Assembly (NCBI GenBank): GCA_041493605.1
Contig: JBGPZD010000003.1
Span: 1 to 45,190, forward strand
DNA from: Candidatus Methylomirabilia bacterium
GTDB taxonomy: Bacteria; Methylomirabilota; Methylomirabilia; Rokubacteriales; CSP1-6
Direction: 5' to 3'
DNA length: 45,190 bases
In this document: one piece after another, positions 1 through 45,190 of the stretch
How the letters are laid out: each line of letters opens with the position of its first letter
Numbering within the stretch: position 1 is the stretch's first letter
Position numbers and translations under genes: made by a program
The notes under the pieces: generated by a model
What the model was told of the DNA's origin: nothing
What the model saw: the letters and a program-made list of their open reading frames with translations, nothing else
Databases searched by the model: none

Positions 1-221
1 CCGGCGGGGATGACCTTGAAGGTGGAGAGGAGCACGATGAGCGCCGGGATCGCGATGCCGATCGCGAGGGCCGCGCGCGAGCCCAGGTGCAGGGCCCGCG
101 CGACGCGCTCGGACTGCCCCCGCTGGGGTTGGGCGTCCATCGCCACCGCCATGGATCGCAGTCCCCGCGACGCGGCGAGGCCGACAACGCACAGAATCAA
201 GGCGAAGATCAGCTTGCCCAT
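1..221 (-). CDS. 5' part of a membrane protein, probably SPFH/prohibitin (band 7) family; runs off the window edge
   Basis: Not in the ORF track. Manual translation gives MGKLIFALILCVVGLAASRG...ALAIGIAIPALIVLLSTFKVIPAG, with GGAGG SD before ATG 221. TM helices followed by 'S-x-x-V-I-P-A-G' are typical of SPFH N-termini. Confidence 0.55.
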   Translation of the reverse strand, partial: MGKLIFALILCVVGLAASRGLRSMAVAMDAQPQRGQSERVARALHLGSRAALAIGIAIPALIVLLSTFKVIPA

Positions 222-347
222 GCCGTGTCCTCCTGGTGAGTGCCGGGCTTCATTTCACATCCGCTCCGTTAGACCACTCCCCCCGTCGAGAGTTCCCCGC
301 AGCCGCCGGCGGTGGCCCTGCCCGATCATACGCTATACTGCGAGTCC

Positions 348-2450
348 GTGACCGCGCTCCACGCGCTCTTTCATCCGCGCGCCATCGCCGTCGTCGGCGC
401 CTCCGACGACCCCGTCAAGATCGGGGGACGCCCTCTGGCGTTCCTGCTCCGGCATGGGTACCGCGGCCGCGTCTTCCCGGTGAACCCCTCGCGCCCCACC
501 GTGCAGGGGTTGCCCGCGTTCCCGTCGCTCGCCGCGATTCCGGACGCGGTGGACGTCGCGGTGGTCGTCGTGCCGGCGGAGCGCGTGCTCGAGTCGCTCG
601 AGGCCTGCGCCGCGAAGGGCGTGCAGGTGGCCATCGTCTTCAGCAGCGGCTTCGCCGAGGTCGGCGAGGCGGGACGGCGGGAGCAGTCGGCCATGCGCGA
701 TCTGGCCGCGCGCTCCGGCCTGCGCATCTTGGGACCCAACTGCCAGGGTGTCGCCCACCTGCCCTCGCGGCTCGTGGCCACCTTCGCGTCACCCTTCCTC
801 GACGAGCGGCTCCATGTGGGCCCCATCGCCGTGGTCAGCCAGAGCGGCGCCATGGCGGGGATGGTCTACGAGATGGCCCGCGCCGCCGGGCTCGGCCTCA
901 ACTACTGGGTGAGCACGGGCAACGAGGCGGACCTCCAGGCCGCCGAGATCCTGGCCGAGGTGGTGGAGGATCCGGAGACGCGCGTCGCCCTCTGCTACCT
1001 CGAGGACGTGAAGGACGCCCGGAGGTTTCGGGACGCCCTCGGGCGCGCCCACGGCCGCGGGGTCCCCGTCTTCGTCCTCAAGGCGGGGCGCAGCGCCGTC
1101 GGGCGGCGGGCGGCCTTGTCCCATACGGGCGCGCTCGCGGGGGAGGACGACGTCTACGCGGCCGTGTTCAGGCAGTGGGGCGCCATCCGCTGCGCCGACC
1201 CGGCCGATCTCCTGAAACTGCCGCAGGCCTTTCTCCACTACCGCGAGGCCGGCCCGCGGGTGGCCATCCTCTCCAACTCGGGCGGCCTCGGCGTGCTCTC
1301 GGTGGACCTCTGCGTCGAGGTGGGGCTCACGCCCGCCACGTTCAGCGAGACGACGACCAGGGAATTGAGAGCCGCGCTGCCCGACTTCGCTCCGGCGGCC
1401 AACCCCGTCGACCTCACCGCACAGATCCTGTCCGACCCGGGCATGCTGATGCGCGTGCTGCCGCTCCTCGAGGCCGATCCGGGAGTGGACATGATCGTCT
1501 TCCAGATCGCGCTGTTCGGCGCCGCCACCCCCGCGGACCGCTTCGCCCGCGAGGTCGCCTCGGTGGCGCAGCGGACGCGGAAGGTCGTCGCGGTGAGCTG
1601 TCCCCAGCGTCACGTGGTGGATCTCTTCCGCGGGCTCGGCGTGCTGGCCTTCGACGACGGCACCACCGCGCTGCGCTCTCTGGCCTGCCTGGCCCAGGCC
1701 ACGCGCCAGCGCCCGCGCTGGCTCGGCCGCACGACGGGCGCCGTCCCCGGCCCGCCTCCGGCCAGCCGGGCGCCCGCCGCCCGCGCCTCGGCCGAGGGCT
1801 TTCTCAGCGAGTGGGACAGCCGGGCGCTGCTCGAGCCGTTCGGCCTGCCGCTCGTGGCCGGCGCCCTCGCCAAGGACGGGGAGGAGGCGGCCCGCGCGGC
1901 TGAGCGGCTGGGCTTCCCCGTGGTCGTGAAGGTCTGCTCCCCGGATCTGCCCCACAAGTCCGACGTGGGAGGCGTCGCGCTTGGACTCGAGACGGTCGAC
2001 GCCGTCAGAGACGCCGCCGCGCGCATCCTCTCGACGGTCGGCCAGCGAGCGCCCGGGGCGCGCATCGACGGGCTCATGGTCCAGCGCCAGGGGCAGGGCG
2101 CCCTCGAGCTGGCCCTTGGGGTCAAGCGCGATCCGGTCTTCGGTCCGGTAGTGATGGTGGGCGCCGGCGGCGCGCTCATCGAGGCGCTGAGAGACTTCCA
2201 GCTGCTCCTGCCGCCTGTCGACGCGGCGGCAGCCGAGGAGGCGCTGCGCGCCCTGAGGATCGGGCCGCTCTGGGACGGGGTGCGCGGTCAGGCGCCGCTC
2301 GACCTGCCGGCGGCGGTGGATCTCGTGATGCGGCTGGGCGAGGCGGCCCGCGCCCTCGCCGGGAGCGTGGCCGAGATCGACCTGAACCCGGTGCTCGTCG
2401 GCCGGCGGAGAGAGGGCGCGACGGTGCTCGACGCCCTGGTCAAGCGGTAG
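348..2450 (+). CDS. acetate/acyl-CoA ligase (ADP/NDP-forming), CoA-binding + ATP-grasp fusion
   Basis: Motifs IAVVGAS, GPNCQG, SQSG, STGNEAD, SHTGALAG (phospho-His), HKSDVGGV and EIDLNP. GTG 348 follows TATACT by 8 nt (the track starts at 312). Confidence 0.92.
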   Translation: MTALHALFHPRAIAVVGASDDPVKIGGRPLAFLLRHGYRGRVFPVNPSRPTVQGLPAFPSLAAIPDAVDVAVVVVPAERVLESLEACAAKGVQVAIVFSSGFAEVGEAGRREQSAMRDLAARSGLRILGPNCQGVAHLPSRLVATFASPFLDERLHVGPIAVVSQSGAMAGMVYEMARAAGLGLNYWVSTGNEADLQAAEILAEVVEDPETRVALCYLEDVKDARRFRDALGRAHGRGVPVFVLKAGRSAVGRRAALSHTGALAGEDDVYAAVFRQWGAIRCADPADLLKLPQAFLHYREAGPRVAILSNSGGLGVLSVDLCVEVGLTPATFSETTTRELRAALPDFAPAANPVDLTAQILSDPGMLMRVLPLLEADPGVDMIVFQIALFGAATPADRFAREVASVAQRTRKVVAVSCPQRHVVDLFRGLGVLAFDDGTTALRSLACLAQATRQRPRWLGRTTGAVPGPPPASRAPAARASAEGFLSEWDSRALLEPFGLPLVAGALAKDGEEAARAAERLGFPVVVKVCSPDLPHKSDVGGVALGLETVDAVRDAAARILSTVGQRAPGARIDGLMVQRQGQGALELALGVKRDPVFGPVVMVGAGGALIEALRDFQLLLPPVDAAAAEEALRALRIGPLWDGVRGQAPLDLPAAVDLVMRLGEAARALAGSVAEIDLNPVLVGRRREGATVLDALVKR

Positions 2451-2469
2451 ACCGGCCTAGCGCTCCACC

Positions 2470-3024
2470 TTACCGGGTCACGGGTCTCGCGGTCTTCTTC
2501 TCTGGGTCGAACTCGGAACGTCCCGTGTGGTTGAGGTGCATGCCGTAGGTGTGGAGCGACACGGTGACGCTGTCGGTGGCGTTGACCACGCTGTGGATCG
2601 CGTCGGGCACGAGGGCGAAGACATCGCCGGGGCCGAAGACCATCTGGCCCTGGCGGTGGATCTCGGCGTAGCCCGGGCGCGAGCCGTCGTCGAGCCGCTT
2701 CCAAAAGGTGTTCGACTCGCGGCCTTCCACGCCGACGACCACCGACCAGGTCAGATGGTTGTGGGGGGCGGCGCCCCGGCCCGGAAGCCAGGCGACGGCG
2801 AACACGGCAAGCGTGTGGTCGGGCTCTTCGTGCAAGAGGTGGACGCCGAAGCCCTGCTCGGCGTCGCAGGAAAAGTGACGCTCCTCGAGCCAGGCGTGCC
2901 CGAGCGCGAGCCGCTGGGCCAGTGGGCTCACGCGCGTCATGATCTCCCGATCGTCGCGCGTCGAGGCGCTGATTGCCCTGAGGTCCCTCGCGTAATCGGC
3001 GAGGGTGTAGATCGCGTCGCTCAT
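2470..3024 (-). CDS. cysteine dioxygenase-like (thiol dioxygenase, cupin) protein
   Basis: Motifs WLPGRGAAPHNH, IHSV and SLHTYG form the 3-His cupin signature; AGGA SD. Confidence 0.8.
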   Translation of the reverse strand: MSDAIYTLADYARDLRAISASTRDDREIMTRVSPLAQRLALGHAWLEERHFSCDAEQGFGVHLLHEEPDHTLAVFAVAWLPGRGAAPHNHLTWSVVVGVEGRESNTFWKRLDDGSRPGYAEIHRQGQMVFGPGDVFALVPDAIHSVVNATDSVTVSLHTYGMHLNHTGRSEFDPEKKTARPVTR

Positions 3025-3333
3025 GGCTCGATTCCTCCCGATGGGCCCGAATCTAGCCGATCAAACGCGGGATGACCAGCCCGCCCGACAGGCCCTTGAC
3101 AGAACCCTCACCCAAAGGCTCTACTGGAGGCACGGCGAGACCGCGCGGCTCGTCGCGCGCAGTCAATGGCATCCCCGAGGTCAGGGGGAGGTGAGGATGG
3201 ACACTCCACCGGACTACCAGGCCGCGTCATCGGAGGCAGGACGGCTCCGGTGACGCCTCACACGGCGCAGTAACCAATAATCCGGCGTACGCCGGAACGC
3301 GCAACGGCAGTTGCGCACTCAACCCAGGGCCGC

Positions 3334-3360
3334 GCGGGCGGGAGCCGGGCTCCCGCCCGC
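3334..3360. terminator. perfect 12-bp hairpin, likely terminator for the fabH-like/small-protein transcript
   Basis: GCGGGCGGGAGC-cgg-GCTCCCGCCCGC lies immediately after the stop at 3366 (- strand); there is no clear U-tract. Confidence 0.5.
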
Positions 3361-3365
3361 CCCCT

Positions 3366-3515
3366 TCACATCTTCTTCGCTCCCGCCTCCGAGGTCCTCC
3401 GCTGCTGTTCCGGATCGTTCTTGTGCCAGATCCGCGGCGTGATGAGCACCGCCCCGACGAAGACGGCGATCAAGACCAGCAGGGTGACGAGCTTCGCGAT
3501 CGTGGTGCCGTCCAT
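3366..3515 (-). CDS. small 49-aa single-TM membrane protein
   Basis: Manual translation gives MDGTTIAKLVTLLVLIAVFVGAVLITPRIWHKNDPEQQRRTSEAGAKKM. It has a GAGG SD and GC-rich third positions, and lies 13 nt after the upstream stop. Confidence 0.65.
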   Translation of the reverse strand: MDGTTIAKLVTLLVLIAVFVGAVLITPRIWHKNDPEQQRRTSEAGAKKM

Positions 3516-3528
3516 AGAAACGCCTCGC

Positions 3529-5421
3529 TCAGGATACGGGGTTGATCATCGGGTGATCACGACTGGGGGCGACCACGGCCGGGTCCACCCGCAGCACCGC
3601 ATAGCCGCCCACCGCGCCGGCGCCGAAGGCGGGGGTGAAGACGCGCATGGGCCGGTCGATGACGCCCTCTCCGACGGCGTCGTGGATGGCGATGGGGATG
3701 CTGGCCGATGAGGTGTTGCCCACCCGGCCGATGTTGAAATAGAGGCGTTCGGGCGCCACGCCGGCGGCCTGTGCCATGGCCATCACCATGGTCTTGTTGG
3801 CCTGGTGGGGGACGATGAGCTCGACGGCGTCCAGCAGGGACCCCGACCCGCCGTCCGGCCGCGGCAGCGCCCGCAGCTCGTCGAGCATCTGGGTCAGGTA
3901 GCGCTTCGCCAACGCCTTGACCTCGGGGCCGTACACGGTGATGTTGTTGTCGAAGTCCGGGTTGGGCCAGATGATGGAGTCCACCTCGGACACGGGGCCG
4001 CTGGCATAGGTCTGCAGCACCTCGATGTCGGGCGGGGCGCCCGCGGGCGCGGGCCCGATCACCAGGGCGGCGGCCCCGTCGCCGAAGATCATCCGCGAGG
4101 TCCGCACGGTGCCGATCTTGTCCGAGAACTTCTCTCCGCACACGACCAGCACCGGGCGCTCCACTTCCTGGAGCAGGCGCACCGCCTCCGCGAGCCCATA
4201 GGGCAGGCCCGCACAGGCGGCCACCAAGTCACAGGAGGCGTGGGTCTGGAGCATGCCGAGCTGCGCCGACAGCCAGGTGGCGAGCGACGGCATCATCTTG
4301 ACGCTGGTGCACGAGCAGAAGAGGACGGCGCCGATCTCCTCCGGGCGGCGGCCGGAATGCTCCAGCGCCCGCCGGGCGGCCAGCAACGACATGTGGTCGA
4401 GGTCCAGCTCGGTGTAGAGCCGCTGCTCGATGCCGGTCTTGTCGCGGATCTCCTCGGCCGTCATCGGCGACCAGCAGTAGGCGGCGTTGCGGATCAGGTC
4501 GTCGTTCGTGCACGGCCGCTCGCCCTTGTACACGGCGATGGCCTCGAGCCGTGGCATGACGGTGAAGCGCGCACGCACGTCCAGCGCCGGGAAGGGCCGC
4601 ACCGGCGGCCGCGATTCGACTGGTGCCGGCCGGCGGGGCGACGCCCGGCGCCCGCCCCGGACCCGGCGAATGAACTGCAGCACGTCGTCGTTGCGCGGAC
4701 GGAAGACCACCACGAAATCGTCGTCGTGGAGCTTGCCCACCTCGGTCAGGCGGGTCTTCTCCCGGTCCCACCGGTATTGGTTGTGCAGCACCATGGCCTG
4801 GCGCGTGAGGGCCTCGAGCTCGGGCACCCGGTGGCTGGTCTCGATGATGTCGTCCCAGGTATAGCCGGGGTAGTCGGGGTCGTAGGCCAGGAGGTGATAC
4901 GTCAGGTTTCCGGGATTGGCGAGGATCTCGCCCACCGTGGGCTTGAGGGCCGGCAGCTCGGCGCCCGCGCCCTTCTTGTGACGGAAGACGTCGAGCAGGA
5001 TGCGGAAGAGCTTGTCCTCGGTGCCCTCGTCCCAGGTCGGCGGCAGGGCCCGGTAGCCGGCCTGGATGGCGGCCGTGAGCTCGGCGCCGTCCCAGGGCTT
5101 GAACACCGGCAGGAAGAGATTGTCGCGGTGGCGGGCCACGTCCTTCCACCGGGTCGGCCGCTTCTCGTACATCGTCATGGCGTAGCGGTTGACCCAGAAG
5201 AGATTGAGCGCCAAGTCGCGGAGCACCTCGTAGCGGCCGCGGTAGGCCCGGGATTCCACGCGGGCGACGATGTCGGTCTCCGTCGGGGCCTTCTCCTCGA
5301 AGTCGCGCTTGATGACGGCCGCGAACTGCTCGAGGGTCTCGAAGACCGAGAAGTCGAACTCGGGGAAGAAGTTGGAGGGGAAGACGATTCGACCGTAGCG
5401 GTTGACGACAAATGGCTTCAT
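3529..5421 (-). CDS. 3-oxoacyl-ACP synthase III (FabH-like) with ~290-aa N-terminal extension
   Basis: C-terminal KAS III triad AACAG, PHQAN, GNTSSAS, plus FGDGAAA and KTGIEQR; GGAGG SD. Confidence 0.85.
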   Translation of the reverse strand: MKPFVVNRYGRIVFPSNFFPEFDFSVFETLEQFAAVIKRDFEEKAPTETDIVARVESRAYRGRYEVLRDLALNLFWVNRYAMTMYEKRPTRWKDVARHRDNLFLPVFKPWDGAELTAAIQAGYRALPPTWDEGTEDKLFRILLDVFRHKKGAGAELPALKPTVGEILANPGNLTYHLLAYDPDYPGYTWDDIIETSHRVPELEALTRQAMVLHNQYRWDREKTRLTEVGKLHDDDFVVVFRPRNDDVLQFIRRVRGGRRASPRRPAPVESRPPVRPFPALDVRARFTVMPRLEAIAVYKGERPCTNDDLIRNAAYCWSPMTAEEIRDKTGIEQRLYTELDLDHMSLLAARRALEHSGRRPEEIGAVLFCSCTSVKMMPSLATWLSAQLGMLQTHASCDLVAACAGLPYGLAEAVRLLQEVERPVLVVCGEKFSDKIGTVRTSRMIFGDGAAALVIGPAPAGAPPDIEVLQTYASGPVSEVDSIIWPNPDFDNNITVYGPEVKALAKRYLTQMLDELRALPRPDGGSGSLLDAVELIVPHQANKTMVMAMAQAAGVAPERLYFNIGRVGNTSSASIPIAIHDAVGEGVIDRPMRVFTPAFGAGAVGGYAVLRVDPAVVAPSRDHPMINPVS

Positions 5422-5796
5422 GGCGCCCTCCCATCTAATGCTTCCGGGGGAAGCCTGTCAACGAGTCCTCCTGACGGACGGCTGGGAATCGGGCTCTTTT
5501 CCACCACCGAGCTGACAAAATTGGCTGCCCGGCGGCCCGGGAGACCCAGGAGGGTCTCGCCCGGCCCTCTACGAAAGCGCTTGAATTAACGCCTACTTTG
5601 CCCTATCCCGCCCGAGAACACCGGCCGGGGGGAGGGCAGCCTTTGATGGCACCTGGCTTGCTTAACCTACGGGGCGGCGGGCCGGGGAGCGGCGCCTCGG
5701 TCGGCCCCAAGTGCCAGGCCGTGGAAGCCGCAGCCGACGGTCGGCGAAGTTTTTTGAAGTTGGGGATGGTAAACGGCAGCGTTTCGGGATAGATTC

Positions 5797-6867
5797 TTGC
5801 GGGTGCGTAGCTCCGGTGGCGGAACGGTGACGCGGCGAACGGCGAATCGTCAAGGGGGCGAAACGGTGCGCGAAATTCCTGGTGTGCGGCAGCTGGTTCT
5901 GATGATCGGTGTTTTGGCCCTGGCCCTCAGTGGCTGCAGCACACTGTTGGGGGGCCGCTCCGATTCGGCGCTGCTGACCAGTGGCGCCGCGTCCTCCGGA
6001 GAGTCGACGGCGACATCCCCCGAGCCGACTTCCGCCGCGATCGCGGCGGAGAGCAAGACCGGCACGGGCGCGGCGGTGCGGCCCGGCATGGATGATCTGA
6101 GCGCGGGTCCTGCGACGCTGGCCTTCGCGCCGGTATCCTTCGCGCCGATCAAGCCCGAGGACTCGCCCGTCGTCATGGTGGCCTTCGTCGGGCCGCTCTT
6201 CAGCCAGCGCGGCACCCCGGCGCCGCCCGTGGATCCCACGCTCGAGGAGTACGACCCGTGGGAGCCGTTCAACGAGGCGATGTTCAAGTTCAACAAGAAC
6301 TTCCTCGATGACTACCTCCTCAAGCCGGCCGCGAAGGGCTACAACTACGTGATGCCGGACATGTTCCAGCAGATGATCGACAACGGCTTCAACAACCTCA
6401 AGTTCGTCCCCTTCTTCGTCAACAACCTGCTGCAGGGCCGGCTCCAGGGGGCGGGAACCGAGCTCGGCCGGTTCCTGATCAACAGCACGTTTGGTGTGGG
6501 CGGTCTCTTCGATGTCGCCAAGCAGGAATTCAATCTCCAAAAGACCAAGACTGACTTCGGCCAGACGCTCGGCGTCTGGGGGTCAGGCCCCGGGCCGTAC
6601 CTGATCCTGCCCTTCTTCTCGCCGCTCACGGTGCGCGACGGCATCGGCACGGGCGTGGACGGGGCCATCAACCCGATCGGCTGGTTTATCCCGCTCGTCT
6701 GGGCGGGCCTGGGGATGAAGGTCGGTGATGCGGTCAACGACCGCTCCCTGAACCTGGACCTCTACCAGGGCTTCGAGGAGACGACGGTGGATCTCTATAG
6801 CGCCGTCCGCAACGGCTACCTGCAGCGGCGCATCAAGATCATCGAGGACGCGAAGACCGCCCGCTAG
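5797..6867 (+). CDS. mlaA: MlaA/VacJ family lipoprotein (true start probably downstream, ~5866-5902)
   Basis: Lipobox ALSGC; motifs DPWEPFNEAMFKFN, GRFLINSTFGVGGLFDVA, DFGQTLGVWG, GPYLILPF and YSAVRNGYLQRR. Confidence 0.9.
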   Translation: MRVRSSGGGTVTRRTANRQGGETVREIPGVRQLVLMIGVLALALSGCSTLLGGRSDSALLTSGAASSGESTATSPEPTSAAIAAESKTGTGAAVRPGMDDLSAGPATLAFAPVSFAPIKPEDSPVVMVAFVGPLFSQRGTPAPPVDPTLEEYDPWEPFNEAMFKFNKNFLDDYLLKPAAKGYNYVMPDMFQQMIDNGFNNLKFVPFFVNNLLQGRLQGAGTELGRFLINSTFGVGGLFDVAKQEFNLQKTKTDFGQTLGVWGSGPGPYLILPFFSPLTVRDGIGTGVDGAINPIGWFIPLVWAGLGMKVGDAVNDRSLNLDLYQGFEETTVDLYSAVRNGYLQRRIKIIEDAKTAR

Positions 6868-7747
6868 TCCGCGCGCTGCCGGGGCTCGAGCAGCCCCAGC
6901 ACTCCCGAGCTATCCAGACGGCCGAGCCCGGCTTCCCGGGCTCGGCCGTATAGTTTCCAGGCCTCCCGCCCCACCGCCGGTTCAGCGCCGGCCTGCTCCG
7001 CGAGCTCCAGGCCAAGCCCCAGATCCTTCCACGCCAGATCCACGAAGAACCCGGCCCGGTAGTCGCGGGCGACCAGCGCCGTCAGCTTGCGCTCCAGGAT
7101 GAAGCTCGCCCCCGAGCTCTTGCCGATCACCTCGCCCACGATCTGCCGCGGGATCTCCAGCCGGTCGGCCAGCGCCAGGGCCTCGCACAGCACGGCCTGG
7201 TTGGACAGGGCGACGTAGTTGTTGAGCAGCTTGAGGATGTTCCCCTTCCCCACTTCGCCCAGATAGAAGAGGTTGCGGCCGATGGCGCGGAAGACGCTCT
7301 CGTAGGGCGCCACGGCCTCGGCCGGGGCCCCGATCCCACCGCGAGCGTCCCGGCCCGCGCCCCGGCCACGCTGCCGCTGACGGGGGCATCGATCAGGCCG
7401 ACGCCGTGCGTGCGGCAGCGGGCCGCCAGCGCCCGGGTCGTTTCCGGCCCGACGGTCGAGAGATCGAAGATGACGTCACCCGCCTGGGTGCCGGCCATGA
7501 GGCCCGGGACCCGGTCCCGGCCGAACAGCGCGGCCTCCACCGCACGGTGTTCGGGCAGGCTCAGCAGGGTGACCCTCACGGCCCGGGCCAGCGCGGGCAG
7601 GTCGGGCGCCCGCGTGCCGCCCAGCTGCTCGAGCGGCGCGGTGGCCTCGGGCTTGAGGTCGTAGACGGTGAGCTGGTGGCCGGCCTTCAGGATGTTCTCG
7701 GCCATGGGGCTGCCCATGTTCCCGGTGCCGACGAAGCCGACGTGCAT
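6864..7747 (-). pseudogene. NAD(P)-dependent beta-hydroxyacid dehydrogenase (3-hydroxyisobutyrate/2-hydroxy-3-oxopropionate reductase family) split by a 1-nt frameshift
   Basis: The N-terminal frame (GFVGTGNMG...DAPVSGS..GTLAV) switches near 7337 to the C-terminal frame (IGAPAEAV...KLLNN...KDLGLGL). This could be a sequencing error. Confidence 0.8.
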
Positions 7748-7776
7748 GGCGTCTCCTTCTTGACGGTGGGGGATCT

Positions 7777-8307
7777 CTACGGTGCAGGGCGCCGAGGTGG
7801 TGACCCGAGGCGGCCGAGCGCCCGCGCGGCCGCGCGGGCCTTCTTGCTGAGCCGGCGCGGGTTGCCCTTCTTGGGCCCGCGCGGGAGGTCCGCGTCCTCG
7901 TCCTTGTCGGGCACGCCGGCGGCCGCGGGCGGCGCCGCGCGCGCCCGGGCGATCCGGGCCAGGAAGTCGTCGGTGGTGACCACGATGGCGCCGCCGCGCG
8001 CGGCGGCGGTGCGCACCTCGCGGTCATTGGATACCACGGCCCCGCCCCCAGCCGCGAGCCGAGCGAGCACCCGGTCGGCGCTCTCGCGTGCGCTGGAGAA
8101 AAGAACCCTCACGCCGGATCCGCCCGCGGCCGCGCCGCCGCCGCCCGATCCGTCGAAGACCACGGTGAACTCGTCCCCGCTCGACCGTGCCACGTTCGCG
8201 AGCAGCCGGCGTAGCGCCTGCCGTCCCGCTTCGAGGCTCACTCGCTCCTCCGCGAGAAGCTCCGGGGAGCGCCGGATGACGTTGTAACCGTCCACGAGCC
8301 ACCGCAT
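7777..8307 (-). CDS. NYN/YacP-like PIN-domain ribonuclease
   Basis: Motifs LVDGYNVI, VVFDG, SADRVL and VSNDREV. Confidence 0.85.
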   Translation of the reverse strand: MRWLVDGYNVIRRSPELLAEERVSLEAGRQALRRLLANVARSSGDEFTVVFDGSGGGGAAAGGSGVRVLFSSARESADRVLARLAAGGGAVVSNDREVRTAAARGGAIVVTTDDFLARIARARAAPPAAAGVPDKDEDADLPRGPKKGNPRRLSKKARAAARALGRLGSPPRRPAP

Positions 8308-8358
8308 GACGGCATCATAACGCGGTGCAATGCCCCGAAAATTGTCGGAACCCTCGAC

Positions 8359-8405
8359 CCACTAAATAAAGTTTGACTTTGCCGGACAGGCCCAATATGT
8401 TGTGG
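8359..8405 (+). promoter_or_regulatory. tandem NrdR boxes overlapping the sigma70 promoter of nrdJ
   Basis: ccaCtAaATaAaGttt (8359-74) and gccCaAtATgTtGtgg (8390-8405) match acaCwAtATaTwGtg and start 31 bp apart. Promoter: TTGACT(8373)-17 bp-TATGTT(8396). Confidence 0.75.
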
Positions 8406-8522
8406 CATCGTTTCCCTTCTGCCCACCCGCACGGGGCTGTGGGTGGCTGGGCGGGGCGGCGAGAGACCCGAAGTCGGAGCTCCCTACCGTCAGGTATCGG
8501 CTGTGCGAGCCAGGAGGCAGGC

Positions 8523-11500
8523 ATGAGGATCACCCGGCGCTTCACCAGGGAAGGCCAGAGCCCCTACGCGGGGATCGACTTCGATCAGCGCGTATCGGAG
8601 ATCAAGAACCCCGACGGCTCCACGGTCTTCCGCCAGGAGGGAATCCTGGTGCCCGCGGCCTGGTCGACGGTCGCCACGGACATCCTGGCCCAGAAGTACT
8701 TCCGCAAGTCCGGGGTGCCCCAACTCGACCCGGACGGGAAGCCCCTTCAGGACAAGGAGGGGCGCCCCGTGCTGGGTGGCGAGCGGGACGCCCGGCAGGT
8801 CTTCCACCGGCTGGCGGGGTGCTGGACCCACTGGGGGCAGAACTACGGCTACTTCGACACCCCGATCGATGCCCGCGCCTTCTATGACGAGCTCTCTCAC
8901 ATGCTGGCCACCCAGGTGGCCGCACCCAACTCCCCCCAGTGGTTCAATACGGGGCTGCACTACGCCTACGGGCTCACCGGGCCGGCCCAGGGACACTATT
9001 ATGTCGACCCCGACACGGGGGTGCTGACCCGCGCCACCTCGGCCTACGAGCGGCCCCAGCCCCACGCCTGCCAGCCCTACCACGCCTTGGTTTCCACGCC
9101 CCAAGGTCCAATTCGGATCGGCGACATCGTCACGGGCGGCCTGGTGGGCCTCGAGGTCTTCGACGGTCGCGATCGGGGGGCGGGGAGCACCCGCGTCGTC
9201 GCGGTCAAGGCGAACGGCGAGAAGGCCGTGTTCAGGGTCGAACTGAAGAACGGGATCTGCATTGAGGCCACCGGCGACCATCTGGTTTACGCCCTGCCCG
9301 CCCGCCGGGTGCCGGGTGCCTGGCGAAGGGTCGACGAGCTGACCCCTCGCATGCGTCTTCAACTCGCGACCCGAACCCATGTCGGCAAGCTCTCGGACGA
9401 CCTGTCCGCATGCGAGGCCGCGCTGGCCGGCTGGCTCCAAGGCGATGGCTTCGTGGGCCAGTACAGCCACGGGACGAACCGCAGCCTGACCCTCGAGTTC
9501 ATGACGATCGACAAGGACGAGTTCAGCTTCGTCCTGGAGCGGATCGAGCGCGTACTCCCAAGCGCGCACTATCACGTGCGCCACGTGGAGGCGCGCACCC
9601 CTGACCTCGACATCCGGCGAATCCGCCTGTACGGCGAGCGGCTGCGGCCCTTCGTAGAGCGGTACGGGCTCCTGCGCGAAGGTGAGGAACTCAAGGTCCC
9701 GGCTGCGATCATGACCGCCGGGCGTGAGGCCCAGGCCGCCTACCTCCAGGCACTCTTCCAGGCTGATGGCACGGTGCGGCGCCGGGGGGACCGTTCCTCC
9801 CGAACAGCCGACATCGTCCTCACCACCGTCTCCCCTTCACTCGCCCGCGGCGTCCAAGCCCTGCTCCTGAACCTCGGCATCTACTCCCGCATCGTCCTCG
9901 GGGTGGAGACTCGGGAGAACCGTCGGACGCCCTACTTCGTCTCGATCGGCTACGCCGAGTCGCGTGCCCGCTTCCGGGAACTGATCGACTTCGTGTCAGA
10001 GGACAAGAGGGCGAAGCTTGACGACGCTTGCTCCCAGCGCTTTCCGGGCAAGCGACTGCCGGGACTGCGCGAGGAGACCATCGTCAGCGTCGAGGCAGTC
10101 GGCGTCCAGCCCGTCTACGACATCCAGACCGAGAGCGGCCAGTACCTCTCCAACAACGTGGTGGTGCACAACTGCTTCATCCAGTCCGTCAGCGACGACC
10201 TCGTCAACGACGGCGGGATCATGGATCTCTGGACCCGCGAGGCCCGCATCTTCAAGTACGGCTCGGGCACCGGCTCCAACTTCTCCGCCCTGCGCGGCGA
10301 GGACGAGCCGCTCTCGGGCGGCGGCAAGTCCTCCGGCCTCATGTCCTTCCTCAAGATCGGCGACCGGGCGGCCGGGGCCATCAAGTCGGGCGGCACCACC
10401 CGGCGGGCGGCCAAGATGGTCTGCCTCGATCTGGATCACCCGGACGTGATGGAATTCATCCGCTGGAAGGTGGTCGAGGAGCAGAAGGTCGCCTCGCTCG
10501 TGGCCGGCTCGCGGCTGGGCAAGCGCCGGCTCCAGGCGGTGCTCCAGGCCGCAGGGACCGCGGCCGGCCTCGAGGCCGACCCCAAGAAGAACCCGGCGCT
10601 TCGGTCCGCCATGCGGGAAGCGCGGGCGGCCCTGGTGCCCGAGGCCTATATCCAGAAGGTGCTCCAGCTGGCCGCCCAGGGCGTGACCGAGCTGTCCTTC
10701 CCCGAGTACGACACCGATTGGGACAGCGAGGCCTACCTCACCGTCTCGGGCCAGAACTCCAACAACAGCGTCCGCGTGCCCAACAGCTTCATCGACGCGC
10801 TCGAGAAGGGCGGCGAGTGGACGCTCCGCCGCCGGACCGACGGCGCGCCGGCGAAGAAGATCCCGGCCGCCCAGATCTGGGACGAGATCGCCTACGCGGC
10901 CTGGGCCTGCGCCGACCCCGGCCTGCAGTACGACACGACGATCAACGAGTGGCACACCTGCCCCGAGGACGGGCGCATCAACGCCAGCAACCCGTGCTCG
11001 GAATACATGTTCCTCGACGACACGGCCTGCAACCTGGCCTCCGTGAACCTGGTCAAGTTCCTGCGTCCGGACGGCAGTTTCGACATCGAAGGCTTCCGTC
11101 ACGCCTGCCGGCTGTGGACGGTGGTGCTCGAGATCAGCGTGCTGATGGCGTCCTACCCGAGCCCGACCATCGCGCAGAAGAGCTGGGACTACCGCACCCT
11201 GGGCCTGGGCTACGCCAATATGGGCACCGTGATCATGCGCAAGGGCATCCCGTACGATTCGCCGGAGGCGGTCGCCATCTGCGGCGCGCTCACGGCCATC
11301 ATGCACGGCGAGGCCTACGCGACCTCGGCCGAGATGGCGCGGGACCTGGGGCCCTTCCTCGGCTTCCAGCGCAACCGCGGCCACATGCTGCGCGTGATGC
11401 GCAACCACCGGCGGGCGGCCTACGACGCGCGGCCCGGGGAGTACGAGGGCCTGACCATCGCGCCGCTCGGGATCGACCCGGCCCACTGCCCGGCGCCCCT

Positions 11501-13097
11501 GCTCCAGGCGGCCCGGGAGACCTGGGACCGCGCCGTGGCCTTGGGCGAGGCCCACGGCTATCGGAACGCGCAGGTAACGGTTCTTGCGCCCACCGGCACC
11601 ATCGGGCTCGTGATGGACTGCGACACCACGGGCATCGAGCCCGACTTCGCCCTGGTCAAGTTCAAGAAATTGGCCGGCGGCGGCTACTTCAAGATCATCA
11701 ACCAGAGCCTGCCCGTGGCGCTCAACGCCCTGGGCTATTCGGCCGCGCAGATCGACGACACCGTGGCCTACTGTGTGGGCCGGAAGACCCTCAGGGGCGC
11801 GCCCTTCATCAACCACGACACGCTCAAGGCCAAAGGGTTCGACGACGCCGGCATCGCACGGATCGAGGCGGCGTTGGAGGGCTCCTTCGACATCACGTTC
11901 GCCTTCAACGCCTGGACTCTGGGCGAGGGCTATGTCCAGGAGCGGCTGGGCCTCAACGCGGCGCAGCTCGGCGAGTGGAACGGCAACCTGCTCCGGGCGC
12001 TCGGGTTCGGCCCGGCCGAGATTGAGGCGGCCAACGAACACTGCTGCGGCACCATGACGGTGGAGGGTGCGCCGCACCTCAAGGTTGAGCACCTGCCGGT
12101 GTTCGACTGCGCCAACCGCTGCGGCAAGAAGGGCCGGCGTTTCATTCTGGTGGACGCCCACATCAAGATGATGGCCGCCGCCCAGCCCTTCCTTTCCGGC
12201 GCGATCAGCAAGACCATCAACATGCCCGTGGACGCCACCGTCGAGGACGTTAAGCGCACCTACCACGCAGGCTGGCGCAGCATGCTCAAAGCCGTGGCCC
12301 TCTATCGCGACGGCTCCAAGCTCTCGCAGCCGCTCAACTCCACGACGGACGACGAAGAGGAAGCCGTGGCGGCGGACGTCCAGGCGGTGGCCGAGCGGAT
12401 GACCGAGCGCGTGGTGACCAAGTACCTGCGCGAGCGGCACCGCCTGCCGGACCGGCGCTCGGGCTACACGCAGAAGGCCGTCGTGGGCGGTCACAAGGTC
12501 TACCTGCGCACCGGGGAATACGAGGACGGCTCCGTCGGCGAGATCTTCCTCGACATGCACAAGGAAGGCGCCGCCTTCCGCTCGCTCATGAACTGCTTCG
12601 CCATCGCCATCTCGCTGGGGCTCCAGCACGGGGTGCCGCTCGAGGAGTTCGTGGACGCTTTCGTCTTCACCCGCTTCGAGCCCAACGGCATGGTCAAGGG
12701 CAACGACCGCATCAAGATGTCCACCAGCGTCATCGACTACGTCTTCCGCGAGCTGGCCATCACCTATCTGGGGCGGACCGATCTCTCCCACGTGCCCGAG
12801 GAGGACCTGCGCAGCGACACCCTCGGCAGCAAGCCCGGCCAGGGCCCGGTGGCTGTCGTCGAGCCGGCCCTACCGGCCGAGCCGCCGCCGAGCCGGCTCG
12901 TCACGGCTCGGGCCATCGCCCCGGTGAGCGGCGGCAGTGGCGGCGTGGCCGCGGCCAAGATCCTCTCGGCGTCCGACCTCGCGCGACTCAAGGGCTATGA
13001 GGGAGACCCGTGCGGGGACTGCGGGCAGTTCACCATGGTGCGCAACGGTACCTGCCTGAAGTGCATCACGTGCGGCACGACAACGGGCTGCTCTTGA
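8523..13097 (+). CDS. nrdJ: vitamin B12-dependent (class II) ribonucleotide reductase, intein-containing, with C-terminal TSCPD and Zn-ribbon domains
   Basis: Motifs [13 protein letters not shown]|CFI, SNPCSEY, ACNLAS, APTGTI, ISKTIN and C-terminal CxxC...CxxC..GCS; GGAGG SD before ATG 8523. Confidence 0.95.
9069..10172 (+). mobile_element. 368-aa intein with LAGLIDADG homing endonuclease in NrdJ
   Basis: Starts CQPYHALV and ends VVVHN followed by Cys+1. Block B ATGDH; endonuclease blocks LAGWLQGDG and [10 protein letters not shown]; block [11 protein letters not shown]. Confidence 0.93.
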
Positions 13098-13111
13098 TAT
13101 GACGCGTCCTG

Positions 13112-13285
13112 AGCATCGCCCTTCGATTCGGCAATCTCCAGTCTAATCCGCCACAGCAAACGGTAATCGTCAACGACGGCGGCTTCACTGACACCGGGGC
13201 CGCTCTCGTCGACCACATCAAGGAGCACTCCAAGACTGACCGCGTTGACGTCGTCATCTCCACCCACCCCGACGCAGACCACTCT
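13112..13285 (+). pseudogene. internal fragment of a ComEC/Rec2-like metallo-beta-lactamase-fold hydrolase
   Basis: Manual translation gives SIALRFGN...VIVNDGGFTDTG..LVDHIKEH...VDVVISTHPDADH (HxDxDH). There is no start codon, and similarity ends right after the motif. Confidence 0.7.
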
Positions 13286-13741
13286 GTTTTTTCGACGTCA
13301 GCGGAAATGGGACCGCGAGGGGCAGTGCGGTAACCGACGGTTCGCGCAGGCAGTTCGCCCCTAAGCCGGGCCAGCCAGGCCCGGGAGGAGGAGGGCGGAA
13401 TGATGAGCGAATCGGGTTCGAAGGGTAGATCCGCGAGGGCAGCGAAGAGCGGCGAGCTTCTCCAGGAACTCGCCGGGCTCGATCAGCAGATGCGGTGCCT
13501 GATGATCCCGGGGAGGGCTCCCACCCTGTGATTCAAGACCCCCCCGATTTGACCGCTGATCCCCGCCCTGATAGGATCGGCCGGGGTGGGAGGGGGATTA
13601 TCCGCGCTGTGCCAAGGAAGGCCCGAGGCAGACCCCGGGGGAAGGCCCTCGGGCGCGGTGGGCCATGGCTGACAATGGGTTTATGTTATCTACGCCCGGC
13701 GGCCACTCGGGCCGCGGCGACAACACAAGGGGGGCCTCGGC

Positions 13742-14044
13742 GTGCATCTGACACCCAGAGAGCAAGAGAAGCTGATGATCTTCACCGCGGCGGAGGTCGC
13801 CAGGCGGCGCCGCGCGCGGGACCTGAAGCTCAACTACCCCGAGGCCATGGCGATCATCACGGCCGACATCTTAGAGGGGGCGCGGGACGGAAAGTCGGTG
13901 TCCGTCCTGATGCAGGCCGGGACCAAGATCCTGACGCGCGCGGACGTGATGGAGGGTGTCCCGGAGATGATCGAGGAGGTCCAGGTGGAGGCGACGTTCC
14001 CGGACGGGACCAAGCTGGTGACCGTCCATAACCCCATCCGATAG
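13742..14044 (+). CDS. ureA: urease subunit gamma
   Basis: [11 protein letters not shown]...LNYPEA...[18 protein letters not shown]. Confidence 0.97.
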
Positions 14045-14054
14045 GGAGGGCTCG

Positions 14055-14429
14055 GTGATACCGGGGGAGATCTTTCCGGCGGCTTCCGACATCGTGGCCA
14101 ACGCGGGCCGCCGGACCGTCCAGCTCATGGTGGCCAACACAGGCGATCGGCCGGTGCAGATCGGCGCGCACTACCATTTCTTTGAGGTGAACAAGGCCCT
14201 CCGCTTCGATCGGGAGAAGGCCTTCGGGATGCGTCTGAACATTCCTTCGGGCACCACCATGCGCTTCGAGCCGGGGGACGAGCGCACCGTGACCCTGGTG
14301 GAGATCCTGGGCAAGAAGATCATGCGCGGGCTGAACGCCCTGACCGACGGTGACATGGCCTCTCCCGAGGTCCGCAAGCGGGCGTTGGCACAGGCCCGGG
14401 CCCGCGGCTTCAAAGGAGCGGGGGAATGA
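14055..14429 (+). CDS. ureB: urease subunit beta
   Basis: [29 protein letters not shown]. Confidence 0.97.
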
Positions 14430-16144
14430 GCCTCAAAATCGACCGCAAGAGCTACGCGGCGATGTTCGGCCCCACGGTCGGGGACCGCGTGCGCCTCGCC
14501 GATACCGACCTGATCATCGAGGTGGAGAAGGATTACGCGGTCTACGGCGAGGAGACGCGCTACGGGCCGGGGAAGGTGCTGCGCGACGGGCTGGGCCAGG
14601 CCCCCGACGCCACCTGGGAGGGCGGCGCCCTCGACCTGGTGATCTCCAACGTCATCATCCTGGACCACTGGGGGATCGTCAAGGCGGACATCGGGATCCG
14701 TGACGGTAAGATCGCCGGCATCGGCAAGGCCGGCAACCCGAACATCATGGAGGGAGTCACGCCCGGCATGGTGGTGGGCGCCGCCACCGAGGCCCTGGCC
14801 GGCGAGGGAATGATCGCCACGGCGGGCGGGATCGATTCCCACGTCCACTACATCTGCCCGCAGCAGGTCACCGAGGCCTTCGGCTCCGGCATCACCACCA
14901 TGATCGGGGGCGGCACCGGCCCGGCCACTGGCACCAACGCCACCACCTGCACCCCGGGCCCCTGGAACATCCACCGGATGTTGGAGGCGGCCGAAGAGTA
15001 CCCGATGAACTTCGGCTTCCAGGGCAAGGGGAACTCCTCCCTGCCGCAGGGGCTGCGGGAGCAGGCCGAGGCCGGCGCCATGGGGTTCAAGCTCCACGAG
15101 GACTGGGGGACCACCCCCGCCGCCATCGACTGCTGCCTGCGGGTGGCCGACGAGTACGACGTGCAGGTGACGATCCACACGGACACGCTGAACGAGACCG
15201 GCTTCGTGGAGGACACCATTGCCGCCATCGCCGGACGGAGCATTCATGCCTACCACGTGGAGGGCGCCGGCGGCGGCCACGCCCCCGACATCATCAAGAT
15301 CGTCTCTTACCCGAACGTCCTCACCTCCTCCACCAACCCGACCAGGCCGTACACCGTCAACACCGTGGAGGAGCACCTGGACATGCTGATGGTGTGCCAC
15401 CACCTGTCGCCCAAGATCCCCGAGGACATCGCCCAGGCCGAGGCCCGCATCCGCCCCGAGACCATCGCCGCCGAGGACATCCTCCACGACCTGGGCGCCA
15501 TAAGCATGATCGGGTCGGACTCGCAGGCCATGGGACGCGTCAGCGAGACCATCATCCGCACCTGGCAGACGGCCGACAAGATGAAGCGGCAGCGGGGCCG
15601 CCTCCCAGAGGAGCGGGGCGACAACGACAACGTGCGGGTCAAGCGCTACGTCGCCAAGTACACCGTCAACGTGGCCATCGCCCACGGGTTCGCGGAGCAT
15701 ATCGGCTCCCTGGAGGTGGGCAAGCTGGCCGACATCGTCCTCTTTAAGCCGAAGTTCTTCGGGGTGAAGCCCGACATGGTCATCAAGGGCGGGTTCATCA
15801 CCTATATGGCCATGGGCGATCCTGGCTCCACGATTCCAACCCCGCAGCCCGTCATCGGCCGCTATATGTGGGGCGGGATGGGCCGCGCCAAGCAGTCTGT
15901 CTCCATCTCCTTTGTCTCCCAGGCGGCTTACCAGGCCGGCGTCCACAAAAAGCTGGGGCTGCAGAAGCGGGTGATCCCCGTGCGCAACTGCCGCGCCCTG
16001 GGCAAGAAGGACATGATCCACAACACGGCCCTCCCCAAGGTGGACGTGGACCCAGAAACCTACGAGGTCTACGCGGACGGCCAGCTGATCACCTGCGAGC
16101 CGGCCAGCGTGCTGCCCTTGGCCCAGCGGTATTTCCTCTTCTAG
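14426..16144 (+). CDS. ureC: urease subunit alpha
   Basis: All Ni ligands are present ([39 protein letters not shown]), as are the flap MVCHHL and terminal PLAQRYFLF. Confidence 0.98.
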
Positions 16145-16162
16145 CGCGGGGCATCCTAACGC

Positions 16163-16705
16163 ATGATCGTCGTCGAAGCAGTCCTGGGCAACCTCGGCGA
16201 GGACGCGCGCCTTCGGGACCTGCACCGGCGCTGGCAGGCGGAGGGGTGCGCGGAGACCGTGGCCTTGACACCCCTGGACGCCCAGAAGGGCCGGCTCCGC
16301 ATCCAGACCGACAAGGGGACGCCCCTCGGGCTGAGCCTCGGGCGGGGCGCCTCCTTGCGGGACGGCGACGTCCTCTACCTGGACGAGGCGCAGCGGCGGA
16401 TCATCGTGGCGCGGCTCACGCCGGAGGAGGTGCTGGTGATCACCGTGCAGCCGGCCGTCTCCGCCGAGGAGCTCCTCCGCGTCGCCGTCCGGCTCGGCCA
16501 CGTTCTGGGGAACCAGCACTGGCCCGTGAAGGTCGAAGGCCTGTCGGTGTACGTCCCGGTCTCCGTGGACAAGCAGGTGATGCAAACGGTTCTGAAGACC
16601 TATGGCCTGCAGGGGATCACGTACCGCTTCGAGGAGGCGAGCGTGGGGGCCATCCCGCGGACCGTCCCGCACGACCACCCGCACCCCGATGGGCATCATC
16701 ACTGA
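16163..16705 (+). CDS. ureE: urease accessory Ni chaperone
   Basis: LRDGDVL, GHVLGNQHWP and a His-rich C-terminal tail. Confidence 0.9.
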   Translation: MIVVEAVLGNLGEDARLRDLHRRWQAEGCAETVALTPLDAQKGRLRIQTDKGTPLGLSLGRGASLRDGDVLYLDEAQRRIIVARLTPEEVLVITVQPAVSAEELLRVAVRLGHVLGNQHWPVKVEGLSVYVPVSVDKQVMQTVLKTYGLQGITYRFEEASVGAIPRTVPHDHPHPDGHHH

Positions 16706-17432
16706 GCCCGACCCCGTGCCCGGGGCCGCGGGGCCATCAGCCAGCGCCCCCGGCGCGGCGTTCCTGAGCGCCCTGCAGTTGTCCGACACGTTCTTCCCTA
16801 CCGGCCTGTACACGCTGTCCTACGGGTTCGAGGCGTTCGTCCAGGCGGGGCTGGCCTCCAAGGCCAACCTGGAGGCGCTGCTCCGGGACTACCTGGAGCA
16901 CGTCCTCGGGCCCTCCGACGGCGTGGCCCTCTCCCAGGCCCATTGCGCCGTCGAGGCGCAGGATTTAGCGCGCCTCCTGGAGATCGACCGCCGCCTCGGC
17001 GCCCTGAAGCTGGTCCGGGAGGCCCGCGAGGCCTCGCGGCGCGTCGGCCGGCGGATCCTGGCCACAGCGGTCACGCTCACCTCCCACCAGCTGCTGGCGG
17101 ACTACCGGGCCGCCGCGGACGGGGCGACTACCCCGGGCAACGCGGCGGTGGCCCTCGGCTCAGTGGCGGCTGCCCTTCGCATCCCGCGGCGGGAGGCCCT
17201 GCTGATCGAGCTCCACACCTTCACCACGAGCCTGCTCGGGGCCGCCATGCGCCTTATCCGGCTCGACCACGAAGAGGCCCAGGTTATCCTTGGCCGCGTG
17301 AAGCCCCTGATGCTGCGTGTGGCCGAGGAGAACATGGACCGGAGTGCGTCGGAGATGCGCGCCTTCGCTCCCCTCATCGACATCATGGCCATGGGGCACG
17401 AGCGGGCCTCCGTCCGCTTGTTCATCAGCTGA
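16689..17432 (+). CDS. ureF: urease accessory protein
   Basis: [20 protein letters not shown] and terminal [11 protein letters not shown]. Confidence 0.92.
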
Positions 17433-17443
17433 GGAGGACGCCC

Positions 17444-18085
17444 ATGGCGAAACGCATCCCACGCATCGGAATCGGCGGCCCGGTGGGCTCGGGGAAGACG
17501 GCCCTCATCGAGTGCCTCGTCCCCCGCTTGATGGCTGACGGATACAAGGTCATCGTGGTGACCAACGACATCGTCACGGTGGAGGACGCGCTCCACGTGA
17601 AGCGAGCCCTCGCCGGAATCCTGGAGCCGGAACGGATCCTGGGCGTCGAGACAGGGGCCTGCCCCCACACCGCCGTCCGCGAGGACCCGACCATGAACCT
17701 GGCCTTCGTCGAAGAGATGGAGACCCGCTTCCCGGATTCGGACCTCTTGTTCCTGGAGAGTGGAGGGGACAACCTCACCCTCACCTTCAGCCCGGCCCTG
17801 GTGGACTATTTCATCTACGTCATCGACGTGGCGGCCGGGGACAAGATCCCCCGCAAGAACGGACCAGGTATCACCCAATCCGACCTCCTGGTAATCAACA
17901 AGGTGGACCTCGCGCCCCACGTCGGGGCCAGCCTGGAGGTCATGGCGCGGGATTCCCAGAAAATGCGAGGCGCCAAGCCGTTCCTGTTCACCAACTGTAT
18001 GACGCGCGTCGGTATCGACGAGGTGGTGATCCTCATCAAGCGCGAGGTCCTGTTCGAGGAGGTGGAGCGGCAGGCTCAGGAGTAG
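17444..18085 (+). CDS. ureG: urease accessory GTPase
   Basis: [23 protein letters not shown] and NKVDLAP; GAGGAGG SD before ATG 17444. Confidence 0.96.
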
Positions 18086-18091
18086 CGCCCG

Positions 18092-18937
18092 GTGGGCATG
18101 GAGGGGGTGCTCAGGCTGGAATTCGCCTCCCGGGACGGCGTCACGGCGATCGCGGACCGGTACCAAGAGGCCCCGCTCCAGGTGCAGAAGGTTCTCTATC
18201 CGCACGCGGCCTTCCCCGGCATGGCCTGGGTGTACGTCCTTACCGTGACCGGCGGGATCGTCCAGGGGGACCGGCTCCAGACCGAGATCATCGCCCGGGA
18301 CGAGGCCCAAGTTCACGTGACCACCCCGGCCGCCACGAAGATCTACCGCTCGCCGGCAGCGCCCGCCTCGCACCGTCTGCACATTCAGGCCGCTGCGGGG
18401 AGCTACGTCGAATACCTCCCGGGGCCGGTGATCCCCTTTCGCGGCTCCCGCTTCCTGGAGGAAGTGACCTTGGTGGCCCATCCGAGGGCAACGTTGGTGT
18501 ACGGCAGTATCCTGAGCCCCGGCCGCGTGGCCATGGGCGAAGCCCACGCCTACGATCTCTACGCCTCGCGCGTCACGGCACAGCGGCCCGACGGCAGGCT
18601 GGAATTCCTGGACGTCACGCACCTGGCGCCGGCCACCATGAGCTCCACGCACCCCGGGCTGCTCGGCCGCTTCGATGCGCTGGGGACGCTCCACGTGTGG
18701 ACCGGCAGCATTCCCCCGCGCGATCTCAGCGACCTGCTGCATCGCGTCCTCCAGGACTCGGAAGACCTCCTCGGCGGCACCAGCGAACTCCCGTCCGGGC
18801 GGGGGGTCACCGTGAGAATGGTCGGGCCGCGAGTGGAGATTGTGGCCGCCGCCCTTGCGGCGGTCGTCGCCACGGCGCGGGCAGCCATCCTGGGAGTGGC
18901 CGGGTCGGCGAGCAGGGCGCCGGTAATCCCTGACTGA
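18092..18937 (+). CDS. ureD: urease accessory protein UreD/UreH
   Basis: GGIVQGD, TTPAATKIY and EYLPGPVIPF; last gene of the operon. Confidence 0.92.
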   Translation: MGMEGVLRLEFASRDGVTAIADRYQEAPLQVQKVLYPHAAFPGMAWVYVLTVTGGIVQGDRLQTEIIARDEAQVHVTTPAATKIYRSPAAPASHRLHIQAAAGSYVEYLPGPVIPFRGSRFLEEVTLVAHPRATLVYGSILSPGRVAMGEAHAYDLYASRVTAQRPDGRLEFLDVTHLAPATMSSTHPGLLGRFDALGTLHVWTGSIPPRDLSDLLHRVLQDSEDLLGGTSELPSGRGVTVRMVGPRVEIVAAALAAVVATARAAILGVAGSASRAPVIPD

Positions 18938-19269
18938 ACGCTCCTTCACCCGGCCCCTTCCCCCTCGCGGGGGGGGTCTCGTCTCTGGAGTCCGCAGGGC
19001 GCTGACTTTGCTGGCTTTCCCCACTTCGGCGGCGGGCGCCGGGGCTCAGCCGTCGTCGCCGCGCCCTCTGACGCGGTGAGGCTGACGCACCGGTATGACG
19101 CGCGAGGGCTACTAGGCGCTTGCCCTCGGCCGGGAGAGGGGCCATGCTCGGGCCGCTAGGACATCCCAATTTTTTTATGACGGGCCGTTAGCCCGCCGCC
19201 GGTCGTCCTGCGGGACCCGGCATGTTATACCTGGGCCCGAAACGCCACGCGCGTTTCGGGAGCACTCAT

Positions 19270-19301
19270 CGGGGAGGCGCTGCCGCCTCCCCGTTTTCTT
19301 T
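19270..19301 (+). terminator. intrinsic terminator in the leader of the nitronate monooxygenase gene
   Basis: CGGGGAGGCG-ctgc-CGCCTCCCCG followed by TTTTCTTT, ~30 nt upstream of ATG 19332. Confidence 0.75.
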
Positions 19302-19331
19302 GCTTTAACGCCAGCCGAGGGAGGTTACGTC

Positions 19332-20468
19332 ATGGCGCCCTTCAGGACCGCTCTGTGCGATCTGCTCGGCATCGAGTATCCGGTCCTTCAGTCCGGGATG
19401 GGTGGAGTGGCGGGCCCCGAGCTGGTGGCCGAGGTGTCGCGCGCGGGCGGCCTCGGCATCCTGGCCGGGCTCAGGCTCACCGGCGACCAGCTGCGGGCGG
19501 GCATCCGGCGCGTGCGCGCGCTCACCGACCGGCCGTTCGGCGTCAACCTCTGGCTGCACACCGAGCTCATGCCGCCCGCCGACGTAAGCACGATCCCCGA
19601 GGGCACGGTGCGACAGGTCCAGGACACGCTCAACCGCTTCCGCACGAGGCTCGGCATCGCGACGAAGGAGGGGCGCCCGGAGGCGGTGCCCGATCTGATC
19701 CGCGAGGCCTTCGAGGTCATCCTGGACGAGCGCGTGCCGGTCTGGAGCATCGGTCTGGGCAACCCGGATTCGGTCTGGGTCCAGCGCTGCCACGAGCGCG
19801 GCGTCAAGATCGTGGCCATGGTCGCGACCGTAGACGACGCGCGGGCCGTCGCGGGCTCGGGCGTGGACGCCGTGATTGCTCAAGGGGCCGAAGCCGGCGG
19901 ACATCGCTCGACCTGGGTGAAGCCCGCCTCGCGCGAGGCGGCCCAGATCGGGGCCCTCGCGTTGGTGCCTCAGATCGTCGACGCGGTCAAGGTCCCGGTG
20001 ATCGCCGCCGGCGGGATCGCCGACGGCCGCGGCCTCGTGGCGGCGCTTGCGCTGGGGGCGCAGGGCGTGCTCCTGGGGACCCGCTTCGTCGCCACCCGGG
20101 AGGCCACGGCGGCCGAGTTCTGGAAGAAGAGCCTCCTCGAGCGCGGCAGCGAGGCGACCACGATCACCGACGCCGTCTCGGGGCTGTACGCGCGCGCGCT
20201 GCGCAATACGTACACCGAGGAGTACGCCGCCTCGGGCGCGCCCGTACTCCCGCCCCTCGTTCAATCCAACGCGGCCAAGGACATCTTCGACGCCGCGGTC
20301 GCCCAACAAAACGGCGAGTATTACCCGATGTGGTCGGGGCAGAGCGTGGGGTTGATCCACGACCTCCCGGGCGCCGGCGAAGTGGTGGAGGCGATCGTGC
20401 GAGAGGCGCGCGCCGTGCTGGAGCAGTTGCCGACGCGGGTGCGACTCAGCGACCCGCGCCGGGACTAG
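19332..20468 (+). CDS. nitronate monooxygenase / FabK-like flavin oxidoreductase
   Basis: Motifs PVLQSGMGG, PFGVNL, QGAEAGGH, PVIAAGGIADGRG, GTRF and WSGQSVGLI. Confidence 0.9.
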   Translation: MAPFRTALCDLLGIEYPVLQSGMGGVAGPELVAEVSRAGGLGILAGLRLTGDQLRAGIRRVRALTDRPFGVNLWLHTELMPPADVSTIPEGTVRQVQDTLNRFRTRLGIATKEGRPEAVPDLIREAFEVILDERVPVWSIGLGNPDSVWVQRCHERGVKIVAMVATVDDARAVAGSGVDAVIAQGAEAGGHRSTWVKPASREAAQIGALALVPQIVDAVKVPVIAAGGIADGRGLVAALALGAQGVLLGTRFVATREATAAEFWKKSLLERGSEATTITDAVSGLYARALRNTYTEEYAASGAPVLPPLVQSNAAKDIFDAAVAQQNGEYYPMWSGQSVGLIHDLPGAGEVVEAIVREARAVLEQLPTRVRLSDPRRD

Positions 20469-22081
20469 CTGCCGCCGATCAGCGCCTTGTACAGCTCGAC
20501 ACCGACCGGCGAGAGGTCGGAGCGGGTCTCGATCGGCAGCCCGGAGTTGGTCCACGCCCCGAGCCCGCCCTTGAGGATCCGCACGTCCTTGAATCCCAGC
20601 TTCCTCAGGTCTCGCGCCATCCTGGCGCTCGTGGCTTCGTCCGCTCAGGTGCAGTAGGCGACCACCGGGCGCGTCGTGTCGAGCTCGAGACCCGCCGTGC
20701 CGCTTTCGAGCTCCTCGGGGGCCAGGCGCACCGAGCCCGGGATCTTGATCGGCATGGCGTCATACGCCGCGGACTTGCGCGTGTCGAGGATGATCGGGTG
20801 CTTGCCCTCCTCGATGAGCTTCACCACTTCCGAGGGGCCGACCCGATAGCGGTTCCTCTGCCAGCGGATCAAGAACTGGGCGCCGTAGCCGCCGGCGCTC
20901 AGGAAGGTCACGCCGATGGCCACCCAGAACCAGGGGAAGGGCCGGGGCGGCGGGTTCTTCACCTTGTCCCGCGCCTCGCCGAGCATGCGCTTGACGTCGG
21001 GCTGGTTGGGCAGGATCTTCTCCGCGTCCTCGAAGCGCCGCGCGGCCCCCTTCCAGTCCTCGCCGAAGAAGGCGCGCAGGCCCGCAAACCAGATTTCGTT
21101 GAACTTGCTGGTGGCGGTGAGGTTGACCGGGGTGCCCGCCACGAAGGCATTCACGACATTCGACGCGATCATGAAGTTGAAGCCCTGGACGATGCTGCCC
21201 TCGGGCCCGGGCGCCAGCGACACGAAGGTGAGCACGCCCACGACGGCGCCCCTCTCGTCCACCGCCGGGCCGCCCGAGTTGCCCCAGGTCGCGGGGGCGT
21301 CCGTCTGGATCAGGGGGTTGTTGTTCTTGTCCTGCTTGAAACCGGAGATGGCGCCGTTGGTCACGGAGGCCTCGACCGTGGCCGACTGGTTCAGCAGCTC
21401 GTGGGAGAGCACCACGCCCGGGAAACCGATGATGTGGACGGGGTCGCCGATCTGCACCGTCTTGGAGTCGGCCAGCGGGAGCGCCGGGAAGTTTTCGCCC
21501 GGCACCTTGAGCAGCGCCAGATCACGCCCGGTCATCTCGCCGGCCTCAGCGCCCACCGGCGAGCTGTACTTTTTCACCTCGGCCTTGAGCCGGCCGCGGC
21601 TCGTGACGACGAAGACGCCGGGCTGCAGCGCCACCTTGGCCGTGGGCAACACCTGGTCGAGGAGCTTGCGCTTGGCGGCCTCCTCCAGGTCGGGCCGGTC
21701 ACCCGGCTGAAGCCCCATGCCTTTCAGGACCTTCGGTAGGCAGGCGGTCGACACCGCGCGCTGGGCCTGCTGGTTGACGAGCCACCGGGGCGTCTCGTGG
21801 GCCGGCTGGACCACGTGGCCGTTGGTGATCAGCCACCCGGCGGAATCGACGAACCAGCCCGTGCCGGTCTCCCGGAAGACGGGCGGCGTCACCTTGATCG
21901 GGCCGGCGCCGCAGTTGAGGGTGACCTCGGCGGTCACCTCGGCCACGACCAGCACGACGGCGGGCTTGGCGCGCAGCATGGCTTCCTGCACGGTGACGTT
22001 CCGCTGGGCGCCGGCCGTCGCGGGCAGGAGCGCGGCCAGGAGGAAGGCCCACGTCACTGGACGGCAGAAACGCAGTATCAT
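20465..22081 (-). CDS. putative selenoprotein: signal peptide + trypsin-like serine protease + TM helix + rhodanese domain (Sec at UGA 20645-20647)
   Basis: Protease triad TNGHVV / DLALLKV / GNSGGP. The rhodanese domain reads VVAYCT-TGA-ADEATSARMARDLRKLGFKDVRILKGGLGAW, in frame to TAG at 20465. Confidence 0.85.
20615..20647 (-). promoter_or_regulatory. bacterial SECIS-like hairpin after the in-frame UGA
   Basis: UGA + 16 nt + GCGCCA-GGA-UGGCGC stem-loop with a G-led apical loop. Confidence 0.6.
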
Positions 22082-22120
22082 AGGGCCACTGTCGGTCATT
22101 CTATACCAAAAGGAAAACCC

Positions 22121-22537
22121 ATGAGCCGCCAGATCGGGGAAGTGCCGACGCGGGAGTTCAAGGCTGGCGAGATTATCTTCCGGGAGGGCGACGACCCCAA
22201 GGGCGAGGCCTTCATGGTCCATATCGGCCAGGTGGAGGTCCGCAAGGCGGTCGGCGGCGAAGAGCGCCTGCTGCGGACGCTGGGCAAGGGCGAGCTGTTG
22301 GGGGAGCTGGCCCTCTTCCGGAGCGCCCCGCGCTCGGCCACGGCCGTGGCCGCCGAGGCTGTCACGCTCATGGTCATTCCCGCCAACCGCCTCGACCACA
22401 TGGTGCGGAGCAACCCGGCCCTGGCCGTGGCGCTGATCAAGGACCTCGCGAGCCGCATGCTGGCCGCCGAGGAGCGGGCGCGCGCGGCCGAGGACCGCGC
22501 CAAGGGCGGCGAGGCGGGCGGGGGCAAGAGCGGCTAG
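22121..22537 (+). CDS. stand-alone cyclic nucleotide-binding domain protein
   Basis: Motifs IIFREGD, GELLGELAL and PRSATAVA; AGGA SD. Confidence 0.88.
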   Translation: MSRQIGEVPTREFKAGEIIFREGDDPKGEAFMVHIGQVEVRKAVGGEERLLRTLGKGELLGELALFRSAPRSATAVAAEAVTLMVIPANRLDHMVRSNPALAVALIKDLASRMLAAEERARAAEDRAKGGEAGGGKSG

Positions 22538-23748
22538 CCCGGCAGGCTGAAGGTCTCGGCGGCGAGGCCGGCGATGTGGCGGCCGATCGCGAGCGACGCC
22601 GTGGCCGCCGGCGAGGGCGCGTTGACGACGTGGATGGCGCCCTCGGCCACGCCGATGCGGAAGTCGTCGACCAGGGAGCCGTCGGGGCTCACGGCCTGGG
22701 CCCGGACGCCCGCGCCCCCCCGCCCAATGTCGCCGCGCTCGATCTCCGGCACCAGCTTCTGCAGCGAGCGCACGAAGGCCGCCGTGCTGACCGAGCGGTA
22801 CATCTCGAAGCTGCCCATCCGCCAGTAGCGCCGCGCCATACGCCAGAAGCCGCGGTAGGCCAGAGTCCCCAGCAACTCTTGAGGCCGCACCGTGCTCAGG
22901 CGATAACCCTCGCGCGCGAAGGCCAGCACGGCGTTGGGCCCGGCCTCGATGTCGCCGTGGATGGTGCGCGTGAAGTGCACGCCCAGGAACGGGAACTCGG
23001 GGTTCGGCACCGGGTAGATCAGGTTGCGCACGAGCTCGCGCCGCTCGGCGCGCAGCATGTAGTACTCACCGCGGAACGGAATGATCCGCACCTCGGGGCG
23101 CACACCCATGAGCCGCGCGACGCGGTCGGACTGCAGCCCGCCGCAGTTGATCAGATGCCGCGCCGGCACGGACCCCTGGGGCGTCTCCAGCGTGAGGCCG
23201 TCGGCCCCGCGGCGGATCGCCGTGACTTCGGCGCCCGTCAGGATCCGGGCGCCTCGCTCCCGGATCAGCGCCCCCATCTTCTCGGCCACCTGGACGTAAT
23301 CCACGATGCTCGTCTCGGGCACGAGGATGGCGCGCACCGCCCGGCAGTGGGGCTCGTACTCCTTCACCTCGGCGCCCGAAAGCAGCCGGAGGCCGCGGAG
23401 CCCGTTCTGCCCGCCGCGATCGTAGATGGCCTGGAGCCGCGGCAGCTCGGTCTCGTCGGTAGCGACGATCACCTTGCCGCACTCCTCCCAGGCCACACCG
23501 TGCATCTCGCAGAACTGCTTCATGCTGCGCGCGCCCTCGACGCACAACCGAGCCTTGAGCGAGCCGGGCTTGTAGTAGATGCCCGAGTGGATGACGCCGC
23601 TGTTGTGGCCGGTCTGGTGGGCGGCCAGGCGGGGCTCTTTGTCGAGGAGGACGAGCCGCGCCCGGGAATGGGCCTCCGTCAGGGCCAGCGCGGTGGCGAG
23701 GCCGACGATGCCGCCGCCGATGATCGCGATGTCAGCCTGCTGGGGCAC
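22534..23748 (-). CDS. lhgO: L-2-hydroxyglutarate oxidase family FAD oxidoreductase
   Basis: Motifs IIGGGIVG, HQTGHNSGVIHSGIYY, PFRGEY, PFLGVH and NAPSPAATASL; GTG start at 23748. Confidence 0.9.
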   Translation of the reverse strand: MPQQADIAIIGGGIVGLATALALTEAHSRARLVLLDKEPRLAAHQTGHNSGVIHSGIYYKPGSLKARLCVEGARSMKQFCEMHGVAWEECGKVIVATDETELPRLQAIYDRGGQNGLRGLRLLSGAEVKEYEPHCRAVRAILVPETSIVDYVQVAEKMGALIRERGARILTGAEVTAIRRGADGLTLETPQGSVPARHLINCGGLQSDRVARLMGVRPEVRIIPFRGEYYMLRAERRELVRNLIYPVPNPEFPFLGVHFTRTIHGDIEAGPNAVLAFAREGYRLSTVRPQELLGTLAYRGFWRMARRYWRMGSFEMYRSVSTAAFVRSLQKLVPEIERGDIGRGGAGVRAQAVSPDGSLVDDFRIGVAEGAIHVVNAPSPAATASLAIGRHIAGLAAETFSLPG

Positions 23749-23769
23749 GGCGAGGAGGATACCACGCCC

Positions 23770-23799
23770 TTGACACTCCCCTGCGCGGGCGCCTAGACT
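23770..23799 (+). promoter_or_regulatory. sigma70-type promoter of the rSAM operon
   Basis: TTGACA-18 bp-TAGACT upstream of a GGAGG SD and ATG 23844. Confidence 0.6.
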
Positions 23800-23843
23800 C
23801 TCCCCAATCTCGGTTGGACCACACCAACACCCTGGAGGACCCC

Positions 23844-25241
23844 ATGAAACCCTCCACGTACACCGTGCCGATCGAGCTCGAGACGAGCGGCGTCCTCCTC
23901 CTGTACAACGCCCGCAGCGGGGCGCTCCTCGAGTTTCCGATGTCACGCCGGCCGGCCGTCGACGCCCTCCTCGCCCGGCCACCGGCCGGTGCGCCCGCGC
24001 CGGGCGGCGAGGCGGATCCACTGCTCGCTCAGCTCTCGAACCACGGCTTCCTCATCCCGGACGAGCTCGACGAACTTGCCCACCTGGAGGCTCAGTACAA
24101 GCGCGCGCGGGAGAGCCGCGGCCAATTCTCGCTCACGATCGCTCCCACGGTGAACTGCAACTTTCGCTGCACCTACTGCTATCAGGAGCATCCCAATACC
24201 AAGATGAGCGTCCCGGTGCAGGACGCCCTCGTCGAGCGGGTCCGGAAGGAGGCAGGCGAGGGAAAGCAGATCTCGGTGACGTGGTTCGGGGGGGAACCGC
24301 TGCTCGCTCTGGATGTGATCGAATCCCTCACTCGGCGGTTCCTGGAGGTCGCCGCAGCGGCCCGGGTCGAATACTCCGCCTGGATGATTACGAATGCTTC
24401 GCTGCTGACGCGCAAGGTCGCCGAGACGCTGAAGGAGCTGCGGGTCAACAAGGTCCAGGTTACGCTCGACGGGCCGCCCGAGGTCCACGATGCCCGCCGC
24501 TTCAAGGTCGGCAAAAAGCCGACCTTCGACACCATCGTCGGGAATCTTCGGGACGTATGCGATCTCCTGGAGATCTCGCTCCGCATCAACTGCGACGCGA
24601 CCAACGGCCACCGTGTCCTGGAGCTGCTCGACATCCTGGAGGCGGAGGGACTCAAGGGACGGGTCAACCCCTACCTCGCCCATGTGCAGGCGTACACCGA
24701 GGTCTGTGCCGACGTGGCCACCACCTGCATGAGCGGTCCGGAGTTCAGCCGCTTCGAGGCCGAGACGTACCTGGAAATATACCGAAAAGGGTGGGGCGTG
24801 TCGGTCAGGCCCCAGCCGCGGACGAGCGTCTGCATCGCCGATAAGGCCAATGGCTCGGTCGTCGACCCGACGGGGCGGATCTACAAGTGCTGGAACGACA
24901 TGACGCGCCCCAAGGAGGCGGTGGATCACCTCCAGCTCATCCCCACCATCGAGATGAAGAAGAACCGTCAGAAGTGGGACGCGTGGACGCCGTTCACGCT
25001 CCCCGAGTGCCGGTCGTGCAAGATGCTGCCGGTCTGCCTCGGAGGCTGCGCCTTCGATGCCATGAAGGTTCCCAACCCGACTCACGGCGACTGCACCCAT
25101 TGGAAATGGAACATCAAGGAAGTGCTCGCCCTGAACTACCTCCAAGGCGAGCAGCAGGACTTCCAGACGGCCCTGGAGGAGGCCCTCATGACCCATCAGT
25201 GGCAGGCCCCGGCAGCCGTCCCCGAACCCGCGACCGCGTGA
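23844..25241 (+). CDS. radical SAM/SPASM peptide/protein maturase with N-terminal RRE-like region
   Basis: CNFRCTYC, WFGGEPLL and QVTLDG. SPASM Cys pattern C..YKCW...CRSCKMLPVCLGGC...C. N-terminal 'LLYNARSGA...LSNHGFLI'. Confidence 0.92.
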   Translation: MKPSTYTVPIELETSGVLLLYNARSGALLEFPMSRRPAVDALLARPPAGAPAPGGEADPLLAQLSNHGFLIPDELDELAHLEAQYKRARESRGQFSLTIAPTVNCNFRCTYCYQEHPNTKMSVPVQDALVERVRKEAGEGKQISVTWFGGEPLLALDVIESLTRRFLEVAAAARVEYSAWMITNASLLTRKVAETLKELRVNKVQVTLDGPPEVHDARRFKVGKKPTFDTIVGNLRDVCDLLEISLRINCDATNGHRVLELLDILEAEGLKGRVNPYLAHVQAYTEVCADVATTCMSGPEFSRFEAETYLEIYRKGWGVSVRPQPRTSVCIADKANGSVVDPTGRIYKCWNDMTRPKEAVDHLQLIPTIEMKKNRQKWDAWTPFTLPECRSCKMLPVCLGGCAFDAMKVPNPTHGDCTHWKWNIKEVLALNYLQGEQQDFQTALEEALMTHQWQAPAAVPEPATA

Positions 25242-25255
25242 GTGGGAGAGCCACC

Positions 25256-26131
25256 ATGGAACGCGACGACGTCACAGCGATCATCGAGGCGGTAAGGGTC
25301 CGACTGAGCGGCTTCGACCACATCACCCGGCGCGAGGTATTGAAGGCGCTTCTAAAGAACAGCGCGTTCCTGGCCCTGCTGGCCGGTGGGGGCGCAGGAA
25401 TCCTCGAGCCGTCGCCGGCCGGCGCCCAGCAGCGAACATCCGTCTCAGCAGCAGCCCTCAGAGCCGCGCCGCCCGATCGCGCGTTTGACCGGCAGCGTAC
25501 CGTGTTCACCGAGGGGATGCAGGCCTGGTTGGACCAGATGATTCAGGACATCCTACTGCAGTTAGGCGATATCACCACCGGCAAGAGGGTTGATCCACGC
25601 ACCGGGCGAAGCGAAGGCTATTGCGGGAAAGACACCTGCGAAAGCGATGGGTGCGCGAGTGACACATGTGGCGACAACGCCTGTGGTAAGGACAGCTGCA
25701 ACGAGAACGGCTGTGCATCAGATGGGTGTGCTGACACCAACACATGCGGCAAGCAGGGGTGCTATGATCGGAACGTGTGTGCCGACCGTAACACCTGTAC
25801 CGAGCAGAATTGTGGCACCTTCGTCTGTCCTTCCAATACGTCGGTCGGAGGTTGGCTGAGCCCACGGGAGTTCCTCCAGCGGTATCAGAAGGAGCCGTTC
25901 GTCCGAGAGCTGACGGAGCTGTTCGGCCGGAACGTCGAGAGGGAGCTGCAAAACATGATCGTGAGGGGGACGACCCTGCGCAGCCGTGGGCTGGTCGGTA
26001 CTGGGGCCCCCCCGCCACTCCCCGCGCGCTCTTTCGGCGACATTCTGCGCGACCTGCCGGGCGAGCGGCTACGGCGCACCCCGCCGACGGGTCCGCCGCC
26101 GGCCGCCCCAAAGCCGCGGACGCCACAATAG
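25256..26131 (+). CDS. Tat-signal, Cys-ladder protein; putative rSAM substrate (291 aa)
   Basis: TRREVLK, an h-region and PAGA|Q cleavage site; 14 Cys spaced every 5-6 residues; GGAG SD before ATG 25256. Confidence 0.8.
   Translation: MERDDVTAIIEAVRVRLSGFDHITRREVLKALLKNSAFLALLAGGGAGILEPSPAGAQQRTSVSAAALRAAPPDRAFDRQRTVFTEGMQAWLDQMIQDILLQLGDITTGKRVDPRTGRSEGYCGKDTCESDGCASDTCGDNACGKDSCNENGCASDGCADTNTCGKQGCYDRNVCADRNTCTEQNCGTFVCPSNTSVGGWLSPREFLQRYQKEPFVRELTELFGRNVERELQNMIVRGTTLRSRGLVGTGAPPPLPARSFGDILRDLPGERLRRTPPTGPPPAAPKPRTPQ
25622..25828 (+). repeat. degenerate 15/18-nt repeats encoding C-x4/5 units
   Basis: CGKDT CESDG CASDT CGDNA CGKDS CNENG CASDG CADTNT CGKQG CYDRNV CADRNT CTEQN CGTFV C. Confidence 0.85.
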
Positions 26132-26134
26132 CCC

Positions 26135-27463
26135 GTGAGAGGCCTGCGGCGTCCCATCGGCTGGCTCGCGGTCGCGCTCTGCCTCGGGGCCACGCCGGCC
26201 GGGGCGCAGACGCCCTCGCTCGAGGACACCCCCGCGGGCCAGGCGTTCAAGGCGCGGCAGTACGAGGCGGCGCTCGTGGAGTTCCAGAAGCTCGCCGCAG
26301 CGAATCCCGGCGACGGGCTCGTCCAACGTTACCTCGCGCTGACGCTCGACCGGCTCGGCCGCTATCGCGAGGCCATCGAAGCCTTCCAACGGGCGCTCGC
26401 GTTGGCTCCCGACAACACCGCCACCCACTTTCACCTGGGTGCGACCTATTACAAGGCTGGGGCGCCGGACCTGGCCGACGCGAGCCTCCGCCGCGCGCTC
26501 CGGCTAGGGCCCGACACGCTGTACGCCGGGCTGGCCCGGCGGTATCTGGACGCGATCGCCCAGCAGCGGCTCCAGCTGCAGCGAGCGGGCGCACCGCCGC
26601 CGGTCGGCTTCTCGCTCACCGTGGGCGTGCAGCAGGACTCCAATATCCCGGCGGCCCCGGCCGACCGCTCCCTGTTCGACGGCCCCCGCGCTGGGCTGCG
26701 CGTGTTCGAGCAGCTCGCCGTGGAGTACCGGTTCCTGCGGACACCAGGTTGGTTTGGCTCCTTCGACGCGTCCTCCTACCAATCCGAGTACCCGGGCGGG
26801 GGGTTCCAGCCGTTCCAGCTCTCGACCTATGGCGTGGGCGGCACGCTCCAGCGGACGACCGCGCTCGGAGGCCTCCCGGTGACCGGCTCGCTGCGCTACG
26901 AACACATCTGGGCGCTGCTCGACGGCGACCAGTTCAGCCGCTCGCACGTCGTCACCCTGGCCAGTCAGGTCGGCCTCACGGCGAACACCACAACCCACCT
27001 CTACTACCGCTACGCGAGGGACGACTTCGAAGAGAGGGGGTTCCAGCCCGATCTCTCCTCGCGCGACGGAAACGCCCACACGTTCGGCCTGGCCCAGATC
27101 TGGTACTTCGCCGGCCGCCGCGGGCTGCTGCGGCTCGGGTACGAGTTCCAGCACAACGACACCGAGGGTCGCAACTTCGATATGGACGGTCACAAGGTGA
27201 GCCTCGGGGCGGCCATCCCGCTGTGGTGGGGGATCCAGGCCGATCTCGGGGTTGCGTATGCCCACGAGCGCTATCCCGACTTTCAGGGCGTCTTCGGCAA
27301 GCGAGAGACCGACCGCTGGACCGCCGAGGCGGGACTGAGCCGGTGGCTCAGCCGCCACCTGCGCCTGAACCTGAACTACGCGTACATTGACGAGGACTCC
27401 AACTACGCCATCCTGTCCTACCGGCGCTGGGTCACGGGGGTGAGTCTCACCTATGTATACTAG
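26135..27463 (+). CDS. TPR + outer-membrane beta-barrel protein, Slam/DUF560 (type XI secretion)-like
   Basis: Sec signal (PAGA|Q) and TPRs (YREAIEAFQRALALAP, FHLGATYY). The 'DSNI' barrel start is followed by amphipathic strands and a terminal GVSLTYVY beta-signal. Confidence 0.72.
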   Translation: MRGLRRPIGWLAVALCLGATPAGAQTPSLEDTPAGQAFKARQYEAALVEFQKLAAANPGDGLVQRYLALTLDRLGRYREAIEAFQRALALAPDNTATHFHLGATYYKAGAPDLADASLRRALRLGPDTLYAGLARRYLDAIAQQRLQLQRAGAPPPVGFSLTVGVQQDSNIPAAPADRSLFDGPRAGLRVFEQLAVEYRFLRTPGWFGSFDASSYQSEYPGGGFQPFQLSTYGVGGTLQRTTALGGLPVTGSLRYEHIWALLDGDQFSRSHVVTLASQVGLTANTTTHLYYRYARDDFEERGFQPDLSSRDGNAHTFGLAQIWYFAGRRGLLRLGYEFQHNDTEGRNFDMDGHKVSLGAAIPLWWGIQADLGVAYAHERYPDFQGVFGKRETDRWTAEAGLSRWLSRHLRLNLNYAYIDEDSNYAILSYRRWVTGVSLTYVY

Positions 27464-27773
27464 GGACGTGGGGATCGCTTGGATTTGGATCGCTCTCCTG
27501 CTCGCGCTCGTGGCGCTGGGGGCCACGGTGCCCGCCCCGGCCCACGCCCAGGGCGCCAGGCCGGTGGCCGGGCTATCGGCCGACGAGACTCTGGATCTGG
27601 CGCTCGGAGCGCTCGAAGGGCCAGCCGTCCAGCGAGTCTTGGTTCCACCCGGTAGCCCGGAAGGGCCGGCGGTGTTCCCGCCCTACCAGCAGCAGCCGCC
27701 CGCCGCCCAGAGCGACCTCCGGCTGCCCGCCTCGACCCTCGGCGCGAAGGCCAAGAAGGGCAAGGGCAAGTAG
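27453..27773 (+). CDS. small secreted protein of unknown function
   Basis: Signal peptide ending PAHA|Q, Pro-rich body and KAKKGKGK tail; overlaps the upstream gene. Confidence 0.55.
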   Translation: MYTRDVGIAWIWIALLLALVALGATVPAPAHAQGARPVAGLSADETLDLALGALEGPAVQRVLVPPGSPEGPAVFPPYQQQPPAAQSDLRLPASTLGAKAKKGKGK

Positions 27774-27785
27774 CCCCGCAGCCCC

Positions 27786-28547
27786 CTAGTCCAACACGAG
27801 CGTGATCGGGCAGTGGTCGGAGCCCTGGACGTGCGGCAGGATTGTCGCCGCCCGGACCCGGCGCCTGAGCTCGTCGGAGACGAAGAAGTAGTCGATCCGC
27901 CAGCCGACATTGCGCGCCCGCGCCCCGCTCTTGAGGTCCCACCACGTGTAGTGCCCGGGCTCGGTGACGAAGAGCCGGAAGGTGTCGTGGTAGCCGTGGG
28001 CGATGAACTTCGACACCCAGTCGCGTTCGATGGGCATGAAGCCCGAGGTCTTCTCGTTCTCCTTGGGCCGCGCCAGGTCGATCTCGGTGTGGGCGGTGTT
28101 GACGTCCCCGCAGACCACGATCCCCTTGCCGCCCCGCCTCAGCCGTTCGCAGAGCGCCAGGAAGTCGTCGTAGAAGGTGAGCTTGTGCGCCAGGCGCTCC
28201 GGGCCCATGCCGCCGTTGGGGAAGTAGACGTTGAAGAGGTGGAAGTCGGGGAACTCGGTGTGGACGATCCGCCCCTCGGCGTCCAGCGCCGGCGTGCCGC
28301 CCGCGGTGGTGACGGCCAGCGGGGCGGGCCCGGTGTACGTCACGACGCCGCTGTAGCCCTTTTTCTCGGCGAAGCTCCAGTGGGCCCGGTAGTCCAGCAG
28401 GCCCTTCATCTCGTCGGTGAGCTGGTCGGGCTGGATCTTGGTTTCCTGGAGGCAGAGCACGTCGGGCCCCTCGGCGGCGGCGAACTCGGCGAAGCCCTTC
28501 TTCCAGGCGGCCCGCAGGCCGTTGACGTTCCAGGAAACCAGCTTCAC
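27786..28547 (-). CDS. xth: exodeoxyribonuclease III
   Basis: Motifs SWNVNGLRA, LQETK, GYSGV, YFPNG, GDVNTAH, WRIDYF and SDHCP; GTG start at 28547. Confidence 0.95.
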   Translation of the reverse strand: MKLVSWNVNGLRAAWKKGFAEFAAAEGPDVLCLQETKIQPDQLTDEMKGLLDYRAHWSFAEKKGYSGVVTYTGPAPLAVTTAGGTPALDAEGRIVHTEFPDFHLFNVYFPNGGMGPERLAHKLTFYDDFLALCERLRRGGKGIVVCGDVNTAHTEIDLARPKENEKTSGFMPIERDWVSKFIAHGYHDTFRLFVTEPGHYTWWDLKSGARARNVGWRIDYFFVSDELRRRVRAATILPHVQGSDHCPITLVLD

Positions 28548-28717
28548 CCGAGCAACACCTCCGAAATGTCCGCGGTCCGGGCCATCACGCCTTACTCTAC
28601 CGCGCCCGGCCGGGTCGCCGCCAGCCCGGGCGCCGCCGGCGCCTTGACCAGGGTGGAGACGGCGGTTAGGATGCGGAGGTTGCACGGAGCGACAGATTCG
28701 ACGAGGAGGGAGAGGAC

Positions 28718-29488
28718 ATGCTCGAGCTGGGGCTCGCAGGCAAGGTCGCCATCGTCACGGGCGGCAGCGAGGGGCTGGGCCGGGCCGCGGCCGAGCGTCT
28801 CGCCGCCGAAGGCTGCCGCGTGAACATCTGCGCACGCCGTGCGGACCTGCTCGAGCGCGCGGCGGAGGCCATCCGCCGGAAGACCGGGGCGGAGGTACTG
28901 GCGCAGCCCGCCGACGTCACGCGCGTTGAGGACGTCGAGCGCGTGGTCGGCGCCACGGTCAGCGCCTTCGGCGGCGTGGACATCCTGCTCAACAACGCCG
29001 GCACCTCGGCGGCCGGCGGATTCGAAGCGGTGGACGACCGCGCCTGGCAAACCGACATCGACCTGAAGCTCATGGCCGCGGTGCGCTTCTGCCGCCTCGT
29101 CATCCCGCACATGAAGCAGCGGGGCGGCGGCCGCATCATCAACGTCACCACCGTGGGCGGCAAGACCCCCGCGCCCAAGGCATTGCCTACCAGCGTGACG
29201 CGCGCGGCCGGGATCAACCTCACCAAATCGCTGGCCCACGAGTACGCGGCCGACCGAATCCTGGTGAATACCATCTGCCTGGGGCTGGTGAAGAGCGCCC
29301 AGTGGGAACGCCGGGCCACGGGCGACCCGGAGGCCTACTACCGCGAGGTGGCGCGCCGCGTGCCCATCGGGCGCGTGGGTGAGGCTGAGGAGTTCGCCGA
29401 CCTGGTGGCCTTCCTCGCCTCCGAGCGCGCCGGCTACATTACGGGAACGGCCATCAACTTCGACGGCGGCATGTCCGCCTCCGTCTAG
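28718..29488 (+). CDS. short-chain dehydrogenase/reductase (atypical, Tyr replaced)
   Basis: TGGSEGLG, NNAG and DGG; TSVTR in place of YxxxK. Confidence 0.9.
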   Translation: MLELGLAGKVAIVTGGSEGLGRAAAERLAAEGCRVNICARRADLLERAAEAIRRKTGAEVLAQPADVTRVEDVERVVGATVSAFGGVDILLNNAGTSAAGGFEAVDDRAWQTDIDLKLMAAVRFCRLVIPHMKQRGGGRIINVTTVGGKTPAPKALPTSVTRAAGINLTKSLAHEYAADRILVNTICLGLVKSAQWERRATGDPEAYYREVARRVPIGRVGEAEEFADLVAFLASERAGYITGTAINFDGGMSASV

Positions 29489-29528
29489 AAGAAGAGTCCC
29501 GGCTGATAGTGCCGGGGCTCGGCCTCGC

Positions 29529-29565
29529 TCCCTCTCCCCTCGGGGGAGAGGGCGGGGTGAGGGGG
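29529..29565. repeat. REP-like palindromic intergenic element
   Basis: CCCTCTCCCC-tcg-GGGGAGAGGG-CGGGGTGAGGGG lies between convergent genes; a degenerate inverted copy is at ~18943-18976. Confidence 0.6.
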
Positions 29566-29570
29566 CGCTC

Positions 29571-30497
29571 CTACGGCTGCTGGATGGCGCTCAGCCGCCA
29601 TGGGTTCGGGCCCACCGGTCGGACGAAGGTCCAGTACTCCTCGAACTTCACGGGTTCGGTGCGGCTGCCCTCGAGCACGCGCGCGCCGCTCTCGTCCGTG
29701 GTGTAGTCGAGCAGGTTGGCGAGGAAGCGCACCGTGACGTAGTCCTGGCCCCGCTCCTGCCAGGCCTCGGTCAGCTTGGCCGAGCGCACCGCGATGTTCT
29801 CCAGCCGGTTGATCTTGCCCTCGGCGCGCAGCTTGTCGCAGTCGCGCTGAAGGATTCCGCGCATCTCGTCGGCGAGGGCCCCGGCGGCCACGCTCATGTC
29901 GCGGGCGATCCAGGCGGCCTGAACCTTGAAGAAGATGTCCTCCGCCGTGTCGGCGAAGCGCGCGGGGTCGAAGCCCGCGTCCATCTGCCGGATGAAGCCC
30001 AGCCCGCGGTCGAGATCGCCCGAACCGGCCGGCGCCTCCGCGGTCGCGGCCGGCGCTCCGGACGCGCCGGCATAGCCCGCCGGCGCCGCGTAGCCCCCCG
30101 GAGCCGCATATCGAGATGTCGCCGCGCCCGCCTGCTGCCGCCGCATATAGGCGAACGCGAACCAGACCAGGGCGCCGATGACGACGATCTCGAGCAGGCC
30201 GATGCCGCCGAAGAGCCCGCCGCCCAAGCCGCCGAAGAGCAGGCTGCCGATGAGCCCGCCGACGAGGAGCCCGCCCAGCATGCCGCCCCAGCCCGGCCGC
30301 TGCGGCCCCGGCTGCTGAGCGGCCGGCTGGCTCGGCGAGGCCGGGCTCGTGGAGGGCGGGACCGGCGAGGAGTAGCTGCGCGAGCCGCGGCTGCCGCCCG
30401 AGCTGCCGCCGCCGGCGCGCGCCCAAGCGTCCGCCGTCAGGAGAAGGGGTGTCAGCAGCATCGCGAACAATGCGGTCAGGGCCACGGTCCGTCTCAT
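29571..30497 (-). CDS. Tim44-like domain protein
   Basis: ARAGGGSSGGSRGSRSY N-terminus, Gly-rich TM segments, FFKVQAAW and FEEYWTF..W.LSAIQQ. Confidence 0.9.
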   Translation of the reverse strand: MRRTVALTALFAMLLTPLLLTADAWARAGGGSSGGSRGSRSYSSPVPPSTSPASPSQPAAQQPGPQRPGWGGMLGGLLVGGLIGSLLFGGLGGGLFGGIGLLEIVVIGALVWFAFAYMRRQQAGAATSRYAAPGGYAAPAGYAGASGAPAATAEAPAGSGDLDRGLGFIRQMDAGFDPARFADTAEDIFFKVQAAWIARDMSVAAGALADEMRGILQRDCDKLRAEGKINRLENIAVRSAKLTEAWQERGQDYVTVRFLANLLDYTTDESGARVLEGSRTEPVKFEEYWTFVRPVGPNPWRLSAIQQP

Positions 30498-30548
30498 CGA
30501 GTCGCTCCTTTGGCCGCCGCGCGAGTCAGTCGCGGACGGCCGCGTGCC

Positions 30549-30944
30549 TTACTTCTGCTGCTCCAGCTGTGCCCCGTGCTTCATCAGGACCTCGCCCATC
30601 GCCTTCATCATTTCGCCGCGCATCTTGAGCATGCGGGCCGACGCCTTGGGATCCTCTGAGCTCATCATCATCTCCATCATCCCGGGCATCATCATGGCCC
30701 GCCCCTGCATGCCGTCCATCATTCCCTGCCCGGGCATTGCCATGCCCGGGCCCATCATCGGGCACATCATCTTCCCACCCATCATGCTTTGACCCATCGG
30801 GTGATGCTGCGGTTCCCCCGCGGGGGGTGGGCCGGCCGGCGGCTGGCCCTGGGGCGGCGGCATCGGCCGCATCTGGGCCCCCGCCGCGGAAGCGCACAGC
30901 AGCACAGCCAGAACCGCTACAGCCGTCACGGTCTCGCGAATCAT
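30549..30944 (-). CDS. secreted Met-rich protein
   Basis: Signal peptide AAGA|Q; about 29 Met in 131 aa; GGAGG SD. Confidence 0.75.
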   Translation of the reverse strand: MIRETVTAVAVLAVLLCASAAGAQMRPMPPPQGQPPAGPPPAGEPQHHPMGQSMMGGKMMCPMMGPGMAMPGQGMMDGMQGRAMMMPGMMEMMMSSEDPKASARMLKMRGEMMKAMGEVLMKHGAQLEQQK

Positions 30945-31071
30945 GGTCGATCCTCCTGGGGAGGATTATCGCTCACTCCGCCTCTCCCCGCCCGTCTCGT
31001 TTGGAACTTTGCGCCGGCGCCCCGGTCTAAGCCGTTAAACGCCGGCGGGAGCGCCGGCCCAGGAGGAGACC

Positions 31072-32115
31072 ATGAACGAACGGCGGCGGGGCTTTCTACG
31101 GATTTGCGGGCTGGGGAGCCTAGGGGTCGTGGCCGGCCCGGCGCTGGCCTGGGCCACCAGGATCCGGGTGCTGGAGGAAGGGGGAGACGGTGACCGGCCC
31201 ATCCTGGTCGGCCAGGTGAGCCCCGACTTCCAGCGCATGGCCTCGGGGCTGCGCGTCGGGCCTGCTCAGGCCGCGGGCGGACTGCTCGTGTTCTGGCTCC
31301 GCGCCAAGGAAGCGCCGGCCGCGCTCGAGGTCGCCACGCTCGAGGAGGCGCGCGCCCGGGGCCAGCTCCTCATCACCGAGCGCGACCAGGCCACCGTGCC
31401 CGAGCTGCTCGTCGAGAACCGGGGCAAGACGCCGGTGCTTCTCCTGGCGGGCGAGATCCTGCTCGGCGGCAAGCAGAACCGCGTGCTCAAAGAGGACATC
31501 CTGCTGCCGCCGCTCAGCGGCCCGCGCAATATCGGCGTCTACTGCGTGGAGCAGGGACGCTGGAACGAGGGCAGGAAGGACTTCGAGAGCAAGGCCAGCT
31601 TCGCCCAGCCGGCGCTGCGCTCGCGCCTCATGGATAAGGCGCCGCAGAGCCAGGTCTGGTCGGAGGTGGGCAAGGCCGCGCGGGCGGCCCAGGCGCCGTC
31701 GGCCACGGGCAGCTACCAGGAGATCTACGAGAAGCCCGAGGTCAAGGACCATCTCGCGGACGTCGAGCGCGGGCTGGACTCTCGGGCGGCGGCGGGCGCT
31801 TACGGCGCGGCCGTCTTCACCGCCGGCGGCTTGAGCGGCGTCGACGTGTTTCACGCGCCCGGACTCTTCGCGCGCGAGTGGTCGAAACTCCTGCGGGCGC
31901 ATGCCGTCGAAGCCTACCGCCAGCCGCGTCCCGCCGAGTGGCCGGAGGCCAAGCTCCGGGCGCGGGTGGAGGCCATGTTGGGCGTGGCGGCGCGCGCCGA
32001 GGGCAACCTGCGGGGCAACGCGGGAGTGGGACAGCTCTTCGAGTTCCGCGTGGAGAAGGCGCGCGGGGCGGCGCTCATCTTCGAAGGGCGTGTCGTGCAC
32101 GCGGCCATCCTCTGA
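31072..32115 (+). CDS. Tat-signal ARPP-1/DUF6569-like protein
   Basis: RRRGFL Tat motif; VPEL.VEN, GEILLGGKQNR, CVEQGRW and QSQVW. Confidence 0.75.
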   Translation: MNERRRGFLRICGLGSLGVVAGPALAWATRIRVLEEGGDGDRPILVGQVSPDFQRMASGLRVGPAQAAGGLLVFWLRAKEAPAALEVATLEEARARGQLLITERDQATVPELLVENRGKTPVLLLAGEILLGGKQNRVLKEDILLPPLSGPRNIGVYCVEQGRWNEGRKDFESKASFAQPALRSRLMDKAPQSQVWSEVGKAARAAQAPSATGSYQEIYEKPEVKDHLADVERGLDSRAAAGAYGAAVFTAGGLSGVDVFHAPGLFAREWSKLLRAHAVEAYRQPRPAEWPEAKLRARVEAMLGVAARAEGNLRGNAGVGQLFEFRVEKARGAALIFEGRVVHAAIL

Positions 32116-32186
32116 GGGCCGGGCGGGGCCGGGCTTGACGGCCGGGGTGCCGGGCGTATCATCGCGGCACACCAAAGGAGGTCCCC

Positions 32187-32600
32187 ATGGCTGACACGGT
32201 CCAGGTCATCGAGTACTTCTACGTGATGGCGCCCAACAAGCCGGGCGAGGGCGCGCGGCTGCTCAGCGCCCTGCGCGAAGCGGGCGTCAACCTGCTGGCC
32301 TTCTCCGGCTTCCCCGAGGGCCGGAGCTCCCAGCTCGACTTCGTCCCGTCCGACGCCGCCGCGTTCCGCCAGTTCGCCAAGAGCCAGCGGTGGAAGGTCA
32401 AGGGCCCCAAGCGGTGCTTCCTGGTCAGCGGGGAGGACCGCGTGGGCGCGGTGGCCGACATGCTCCGCCGGCTGGCCGAGGCGCGCGTCAACGTGACGGC
32501 CATCGACGCCCTCTGCGCCGGCTCGGGGCGCTACGGCGCGATCCTGTGGGTGGCGCCGCGCGACGTGGGCAAGGCGTCCAAGGCGCTCGGCGCCGCCTAG
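32187..32600 (+). CDS. ACT-like tandem domain protein
   Basis: Two repeats: NKPGEGARLLSALREAGVNL and DRVGAVADMLRRLAEARVNV; AAGGAGG SD. Confidence 0.7.
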   Translation: MADTVQVIEYFYVMAPNKPGEGARLLSALREAGVNLLAFSGFPEGRSSQLDFVPSDAAAFRQFAKSQRWKVKGPKRCFLVSGEDRVGAVADMLRRLAEARVNVTAIDALCAGSGRYGAILWVAPRDVGKASKALGAA

Positions 32601-32615
32601 CCGCGCGGAATCCGG

Positions 32616-33089
32616 ATGCCGCGGGAGCTGTCCTCGCGCCTGACCCCGTGGTACAAGTTCGTCCTCCCGACTCTCTGGATTTCGCTCTTCGGGATGGGCA
32701 CGGCGGTCGTGTTCGTGGCCCAGGTGTCCGCCGGCCCCCACGACCAGCGGCTGCCGCCCGAGGTCAAGTGGCTCATGCTGGCGATCTGGATCGGCGCCTC
32801 CGGCCTCATCTGGTGGCTCTGCTGCCGGCTCAAGCGGGTGTGGCTGGACGGCGGGGCGCTCCGGATCTCGAATTACCGGCGGGAAGACCGCGTGCCGCTC
32901 GCCCGGGTCGCGGCGGTCACGGAGAACCGCTGGATCAACATCCGCCCGGTGACGGTCGAGTTCCGGGCGCCCACGACCTTCGGCGACCGCATCGTCTTCA
33001 TGCCGCAGGTGCGCTGGTTTCTCTTCTGGCGCCCGCACCCGATCGCCGTCGAGCTTCGCCGGGTGGTCGCGGAGGCCAAGCGCGGATAA
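32616..33089 (+). CDS. hypothetical membrane protein (2 TM + bPH-like C-terminus)
   Basis: Two hydrophobic helices and coding-like codon usage. Confidence 0.65.
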   Translation: MPRELSSRLTPWYKFVLPTLWISLFGMGTAVVFVAQVSAGPHDQRLPPEVKWLMLAIWIGASGLIWWLCCRLKRVWLDGGALRISNYRREDRVPLARVAAVTENRWINIRPVTVEFRAPTTFGDRIVFMPQVRWFLFWRPHPIAVELRRVVAEAKRG

Positions 33090-33150
33090 ACGAAACGGGG
33101 CAGCTCACGCCGCCCCGTTGAGGGATCGGAGGATTCGGGCTCCGCGCGTC

Positions 33151-33474
33151 TCAGCCGCGGCGGTCGGGCACCAGGTCCACCCAGATGCGGGTGCCCCACG
33201 CGGGGCGGACTTCCAACTGGATCGTGCTGGGGATGAAGCCGGGTGAGGTGACGGAAAGGACATGATTGCCGGGCCGGACGTAGAGCGGCCGCGCGATCAG
33301 GTCGTGAGCCGTGCCCACCGGGACGCCGTCCAGCCTCACCGCCGACTGCAGCGGGCGCACCTCGATGATGAGGGTGCCGGCGTTCGCGGAATCGCTGGTC
33401 GAGACGCTTCCGCCGGCGACGCCGAGCGATAGGCCCGCCGCCGCGATAAGTCCGAGGATCGCTGCCTTTCTCAT
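33151..33474 (-). CDS. secreted PEGA-domain protein
   Basis: GTLIIEVRP...VRLDGVPVG...PGNHVLSVTSPGF; GAGG SD. Confidence 0.75.
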   Translation of the reverse strand: MRKAAILGLIAAAGLSLGVAGGSVSTSDSANAGTLIIEVRPLQSAVRLDGVPVGTAHDLIARPLYVRPGNHVLSVTSPGFIPSTIQLEVRPAWGTRIWVDLVPDRRG

Positions 33475-33639
33475 GGGACCCTCCTCTGGATTGCCTACCC
33501 CGGCTTCCAGCCCAGCGGCTGATCTCTCCGCCAGGTAACCGGGTCCGACCAGTATAACCCGGGATGGGGCCTCCCGCGAAATCGCCCGGGGCCGGGCCAG
33601 GTTTGCCGCTCGGGGCCCTTTCTCCTATAATCCGGGGCC

Positions 33640-34683
33640 GTGAACTGCCAGCGCTGCGCTCAACCCCTCTCGCCTGAGGCGCGGTTCTGCGCCGGGTGTG
33701 GGCAGGCGGTGGCCGGGCCGGCGACCCCCCGGACCGCGACCCACACCATCACCTGGATCAACCACTTCATCCACGAGGTCGCCTCGCTGTCGGTGCGCGA
33801 CCTGGCGCGGGTGGACCGGGCCCACGCCGTGGAGATCATCAAGAGCCCGGTCTTCCGCCTCCTCTGCCTGGTCGCGATCGTCCCCCTGGCGATCCAGACC
33901 CTCGAGGGCGTCCAGTCCATCCTCGACGGGCTCGCCATCTGGTCCGGGGTGCTCTGGGCGCTGCTGCTCTACCGCCTCTTCGCCGATCGGCAGGTGCCGG
34001 TGGGCTGGGCCATCGGCACCGTGTTCTTCACCGCCTTCGTCGGCGTGCCGCTGCTGCGGGCCTATCTGGACATCCCCGTCGACATCTTCCCCGCCCTCGC
34101 GCGCAGCCCGTTCCTGCTCCTGCAACTGCTGGGCTACGTGGTCGGCGTGGGCGTGCGCGAGGAGCTGTTCAAGGCCCTGCCGCTGCTGGTCCTGATCAAG
34201 CTCACCCCGCGCATGAAGAGCCCGGTGGTCGGCATCGTGCTCGGGATGATGTCGGGGGTGGGCTTCGCCGTCGCGGAGAACGTCGTCTACACCTTCACCA
34301 ACCTCGAGCAGGCGGTCGGCGCCGTCCGCCAGACCGGCCAGCTGGTCCACCTGGTCGGCCCCATCTACACCAACGTGGTGCGGATGGCGATGACGCCGTT
34401 CTTCCACGGCTGCCTCAGCGGCATCTTCGGCTACTTCATCGCGCTGTCGGCCGCCAATCCCGCCCAGCGCTGGCCGCTGCTCGTCGCCGGCTGGGGCATG
34501 GCCGCGGTGCTCCACGGCTGCTTCGACACCTTCGTCGCGCGCTCGCCGCTCTGGGGCGTGCTGATCGAGGGCGCGGCCTTCTTCCTGCTCATGACCTATA
34601 TCGTCAAGGCCCGCGGACTGACCTCCGCGAGCCAGCTGGGCGACGGCCTGTTCGGGCCCGAGCCCGAGCCGCCGCCCGCCTGA
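33640..34683 (+). CDS. PrsW family intramembrane metalloprotease with N-terminal Zn ribbon
   Basis: CQRC...FCAGCG; REELFK, GFAVAEN, HG and LHGCFD. Confidence 0.85.
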   Translation: MNCQRCAQPLSPEARFCAGCGQAVAGPATPRTATHTITWINHFIHEVASLSVRDLARVDRAHAVEIIKSPVFRLLCLVAIVPLAIQTLEGVQSILDGLAIWSGVLWALLLYRLFADRQVPVGWAIGTVFFTAFVGVPLLRAYLDIPVDIFPALARSPFLLLQLLGYVVGVGVREELFKALPLLVLIKLTPRMKSPVVGIVLGMMSGVGFAVAENVVYTFTNLEQAVGAVRQTGQLVHLVGPIYTNVVRMAMTPFFHGCLSGIFGYFIALSAANPAQRWPLLVAGWGMAAVLHGCFDTFVARSPLWGVLIEGAAFFLLMTYIVKARGLTSASQLGDGLFGPEPEPPPA

Positions 34684-34728
34684 GCCCCTGCGCGGGCAAC
34701 CGCTCCGGAGCGGGAGATAGCCCCGGGC

Positions 34729-35502
34729 TCAGCTGCCTGACGAAGGCGGGCGGGCGAAGGGCGAGCGGCCGTCGAGCGTCTCGCGCACGGTGCGCACCAG
34801 ATCCTCAACCGTGAACGGCTTCGGCAGGAAGCGGTCCCCGCGGGCCGACGTCCCGGACACGGAAAAGGCGGACATGAGCACGACCTTCATCGCGGGGCGC
34901 AGCGGCAGGACCCGCTCCACCAGGTGGAAGCCGTTCATCAGCGGCATCACGATGTCCGAGATCAGCATGTGGATCGGACCGTCGTGCTCCTTGGCGATGC
35001 GAACCGCGTGCATGGGGTCCGAACCCGCATCGAGCACCGTGTAGCCCTTGGCCTCGAGGGCGTCACGCGCCAGCGCGCGGCTGCCGCTGTCATCGTCCAC
35101 CAGGAGGATCGTCTCCGTGCCTGCCCGCGCGGCGCTGTGCCAGGTGCCCGCAGGCGCCGCGGCCACGGGCTTCGCGGTGACCGGGATCGGCTGGCTGTGA
35201 ACCCCGAGGAAGAGCAGCGCGGAGCCGTCCCGGTCGGTGCGCCACACGATGGCGCGCACGTCGTAGGGCGGCCGGTCGGGCGGCCGCATGACGAGCCGCA
35301 CGTCGGCGCCCAGCTCGAGCCGGTCGGTCATGCGGAGCTTGACGCCGTAGGGGCTGAGGTTGACGGTCTCGGCCGGGATATAGCGGTCGCCGTTGTCGAC
35401 GACGACCGGCCAGGTCACCCGGTCGCGCGGGTGCCGCCGCGTGTCCTTCCTCTCCTTGGACCTCGGAGCCCCTTCCACAAAGTCCGGCCGTGACATTGGC
35501 AA
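34729..35502 (-). CDS. PilZ domain + response regulator receiver fusion
   Basis: PilZ motifs RRHPR and NLSPYG; REC motifs LLVDDD, SDIVMP and KPF. Confidence 0.85.
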   Translation of the reverse strand: MPMSRPDFVEGAPRSKERKDTRRHPRDRVTWPVVVDNGDRYIPAETVNLSPYGVKLRMTDRLELGADVRLVMRPPDRPPYDVRAIVWRTDRDGSALLFLGVHSQPIPVTAKPVAAAPAGTWHSAARAGTETILLVDDDSGSRALARDALEAKGYTVLDAGSDPMHAVRIAKEHDGPIHMLISDIVMPLMNGFHLVERVLPLRPAMKVVLMSAFSVSGTSARGDRFLPKPFTVEDLVRTVRETLDGRSPFARPPSSGS

Positions 35503-35676
35503 TCCTCTCCGTTCCTATTCTACAGCAAGAGGCGTTCCAGCCAATCGGGGCGAGAAAGGGTCTGATTCAAAGGGATTTCTGCCGCCGCGGCGGACAGCCG
35601 GGCCCTGGTTTCCCGACACTTTTCGGCAGGCGCTGACGCCTGCCGCCAGCCGGGCGGTGGGCGCCACCGGCGCGGC

Positions 35677-36300
35677 TCAGCGCCAGCGATGGCCGACGAG
35701 CCCCGCCTGGAAGGAGCGCCGGTCCACGCGCGCGAGGTTCCGGATCAGGGCCGGCGTGAGCAGCGGCGTGTGCGGGATGTCCAGCAGATACGTCGGAATG
35801 CACCAGAGATCGGTCTCGGCCGTCATCCAGCCCTTATGGGAGCGGTCGAAGCGCGCCAGGTTGACCGGGCGCGAGTAGGTGCGCAGCGTGCGCTCGCCGC
35901 GGAGATTGAACCAGCCCTCGAAGTAGCTCATCGCCAGCTCGCGTAGGCTGCGGTAGACGGGCTCGCGGTATCGCAGCCCAGAGTAGTTCGACTTGGCGAC
36001 GGCGCCCCAGTGCCCGCGGATCCGGTACACGGCGATGACGTGGTCAGTGTCCTGGACCGCCTCGAGGTCCAGCAGCAGCGGTGGGAACCCTAGCACCCGC
36101 AGAGCCCCAGCCGCGAAGATGGCGCCCTCGAGGCAGTGGGCCGTCCGCTCCCTCAGCACCCGCCGCGGCGACCACGCCGTGTCTTTCAGGTGGTAGGGCA
36201 TGGCGTCCAGCGCGCGCTGAACGCCGAGCGGAGTGCGCAGGGCGCGCAGGGCGCGCCACTCGCGCGGGGTGAAGCCGAACAGCGGCCGAGCGGTCGGCAC
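35677..36300 (-). CDS. transglutaminase/papain-like fold hypothetical protein
   Basis: SPRRVL..TAHCLEGA and DHVIAVY..WGAVAKSN; starts 8 nt after the nth accessory gene. Confidence 0.65.
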   Translation of the reverse strand: MPTARPLFGFTPREWRALRALRTPLGVQRALDAMPYHLKDTAWSPRRVLRERTAHCLEGAIFAAGALRVLGFPPLLLDLEAVQDTDHVIAVYRIRGHWGAVAKSNYSGLRYREPVYRSLRELAMSYFEGWFNLRGERTLRTYSRPVNLARFDRSHKGWMTAETDLWCIPTYLLDIPHTPLLTPALIRNLARVDRRSFQAGLVGHRWR

Positions 36301-36308
36301 GTGTCCGC

Positions 36309-37142
36309 TCAGAAGACCTCGTCGCGCTCGCCGAACTCGAACTGGTAGGTCGTCTCCTCGACCTCGTCCGGCGAGACGAGCCCCTTCTTAGTGAGCAGCT
36401 CCTCGAAGGTCGCGAGCCAGATCTCGTAGTAGACGAACGCCCCGCCCCGCGCGTCGGCGGCGGCGATCTGGGCGATCAGCGCCTGGCGGAACTCCTCCCA
36501 ATCGTAGGCGCCCTGCTCGTGCAGGGCCACGGCCATGCCGAAGGCGCGCCCCTGCCAGGGCTCCTCGAAGACCAGCTCGCCGTTCTTTCGTGGCAAGGCC
36601 GTCGAGCCGTCCATCGCCGCGATCACCCGCTCCACGCTGAGCGGGCGGCCGTCCGCCGTCATGCCCGACGCCATGCCGGCGCAGCCGTGGAAGCCCGCGC
36701 GGCGGCGGTGGTCGTCCACCGGCTGGCCGTCGGGACGCGGCTGCCAGGCCGAGGCGGTGAAGTGATAGGGCTCGAGCGCGGGCGGCGGCGGGAGGAGCCC
36801 GTCAGCCTCCAGCATCCCCTCCGCATGGTCCCAGATGGCGCGCGCCATGGCGTCCGAGTTCACCGAGTGGAACCACTGCGCCTGGCCGTCGAAGAGCAGC
36901 AGTGCCACGTTGGCCAGCGCGCAGGGGCCGAGACAGCCCCCGATGGTCAGGTGCACGACATTGCGGAGACGGCGCTTCTCCCACTCGGCGTGGAAGGCCT
37001 CGGCCGGGACCGGCGCGAAGCCGTCCTCCGTCCGGCCACAGCAGCAGCCGCCGGCGCAGACAAAGAGGTGGCCGCGCGGGCGCGCCACGTTGACGGGGCG
37101 GCCGTCGGGACGGAGGACGATATTGCGCCGGCGCGCGTACAC
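36309..37142 (-). CDS. thioredoxin-like (2Fe-2S)-type domain fused to nitrile hydratase accessory (P14K/NhlE-like) domain
   Basis: N-terminal VCAGGCCCG...GCLGPC; C-terminal PRKNGELVFEEPWQGRAFGMAVAL...YYEIWL; GTG 37142. Confidence 0.8.
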   Translation of the reverse strand: MYARRRNIVLRPDGRPVNVARPRGHLFVCAGGCCCGRTEDGFAPVPAEAFHAEWEKRRLRNVVHLTIGGCLGPCALANVALLLFDGQAQWFHSVNSDAMARAIWDHAEGMLEADGLLPPPPALEPYHFTASAWQPRPDGQPVDDHRRRAGFHGCAGMASGMTADGRPLSVERVIAAMDGSTALPRKNGELVFEEPWQGRAFGMAVALHEQGAYDWEEFRQALIAQIAAADARGGAFVYYEIWLATFEELLTKKGLVSPDEVEETTYQFEFGERDEVF

Positions 37143-37150
37143 GGCGGGGC

Positions 37151-37786
37151 TCAGCGGACCTTGGCCAGCGGCGGGGCCAGCGGCGGGGCCAGCGGCAGGG
37201 CCGGCGGCGTGACCTCGGCCACGCCGATGAGGGCGTCCCGGTTGATGAGCGGCACCAGCGCCTCCTCGCCCAGCCCCTCCGTCCCCGCCGGGCGGCGCGG
37301 GAGCACCATGTAGCGCATCTCGGCGCTGCTGTCCCAGACGCGGATCTCGCGGTCGGCGGGGATCTCGAGGCCGAACTCCTTGAGCACGCTGCGCGGCTCG
37401 CTCACGGCCCGCGAGCGGTAGGCGGGCATCTTGTACCAGGTGGGCGGCAGCCCGAGCACGGGCCAGGGGTAGCAGGAGCAGAGCGTGCAGACCACCATGT
37501 TGTGCACGGCCGGCGTGTTCTCGACGACGAGCAGCACATCGTAGGCCAGGCCGAACTGCGCCAGGGCCGCCTTCGAGTCCTCCAACAGCAGCCGCTTGTA
37601 GCCCGGATCCGCCCAGGCGCGGGCGGTGGCGCGGGCGCCGATCATGGGCCCGGTGTCGTTCTCGTAGCGCTGGATGACGCGGTCCACGGCGTCGGGGGCC
37701 AGGATGCCCTTTTCGAGCAGCAGCGATTCCAGCGCCCGCACGCGCGAGACGACATACGGATCGACGTTGGGGTGGTTCTTGCCCAT
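37151..37786 (-). CDS. nthA: nitrile hydratase subunit alpha, Co-type
   Basis: VCTLCSCY (Thr/Tyr indicate Co-type), YRSRAV and [11 protein letters not shown]. Confidence 0.95.
37163..37198. repeat. 3 x 12-bp tandem repeat extending the NthA C-terminus (PLAP repeats)
   Basis: GGCCAGCGGCGG x2 + GGCCAGCGGCAG. Confidence 0.75.
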
Positions 37787-37789
37787 CGC

Positions 37790-38470
37790 TTACCTCCCGG
37801 GCAGGAGATAGCTCTCCCAGCAATCGAGGTGGACCTGCTCGTTCGGCTCGGCCGACTCGCCCCAGAGCTCGCGGCCCTCGAAGCGGACGCTGTAGAGCGG
37901 CTGGGGCTGCTCCCCCTGCCCGTGCGCGTTGGTGTCGGGGTAGACGTGGACCCCGTGGAGCCGGTGGATCACCCCGCGCTTGCCCCGCGCGTAGCGGGGC
38001 AGCCGCGTGTGGCCGTGCGGGTGGACGTGACGCGTGACCACGGCATCGCCCGGCTTGAAGCGCGGCGCCGCGGCGGCGTCCCGGACCGAACTCTGGAGCC
38101 AGTCCCAGCTGGCCCGCGCGCCCGCCGGCAGCGGGCCCTTGACGGCCTCGCGGGCCGGGGCGTCGGGGCGCGCGCGGAAGAACTCCGCGCGGGCCGCCAG
38201 ATCGGCTTCGCTCACCACGCCCTTCTCGATAAGCAGGCGGGTGATACCGTCCAGCCACTTCTCGTAGTAGGTCGCTCGCAGGTAATGGGCCGGATCCATG
38301 CGCTCGATGCCGTGGCGGAACTCGTCGATGTTGTAGAGACCGCGCGAGCCGCCGGCCCGCATGATGGCGAGCACCTCGGCCTCCCAGGGCGCGTGGAAGA
38401 CGGGCTCGTTCGCCTCCCGCTCCACCGGGCCGAAGCCCTGCATCCCGCCCAGATCGTGGATCCCGTCCAT
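37790..38470 (-). CDS. nthB: nitrile hydratase subunit beta
   Basis: MDGIHDLGGMQGFG, FRHGIERM, HTRLPRYARGK and WESYL. Confidence 0.95.
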   Translation of the reverse strand: MDGIHDLGGMQGFGPVEREANEPVFHAPWEAEVLAIMRAGGSRGLYNIDEFRHGIERMDPAHYLRATYYEKWLDGITRLLIEKGVVSEADLAARAEFFRARPDAPAREAVKGPLPAGARASWDWLQSSVRDAAAAPRFKPGDAVVTRHVHPHGHTRLPRYARGKRGVIHRLHGVHVYPDTNAHGQGEQPQPLYSVRFEGRELWGESAEPNEQVHLDCWESYLLPGR

Positions 38471-38509
38471 CGCGTGACCTCCCGCCCCGGCATTGTAGCC
38501 CAGCCGGCG

Positions 38510-39115
38510 CTAGTGAGTCCTCGGCCGCTCGGCCCGGGCCGGCGGCGCCTCGGCCGGCACCGCCGCCCATTGCGCGCGCATCTGCATCCACAGCTCGAGC
38601 CGCGACCAGTCGGGCGTGTCCACGTACCGCTGCCGCGCCGGGTCGATCCACGGATTCGGGAAAAACACCGTGAGCATCTGCTCGCTCCGGCCGTTCCACA
38701 TGCGGAAGCCCCAGGCGCTCGGCCGCCCCGCGGGGTCGCGGTTCATGAAAAAGGCGGCGCGGGCGCAGCGGCGCCAGGCCGCCAGCTCGGGCGGCGTGGG
38801 CAGGGCCGCGCTGCCGCGGTGGGGCCCGATGCAGAGGTGGAAGTGCCAGGACTCGCTGTCGTCCACCTGCACGGTGACGTAGCCGTCGAGCAGGGACACG
38901 CGCGGCCGCCGGGCGAACCGCCCCTCGAACACGGCGCCCTCGATGCAGGGCCCGAAGATCACCTGCCCCCAGTGCTCCTCGAAGATGTCCTTGAGAAGGG
39001 CGAGGAGGCCGGGCTCCGAGCAGTCCACCTCGAAGCATTCCGTCCGCGTCCCGTCGAGGTTGTCGTGGACGGCGGCGGGCAGTTGGAGTCCCTGGGACGC
39101 CGGGCGGTCCGGCAT
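38510..39115 (-). CDS. conserved hypothetical protein with GPCIEGAVFE and WHFHLCIG motifs
   Basis: Coding-like ORF directly upstream of nthB; His/Cys motif. Confidence 0.7.
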   Translation of the reverse strand: MPDRPASQGLQLPAAVHDNLDGTRTECFEVDCSEPGLLALLKDIFEEHWGQVIFGPCIEGAVFEGRFARRPRVSLLDGYVTVQVDDSESWHFHLCIGPHRGSAALPTPPELAAWRRCARAAFFMNRDPAGRPSAWGFRMWNGRSEQMLTVFFPNPWIDPARQRYVDTPDWSRLELWMQMRAQWAAVPAEAPPARAERPRTH

Positions 39116-39375
39116 GGCCCGGACCCTACCACGTCGGGCGATGGCTGTCAGCCGGCCTGGGCGGCTTGACAACGCCGCGGTGGGGGGCGCAGAGTCTCTG
39201 CCACTTCCCCGGCCGCTGCCCTGAGACCGCCAACGCAGGGGGACCGAGCCATGAAGTGGTGGGCGACGAGGCCGCCGTCCTGATCCAGTTCGACGCCGAG
39301 GCGGGCACCGCGCGCCAGGTCCGCCTGCCGGGAGAACACCGGCACGCCTGACCGCGCGGCGCGCCCGAGGAGCCG

Positions 39376-39636
39376 ATGATCGAGCGACTAATCCTGATCG
39401 CCCCGCGATTCGATTTCGATTTCTACGAGTTCCTCAAACGCAAGTTCGCCGGCGACCCGACCGTCACGGTGATCGCGGAGCGGCGCGCCTTTCAGCGGCG
39501 CAAGCAGTTCGCCGTGCGCACGCCCGACCGCCGGCGCGCCGACCGCCGCCGCCGCAACACCGTGGGGCTCATCGTCGCGGGCCGCCCCGCGGCCGCGGCG
39601 GTGTTGCGACCGACCGAGCCGCCGCCGCCGCGCTAA
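39376..39636 (+). CDS. small Arg-rich hypothetical protein
   Basis: GAGGAG SD; 'VIAERR...DRRRADRRR' pattern. Confidence 0.6.
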   Translation: MIERLILIAPRFDFDFYEFLKRKFAGDPTVTVIAERRAFQRRKQFAVRTPDRRRADRRRRNTVGLIVAGRPAAAAVLRPTEPPPPR

Positions 39637-39654
39637 TCCGGCGGCGGCAGTGAC

Positions 39655-40881
39655 CTACCTGCCGTGGCGCGCCTGGCTCCCGTTGCGCCCGCGGCCCTGG
39701 CGGGCGCGGTGCGCGGCGAGCCGCTCGGCGATGGGCACCTCGAACCGCTCGGTTGCCGGCTTCCGGTAATCGAAGCCCGGCACCGTCGCGCGCTCGATGC
39801 GGGCGCCGAGGTGCCGCTCGATGGTCCGAAAATCCGCTTCCTCTTCGGGCGCGACGAAGCTCAGCGCGTCGCCGAGCGCTTCCATCCGCGCGGTCCGGCC
39901 GACCCGGTGGATATAGTCTTCGGGGACAGCCGGCACGTCGAAGTTGACGACATGGCTGAGCCCCGTGATGTCGATCCCGCGCGCCGCGATGTCCGTCGCG
40001 ACGAGCACGCTCAACTCTCCGCCCTTGAAGCGCGCCAGCGCCCTGGTGCGCTGGGCCTGGCTGCGGTTGCCGTGGATTCGGTCCGACGTGACGCCCTGCC
40101 GCTCCAGGAAATCCGCCAGCCGGTTCGCGCGGTGCTTCGTGCGCGTGAAGGCCAGGACGCTGCGGACGTCGGGCCGCTTCAGCAGCTCGAGCAGCAACGC
40201 CGACTTGAGCTCGCGCGGCACGGGATACGCGGTCTGGGTGATCCCCTTCGCCGGCGCGGACGGCCGCTCGATGTTGATCGCGGCGGGGTCCCGCAGCAGC
40301 TCGCGCGCCAGGGCCGCGATGGGAGGCGGCATCGTCGCCGAGAAGAGGAGCGTTTGCTTCAGCGGGGGCAGGTGCTTCAAAATCCGTTTGATGTCGGGCA
40401 GGAAGCCCATGTCGAGCATCCGGTCCGCCTCGTCCAGGACGAGGACCTCGAGCCCGGCCAGCCGCGCGTAGGGGAAGCGGAAGTGGTCCAGGAGGCGGCC
40501 CGGGGTCGCGACCAGCACGTCGGCGCCGCGCCGGAACGCCTGCACCTGCGGTTCCATGCCGACGCCGCCGTACACCGCGGCGCCCCCGATCCCGAGGTCC
40601 TGCGCAAGCTGGCGCCGGTGGTCGTCGATCTGCGCGGCCAGCTCACGCGTGGGCGTGATGATGAGCGCGCGCGTGAGGCCGCGCCGGCCGGCCAAGCGGT
40701 GCAGGATCGGCAGCAGAAAGGCCGCCGTCTTGCCGCTCCCGGTGACCGCACAGGCGAGCACGTCGCGCCCGGCCATGGCCGGCGGAATGGCGTCCCGCTG
40801 GATCGGCGTCGGCGTGGTGAACCCCATTCGCTCGACGGCGCGCAGGAGATGAGGGTGAAGGTTGAAAGCTGTGAAGGACAT
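39655..40881 (-). CDS. DEAD-box RNA helicase (RhlE-like)
   Basis: Q motif PTPIQ, TGSGKT, PTRELA, DEAD, SAT, ARGID and HRVGRTAR; AAGGA SD before ATG 40881. Confidence 0.95.
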   Translation of the reverse strand: MSFTAFNLHPHLLRAVERMGFTTPTPIQRDAIPPAMAGRDVLACAVTGSGKTAAFLLPILHRLAGRRGLTRALIITPTRELAAQIDDHRRQLAQDLGIGGAAVYGGVGMEPQVQAFRRGADVLVATPGRLLDHFRFPYARLAGLEVLVLDEADRMLDMGFLPDIKRILKHLPPLKQTLLFSATMPPPIAALARELLRDPAAINIERPSAPAKGITQTAYPVPRELKSALLLELLKRPDVRSVLAFTRTKHRANRLADFLERQGVTSDRIHGNRSQAQRTRALARFKGGELSVLVATDIAARGIDITGLSHVVNFDVPAVPEDYIHRVGRTARMEALGDALSFVAPEEEADFRTIERHLGARIERATVPGFDYRKPATERFEVPIAERLAAHRARQGRGRNGSQARHGR

Positions 40882-41109
40882 GATCGGTCGTTTCCTTGCT
40901 GAGGCGCGCCTGGGCCTGTTCAGTCTTCCGCGGGTGATCGCAACACGCCCCACGGTGCGGAAGAAGCGGCAGGGAAACGCGGTCTGGGAGGGAGCGAGGC
41001 TCTCTACTGAACCAACTACCGAACCAGACAGACCCTACTATACACTGCCCGTCCGCCAGAGGCTACCAATAATTCGGCGCCTGAACGAGCGGCCTGAGGC
41101 CCGAGAGGC

Positions 41110-41304
41110 TTAGCGGGTCACCCCGTGCCTGGCCCGGGTGAGCCACACGAGGTCCAGCTCCTTGTCCGTCCAGCCGTGCGACCGCAGATGCGCGACCCAG
41201 GCCTTGACGGTGGCCGCCGGGACGAGCGGCACGTCCCGCTCCACCTCGATCCGGTGAGGGCATTCTTTGGCGCTGGCTGGCGCGAGAGGCGCGTCGGGGG
41301 TCAT
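41110..41304 (-). CDS. small hypothetical protein (64 aa)
   Basis: MTPDAP...GWTDKELDLVW; ATGA overlap with the upstream gene. Confidence 0.6.
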   Translation of the reverse strand: MTPDAPLAPASAKECPHRIEVERDVPLVPAATVKAWVAHLRSHGWTDKELDLVWLTRARHGVTR

Positions 41305-41531
41305 CTCGGGCTCCCTTCCTGCCGGGCGTTGCGCTCTTCGACCTCGGCGGCGAAGAGATCGAGGGTGAGCGGACAGGGCGGCTCGTTCGCGTCCACGTAC
41401 TGGCAGTCCACCTCGCTGCACTGGACGAAGAGCTTGCCGTCCCCGCCCATCAGCTTTCGCCGGCGAAGGGTGATGGTCACGGTTTCGGAAACGATGCCGC
41501 AGGGGAACGACTTCGTCGGGACGCGGGCCAC
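41301..41531 (-). CDS. small 4-Cys hypothetical protein (76 aa)
   Basis: FPC...QCSEVDC...PPCPL; AAGGAG SD. Confidence 0.65.
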   Translation of the reverse strand: MARVPTKSFPCGIVSETVTITLRRRKLMGGDGKLFVQCSEVDCQYVDANEPPCPLTLDLFAAEVEERNARQEGSPR

Positions 41532-41700
41532 CGGGACCTCTCCTTCCTGGAGCGGGCTCGTTTGAGCCGGGGCAGAACCGGACGCTGCGGGAGCCGGCGA
41601 GCGGGGCCTCGAGAGGGTGGCGGGGGCGCCAGTGCCCGCCCGTCTCTTCCACGAAGAGCGCCTTCAGTATACAGGAAAAGGCCGCCGGGAGGCGGCCGGC

Positions 41701-41729
41701 TTGACAGGGACGGTGCGGCGGGATAGATT
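41701..41729 (+). promoter_or_regulatory. sigma70-type promoter
   Basis: TTGACA-17 bp-TAGATT. Confidence 0.6.
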
Positions 41730-41789
41730 CCGCTAATCTTCCGCGGCTCACGTCGTTGGCAACCCCGTCGCCTCAAGGAGGCTCAGATA

Positions 41790-43487
41790 ATGGCGAAGAC
41801 GGCCACCGCCACCCGCTGGCAGCTCAAGAAGAGGAGGCCGCCCGTGACGTTCCCCCGCATCATCCTGTTCACCGCTGCGCTGCTCGCGTGTGTGGCTCCC
41901 AGCTCAGGCATCGGGCCAACGATCGCGCGCGCGCAGTCGACGAGCCCCTCCGACACGGTCCCCCTCTACACCAACCTGGGCTCCCACCACAAGCCCATCT
42001 CCACTCGAGTCCCGGCCACCCAGCGTTACTTCGACCAGGGCCTGCGACTCGTCTATGGGTTCAATCACGCGGAAGCGATCCGCGCGTTCCAGCGCGCCGC
42101 CGAGCTCGATTCCACGTGCGCCATGTGCTACTGGGGGATCGCCCTCGCCTACGGTCCGCACGTCAACGCTCCCATGGACTCCGCGAGCGGCGTTGCCGCG
42201 TACGCCGCGGCGCAGCGAGCGCGTTCGCTGATGTCCCACGCCACGTCGCACGAGCGCGCGTACATCGAAGCGGTCGCGCAGCGCTACGCGGCGGTCCCAC
42301 CGGCCGATCGGACGCAACTCGACACGCTCTACTCGCGCGCCATGGGAACCGTCGCGAGCACCTACCCGGACGACCTCGACGCCGCGACGCTGTACGCCGA
42401 ATCGCTGATGGACCTCCGCCCGTGGAACTACTGGCGACCGGACGGCACGCCATACCCCGGCACGGATGAAATCGTGCGCCAGCTTCGGAGGGTCATTTCC
42501 CGCAACCCGAACCACCCCGGCGCGTGCCACTATTACATCCACGCCGTCGAAGCGGTGAACCCGCAGGCCGCGGTGCCGTGTGCCGAGCGACTCGCGCGGC
42601 TCATGCCGGGCACAGGACATATGGTCCACATGCCTGCGCACATCTACATCCGCGTCGGACGCTGGAACGACGCCGTGAAGGCCAACCGGCACGCCATCCA
42701 CACCGACGAGATGTTCATCGAAGGTCAGCGCCCGATCGGCGTCTATCCGCTCGCGTACTACCCGCACAACATTCACTTCCTCGCCTTCGCCGCCACGATG
42801 GCCGGTCGCAGCGCCATGGCGATCGAGGCGTCGCGCACGCTCACGTCCAAGGTGAACCTCGACGCCGCACGTCAGGTCGGGATGCTCCAGGAGATGCTGC
42901 CGTACCACGCGCTCACGCTCACGACGTTCGGAAGATGGGACGACGTGCTCGCCGAACCGCTTCCGCCGCCGGACATCCGTTTCCCGTACGCGATGGCGCA
43001 TTACGCACGCGGCGTCGCGTACGCCGCGAAGGGACAGTGGGCGGACGCGCAGGCCGCGCTCGACACGGTGACGGCGATCAACGCCGCCACGCCCGCGGAC
43101 GCCGACTCGAAGACCGCGCTCTCCATTGCGGTGCACGCGCTGCTCGGCGAGATCGCGAACCGCCACGGCGACGTCAACACCGGCATCAACCACTTCCGTG
43201 AGGCGCTCGCCATCGAGGACACGGGACTCTACTTCGAGCCGCCGAAGTGGTACTACCCGATTCGGCACTCGCTCGGCGCCGCGTTCTTGAAGGCGGGTCA
43301 GTACACGGAGGCCGAGCGGGTCTATCGCGAAGACCTCCGCCGATTCCCTGAGAACGGCTGGTCCCTGTTCGGGCTCGCGCAGGCGCTCCGCGCGCAGGGG
43401 AAGAGCAAAGAGGCGGCCGCCGTGGACGGCCGTTTCCGGCGGGCCTGGGCGGGTGCGGACGTGACGCTGGTCGCGTCGAGGTTCTAG
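41790..43487 (+). CDS. secreted TPR-repeat protein (alternative start GTG ~41844)
   Basis: AQRYFDQGL-type motif (TQRYFDQGL..YGFNHAEA), HPGACHYYIHAVE, GHMVHMPAHIY and PENGWSLFGL. Confidence 0.85.
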   Translation: MAKTATATRWQLKKRRPPVTFPRIILFTAALLACVAPSSGIGPTIARAQSTSPSDTVPLYTNLGSHHKPISTRVPATQRYFDQGLRLVYGFNHAEAIRAFQRAAELDSTCAMCYWGIALAYGPHVNAPMDSASGVAAYAAAQRARSLMSHATSHERAYIEAVAQRYAAVPPADRTQLDTLYSRAMGTVASTYPDDLDAATLYAESLMDLRPWNYWRPDGTPYPGTDEIVRQLRRVISRNPNHPGACHYYIHAVEAVNPQAAVPCAERLARLMPGTGHMVHMPAHIYIRVGRWNDAVKANRHAIHTDEMFIEGQRPIGVYPLAYYPHNIHFLAFAATMAGRSAMAIEASRTLTSKVNLDAARQVGMLQEMLPYHALTLTTFGRWDDVLAEPLPPPDIRFPYAMAHYARGVAYAAKGQWADAQAALDTVTAINAATPADADSKTALSIAVHALLGEIANRHGDVNTGINHFREALAIEDTGLYFEPPKWYYPIRHSLGAAFLKAGQYTEAERVYREDLRRFPENGWSLFGLAQALRAQGKSKEAAAVDGRFRRAWAGADVTLVASRF

Positions 43488-43904
43488 CGAAGTGAAAGAG
43501 AGGCGGGTGGGCCCGACGGTGGGGCCCTTGGCCTCCTGCGCGCAGTGGCCCGAATCGCGGTGGTGGCTGAGGCCATGGGCTCGGTCGGTCCCGTCACCGT
43601 GCCCGCCCGGGTCCCGTTGCGGTACCGACAGCGCCCGTCGCAGCGCGCGTAGCGGGCCGCCCCGAGGGCCGCGGCCAGCTCGGCCTACGCCGCGATCTCG
43701 ATCGTCCGGCGGGTCGTGGCACGGATCAGCTCGCACAACGAACCCGCCCGACCGTCAGGCGGCCGCGCTCCAATCCTGATATGCTCGCCCATGGCGCATT
43801 CCTCCGGTGGCCGCCTTGGGTGAAGCCAGCTCACCGGAAGAATGCGCCATCTCGCTTTTCCACACGACTACCGGTTCGACTGGGCCAACGGATAGCCCCG
43901 TCCC

Positions 43905-44870
43905 CTACCCGACGAGGGACTTGAGGAACTCCGCGTTGGTCGCGGTGAGGCGGAGGCGCTCGAGCAGGGCCTCCATGGCCTGCACCGGCTTGGAGCCCGC
44001 CAGGGCGCGGCGGAGGAGGTGGATCTTCTTCAACTCCTCCTCCGTGAAGAGGAGCTCCTCGTGCCGGGTACCCGAGCGGAGGATGTCGAAGGAGGGGAAG
44101 ATGCGCCGGTCGGCCAGCTCCCGGGTGAGATGGAGCTCCATGTTCCCGGTGCCCTTGAACTCCTCGAAGATGATGTCGTCCATCCGCGAACCCGTGTCGA
44201 CGAGGACCGTCCCCACGATCGTGAGCGACCCGCCCTCCTCGAGCTTGCGGGCGGCGCCGAAGAAGGCGCGCGGCATCTGGAAGGCGCGACTGTCGATGCC
44301 GCCGGACATGGTGCGCCCGCGCGAGGTCAGCTCGTTGTTGTAGGCGCGCGTCATGCGCGTGAGGGAGTCGAAAAGAACGAGCACGTCCCGCTTCTCTTGC
44401 GCGATGCGCTTGGCCTTGTCGAGGACCTGCTCCGTCACCTCGATGTGCCGGCGGTAGGGGTTGTCGTTGCTTGAGGCGACGATCTCCGCCGACTTGCCGA
44501 TGGTCATCCGGAAGTCCGTGACCTCCTCCGGCCGCTCGTCCACGAGGAGCACGATAATGGTCACCTCCGGGTGGTTGGTCAGCACCGCCTTGGCGATCTG
44601 CTGGAGGAGCACGGTCTTCCCCGTCCGCGGCGGGGCGACGATGAGCCCGCGCTGGCCCTTGCCGATGGGCGCGATCAAGTCCATCGCGCGCATGGACAGC
44701 TCCTCGGGCGTGGTCTCGAGCCGGAGGCGCTCGTAGGGCTGGATCGCGGTGAGGCTCTCGAAGCCCGAGGGCGAGGCGGCCGGCGGCGGCATGCGCGACG
44801 GGGCCGGCCCGCGCGGTCCCATCGGCGGACGCGGTCCCGGCCGGCGCGAGCGGTGCGATCGCCTACTCAA
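43905..44870 (-). CDS. rho: transcription termination factor Rho, ATPase domain only
   Basis: PIGKGQRGLIVAPPRTGKT, DERPEEVTD, DSLTR, SGGID, FFGAAR, EEFKGTGNME and SGTRHEELL; start uncertain. Confidence 0.9.
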   Translation of the reverse strand: MSRRSHRSRRPGPRPPMGPRGPAPSRMPPPAASPSGFESLTAIQPYERLRLETTPEELSMRAMDLIAPIGKGQRGLIVAPPRTGKTVLLQQIAKAVLTNHPEVTIIVLLVDERPEEVTDFRMTIGKSAEIVASSNDNPYRRHIEVTEQVLDKAKRIAQEKRDVLVLFDSLTRMTRAYNNELTSRGRTMSGGIDSRAFQMPRAFFGAARKLEEGGSLTIVGTVLVDTGSRMDDIIFEEFKGTGNMELHLTRELADRRIFPSFDILRSGTRHEELLFTEEELKKIHLLRRALAGSKPVQAMEALLERLRLTATNAEFLKSLVG

Positions 44871-44957
44871 CTGACACGCTCATATCAGGAGCCCTTGTGG
44901 CCGCAGGGGGCGGATGGACGAACCAGACTCGCGCATGGGGCACGCCATGGGCACGTT

Positions 44958-44986
44958 GGAGGGGGCAGCCGAGCGCTACCCCCTCC
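44958..44986 (-). terminator. hairpin downstream of tRNA-Asp
   Basis: GGAGGGGGTAGC-gctcg-GCTGCCCCCTCC on the - strand; weak U-tract. Confidence 0.5.
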
Positions 44987-45002
44987 GAACCGAATGTTTG
45001 AA

Positions 45003-45080
45003 TGGCGGGCTCGACGGGATTTGAACCCGCGACCTCTGGATTGACAGTCCAGTGTGCTAACCAGGCTGCACCACGAGCCC
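45003..45080 (-). tRNA. tRNA-Asp(GTC)
   Basis: Cloverleaf with acceptor stem GGGCTCG/CGAGCCC, anticodon arm CTGGA-CTGTCAA-TCCAG, T-loop GGTTCAAATCC, G73 and encoded CCA. Confidence 0.96.
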
Positions 45081-45190
45081 AAGCAGGAACGGACATTTAT
45101 ACCACGCAGTCCGCCCCGTGTATACCCGCGGGCGGCCGCTCAGCCGCCCGTCCGCCACCGGGCCGGCGCGCACTCGAGCGCGGCGGTCCA

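Follow-up and report, generated by a model that had tools for sequence, protein, structure and literature searches.

Gene, domains and neighbourhood

The window, a stretch of 45,190 nucleotides from a Candidatus Methylomirabilia bacterium (assembly GCA_041493605.1, contig JBGPZD010000003.1), carries on its reverse strand a reading frame of 538 codons with an in-frame TGA at codon 479 (Table 1). The frame was taken to start at the ATG at position 22081, with an alternative ATG at 22099, six codons upstream, and runs through ...VVAYCT-TGA-ADEATSARMARDLRKLGFKDVRILKGGLGAWTNSGLP... into 59 sense codons before the TAG. These 59 codons complete a rhodanese domain, as the preliminary description had proposed: the Pfam Rhodanese match (PF00581, 45 bits, gathering cut-off 22.2) extends over residues on both sides of codon 479, so that the domain match spans the TGA. 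Full-length homologues were found in 33/36 other genomes of the same family, often in two copies, and the same genome holds a second copy (C173:7799-9328, 63% identical) with TGA at the same codon. The fusion was seen only in Rokubacteria/Methylomirabilota.

Table 1. Features at the locus, in positions of the window.
Feature	Residues	Position	Strand	Remarks
Whole gene of the predicted selenoprotein	538 codons, TGA read through	20465..22081	-	TAG stop 20465-20467
UGA codon, predicted Sec reading	479	20645..20647	-	TGA conserved at aligned codon
SECIS-type hairpin GCGCCA-GGA-TGGCGC		20614..20628	-	starts 16 nt 3' of UGA
Rhodanese domain, predicted cytoplasmic	416-512	20546..20836	-	Pfam Rhodanese, E 1.5e-11
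Predicted TM helix	~384-410	20852..20932	-	AF2 helix 384-410; hydropathy peak at 387
Helical region	~307-375	20957..21163	-	AF2 helices 307-314, 326-339, 343-356, 361-375
HtrA-type (S1C-like) serine protease domain	73-283	21233..21865	-	Pfam Trypsin_2, E 2.5e-25
Probable signal peptide, MILRFCRPVTWAFLLAALLPATAGA/Q	1-25	22007..22081	-	highest hydrophobicity in the protein over 19 residues
Divergent partner gene, single cNMP-binding domain protein	138 residues	22121..22537	+	Pfam cNMP_binding, E 2.3e-22

The signal region forms a helix (residues 3-18) of low pLDDT in the AF2 model, and its cleavage site was placed by eye. In the protease domain, the catalytic residues His89, Asp187 and Ser269 (GNSGGP) and the conserved pair Cys57/Cys114 were invariant in 56 sequences, and the best Foldseek matches in the PDB were DegQ, DegS, DegP and HtrA1 (E about 1e-15, ~20% identity). 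The HtrA family (MEROPS S1C) is defined as including one or more C-terminal PDZ domains. Here the trypsin fold and the His-Asp-Ser triad are present, whereas no PDZ domain was found by Pfam at E up to 0.01, and TIGR02037 scored 74 bits against a cut-off of 416. The place that a PDZ domain usually takes in HtrA proteases is occupied by the helical region, which had no Pfam family match. The TM helix is followed by the juxtamembrane motif RWQRNRYR, of which W407, N410, R411 and R413 were invariant in the 56 sequences. The positive-inside rule was uninformative, with four Lys/Arg residues on either side of the TM helix; topology is therefore assigned from signal peptide, HtrA homology and cNMP domain. 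Judged from the sequence and the AF2 model, the product is probably a single-pass membrane protein with a cleavable signal peptide, an HtrA-type protease outside, a TM helix and a cytoplasmic rhodanese domain. The initially proposed order of exported serine protease, TM helix and Sec-rhodanese is thus supported by Pfam, conservation, AF2, Foldseek and hydropathy.

The divergent cNMP-binding gene, first placed at a distance of about 40 nt, leaves a gap of 39 nt to the ATG at 22081. It was found as divergent neighbour in 5/40 and 37/80 loci of two sets, in the latter independently of the residue at position 479, and a cNMP domain is fused C-terminally to the rhodanese in 19/40 and 4/80 loci, including a Sec form. 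Other neighbours are the urease genes ureC, ureF, ureG and ureD, a nitronate monooxygenase, an FAD oxidoreductase, a TPR/SlipAM protein and an Exo_endo_phos protein. None of them shows a connection to sulfur or selenium, and the nitronate monooxygenase is the sole one of them that also adjoins the gene in the two closest relatives.

Decoding of codon 479

TGA occupies the position of codon 479 in 18/40 aligned relatives and in 52/78 parsed species-representative loci, and Sec forms occur in all major branches of the protease-rhodanese family. The remaining parsed loci encode Cys, Ser, Thr, Ala or Glu, with the Cys codon TGC in 7/78; among 108 full-length database proteins the residue is Ser in 58, Cys in 18, Thr in 16, Asp in 10, Glu in 4 and Ala in 2. 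The Cys forms read YC[ST]CPDE..TSA, in keeping with the earlier statement that related rhodaneses carry Cys at this site. The expected alternation of Cys and UGA in homologues was thus borne out across many genomes, with the addition that Ser, Thr, Asp, Glu and Ala are jointly commoner than Cys. These five residues stand at position 479 in about one third of the relatives, so that the role of Sec would be dispensable for part of the family's function.

Past the TGA, the frame is under purifying selection, with a pN/pS of 0.32 (40 codons, 51 comparisons with the window sequence), and 52 sequences contain no in-frame stop, where the two alternative frames have 70 and 9. TGA also terminates many of these same genes and is hence not generally a sense codon in the genome. 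TGC or TGT in the reads would, according to the preliminary description, have spoken against Sec; the DNA contigs of two public runs show no difference from TGA at codon 479. Contigs from RNA libraries extend over the gene body in relatives that are roughly 96% identical; of the RNA contigs (X15, X16) that match it at 90-99% likeness, none crosses the UGA with 31 letters to either side in a single clean record.

The SECIS-like hairpin can be drawn as a GCGCC stem with the five-nucleotide loop AGGAU or as a 6-bp stem with the loop GGA, and is present in both the MFE and the centroid structure. The 76-nt stretch around it is no more stable than its shuffles (z 0.24); folding energy was therefore dropped as SECIS evidence, and support for the hairpin comes from conservation instead. 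An identical GCGCC-N5-GGCGC hairpin at +16 was found in 18/18 and 52/52 TGA forms of the two sets (70/70 together), as compared to 2/22 (aligned set) and 5/26 (parsed loci) of the relatives without TGA. Synonymous sites within the stem are frozen in TGA forms only: the Ala codon at +7 is GCC in 18/18 TGA forms versus 7/13 others, the Ala codon at +10 is GCG in 18/18 versus 7/12, and the Val codon at +9 is GTG in 12/12 versus 9/19. RNAalifold returned five invariant pairs and no covariation for the hairpin, which follows from the invariance of all five stem pairs. The bSECIS criteria of Zhang and Gladyshev reportedly consist in a stem-loop shortly 3' of the UGA and a G in the apical loop; the hairpin agrees with both, having a 5-bp GC stem and a G as the second loop base in 18/18 TGA forms. 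The SECIS-like element noted at first sight, 16 nt past the TGA, is hence an invariant property of the UGA relatives that has mostly been lost elsewhere.

The Sec machinery was searched for in the genome, as had been suggested, and selA, selB, selC and selD were all found, selB as its start only. The selD gene (345 bits) has one in-frame TGA, in the motif ...CAGUASK, and so itself contains Sec; selA scored 582 bits and tRNA-Sec 72.6 bits. Of selB, the N-terminus was detected, with a match over model positions 1 to 165 that scores 217 bits against a cut-off of 242 and is partial because the contig ends there. The selA gene, the selB start and tRNA-Sec lie on one contig.

With homologues sharing the UGA in both sets of loci, TGA 479 is almost certainly a selenocysteine codon rather than a private nonsense mutation. 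Comparative sequence evidence makes it very probable that the gene encodes one 538-residue selenoprotein, with UGA 479 decoded as Sec, aided by the downstream hairpin. We regard the explanation as a whole, comprising Sec decoding, the architecture and the roles suggested below, as likely.

The Cys477-Thr478-Sec479 loop and its possible roles

The active-site loop reads AYCTU (residues 475-479). Y476, C477, E482 and S485 were invariant in 56 sequences, and Cys477 is present in 37/40 loci. In the AF2 model, a strand (473-476) ends at Tyr476 and is followed by a six-residue loop (477-482) and a helix. Choosing the canonical catalytic residue from sequence alignments to solved rhodaneses was abandoned, as these disagree: 1yt8 and 6mxv put residue 479 on the catalytic cysteine, 1qxn puts residue 477 there. 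The best-scoring rhodanese-type NCBIfam model was NF041203 rhodanese_LYCAU (73.2 bits, residues 427-520, model positions 35-126), with its Tyr-Cys-x-Sec motif present; the curated cut-off of 115 bits was not reached, neither with the protein (73.2) nor on DNA (69.6), and the paralogue and the DedA fusion scored 82.2 and 76.9 bits, respectively. By type, the module groups with the Sec-rhodaneses catalogued as CxU / LYCAU, though it lies below the model cut-off. That Sec-rhodaneses exist had been asserted beforehand, and passages in PMC13188914 and PMC9312934 indeed catalogue the CxU type of NF041203, rhodanese-like selenoprotein 'form 3', as a predicted prokaryotic selenoprotein. A passage in PMC1976440 reports a UxU variant for a selenoprotein family of rhodanese-related sulfurtransferases, perhaps not the family of the CxU form; if it is this rhodanese family, residues 477 and 479 would both be redox-relevant.

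Cys477 may be the cysteine that canonically carries the persulfide in a rhodanese loop, and Sec479, located two positions later, a second and more reactive nucleophile that could bridge to Cys477 as a selenenylsulfide or S-S-Se. We consider it fairly probable that the two form a unit for redox or sulfane-sulfur (perhaps selenium) transfer or sensing. The rhodanese module would cooperate with the neighbouring cNMP-binding protein, to which it is fused in paralogues; binding of the two is suggested by gene fusion and neighbourhood. Together they could constitute a regulatory end that governs how active the periplasmic protease is or how it assembles. Such regulation across the membrane by the cytoplasmic rhodanese and its cNMP partner is put forward tentatively. 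Its most specific form, an 'inside-out' protease in which a Cys-x-Sec selenenylsulfide switch and the cNMP partner control an HtrA-type protease beyond the membrane, seems unlikely as it stands; if true, the intracellular redox or sulfur state and the second-messenger level would set periplasmic degradation, and selenium chemistry would act as the sensor of a transmembrane protease, for which no described precedent is known.

The frequency of gene calls that end at the UGA gives some weight to the notion that the TGA simply ends the protein, whether through a nonsense mutation, in a pseudogene or by an error of assembly or sequencing, and that the 59 codons are untranslated: 12 of the best 120 database matches stop at ...AYCT (477-480 aa), with the rhodanese annotation lost, and the local folding energy is unremarkable. 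Yet the TGA is conserved in 52/78 parsed loci of different species and in both gene copies of this genome, it is in TGA forms alone that the hairpin is invariant, the frame behind the codon is free of stops and under purifying selection, the Sec machinery is present, and the contigs of both DNA runs agree with TGA, so that this notion retains a negligible probability. Bacterial Sec insertion competes with termination, and the UGA could accordingly serve as a selenium-dependent switch between the full protein, made when selenium suffices, and a 478-residue protease with a broken rhodanese, made when it does not, both of them biologically relevant. Its position inside the fold would yield a truncated product devoid of the last helix-strand elements of the AF2 model, and the repeated replacement of Sec by non-redox residues implies that the protease half can work without Sec chemistry. 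A switch is nevertheless improbable, given that the sequence bears no sign of a functional truncated product, that the part past the UGA is under purifying selection, and that half a rhodanese fold is likely to be unstable.

Genuine Sec decoding is also compatible with a rhodanese that acts as a self-contained, membrane-tethered sulfur or selenium transferase, for which the protease, or DedA, is an anchor or a means of co-localisation and no signal passes between the halves. In 10/10 related loci examined, a DedA/VTT domain is fused in front of an LYC[TS]UP[NS]EA[ST]SA module, with an identical hairpin at an identical distance and a juxtamembrane QRxR[FY] that is similar by eye; a Cys-x-Sec module on an unrelated DedA protein fits a tethered enzyme as well as a protease regulator. 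DedA-rhodanese fusions are noted in a passage of PMC10127716 as having an unclear role, and the NF041203 model, at only 126 positions, suggests that the module also stands alone. The retention of the protease-rhodanese fusion in nearly all other genomes of the family, often twice, argues for a connection between the halves, as does the joined or divergently encoded cNMP-binding domain, a typical regulatory module; the Ser, Thr, Asp, Glu or Ala at position 479 of many members would suit a sensor or scaffold more than an enzyme dedicated to selenium. We hold the self-contained transferase to be possible, on the doubtful side. An HtrA-type protease that lacks the PDZ sensor and has gained cytoplasmic rhodanese and cNMP modules points to a possible means of regulating periplasmic proteolysis from inside the cell. 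The family offers a natural series of Sec, Cys, Ser, Thr, Asp, Glu and Ala at one loop position beside a nearly invariant Cys, which could show what Sec adds to a rhodanese loop.

Annotation and comparison with known systems

The remark of the preliminary description that the architecture is not known to be described holds in part. The literature search yielded no paper on the protease-rhodanese fusion or its Sec form, although supplementary tables of selenoprotein catalogues could list it; the main text of the deep-Sep paper (PMC12013277) contains no rhodanese, protease, peptidase, trypsin or DedA. On the other hand, the Cys-x-Sec rhodanese type is catalogued, and the non-Sec fusion has been auto-annotated by JGI as 'S1-C subfamily serine protease/rhodanese-related sulfurtransferase'. 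What seems to be undescribed in print is the combination of signal peptide, PDZ-less HtrA-like protease, TM helix and Cys-x-Sec rhodanese, the cNMP-binding partner as divergent gene or C-terminal fusion, and the alternation of Sec with Ser, Thr, Asp, Glu, Ala and Cys beside the near-constant Cys477. Deng et al. (2026) reportedly describe a Methylomirabilota MAG with 63 selenoproteins. As public gene calls end at the UGA, a selenoprotein that is widespread in a major uncultured phylum of soil and groundwater is systematically mis-annotated, and selenoproteome counts for Methylomirabilota would miss one to two genes in each genome.

Among known systems, the NF041203 CxU rhodanese shares the Tyr-Cys-x-Sec loop motif, but is a protein of ~126 residues, whereas the module here forms the last quarter, at the C-terminus, of a protease fusion of 538 residues. 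The DedA (COG0586, VTT)-rhodanese fusions in relatives carry the same Cys-x-Sec rhodanese and SECIS hairpin after a membrane segment, with the multi-pass DedA protein as membrane partner in place of a secreted protease; the DedA-rhodanese passage of PMC10127716 makes no mention of selenocysteine. Predicted selenoproteins related to serine proteases (trypsin-like, MucD-like) have the protease relation and Sec in common with the present fusion. In the trypsin-like family, however, Sec replaces Cys inside the trypsin domain, and in the MucD-like family, which is presumably the Trx7/PDZ family NF041199, to judge from its similar place in a later table, it lies in a CxxU motif; here it lies in the rhodanese.

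Escherichia coli possesses the membrane-bound rhodanese YgaP and the glpE-glpG operon, which encodes a rhodanese and a rhomboid protease. In both cases a rhodanese is paired with the membrane or a membrane protease, as here, but without Sec, HtrA domain or cNMP partner, and we take the resemblance as a lead only. With the DegS/HtrA (S1C) proteases, finally, the protein shares the trypsin fold and the His-Asp-Ser triad. DegS is anchored in the inner membrane and exposed on the periplasmic side, an arrangement to which that of the present protease can be likened. In contrast to HtrA proteases, a helical region of ~70 residues stands here in place of a Pfam PDZ domain, and the anchor follows the protease at its C-terminal side and continues into the predicted cytoplasmic domains.

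Gene structure and decoding of the TGA codon

In Pfam, the encoded protein matches Trypsin_2 (residues 73-283) and Rhodanese (residues 416-512), with the Rhodanese match extending across the in-frame TGA at codon 479. The preliminary description had proposed that the codons following this TGA complete a rhodanese fold, that a hairpin lies 16 nt downstream, and that a divergent gene for a cNMP-binding protein starts about 40 nt away; the domain match and the coordinates listed below bear out all three points. The hairpin is present in both the minimum free energy and the centroid fold. The 76-nt stretch containing it does not exceed shuffled sequence in stability (z 0.24), so that folding energy alone is uninformative here. 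Among the neighbours in the window, none besides the cNMP gene was informative; a convergent nitronate monooxygenase gene overlaps the 3' end with its stop, and a urease set lies next to it.

Coordinates of the gene, its hairpin, neighbouring genes and related loci (G000, genome of the window; C, contig; L, fetched locus; positions without prefix refer to the window)
Feature	Position	Strand	Remarks
Protease-rhodanese gene	ATG at 22081, TGA 20645-20647, TAG 20465-20467	minus	478 codons, TGA, 59 in-frame sense codons
Hairpin	20614-20628	minus	16 nt 3' of TGA
cNMP gene	22121-22537	plus	divergent; single cNMP-binding domain; 39 nt from start codon of protease-rhodanese gene
Nitronate monooxygenase gene	19332-20468		convergent; 4-nt overlap
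ureC (alpha subunit), ureF, ureG, ureD	14426-18937	plus	urease set
selD (L001)	G000:C97:6236-7174		one in-frame TGA
tRNA-Sec, selA, start of selB	G000:C131:3761-7147		on one contig
Second gene copy (L041)	G000:C173:7799-9328	minus	one TGA
DedA/VTT-Sec-rhodanese loci	L067-L076 and L157, e.g. G006:C1, L157 172-1125	minus (L157)	C-terminal Cys-x-Sec rhodanese

The selenoprotein reading had been tied to a Sec machinery in the genome, to sequencing data carrying TGA and not TGC or TGT, and to homologues in which TGA alternates with Cys codons, and the data agree with it in each respect. In the genome (2.4 Mb, 184 contigs, estimated completeness 79%), selA, tRNA-Sec (72.6 bits) and selB were detected, the latter over its first 165 model positions only, with the contig ending inside the gene. 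selD scored above its cut-off; its TGA (...CAGUASK...), presumably the usual Sec/Cys site of SelD, is followed by an 8-bp hairpin. Two public DNA runs, possibly of the source sample or campaign, gave contigs over positions 20559-21202 and 20580-20968 that do not differ at the TGA.

Homologues were collected by a six-frame search over 60 related genomes, 36 others of the same family and 24 of the order's four other families. Full-length matches came from 33 of the 36 family genomes, or from 31 of 34 once the unpublished G010 and G024 are set aside; the 24 gave single-domain matches only. The second copy in the same genome (protease-TM-rhodanese, 63% identical) shares the hairpin stem, reads AYCTUKDE at the motif, and has no cNMP gene within its 300-nt flanks. 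A first set of 40 aligned loci combined 20 from this search with 20 more that were fetched, without the unpublished genomes and some 15 matches that were fragmentary or ranked lower; TGA occupies exactly codon 479 in 18, the others having Ser (15), Thr (6) or Ala (1). A second, partially overlapping set comprised the best 80 loci from a scan of species-representative genomes, of which 78 were parsed; the two missed by the pattern lie on the same contigs as L058 and L059, TGA forms of the first set. Here, 52 of 78 carry TGA, and the remaining 26 Ser (13), Cys (7), Thr (3), Ala (2) or Glu (1).

The hairpin tracks the presence of the TGA. GCGCC-N5-GGCGC begins 16 nt after it in 18/18 TGA forms of the first set and is pairable in only 2 of the 22 others; in the second set, the hairpin is present in 52/52 TGA forms, and 5/26 non-TGA loci retain a pairable stem. 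Codon choice within the stem follows suit, with GCC for Ala+7 in 18/18 TGA forms versus 7/13 others, GCG for Ala+10 in 18/18 versus 7/12, and GTG for Val+9 in 12/12 versus 9/19; synonymous sites of the stem are thus, as judged from the alignment, frozen in TGA forms only. RNAalifold recovers the 5-bp helix without covariation, because no position in it varies.

Over the 40 codons after the TGA, pN/pS is 0.32 (51 comparisons of the window gene with other TGA forms, the pairs not being independent), and 52 sequences contain no in-frame stop in this part, against 70 and 9 in the other two frames. As many of these homologous genes terminate in TGA, the codon is not generally read as sense in the genome. 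The machinery, the conservation of TGA and hairpin, the pN/pS value and the DNA contigs together rule out both sequencing error and a private nonsense mutation. TGA 479 is thus very probably decoded as Sec, and on sequence evidence this is a real selenoprotein gene, conserved among relatives and cut short by gene callers. Contigs from two sediment metatranscriptome libraries (X15, X16) match the gene body (20400-22200) at about 96%, e.g. with 19 differences over 433 nt and 18 over 656 nt. Transcription of close relatives is a possible reading, with the contigs not bridging the UGA and DNA carry-over being possible too.

Residue 479 across the family

Cys477, two residues before the Sec, is found in 56/56 sequences of the family alignment and in 37/40 loci. 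Truncation at the UGA leaves 12 of the best 120 database proteins ending in ...AYCT. In the other 108, which are full-length, position 479 is Ser (58), Cys (18), Thr (16), Asp (10), Glu (4) or Ala (2). In the AF2 model, the central strand ends at Tyr476 and is followed by a six-residue loop (477-482) and a helix, which is the canonical rhodanese geometry. This loop geometry would place Cys477 at the catalytic position, with Sec479 taking loop position +2. When solved rhodaneses are aligned with the protein by sequence, they give conflicting answers: 1yt8 and 6mxv put 479, and 1qxn puts 477, on the catalytic Cys. PMC1976440 mentions, for Olavius symbionts, a rhodanese-related sulfurtransferase selenoprotein family with a UxU variant; if it belongs to the CxU form, both positions would be chemically relevant. 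We lean towards a joint reading in which Cys477 would be the persulfide carrier and Sec479 an adjacent, more reactive nucleophile able to close a selenenylsulfide with it.

Non-redox residues so often stand at 479 in place of Sec that part of the family's role can evidently do without the second nucleophile, an unusual pattern among selenoproteins. The 40 loci were placed in a rapid maximum-likelihood tree (unrooted, midpoint-drawn, SH-aLRT support only), where TGA forms occur in all major branches, with at least 4-5 state changes. As one hairpin is common to every TGA form and to most of the DedA fusions described below, we infer from this unrooted tree that Sec was probably ancestral and was lost repeatedly. 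The Rokubacteria CSP1-6 contig LDXP01000084.1 (L112) has GAA (Glu) at the Sec codon, followed by GCGCC-AGGAT-GGCGC, identical to the hairpin of the window; L050/L132 has lost both Cys and Sec (YGSA) and kept the stem. By their sequences, these look like recent Sec losses with relic SECIS elements.

The best 80 loci are labelled Rokubacteria, Rokuibacteriota or Methylomirabilota (65), "uncultured bacterium" (4) or other phyla (11). The 11 all derive from one MAG series, and their labels are doubtful because the genome collection assigns at least two (L107 = G007, L132 = G034) to the family to which the window belongs.

Protease, membrane helix and proposed cNMP-binding partner

All 56 aligned family members retain His89, Asp187 and Ser269 (in GNSGGP), and also Cys57 and Cys114, which likely form a periplasmic disulfide. 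The AF2 model (mean pLDDT 82) has DegQ, DegS, DegP and HtrA1 as top PDB matches at about 20% identity. Pfam detects no PDZ domain in the protein, residues 307-375 being helical instead; as the usual definition of HtrA includes PDZ, we refer to an HtrA-like protease domain and not to a canonical HtrA protein. By eye and hydropathy, the first 25 residues resemble a signal peptide, and the sole internal hydrophobic span is helix 384-410 (AF2 and hydropathy). Lys/Arg counts are equal on both sides of this helix, so that the orientation with the protease outside and the rhodanese inside is argued from the signal peptide, from the extracytoplasmic location usual for HtrA proteases, and from the cNMP-binding domain that is fused after the rhodanese in paralogues and taken as cytoplasmic.

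The divergent cNMP gene adjoins orthologues in 5/40 loci of the first set and 37 of the best 80 of the second, regardless of residue 479 (Sec, Cys, Ser, Thr, Ala). In another family branch, the domain directly follows the rhodanese in the same protein (19/40 loci; 4 of the best 80; verified by Pfam for L027, L032 and P0092). The only four-module version seen with Sec is L032/L128 (G025:C151); L032 is frameshifted close to residue 77, which points to a misassembly or to a gene in decay. Being fused in one gene and adjoining another is a classical hint at physical or functional association, and the cNMP-binding protein may associate with the protease-rhodanese protein.

Rhodanese type, DedA fusions and related systems

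The first NCBIfam match of the protein is DegP/HtrA (TIGR02037, E 1e-20), followed by its best rhodanese-type match, NF041203 ("rhodanese_LYCAU, rhodanese-related (seleno)protein"), at 73 bits over model positions 35-126 only and below the cut-off of 115 bits. The gene misses this score because it is a fusion and has diverged; it works like a member of the family. The CxU rhodanese selenoprotein type reportedly dates from Kryukov and Gladyshev 2004. The Sec-bearing module here belongs to an already known, predicted selenoprotein type, which PMC13188914 and PMC9312934 catalogue as CxU rhodanese-like.

Short TGA-bearing rhodanese matches in related genomes are not stand-alone proteins, since 10 of 10 fetched were the C-terminal part of DedA/VTT proteins. 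One such fusion was confirmed to contain VTT_dom and Rhodanese and scores 76.9 bits with NF041203. The fusions occur in many genomes of the order and share the motif LYC[TS]UP[NS]EA[ST]SA; most have GCGCC-N5-GGCGC 16 nt after the TGA, as in the window gene, with a variant stem in L067 and L068. They make up another fusion selenoprotein family, probably an unannotated one. DedA-rhodanese fusions are mentioned in PMC10127716, which calls the link between the domains unclear.

As far as sequences go, this shows a TM segment, Cys-x-Sec rhodanese and embedded SECIS moving as a unit between membrane proteins. That protease and DedA proteins share this unit is the main argument for regarding the rhodanese as a self-contained, membrane-tethered enzyme that works independently at the membrane face and sends no signal to the protease, a possibility to which we give about one chance in three. 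Our reasoned proposal is that a Cys-Sec redox or sulfur switch, together with the cNMP-binding partner, would act on the periplasmic protease.

JGI automatic annotation names non-Sec members 'S1-C subfamily serine protease/rhodanese-related sulfurtransferase'. In the literature, no paper on the protease-rhodanese fusion or its Sec form was found, and catalogue supplements might list it; as far as we have seen, the protease-TM-rhodanese(-cNMP) architecture and its Sec/Cys/Ser/Thr/Asp/Glu/Ala series are undescribed in print. The protein described here differs from the GOS "trypsin-like serine protease" selenoproteins, whose Sec lies within the trypsin domain itself, and from the MucD-like ones, where Sec belongs to a CxxU motif of an apparent Trx7/PDZ protein.

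Follow-up and report, generated by a model that had tools for sequence, protein, structure and literature searches.

What might a radical-SAM/SPASM enzyme, a protein with a ladder of cysteines and an outer-membrane barrel with a small secreted partner do together when their genes form one operon? The locus that raises this question lies in a 45,190-nucleotide stretch of DNA (hereafter referred to as the window) from an uncultured sediment bacterium, and is a rare insertion that comprises the four genes g1 to g4 (Table 1). An earlier note had described it as a tight operon between lhgO and xth, with its own promoter and without a peptidase or ABC exporter. The operon was found as described: the open reading frames lie where that note placed them, the spacings are 14 nt (g1/g2), 3 nt (g2/g3) and an 11-nt overlap (g3/g4), and the genes are inserted relative to both same-genus genomes searched (G001 and G002), in which the flank orthologues lie 43–45 nt apart on one strand. 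Homology to G001 ends at about position 23769 of the window and restarts at about 27786. The insert (about 4.0 kb, about 23770–27785) holds exactly four + strand genes plus a promoter-like site, and all four were gained together as a single 4-kb insertion. No flanking repeat was seen at the insertion; G+C is 0.60–0.67 across g1–g2 versus about 0.70 in the flanks. Open reading frames and profile searches identified no peptidase or ABC exporter among the four genes of the insert, and no glycosyltransferase or sigma factor is present there. The promoter is putative, being a match to the consensus only; a scan found 2 promoter-like sites in the region versus 0.5 ± 0.7 in shuffles. Contigs from two RNA libraries, 90–99% alike, lie on each of the four genes, on the g1/g2 and g2/g3 junctions and on both flanks; they are a weak hint of expression of the cassette, given that the flanks are covered too and DNA carry-over is possible. 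An alternative TTG start of g1 is possible at 23814, upstream of the ATG.

Table 1 Features of the cassette and its flanks (window positions).
Feature	Position	Strand	Basis or remark
Left flank: DAO-family FAD oxidoreductase, lhgO-like	22534–23751	-	outside cassette
Promoter-like site TTGACA-18-TAGACT	23770–23799	+	10/12 consensus matches; left edge of insertion
g1: putative radical-SAM/SPASM maturase, 465 aa from ATG	23844–25241	+	ORF and profile matches
g2: putative Cys-ladder precursor protein, 291 aa	25256–26131	+	ORF; homologues
g2 residues 1–57: Tat-like signal, candidate leader for g1	25256–25426	+	conservation, motif
g2 residues 123–191: Cys ladder	25622–25828	+	Cys spacing
g3: TPR and β-barrel outer-membrane protein, 442 aa	26135–27463	+	ORF and Pfam
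g4: small secreted Pro-rich protein, 106 aa	27453–27773	+	ORF; homologues
Right flank: Exo_endo_phos protein, exodeoxyribonuclease III-like (xth-like)	27786–28565	-	outside cassette

The g1 product matches the Pfam Radical_SAM profile (65.4 bits) and the SPASM model TIGR04085 (51 bits, cut-off 27), and carries a CX3CX2C motif (Cys105/109/112) and seven SPASM cysteines (330, 349, 389, 392, 398, 402 and 417), with about 95 residues ahead of the radical-SAM core. Its best NCBIfam matches are all Cys-peptide maturases, headed by TIGR04463 (the CrpC family; 312.4 bits) and followed by Clo7bot (306), geopeptide (216), CefB (186) and PapB (116); among solved structures, the thioether synthase CteB (5wgg, E 5.6e-12) comes closest. 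These matches support the predicted assignment of g1 to the radical-SAM/SPASM maturases that form thioethers in RiPPs. However, g1 stays below each named family's curated cut-off, and its chemistry is therefore not fixed by homology. The radical-SAM and SPASM parts of the RRE-containing maturase proposed in the earlier note thus hold, whereas no PqqD/RRE model matched g1 at E ≤ 0.1; an RRE is suggested by N-terminal homology to other RiPP maturases.

For g2, no Pfam family was matched in profile searches. The protein begins with 23 conserved residues; next come T-R-R-E-V-L-K, a hydrophobic stretch rich in Gly and Ala, and then A-G-A, before Gln58. The motif (T24 R25 R26 E27 V28 L29 K30) is invariant in all six sequences, and conservation within g2 is highest at residues 24–57 (68–79% identical in distant homologues). 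TatC is encoded in the genome. All 14 cysteines are confined to the ladder and are spaced 5–6 residues apart, and 10 of them have D/N/E/Q at +3 (C-x-x-[DNEQ]; p = 0.0028 versus shuffles). This enrichment exceeds that of shuffles in four of six homologues (p 0.0004–0.005) but falls short of significance in P0002 (p 0.29) and P0003 (p 0.09). The prior description of a Tat-exported Cys-ladder protein is thereby borne out for the motif and the ladder, but the TAT_signal and TIGR01409 models match neither g2 nor its five homologues. Asp, Asn and Gly are abundant in the ladder, which shows no tandem repeat at the DNA level and is the least conserved, hypervariable part of g2: it is 29–32% identical in distant homologues, its length varies from 69 to 134 residues, and against a 92%-identical relative it is 86% identical, compared with 91–97% for the remainder. 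Conservation is also seen in the C-terminal domain (46–54% identical) and in the Pro-rich tail. This conservation pattern is RiPP-like, and g2 looks, as far as sequence goes, like a substrate of g1.

The crosslinking of a full-size protein by such an enzyme now has a precedent in CrpA/CrpC. According to the available text of PMC13692751 (2026), CrpC of Methanococcus voltae (radical-SAM/SPASM, TIGR04463) installs ranthionine links on CrpA, a 28.8-kDa Cys-rich protein with C-X-X-Q/D motifs; as proposed for the window, the enzyme acts on an entire protein whose gene lies beside its own, with a conserved N-terminal leader and Cys residues that have an acceptor at +3. However, g1 scores only 312 bits against the TIGR04463 cut-off of 525, and CrpA, as that text presents it, contains ten repeats of 17 residues, is not described as carrying a signal peptide and belongs to an archaeal cluster with no described outer-membrane partner (the terms 'signal peptide', 'secret', 'export' and 'Tat' are all absent from the available main text). 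Here, by contrast, the ladder has a period of 5–6 residues, is hypervariable, and comes with a Tat-like signal and a barrel pair alongside. The 'Cys-every-fifth' RiPP CefA/CefB (NF038108/NF038107) has the same Cys period and is matched weakly, with both scores below cut-off (g2 residues 122–159, 22.9 versus 30 bits; g1, 185.8 versus 600 bits). The CefA model spans 65 positions and thus describes a short peptide, not a 291-aa exported protein; our literature search found no paper on CefA/CefB. PapB (freyrasin) and CteB (SCIFF) share the radical-SAM/SPASM architecture and the Cys-to-Asp/Glu thioether logic, with g1 under the family cut-off for both PapB and the SCIFF maturase (68 bits), but their substrates are short peptides that are proteolytically released and lack a signal peptide. 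In the QhpD/QhpC pair, a radical-SAM/SPASM enzyme introduces Cys-to-Asp/Glu thioethers into a protein subunit of quinohemoprotein amine dehydrogenase in the cytoplasm, and this subunit ends in the periplasm. QhpC is, however, a small protein that becomes part of an enzyme as its subunit and depends on a subtilisin-like leader protease and on an ABC exporter dedicated to it; no such partner lies in the insert, and g1 scores 88 bits against the QhpD family cut-off of 453.

The g3 product has a signal peptide, a periplasmic TPR region of about 125 aa (residues ~22–147, matching TPR families in Pfam) and a β-barrel of about 295 aa (~148–442; nt 26576–27460); a crude count gives 11 amphipathic segments, and the C-terminus is Y-V-Y. 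It passes the SlipAM/DUF560 model PF04575 (34.3 bits, cut-off 22, profile positions 104–277 of 288) and is the only SlipAM match in the genome. The Slam/T11SS-like barrel put forward previously is therefore recovered in layout and by profile for the window copy, but this copy is the only one of five clade barrels to pass the cut-off, which is passed by 4 of 42 relatives (E ≤ 1e-3); a paralogue in G037 matches SlipAM over positions 1–284 of 288 (32.7 bits). PgaA, BcsC and the PEP-CTERM-associated OMP family match g3 weakly. A distant family of ~530-aa TPR-barrel proteins occurs in 117 of 251 genomes of the phylum, with FecR-domain neighbours in the two loci checked. The g4 product has a Sec-type signal that ends in A-H-A before Gln33, and its conserved motif closes with PPY-x-Q-x-PPAAQ-x-D-x-R. 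Eighteen relatives were found; the 11-nt overlap with g3 is retained in all three complete small-g4 pairs, and the G285 copy of the motif forms the tail of a protein, fused to the FecR domain (44.7 bits) that precedes it. In contrast to the g2 signal, those of g3 and g4 are unconserved (local alignments begin at residues 25 and 22, and alignment A6 has few conserved columns).

In the available portions of PMC12282271 and PMC8406197, T11SS/Slam proteins likewise have an N-terminal periplasmic TPR region (~125–140 aa) and a C-terminal barrel (~290 aa), and here, too, the barrel gene adjoins that of the presumed cargo. The known members described there are proteobacterial, and their cargo is Sec-dependent, presumably unfolded and equipped with a C-terminal 8-stranded barrel domain. 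In contrast, g2 has a Tat-like signal, no 8-stranded barrel domain and none of the known cargo traits; a coupled small protein, g4, is present; and the hosts of the system are Ca. Rokuibacteriota and Thermodesulfovibrionia. No paper linking DUF560 with radical SAM was found in our literature search.

The expectation that the genes would co-occur elsewhere was confirmed: g1 and g2 are found in three genomes from two phyla, with g3 and g4 nearby in all three. In G037, the same four genes are present in the same order within a different neighbourhood (identities to the window: rSAM 79%, barrel 55%, g4 62% over 52 aa, ladder 43%). G251 belongs to a different phylum (47% G+C); its rSAM (66%) and ladder genes lie 2.7 kb from the barrel gene (51%), with a PIN module, two further genes and a run of N between ladder and barrel, and g4 lies at a contig start. 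The rSAM gene of G251 is directly preceded by an S8 subtilase gene, which shares one gene string with an ECF sigma/anti-sigma pair. G405 encodes a more remote relative of the rSAM enzyme, next to a 66-aa peptide whose C-terminus is Cys-rich. However, g3 and g4 also occur without g1 and g2 in two genomes, G036 (99% complete) and G285. The single system envisaged earlier is thus better described as two modules, and the barrel and g4 have some other role as well. On a base of 3 to 5 metagenome-assembled genomes, this asymmetry is consistent with the prediction for a cargo and its porter. Taken as a whole, the earlier interpretation is partly supported.

The explanation that we favour, at just short of an even chance, combines a stapled, Tat-exported ladder protein with an outer-membrane porter pair. 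In the cytoplasm, g1 would bind the unusually conserved N-terminal part of g2 and then link each ladder Cys by a thioether to the D/N/E/Q side chain at +3 (ranthionine-type, as for CrpC/CrpA), the product being a protein-sized chain of small rings, hypervariable in sequence. It is very likely that g1 modifies g2, and the links are probably, if with less assurance, Cys-to-(+3) thioethers. The stapled g2 would leave via the Tat route because, once crosslinked, it could not be threaded through Sec; we regard Tat export as likely. Its twin-arginine signal may double as a RiPP-type leader, a possibility that we hold tentatively. Finally, g3 and g4, as a TPR and DUF560-like barrel with a translationally coupled small secreted protein, would carry the ladder protein across the outer membrane or fix it there. 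The case for a functional link between this module and the ladder protein is evenly balanced, whereas true T11SS-like translocation of g2 is rather doubtful: a Sec-dependent, presumably unfolded T11SS cargo sits badly with a Tat cargo.

That same mismatch in export route favours a reading in which the two halves are independent neighbours, the stapled g2 staying periplasmic or tethered to the inner membrane through a signal that is not cleaved, and g3 and g4 forming a separate outer-membrane module (for other cargo, FecR-type surface signalling or polymer export) that merely travels along. The genomes with barrel and g4 alone point the same way, as do the FecR-domain fusion of the g4 motif, the FecR-domain neighbours of the distant TPR-barrel family and, in the part of the literature available, the capture by PF04575 of PgaA-type polysaccharide porins, which g3 weakly resembles together with BcsC and the PEP-CTERM OMP. 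Yet the rSAM and ladder genes were in no case found without the barrel pair (three of three genomes), the four form a tight operon in two genomes and were acquired in the window in one gain, their linkage is kept across two phyla, and the insert has neither glycosyltransferase nor sigma factor; we consider such independence unlikely, though to be taken seriously.

The ladder itself could be read without thioether links, g2 then being a protein that binds metal or clusters and is exported by Tat, while g1 performs other chemistry on it (Cα-thioether/sactionine formation, epimerisation or a C-C link, for example). Cofactor-loaded proteins are commonly carried by Tat, the ladder abounds in Asp, Asn and Gly, g1 is below all family cut-offs, and the Crp authors, in the available text of PMC13692751, suspect a metal-related role of CrpA. 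A binding site should, however, keep its spacing and ligands, which fits poorly with a ladder so variable in length and sequence; D/N/E/Q at +3 is the CrpA acceptor pattern, and the best g1 matches are Cys-peptide maturases throughout, making this account quite improbable. It is very improbable, in our judgement, that g2 represents a RiPP precursor of the ordinary kind, with very long leader and follower parts, from which a protease frees the ladder peptide. Conserved flanks around a variable core would suit such a precursor, as would the subtilase gene in G251 and the Cys-rich peptide in G405, but no protease is found in the insert or beside the G037 cassette, no peptide exporter is present, and a discarded follower would not need the conserved C-terminal domain and Pro-rich tail. 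Returning to the stapled protein with its porter pair, the cassette suggests a possible new way of building and exporting a chemically stapled protein.

The cassette lies in a 2.4-Mb metagenome-assembled genome (79% complete, G+C ~70%) and comprises four genes: g1, for a radical-SAM/SPASM maturase; g2, for a 291-residue Cys-ladder protein; g3, for a protein with TPR and β-barrel regions; and g4, for a small secreted Pro-rich protein. They are spaced by 14 nt, 3 nt and an 11-nt overlap. This layout, together with a promoter-like site (TTGACA-18-TAGACT), was as the earlier note had described it in every detail that could be checked. The flanking genes encode a DAO-family oxidoreductase (lhgO-like) and an exonuclease III-like protein. 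In both same-genus genomes (G001 and G002) their orthologues, 80–85% identical, lie 43–45 nt apart on one strand, and homology with G001 stops near window position 23769 and restarts near 27786. The ~4.0 kb is therefore an insertion in this genome, absent from both congeners. It holds exactly the four genes plus the promoter-like site, and no flanking repeats were seen at its ends. G+C drops to 0.60–0.67 over g1 and g2. Elsewhere in the window, a long ORF encodes a trypsin-like serine protease and another gene a protein with a Tim44-like domain; neither has an evident link to the cassette.

Coordinates of the cassette genes and of other loci discussed in the text (L-numbers are compared loci)
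Feature	Location	Strand	Basis or remark
Promoter-like site	window 23770-23799		
g1	window 23844-25241	+	ORF + domain matches
g2	window 25256-26131	+	ORF
g3	window 26135-27463	+	ORF + TPR/SlipAM matches
g4	window 27453-27773	+	ORF
Trypsin-like serine protease ORF	window 20645-22399	-	part scanned: 20645-22000
Tim44-like-domain protein	window 29571-30497	-	
RNA-library contig piece over ladder	window 25602-25812		
Distant radical-SAM/SPASM relative	L019:1486-3075 (G405:C5)	-	215 bits to clade profile
G251 locus, two stretches	L005:1547-4470 and 7157-9602		
G036 secreted paralogue, 505 aa	L052:4451-5968 (G036:C6)	-	
G036 secreted paralogue, 486 aa	L052:5991-7451 (G036:C6)	-	
G285 FecR-domain protein, 376 aa	L060:2-1129 (G285:C181)	-	FecR domain 44.7 bits
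G285 B12-binding-domain radical-SAM gene	L060:4563-5978 (G285:C181)	-	at contig end
Barrels of ~520-530 aa	L038:838-2403; L042:799-2391; L027:784-2373; L026:1498-3084		

The identification of g1 as a radical-SAM/SPASM maturase is borne out by matches above cut-off to Radical_SAM PF04055 (65.4 bits; cut-off 29.5) and SPASM TIGR04085 (51 bits; cut-off 27), by a CX3CX2C cluster motif (Cys105/109/112) and by seven C-terminal SPASM cysteines (330, 349, 389, 392, 398, 402 and 417) with a CX2CX5CX3C pattern, the number expected for a pair of auxiliary clusters; Fer4_12 (Pfam) was also matched. For an RRE, the PqqD-like domain that binds leaders, no PqqD model matched g1 at E ≤ 0.1. Ahead of the core there are about 95 residues, and alignments with maturase models begin there, at residue 13 for geopeptide and at residue 1 for FlmE/OhkG; the alignment of this extension with the N termini of other RiPP maturases hints at an RRE. 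Under the curated NCBIfam cut-offs every named maturase family scored below threshold: TIGR04463, the CrpC family (312.4 bits; cut-off 525), Clo7bot (306; 600), geopeptide (216; 400), FlmE/OhkG (202; 500), CefB (185.8; 600), PapB (115.9; 340), QhpD (88.2; 453) and the SCIFF maturase (68; 425). The top matches are all maturases of Cys-containing peptides, and the closest solved structure is that of the thioether synthase CteB. Since TIGR04463 scored best yet below its cut-off, g1 belongs to a related clade rather than to that family. A search of 5.8 billion proteins returned 316 at E ≤ 1e-30 among 8000 candidates scored. Among these 316, 11 cluster representatives are 66–97% identical to g1 and the next identity is at most 47%, a step that places g1 in a small and separate clade. 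Scanning metagenomes with the radical-SAM alignment gave eight loci, all just 27–31% identical. One distant relative, in genome G405, lies directly downstream of a 66-aa ORF ending YCGCRNVCLV, an ordinary short-peptide layout unlike that with the protein-sized g2.

The product of g2 matches no Pfam family, even at E ≤ 10, and its match to the ‘Cys-every-fifth’ peptide CefA falls below threshold. Of its five homologues, four came from the protein collection and one from a genome locus, and all six proteins share one plan. A 23-aa N-terminal stretch is followed by T-R-R-E-V-L-K, a hydrophobic stretch rich in Gly and Ala and a site of the A-x-A type; the Cys ladder (69–134 aa) then lies between two conserved domains, one of ~65 aa before it and one of ~70 aa after it, and a Pro-rich tail completes the protein. 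Cysteines are confined to the ladder in each of them (14–23 per protein, mostly 5 or 6 residues apart). D, N, E or Q stands at position +3 of 10/14, 10/14, 9/22, 9/23, 12/19 and 12/18 cysteines, so g2 has the acceptor spacing of the ranthipeptide type (D/N/E/Q at a fixed short distance downstream of Cys). Against shuffles of the non-Cys residues this enrichment has p values of 0.0004–0.005 in four of the six proteins and is not significant in the relatives P0002 (p = 0.29) and P0003 (p = 0.09).

Conservation is distributed unevenly along the protein. Among the four distant homologues, identity is lowest in the ladder (29–32%, much of it contributed by Cys) and highest in the signal region, residues 24–57 (68–79%); against a 92%-identical relative the ladder is 86% and the other regions 91–97% identical. 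Such conservation is not seen in ordinary signal peptides; g3 and g4 have signal peptides that are not conserved across these genomes. A conserved N terminus joined to a hypervariable core is the logic of a RiPP precursor. Such a ladder between conserved ends would also fit a diversifying surface or secreted molecule. No DNA tandem repeat was found in the ladder, and a metagenome scan with the ladder alignment gave 185 pattern matches and no relatives. A related-strain RNA-library contig differs at 19/211 positions over the ladder and other pieces differ at 3–10 positions per 150–250 nt, in agreement with the ladder being the fast-evolving part.

The Tat consensus is S/T-R-R-x-F-L-K followed by a mildly hydrophobic stretch and an A-x-A site. 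The T-R-R-E-V-L-K motif, invariant in 6/6 proteins of the g2 family, matches it; in g2, as read from the sequence, the motif is followed by SAFLALLAGGGAGIL and then by A-G-A before Q58. TatC (PF00902, 208 bits; G000:C36) is encoded in the host genome. The curated Tat-signal models TAT_signal (Pfam) and TIGR01409 did not match g2 at E ≤ 0.1, nor any of the six proteins at E ≤ 10; such models are short, and HMMER filters discard weak matches. The earlier proposal that g2 is exported by Tat therefore depends on the motif, by virtue of which g2 is a putative Tat substrate.

The main text of PMC13692751 (2026) describes CrpC, a TIGR04463 member from Methanococcus voltae, as placing ranthionine-type thioethers on CrpA, a 28.8-kDa Cys-rich protein with C-X-X-Q/D motifs whose N-terminal part aids binding. 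With this pair, thioether stapling of whole proteins by an enzyme was demonstrated for the first time. The words ‘signal peptide’, ‘secret’, ‘export’ and ‘Tat’ are absent from that main text. Crp is the known system closest to g1 and g2 and, because of this precedent, stapling of g2 by g1 is the most likely chemistry. The g2 family might already be included in Supplemental Data set 1 of PMC13692751, which covers rSAM-associated Cys-rich proteins. Among the papers searched, none was found that links DUF560 with radical SAM or names ‘Cys-every-fifth’, and none of relevance, judged by titles and abstract openings, that links twin-arginine with SPASM. The enzyme–substrate half of the cassette is of the Crp/ranthipeptide kind, and the new elements of the cassette are a Tat-like leader together with a linked outer-membrane pair.

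The genes co-occur in other genomes, as a neighbourhood check of the earlier proposal showed. A ladder pattern scan of 185,579 species, each represented by one genome, located relatives in two loci; by profile search the ladder has two true matches among 251 genomes of the window's phylum, and it is also present in G251 (Thermodesulfovibrionia; G+C 47%), in whose phylum the clade rSAM occurs in 1/401 sampled genomes. A further ladder match, in G159, was judged spurious (19 bits, on the Pro-rich tail, with two TGA codons inside). In G037 (Ca. Rokuibacteriota) the four genes stand in the same order as in the window, between gcvT and an endonuclease III-like gene. G251 carries an ECF sigma factor, an anti-sigma factor (zf-HC2), an S8 subtilase, the rSAM and the ladder in one string, followed by a run of ~100 N, a PIN toxin module, two secreted Pro/Thr-rich proteins and the barrel at the contig end; a g4 fragment opens a separate contig. 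In G036 (99% complete) the barrel (419 bits) and g4 are present without rSAM and ladder, and in G285, where neither rSAM nor ladder was found, the gene after the barrel (497 bits) encodes a FecR-domain protein with the g4 motif as its C-terminal part. Thus rSAM and ladder are accompanied by barrel and g4 in 3/3 genomes and barrel and g4 stand alone in 2/5, counts drawn from few, related and incomplete genomes.

Beside the barrel pair of G036, two paralogous secreted low-complexity proteins are encoded divergently (71–72% identical to each other, with Pro-rich ends, four Cys each and no Pfam family). They have no similarity to g2 above chance and are a possible alternative cargo of the pair. 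An SDR gene follows g4 in G036, and a similar one follows xth in the window. In G285, a B12-binding-domain radical-SAM gene lies upstream of the barrel on the same strand, parted from it by a nucleotidyltransferase/HEPN-like pair and one further gene, and has no relationship to the g1 clade.

The barrel protein g3 consists of a signal peptide, a TPR region of ~125 aa and a barrel region of ~295 aa ending in Y-V-Y. TPR families span residues ~34–135, which fits the N-terminal periplasmic TPR expected of a T11SS protein (~140 aa). It matches SlipAM (DUF560, PF04575) at 34.3 bits over profile positions 104–277/288, against a gathering score of 22, and is the sole SlipAM match in the host genome. 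A paralogue in G037 (C37) scores 32.7 bits over positions 1–284/288, and the g3 orthologues in G037, G251, G036 and G285 have no match. At E ≤ 1e-3, SlipAM matches 4/42 and TPR_Slam 19/42 full-length g3 relatives, all TPR_Slam scores seen being below its cut-off; for this comparison 40 of 150 listed proteins were chosen, namely those of 418–467 aa with one matched stretch, long TPR proteins and fragments being left out. On these results, membership of g3 in DUF560/SlipAM is borderline. In sequence searches of the PDB, whole g3 retrieved only TPR proteins and the barrel alone nothing; a three-row barrel profile gave one chance match (E = 1.5). A crude amphipathicity count on the barrel alignment, as a test for a 14-stranded barrel, gave 11 segments, one of them long enough for two strands. 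A distant family of ~520–530 aa, in which a longer TPR region is joined to a barrel, scores 27–103 bits with the g3 barrel profile in 117/251 genomes of the phylum; the next gene encodes a FecR-domain protein in both loci with neighbours scanned, and SlipAM matched none of the four such barrels scanned.

The g4 product has a Sec-type signal, a conserved motif ending PPY-x-Q-x-PPAAQ-x-D-x-R and a Pro-rich tail, and lacks the C-terminal 8-stranded barrel domain of T11SS cargo. The protein collection contains 18 relatives of g4, and the g4 start overlaps the end of the barrel gene by 11 nt in 3/3 complete small-g4 pairs. The FecR-domain protein of G285, directly downstream of a clade barrel, carries the motif in its C-terminal part, and g4 may be a shortened form of a FecR-type partner.

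Two observations favour a functional link between the modules g1 with g2 and g3 with g4: their asymmetric co-occurrence and the arrival of all four genes in one 4-kb insertion. We propose that g1 would bind the conserved N terminus of g2 and staple the ladder in the cytoplasm, that stapled g2 would exit via Tat, and that the barrel pair would then handle it at the outer membrane. Known T11SS cargo (PMC12282271, PMC8406197) has a Sec signal, is presumably unfolded and carries a C-terminal 8-stranded barrel domain, whereas g2 has a Tat-like motif and neither a Pfam domain nor such a barrel domain, which argues against a classical T11SS mechanism. So do the polysaccharide porins that PF04575 also catches, and the pairing of wider g3 relatives with FecR-domain proteins. 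A complex model of g3, g4 and mature g2, with g2 as the partner, scored 0.00 against a mark of 0.32 with an uncertain partner fold and counts neither way.

Beyond the proposed link of the two modules, the cassette could be an undescribed envelope-spanning route for a protein-sized stapled product, a reading that we put forward tentatively and that, with its four features taken jointly, is rather unlikely. One N-terminal segment would be both RiPP-type leader and Tat signal, export waiting for stapling; the hypervariable thioether ladder would be crosslinked before it passes the inner membrane; a DUF560-like barrel and its small FecR-derived partner would place the product on or outside the cell; and g3 would be the first T11SS-like porter known beyond Proteobacteria, as well as the first whose cargo depends on Tat and is crosslinked after translation.

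Many sediment metagenome runs contain the stretch in near-identical form. Two RNA libraries gave contigs (90–99% alike) that cover parts of each cassette gene as well as the g1/g2 and g2/g3 junctions and both flanks, gaps in this cover being uninformative; they give a weak hint of expression, DNA carry-over being a possible source.

To our knowledge, nothing is known of the destination and role of thioether-stapled whole proteins. The cassette gives this type of protein a readable address label, a Tat-like signal and a dedicated outer-membrane pair, and its hypervariable core between conserved ends is what a surface or secreted product under diversification shows. Should the proposed route prove false, the cassette would still mark a separate rSAM clade whose substrate is protein-sized (~11 cluster representatives of the clade among 5.8 billion proteins). 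Should it prove true, RiPP-type chemistry would be joined to protein export in a compact four-gene unit testable in E. coli, and DUF560-type porters would extend beyond Proteobacteria and beyond Sec cargo.

Follow-up and report, generated by a model that had tools for sequence, protein, structure and literature searches.

A rare, conserved gene cassette in a Candidatus Methylomirabilia genome encodes a Cys-ladder protein that is probably thioether-stapled, and looks like an export-linked cousin of the Crp system

What becomes of a protein which carries a cysteine at every fifth or sixth residue in the middle of its chain, and which is encoded directly after a radical SAM (rSAM) enzyme? The question was raised by one protein (designated P0001) encoded in a 45,190-nucleotide stretch of a Candidatus Methylomirabilia bacterium (contig JBGPZD010000003.1; the whole of this stretch is referred to here as the window). 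Translation of the gene confirmed the pattern described in an initial annotation of the DNA: P0001 has exactly 14 Cys residues, all within residues 123-191, at successive spacings of 5, 5, 5, 5, 5, 5, 5, 6, 5, 6, 6, 5 and 5, and the residue two places before the Cys (position -2) is D, D, D, N, D, N, D, N, Q, N, N and Q for Cys 2 to 13 in turn (G for Cys1 and F for Cys14). Nine of the loops are of the type C-x-x-[D/N/Q]-x-C, three are C-x-D-x-N-x-C and the last is C-G-T-F-V-C; in the longer loops the place of the D/N/Q is fixed relative to the downstream Cys. Alternation of C-x-[DE]-Q-x-C and C-x-G-T-N-x-C loops gives a period of 10-11 residues with Asn/Thr.

The register is non-random in P0001 and in 14 other members of its family. 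None of 20000 within-loop shuffles and none of 20000 whole-ladder shuffles matched the 12 loops of P0001 with D/N/Q at -2 (hypergeometric probability of 12/12, 4e-8), while in 14 relatives N/Q was found at -2 in 83 of 167 loops (matched by 0 of 5000 shuffles) and D/N/Q/E/H in 126 of the 167. Between P0001 and an ortholog of 93% identity there are three substitutions at -2, all of which stay inside D/E/N/Q (D126E, D156N and Q167D). Such a strong side-chain preference is what a side-chain chemistry would select, and alpha-carbon chemistry has no need of it. The ladder is lower in GC than the sequence before and after it (0.575 vs 0.642 and 0.696; GC3 0.667 vs 0.76 and 0.81), and Tandem Repeats Finder (minimum score 30) found no DNA repeat within it, so that the repetition lies at the protein level, as had been proposed.

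P0001 is encoded second in a cassette of four genes, in the order rSAM/SPASM enzyme, Cys-ladder protein, outer-membrane barrel with tetratricopeptide repeats (TPR) and small Pro-rich secreted protein (Table 1). The cassette is conserved and rare.

Table 1. Features of the cassette and of the Cys-ladder protein P0001 (positions in the window)
Feature	Position	Strand	Details
Radical SAM/SPASM maturase	23814..25241	+	475 aa as ORF listed; NCBIfam, Pfam
Shine-Dalgarno-like GGGAGAG	25244..25250	+	5 bases 5' of ATG, 2 bases 3' of rSAM stop codon
Cys-ladder protein P0001	25256..26131	+	291 aa + stop; ORF translation
P0001 residues 1-23, pre-RR extension	25256..25324	+	modelled helix (residues 2-18)
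P0001 residues 24-57, Tat-like signal	25325..25426	+	T-R-R-E-V-L-K, Gly-rich hydrophobic stretch, A-G-A preceding Q58
P0001 residues 58-116, N-side flank	25427..25603	+	conserved I-S-x-x-A-L-T-A-P-A-P-D-R-x-F; two helices
P0001 residues 123-191, 14-Cys ladder	25622..25828	+	Cys positions in translation
P0001 residues 198-250, C-side flank	25847..26005	+	F-L-x-R-Y-x-x-E-P-F-V-R-E-L...M-I-x-x-x-T-T-L-R-x-R-G-L; helical, conserved
P0001 residues 251-291, Pro-rich tail	26006..26128	+	alignment of relatives
Outer-membrane protein, 442 aa	26135..27463	+	signal peptide, TPR (helices 33-149), 14-strand beta-barrel (157-441)
Small secreted Pro-rich protein, 106 aa	27453..27773	+	overlaps barrel gene end by 11 bases

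The rSAM gene lies immediately upstream of the Cys-protein gene in all three loci with context, namely the window, a Rokuibacteriota MAG (L002) and a Thermodesulfovibrionia MAG (L003), about 10 other clusters being unplaced. Of the 251 genomes of the phylum, two (G000 and G247) have the rSAM (E<=1e-50), and the same two have the Cys protein; two weak matches to the Cys protein in a further genome, G019 (E 2e-7 and 2.5e-6), contained 3-4 internal stop codons and were treated as spurious. Orthologs of the rSAM form 11 clusters at 66-97% identity before a drop to <=47%, a number which matches the count of 11 close relatives of P0001 (P0002-P0011 and P0020). Among the genes scanned at the three loci there was no ABC exporter, and a peptidase was seen at L003 only, in the form of an S8 subtilase upstream of the rSAM with a weak match to QhpE (77 vs 165 bits); the scanned neighbours were a DAO oxidoreductase, an ExoIII-type nuclease and an SDR. 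Two metatranscriptome runs gave seven small contigs, 95-99% alike, which fall on all four genes (one, at 25135-25380, runs across the stop codon of the rSAM gene into the start of the Cys-protein gene; another, at 26027-26177, likewise links the stop of the Cys-protein gene with the start of the barrel gene); as these contigs come from a related strain, with DNA carry-over possible and without a silent-stretch control, they are a weak hint that the cassette is expressed.

The start of the rSAM is probably at 23844, since its homologues begin at an internal Met. Its best NCBIfam matches are all maturases of Cys-rich peptides (TIGR04463, Clo7bot, geopeptide, FlmE/OhkG, CefB and PapB). Scores were 312.3 bits for TIGR04463 (cut-off 525), 305.6 for TIGR04334 (600), 185.7 for CefB NF038107 (600), 115.8 for PapB NF047865 (340), 88.1 for QhpD TIGR03906 (453) and 67.9 for SCIFF TIGR03974 (425). 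TIGR04463 was the best or second-best match at all three loci (316.9 bits for L002 and 330.2 for L003), and Pfam Radical_SAM gave 65.4 bits for the window enzyme. On the N-terminal side of the CxxxCxxC motif there are about 95 residues; they align to the N-terminal part of the TIGR04463 profile (from position 43 in the window enzyme and from position 9 at L002 and L003) and to chain 8vpo, starting at residue 10 of that chain. Invariant in 30 homologues are C115/C119/C122 and, in the SPASM region, Cys 298, 340, 359, 399, 402, 408, 412 and 427, of which C340, 359, 399, 402, 408, 412 and 427 make up a seven-Cys SPASM set. The nearest solved chain is that of the ranthisynthase CteB (5wgg, profile E 1.6e-32).

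In the TIGR04463 family, the thioether stapling of a whole protein was first shown in September 2026, when CrpC of Methanococcus voltae, a member with a predicted RRE, was reported to install ranthionines at the C-X-X-Q/D motifs of CrpA, a Cys-rich protein of 298 aa (available part of PMC13692751). The same part of that report shows CrpC to agree with the window enzyme in its CxxxCxxC and seven-Cys SPASM pattern (two auxiliary clusters). By this analogy, the neighbouring rSAM probably closes thioether rings along the ladder. The earlier proposal that the D/N/Q residues are ranthionine or sactionine acceptors is supported by the same analogy, namely an enzyme nearest to TIGR04463 and the ranthionines of CrpC at C-X-X-Q/D, and they are candidate acceptors here. 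The ring geometry may differ from that of CrpA, because D/N/Q here tracks the downstream Cys when the loop lengthens.

A different modification of the ladder by the same enzyme, whether a sactionine (sulfur to alpha-carbon) or another change of the Cys, was also considered. The enzyme scores below the curated NCBIfam cut-off of every characterised family, and six 'catalytic proximity' positions, mapped by hand as Y123, F158, I192, T217, W360 and N361, are mixed between those of CteB (F, F, T, S, H, Q) and of the sactisynthase StsB (Y, T, I, S, K, L) and do not separate the two chemistries (positions from the available part of PMC10288494, with reference residues for CteB and StsB only). The recurrence of D/N/Q/E/H at a single position suits side-chain chemistry instead, and CrpC, the nearest tested relative, showed ranthionine-type behaviour in MS (available part of PMC13692751), so a chemistry other than ranthionine formation is considered unlikely.

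Relatives of P0001 are very few, with 15 representative clusters among 1.84 billion proteins, and P0001 has no significant similarity to any named family; Pfam gave no match for it or for its five distant relatives (P0013-P0017). Among proteins of 30-159 aa, no short relative of the ladder (residues 117-197) was found at E<=0.01. One locus from a metagenome scan (L004) was dropped as a chance match of the short word E-P-F-V-R-E-L in an unrelated protein. As to homologues and variation in repeat number, which had been suggested as a check, the register recurs in the relatives, and the ladder ranges from 53 to 148 residues, with entire loops gained and lost. Mean pairwise identity among the Cys-ladder proteins was highest in the signal (residues 24-57; 0.55), with 0.53 in the C-side flank, 0.40 in the pre-RR extension and 0.21 in the ladder; in an alignment of 11 of these proteins, Y210, F215, V216, E218, L219, F223, G224, M234, L241, R242, R244 and G245 of the C-side flank were invariant. 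This contrast between a conserved signal and C-side flank and a variable ladder appears RiPP-like. The Pro-rich tail is short in P0001 and reaches 89-122 residues in most relatives, typically ending in P-x-P-I/L-Q/P.

The helical flanks and Pro-rich tail noted at the outset were both recovered. AlphaFold2 gave confident helices on either side of the ladder (pLDDT 75-89 for residues 60-105, with 87-89 for residues 60-90, and 86-94 for residues 200-250). A fold search of the PDB with the P0001 model (48161 chains) returned nothing at Z>=5; as only the N-terminal helix aligned, this outcome carries no information on the ladder. ESM Atlas gave no usable match.

It might also be argued that the ladder, as a Cys-rich module of the ordinary extracytoplasmic kind, is either a narrow beta-solenoid braced by disulfides or a metal-binding element, and that the rSAM acts elsewhere. 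The period of 10-11 residues with Asn/Thr is as in beta-helical repeat proteins and may resemble that of insect antifreeze repeats, and disulfides can form once a protein has been exported. The AlphaFold3 model of CrpA itself is a low-confidence beta-helix, and the authors of that work propose possible metal binding (available part of PMC13692751). Such a module is nevertheless very improbable here, given an rSAM gene adjacent at each locus and present in the same two genomes, a cassette with no other plausible rSAM substrate, and a ladder for which AlphaFold2 predicts no fold (pLDDT 30-35); moreover, total Cys numbers are odd in 8 of 16 members, which argues against all-disulfide pairing. A ferredoxin-like iron-sulfur or metallothionein-like ladder seems unlikely, as the C-x4-C spacing, odd Cys counts and variable length do not match known cluster motifs.

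The N-terminus bears on how a stapled protein would leave the cytoplasm. The long n-region described in the initial annotation was borne out: the ATG at 25256 is preceded by GGGAGAG, 23 residues come before T-R-R, and there is no second in-frame ATG, GTG or TTG upstream of residue 29. These 23 residues align in all 11 rows of the alignment (one row is 5 residues shorter), and the n-regions are short in the five distant relatives; the pre-RR helix was modelled at low pLDDT (48-54). R25 and R26 are invariant (11/11 rows), the five distant members all keep an RR close to the N-terminus (S-R-R-E-F-L-Q in P0013) and the A-x-A-type site A-G-A is conserved. The Tat consensus is [ST]-R-R-x-F-L-K. P0001 thus has a twin-arginine motif, a weakly hydrophobic stretch and an A-x-A site, and the Tat machinery is present in the genome (TatC, 208 bits in G000). 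All of the Tat model TIGR01409 (positions 1-29) could be aligned, at residues 23-57, with 12.5 bits for residues 1-60 and 14.0 for residues 21-60 against a cut-off of 16.7. The earlier description of P0001 as Tat-linked is a putative assignment by motif, with a model score under the cut-off. For the proposal that the extended signal doubles as a leader bound by an RRE, the sequence support is conservation, namely that of residues 24-57 relative to the ladder; a predicted complex of the rSAM with P0001 residues 1-60 scored 0.04 against a mark of 0.32, which is evidence neither way. A literature search found nothing relevant on ranthipeptide or RiPP radical-SAM precursors or leader peptides with twin-arginine (Tat) signals.

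Alternatively, the N-terminus could consist of a cytoplasmic leader and, after it, either a Sec signal or a membrane anchor that stays uncleaved; the protein would then be threaded or tethered, not exported in a folded state. TIGR01409 is below threshold in both members that it matched (14.9 bits in P0013) and absent from the N-terminal stretches of the four other distant members scanned, two Lys lie inside the stretch after the RR, and S-G-[LF]-D-x-I-T-R-R resembles, by eye, the S-G-L-D-L-T-I-R-A-R of the cytoplasmic leader domain in CrpA relatives (available part of PMC13692751). We nevertheless regard this as somewhat unlikely: T-R-R-E-V-L-K fits the Tat consensus, the RR is kept in all 11 aligned rows and in the five distant members, the A-x-A site and the stretch before it, Gly-rich and only weakly hydrophobic, are as in a Tat signal that is cleaved, and crosslinks in the product speak against Sec threading.

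Downstream, the window barrel protein matched the Pfam family SlipAM (PF04575) at 34.3 bits (gathering cut-off 22) as well as TPR families, and its AlphaFold2 model had 14 strands at a mean pLDDT of 85.3. It is like Slam/type 11 secretion proteins (PF04575, DUF560) in placing an N-terminal TPR and a 14-strand barrel beside a secreted protein; the available part of PMC8406197 gives 14 strands for the type 11 secretion barrel, known cargo with a C-terminal eight-strand barrel (TbpBBD), and systems described from Proteobacteria, whereas P0001 ends in helices and a Pro-rich tail. In addition, PF04575 missed two of the three orthologs (no match at E<=0.001 at L002 and L003; TPR_Slam gave 28.5 vs 35.2 at L003), and the best Foldseek matches of the model were BcsC, OmpG, CymA and PelBC, of which BcsC and PelBC are polysaccharide channels. 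Members of the barrel family are widespread in the phylum, with matches at E<=1e-10 in 108 of 251 genomes (one of these matches, in G034, is flagged unpublished), and a close ortholog in G243 (52% identity) has neither rSAM nor Cys protein beside it. The small Pro-rich protein shares 62% identity, over 52 residues, with its positional counterpart in L002, and has no family match in NCBIfam or Pfam.

Taken together, we consider it reasonably probable that the cassette is a Crp/Cef-type system, in which a ribosomally made protein, with the ladder as its core, is modified in the cytoplasm by the upstream rSAM/SPASM enzyme and then exported. The substrate would be held on the enzyme by its conserved N-terminal segment (the pre-RR helix, T-R-R-E-V-L-K and the hydrophobic stretch), by the two helical flanks, or by both. 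In each C-x-x-[D/N/Q]-x-C unit, the rSAM would abstract hydrogen from a side-chain carbon of the D/N/Q and bond this carbon to the sulfur of a neighbouring Cys, so that as many as 12-13 small thioether (ranthionine) rings would follow one another. The crosslinked protein would then exit via Tat and be cut after A-G-A(57); the Tat route, which accepts folded proteins, is suggested by the cytoplasmic location of the enzyme, an iron-sulfur protein, and by the crosslinks that the product would carry. Where ordinary RiPP clusters have a protease and an ABC exporter of their own, a general signal peptidase and Tat would do that work here. Finally, and as the weakest step, the TPR-barrel protein may pass P0001 or its Pro-rich tail across the outer membrane. 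Our guess is that the mature protein is a crosslinked, protease-resistant, acid- and amide-rich element of the envelope or surface, possibly metal-binding. A bolder version, which we regard as a long shot, has the Tat signal with its pre-RR helix as the leader bound by the N-terminal domain of the maturase, the rSAM doubling as a Tat 'proofreading' chaperone until the 12-13 rings are made, followed by passage through a non-proteobacterial Slam-like barrel and surface display by the Pro-rich tail.

The cassette also shows why substrates of this kind are missed by genome mining: in the available part of PMC10288494, one RiPP curation removed predicted precursors from genes >600 bp as false positives, and the P0001 gene is 876 bp. 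The cassette raises the questions of whether stapled proteins serve as envelope or surface components, whether Tat is used because the protein is already crosslinked, and whether a signal peptide can act as a recognition leader. Its general importance is limited by its rarity (15 clusters) unless the Tat link recurs elsewhere.

Several known systems share parts of this arrangement. QhpC of quinohemoprotein amine dehydrogenase uses a dedicated protease and ABC exporter, and is not known to leave via Tat. The QhpC/QhpD system has in common with the cassette rSAM-made Cys-Asp/Glu thioethers (by QhpD) in a protein that ends in the periplasm (available part of PMC8326336), and differs in its dehydrogenase subunits, none of which were among the scanned neighbours, and in the low QhpD score of the window enzyme. 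According to the same part of PMC8326336, the SPASM rSAMs PapB, NxxcB and CteB form bonds between the sulfur of Cys and the C-beta or C-gamma atom of a nearby Asp, Asn or Thr, as in the Cys-Asn C-beta bond of NxxcA and the six Cys-Asp C-beta bonds of freyrasin, which form six such rings in a row; the substrates (freyrasin, NxxcA, SCIFF) are short and without export signals. The initial annotation had likened P0001 to 'Cys-every-fifth' RiPP precursors, and this likeness is real but weak: Cys recurs at every fifth residue in CefA, whose model NF038108 (cut-off 30) gave 22.9 bits over P0001 residues 122-159 and 27.4 for P0009, with no match in the 12 other members scanned, and CefB is among the top five matches of the rSAM, far under its cut-off. 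CefA is a peptide without the signal, helical flanks and tail of P0001. Nothing relevant was found in the literature on 'Cys-every-fifth' CefA/CefB, nor on OhkG/FlmE with radical SAM.

The closest parallel is CrpA/CrpC, of which the cassette looks like a bacterial, export-linked cousin. In the available parts of PMC13692751, an rSAM/SPASM enzyme with an N-terminal pre-core domain likewise adjoins a Cys-rich protein of about 290-300 aa, with C-x-x-[Q/D] repeats at 5-residue Cys spacing, a conserved, leader-like N-terminal part lacking Cys and low structure-prediction confidence for the Cys region. The repeats of CrpA, as printed in the supplement, have C-x-x-[Q/D]-x-C spacing with a Cys three residues before the acceptor; the motif was judged by reading to be the same, the [D/N/Q]-x-C register being C-X-X-Q/D seen from the other side. 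P0001 is not, as had been thought, far larger than its known counterparts: the same source lists LysM-fused CrpA relatives of about 600 aa (supplement) besides CrpA itself and, among the BLAST relatives of CrpA, a 173-aa CefA protein with a TIGR04463 neighbour. The two systems differ in that the window rSAM falls well short of the TIGR04463 cut-off, Asn is a frequent candidate acceptor in P0001, there is no CrpB-like twin, and the hosts of the P0001 family are Rokuibacteriota and Nitrospirota, neither of which gave a match in two spreadsheet supplements of PMC13692751. The Cys region of CrpA is C-terminal (available part of PMC13692751), in contrast to the mid-protein ladder of P0001. The function and transport of the stapled product are described as unknown in the available part of that report, and the present cassette would be a natural variant with its export route encoded, by a Tat-like signal, a pre-signal helix, a dedicated TPR-barrel and a small partner protein. 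What appears new relative to Crp and Cef, judged from sequence, is therefore the Tat-like signal with its hydrophobic stretch and conserved 23-residue pre-RR extension, the placing of the ladder between conserved helices, the Pro-rich tail and the linked outer-membrane barrel.

In the P0001 translation, the cysteines of the Cys-ladder protein (P0001) follow one another at spacings of 5 (seven times) and then 6, 5, 6, 6, 5 and 5, and the residues two before Cys 2-13 (position -2) are D,D,D,N,D,N,D,N,Q,N,N,Q, which bears out the register reported in the initial annotation; it was matched in 0/20000 within-loop shuffles and 0/20000 whole-ladder shuffles (hypergeometric 4e-8). The GC content of the ladder is 0.575 versus 0.64 and 0.70 for its flanks, and no DNA tandem repeat was detected inside it in a tandem repeat search; its periodicity is therefore kept at the protein level, as had been proposed. 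The long n-region (23 residues before T-R-R) is likewise real, since GGGAGAG lies 5 bases upstream of the ATG and no in-frame alternative start codon occurs before residue 29, and the segment is shared by all 11 close relatives. An AlphaFold2 model of P0001, built from an 18-row alignment, agreed with the helical flanks first read from the sequence, placing confident helices (pLDDT 75-94) on both sides of the ladder and a helix at residues 2-18; the ladder was given no fold (pLDDT 30-35). Residues 15-25 (R-L-S-G-[FL]-D-x-I-T-R-R) resemble, by eye, S-G-L-D-L-T-I-R-A-R of the N-terminal leader domain of CrpA and its relatives, as printed in the PMC13692751 supplement; the likeness is short, and may reflect either chance or a recognition element common to both. 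A 657-base contig from sediment metagenome run X12 differs from the window at 9 positions, 8 of them inside the ladder. P0001 and the 93% ortholog show 21 differences; 12 of these lie in the ladder, and all three -2 changes stay within D/E/N/Q.

Relatives of the Cys protein are very few: a search of 5.8 billion clustered proteins found 4, and one of 1.84 billion proteins found 15 representatives, with one extra relative (P0020) read from locus L003 of a Thermodesulfovibrionia MAG. The 11 close relatives (39-93% identity) have an invariant RR within T-R-R-E-V-L-K, and after it a hydrophobic stretch rich in Gly and an A-x-A site. They also share a conserved I-S-x-x-A-L-T-A-P-A-P-D-R-x-F, a helical C-flank that is likewise conserved (F-L-D-R-Y-x-x-E-P-F-V-R-E-L ... 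T-T-L-R-G-R-G-L) and the Pro-rich tail noted initially, which in most cases has about 100 residues. The five distant members (199-271 aa) retain an RR near the N-terminus, a Cys region and the C-flank; the long n-region is absent from all five. Between the flanks the Cys region ranges from 53 to 148 residues, and it is the least conserved part, with a mean pairwise identity of 0.21 (signal, 0.55; C-flank, 0.53). Fourteen members, taken without P0001, P0004 and P0002 (the 93% ortholog of P0001), gave 167 loops of 3-6 residues; -2 was N or Q in 83 of these and D/N/Q/E/H in 126, each reached in 0/5000 shuffles. Four-residue loops take the form G-[D/E]-[Q/N]-x and five-residue loops x-G-T-N-x, so the acid/amide position is fixed relative to the downstream Cys. 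The total Cys number was odd in 8 of 16 members.

All best NCBIfam matches of the radical SAM/SPASM enzyme (rSAM) encoded just upstream were maturases of Cys-rich peptides, every one below its cut-off: TIGR04463 (312 bits, cut-off 525), TIGR04334 (Clo7bot; 306, cut-off 600), geopeptide maturase (216, cut-off 400), FlmE/OhkG (202, cut-off 500), CefB (186, cut-off 600), PapB (116, cut-off 340) and QhpD (88, cut-off 453). The closest solved structure was the ranthisynthase CteB, at E 6e-12 in a single-sequence search and 1.6e-32 in a profile search, and the CxxxCxxC motif and SPASM cysteines were invariant across 30 homologs. Orthologs formed 11 clusters at 66-97% identity, after which identity dropped to 47% or less. 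The listed ORF start (23814) is TTG; the true start is probably 23844, as each of the 11 close orthologs starts with M-K-P-S-T-Y-T, at the Met that lies ten residues into the listed ORF.

The two genes belong to a four-gene cassette, flanked by unrelated genes (DAO oxidoreductase, ExoIII-type nuclease, SDR) partly on the opposite strand. The same four genes occur in the same order in a Rokuibacteriota MAG (L002), the gene 4 products sharing 62% identity over 52 residues, while in L003 rSAM and Cys protein are adjacent and the TPR-barrel gene lies 2.7 kb downstream of the pair. In the window's phylum, searches for the Cys protein and for the rSAM (E<=1e-50) picked out the same 2 genomes of 251; neither protein was found in 158 other genomes of the organism's family, and the Cys protein was found in 1 of 401 sampled genomes of the phylum of L003. 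The low GC content of the first two cassette genes (0.59-0.69 versus 0.70-0.78 for the DNA either side) and the patchy distribution suggest horizontal spread. Elsewhere in the window, small ORFs preceding UreC are probably UreA/UreB, and a 131-aa Met-rich protein without a Pfam match contains runs such as M-M-G-G-K-M-M and M-M-M-P-G-M-M-E-M-M-M, which we take to recall Met-rich periplasmic copper-binding stretches.

Coordinates of features in the window and related loci
Locus	Positions	Strand	Feature	Remark
Window	13742-18937		Urease gene cluster	Pfam
Window	14426-16144		UreC	Pfam
Window	16163-16705		UreE	Pfam
Window	16602-17432		UreF	Pfam
Window	18092-18937		UreD	Pfam
Window	23814-25241	+	rSAM/SPASM enzyme	Cassette gene 1
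Window	25256-26131	+	Cys-ladder protein	Cassette gene 2; 291 residues, 14 Cys at positions 123-191
Window	25298-25330		P0001 residues 15-25	
Window	25633-25717		Ladder variation (run X12 contig)	
Window	26135-27463	+	TPR + barrel outer-membrane protein	Cassette gene 3
Window	27453-27773	+	Secreted Pro-rich protein, 106 aa	Cassette gene 4
Window	30549-30944	-	Secreted protein, 131 aa	Extremely Met/Gly/Pro-rich
Window	31072-32115	+	ARPP-1 domain protein	PF20208, 228 bits; Tat-like start
L003	1547-4470		ECF sigma factor, zf-HC2 anti-sigma factor, S8 subtilase	Upstream of rSAM; subtilase with weak QhpE and mycosin matches
L003	7268-9602		PIN-domain gene, two Pro/Thr-rich secreted proteins	Inserted before barrel gene
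L024 (G243:C6)	4991-8026		Locus with the 52% barrel ortholog	

The window barrel protein passes Pfam SlipAM (34.3 bits versus 22), and its AlphaFold2 model (pLDDT 85.3) combines TPR helices with 14 strands, the layout described for Slam/T11SS in PMC8406197; PF04575 was missed by both orthologs (L002, L003), and the best solved matches of the model were BcsC, OmpG, CymA and PelBC. Within the phylum the family is common, with matches at E<=1e-10 in 108 of 251 genomes, a tally including one match in G034, which is flagged as unpublished. The ortholog in genome G243 occurs without rSAM or Cys protein, beside a divergently transcribed gene for a Pro-, Gly- and Thr-rich protein of 486 aa with a Sec signal; the SDR gene next in that locus resembles the SDR that lies downstream of the window barrel gene at a distance of 1.3 kb. 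In G247, one of the two genomes with both rSAM and Cys protein, a 41% paralog adjoins a protein of 1163 aa whose end is Pro-rich. In general the barrel seems to accompany secreted proteins rich in Pro, and its proposed role for the ladder protein is the weakest step of the model.

T-R-R-E-V-L-K of P0001 fits the Tat consensus, and TatC is present in the genome. TIGR01409 (cut-off 16.7 bits) aligned full-length to the P0001 signal at 12.5-14.0 bits and scored 14.9 bits on the distant relative P0013, and gave no match in the N-terminal stretches of four other distant members, so Tat export of the Cys protein is proposed at the level of the motif. In favour of this proposal, the rSAM, as a cytoplasmic iron-sulfur enzyme, would have to act ahead of export, and a crosslinked product would suit Tat. 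No ABC exporter was found among the genes scanned at the window, L002 and L003, where the only peptidase was the L003 subtilase. Literature searches returned no publication that connects rSAM-modified precursors with a Tat signal.

The key comparison is with CrpC of Methanococcus voltae, which belongs to TIGR04463 and has two SPASM clusters and a predicted RRE. PMC13692751 (September 2026) shows that CrpC crosslinks the 298-aa CrpA through thioethers whose MS behaviour is of the ranthionine type, and that N-terminal truncations of CrpA lower its processing. In the C-terminal C-X-X-Q/D repeats of CrpA the cysteines precede their acceptors, and the repeats as printed in the supplement have the C-x-x-[Q/D]-x-C spacing of the window ladder. 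Listed there with TIGR04463 neighbours are, among other relatives, a protein of 173 aa that bears the name CefA and proteins of some 600 aa fused to LysM; a term search of the text yielded neither Tat nor any word beginning with 'secret', and the two spreadsheets hold no entry for Rokub-, Nitrospir-, Methylomirabil- or Thermodesulfovibrio- taxa. PMC8326336 supplies chemical precedents in Cys-Asn (NxxcA) and six Cys-Asp (freyrasin) C-beta bonds, and in Cys-Asp/Glu bonds (QhpD). On balance, the ladder is probably the core of a Crp/Cef-type protein crosslinked by the neighbouring rSAM, although by score it falls within no curated family. The Pro-rich tail of the Cys protein and the barrel linked to it are new, as are the Tat-like signal with its conserved, modelled pre-RR helix, the predicted embedding of the core between conserved helices, and Asn as a common candidate acceptor.
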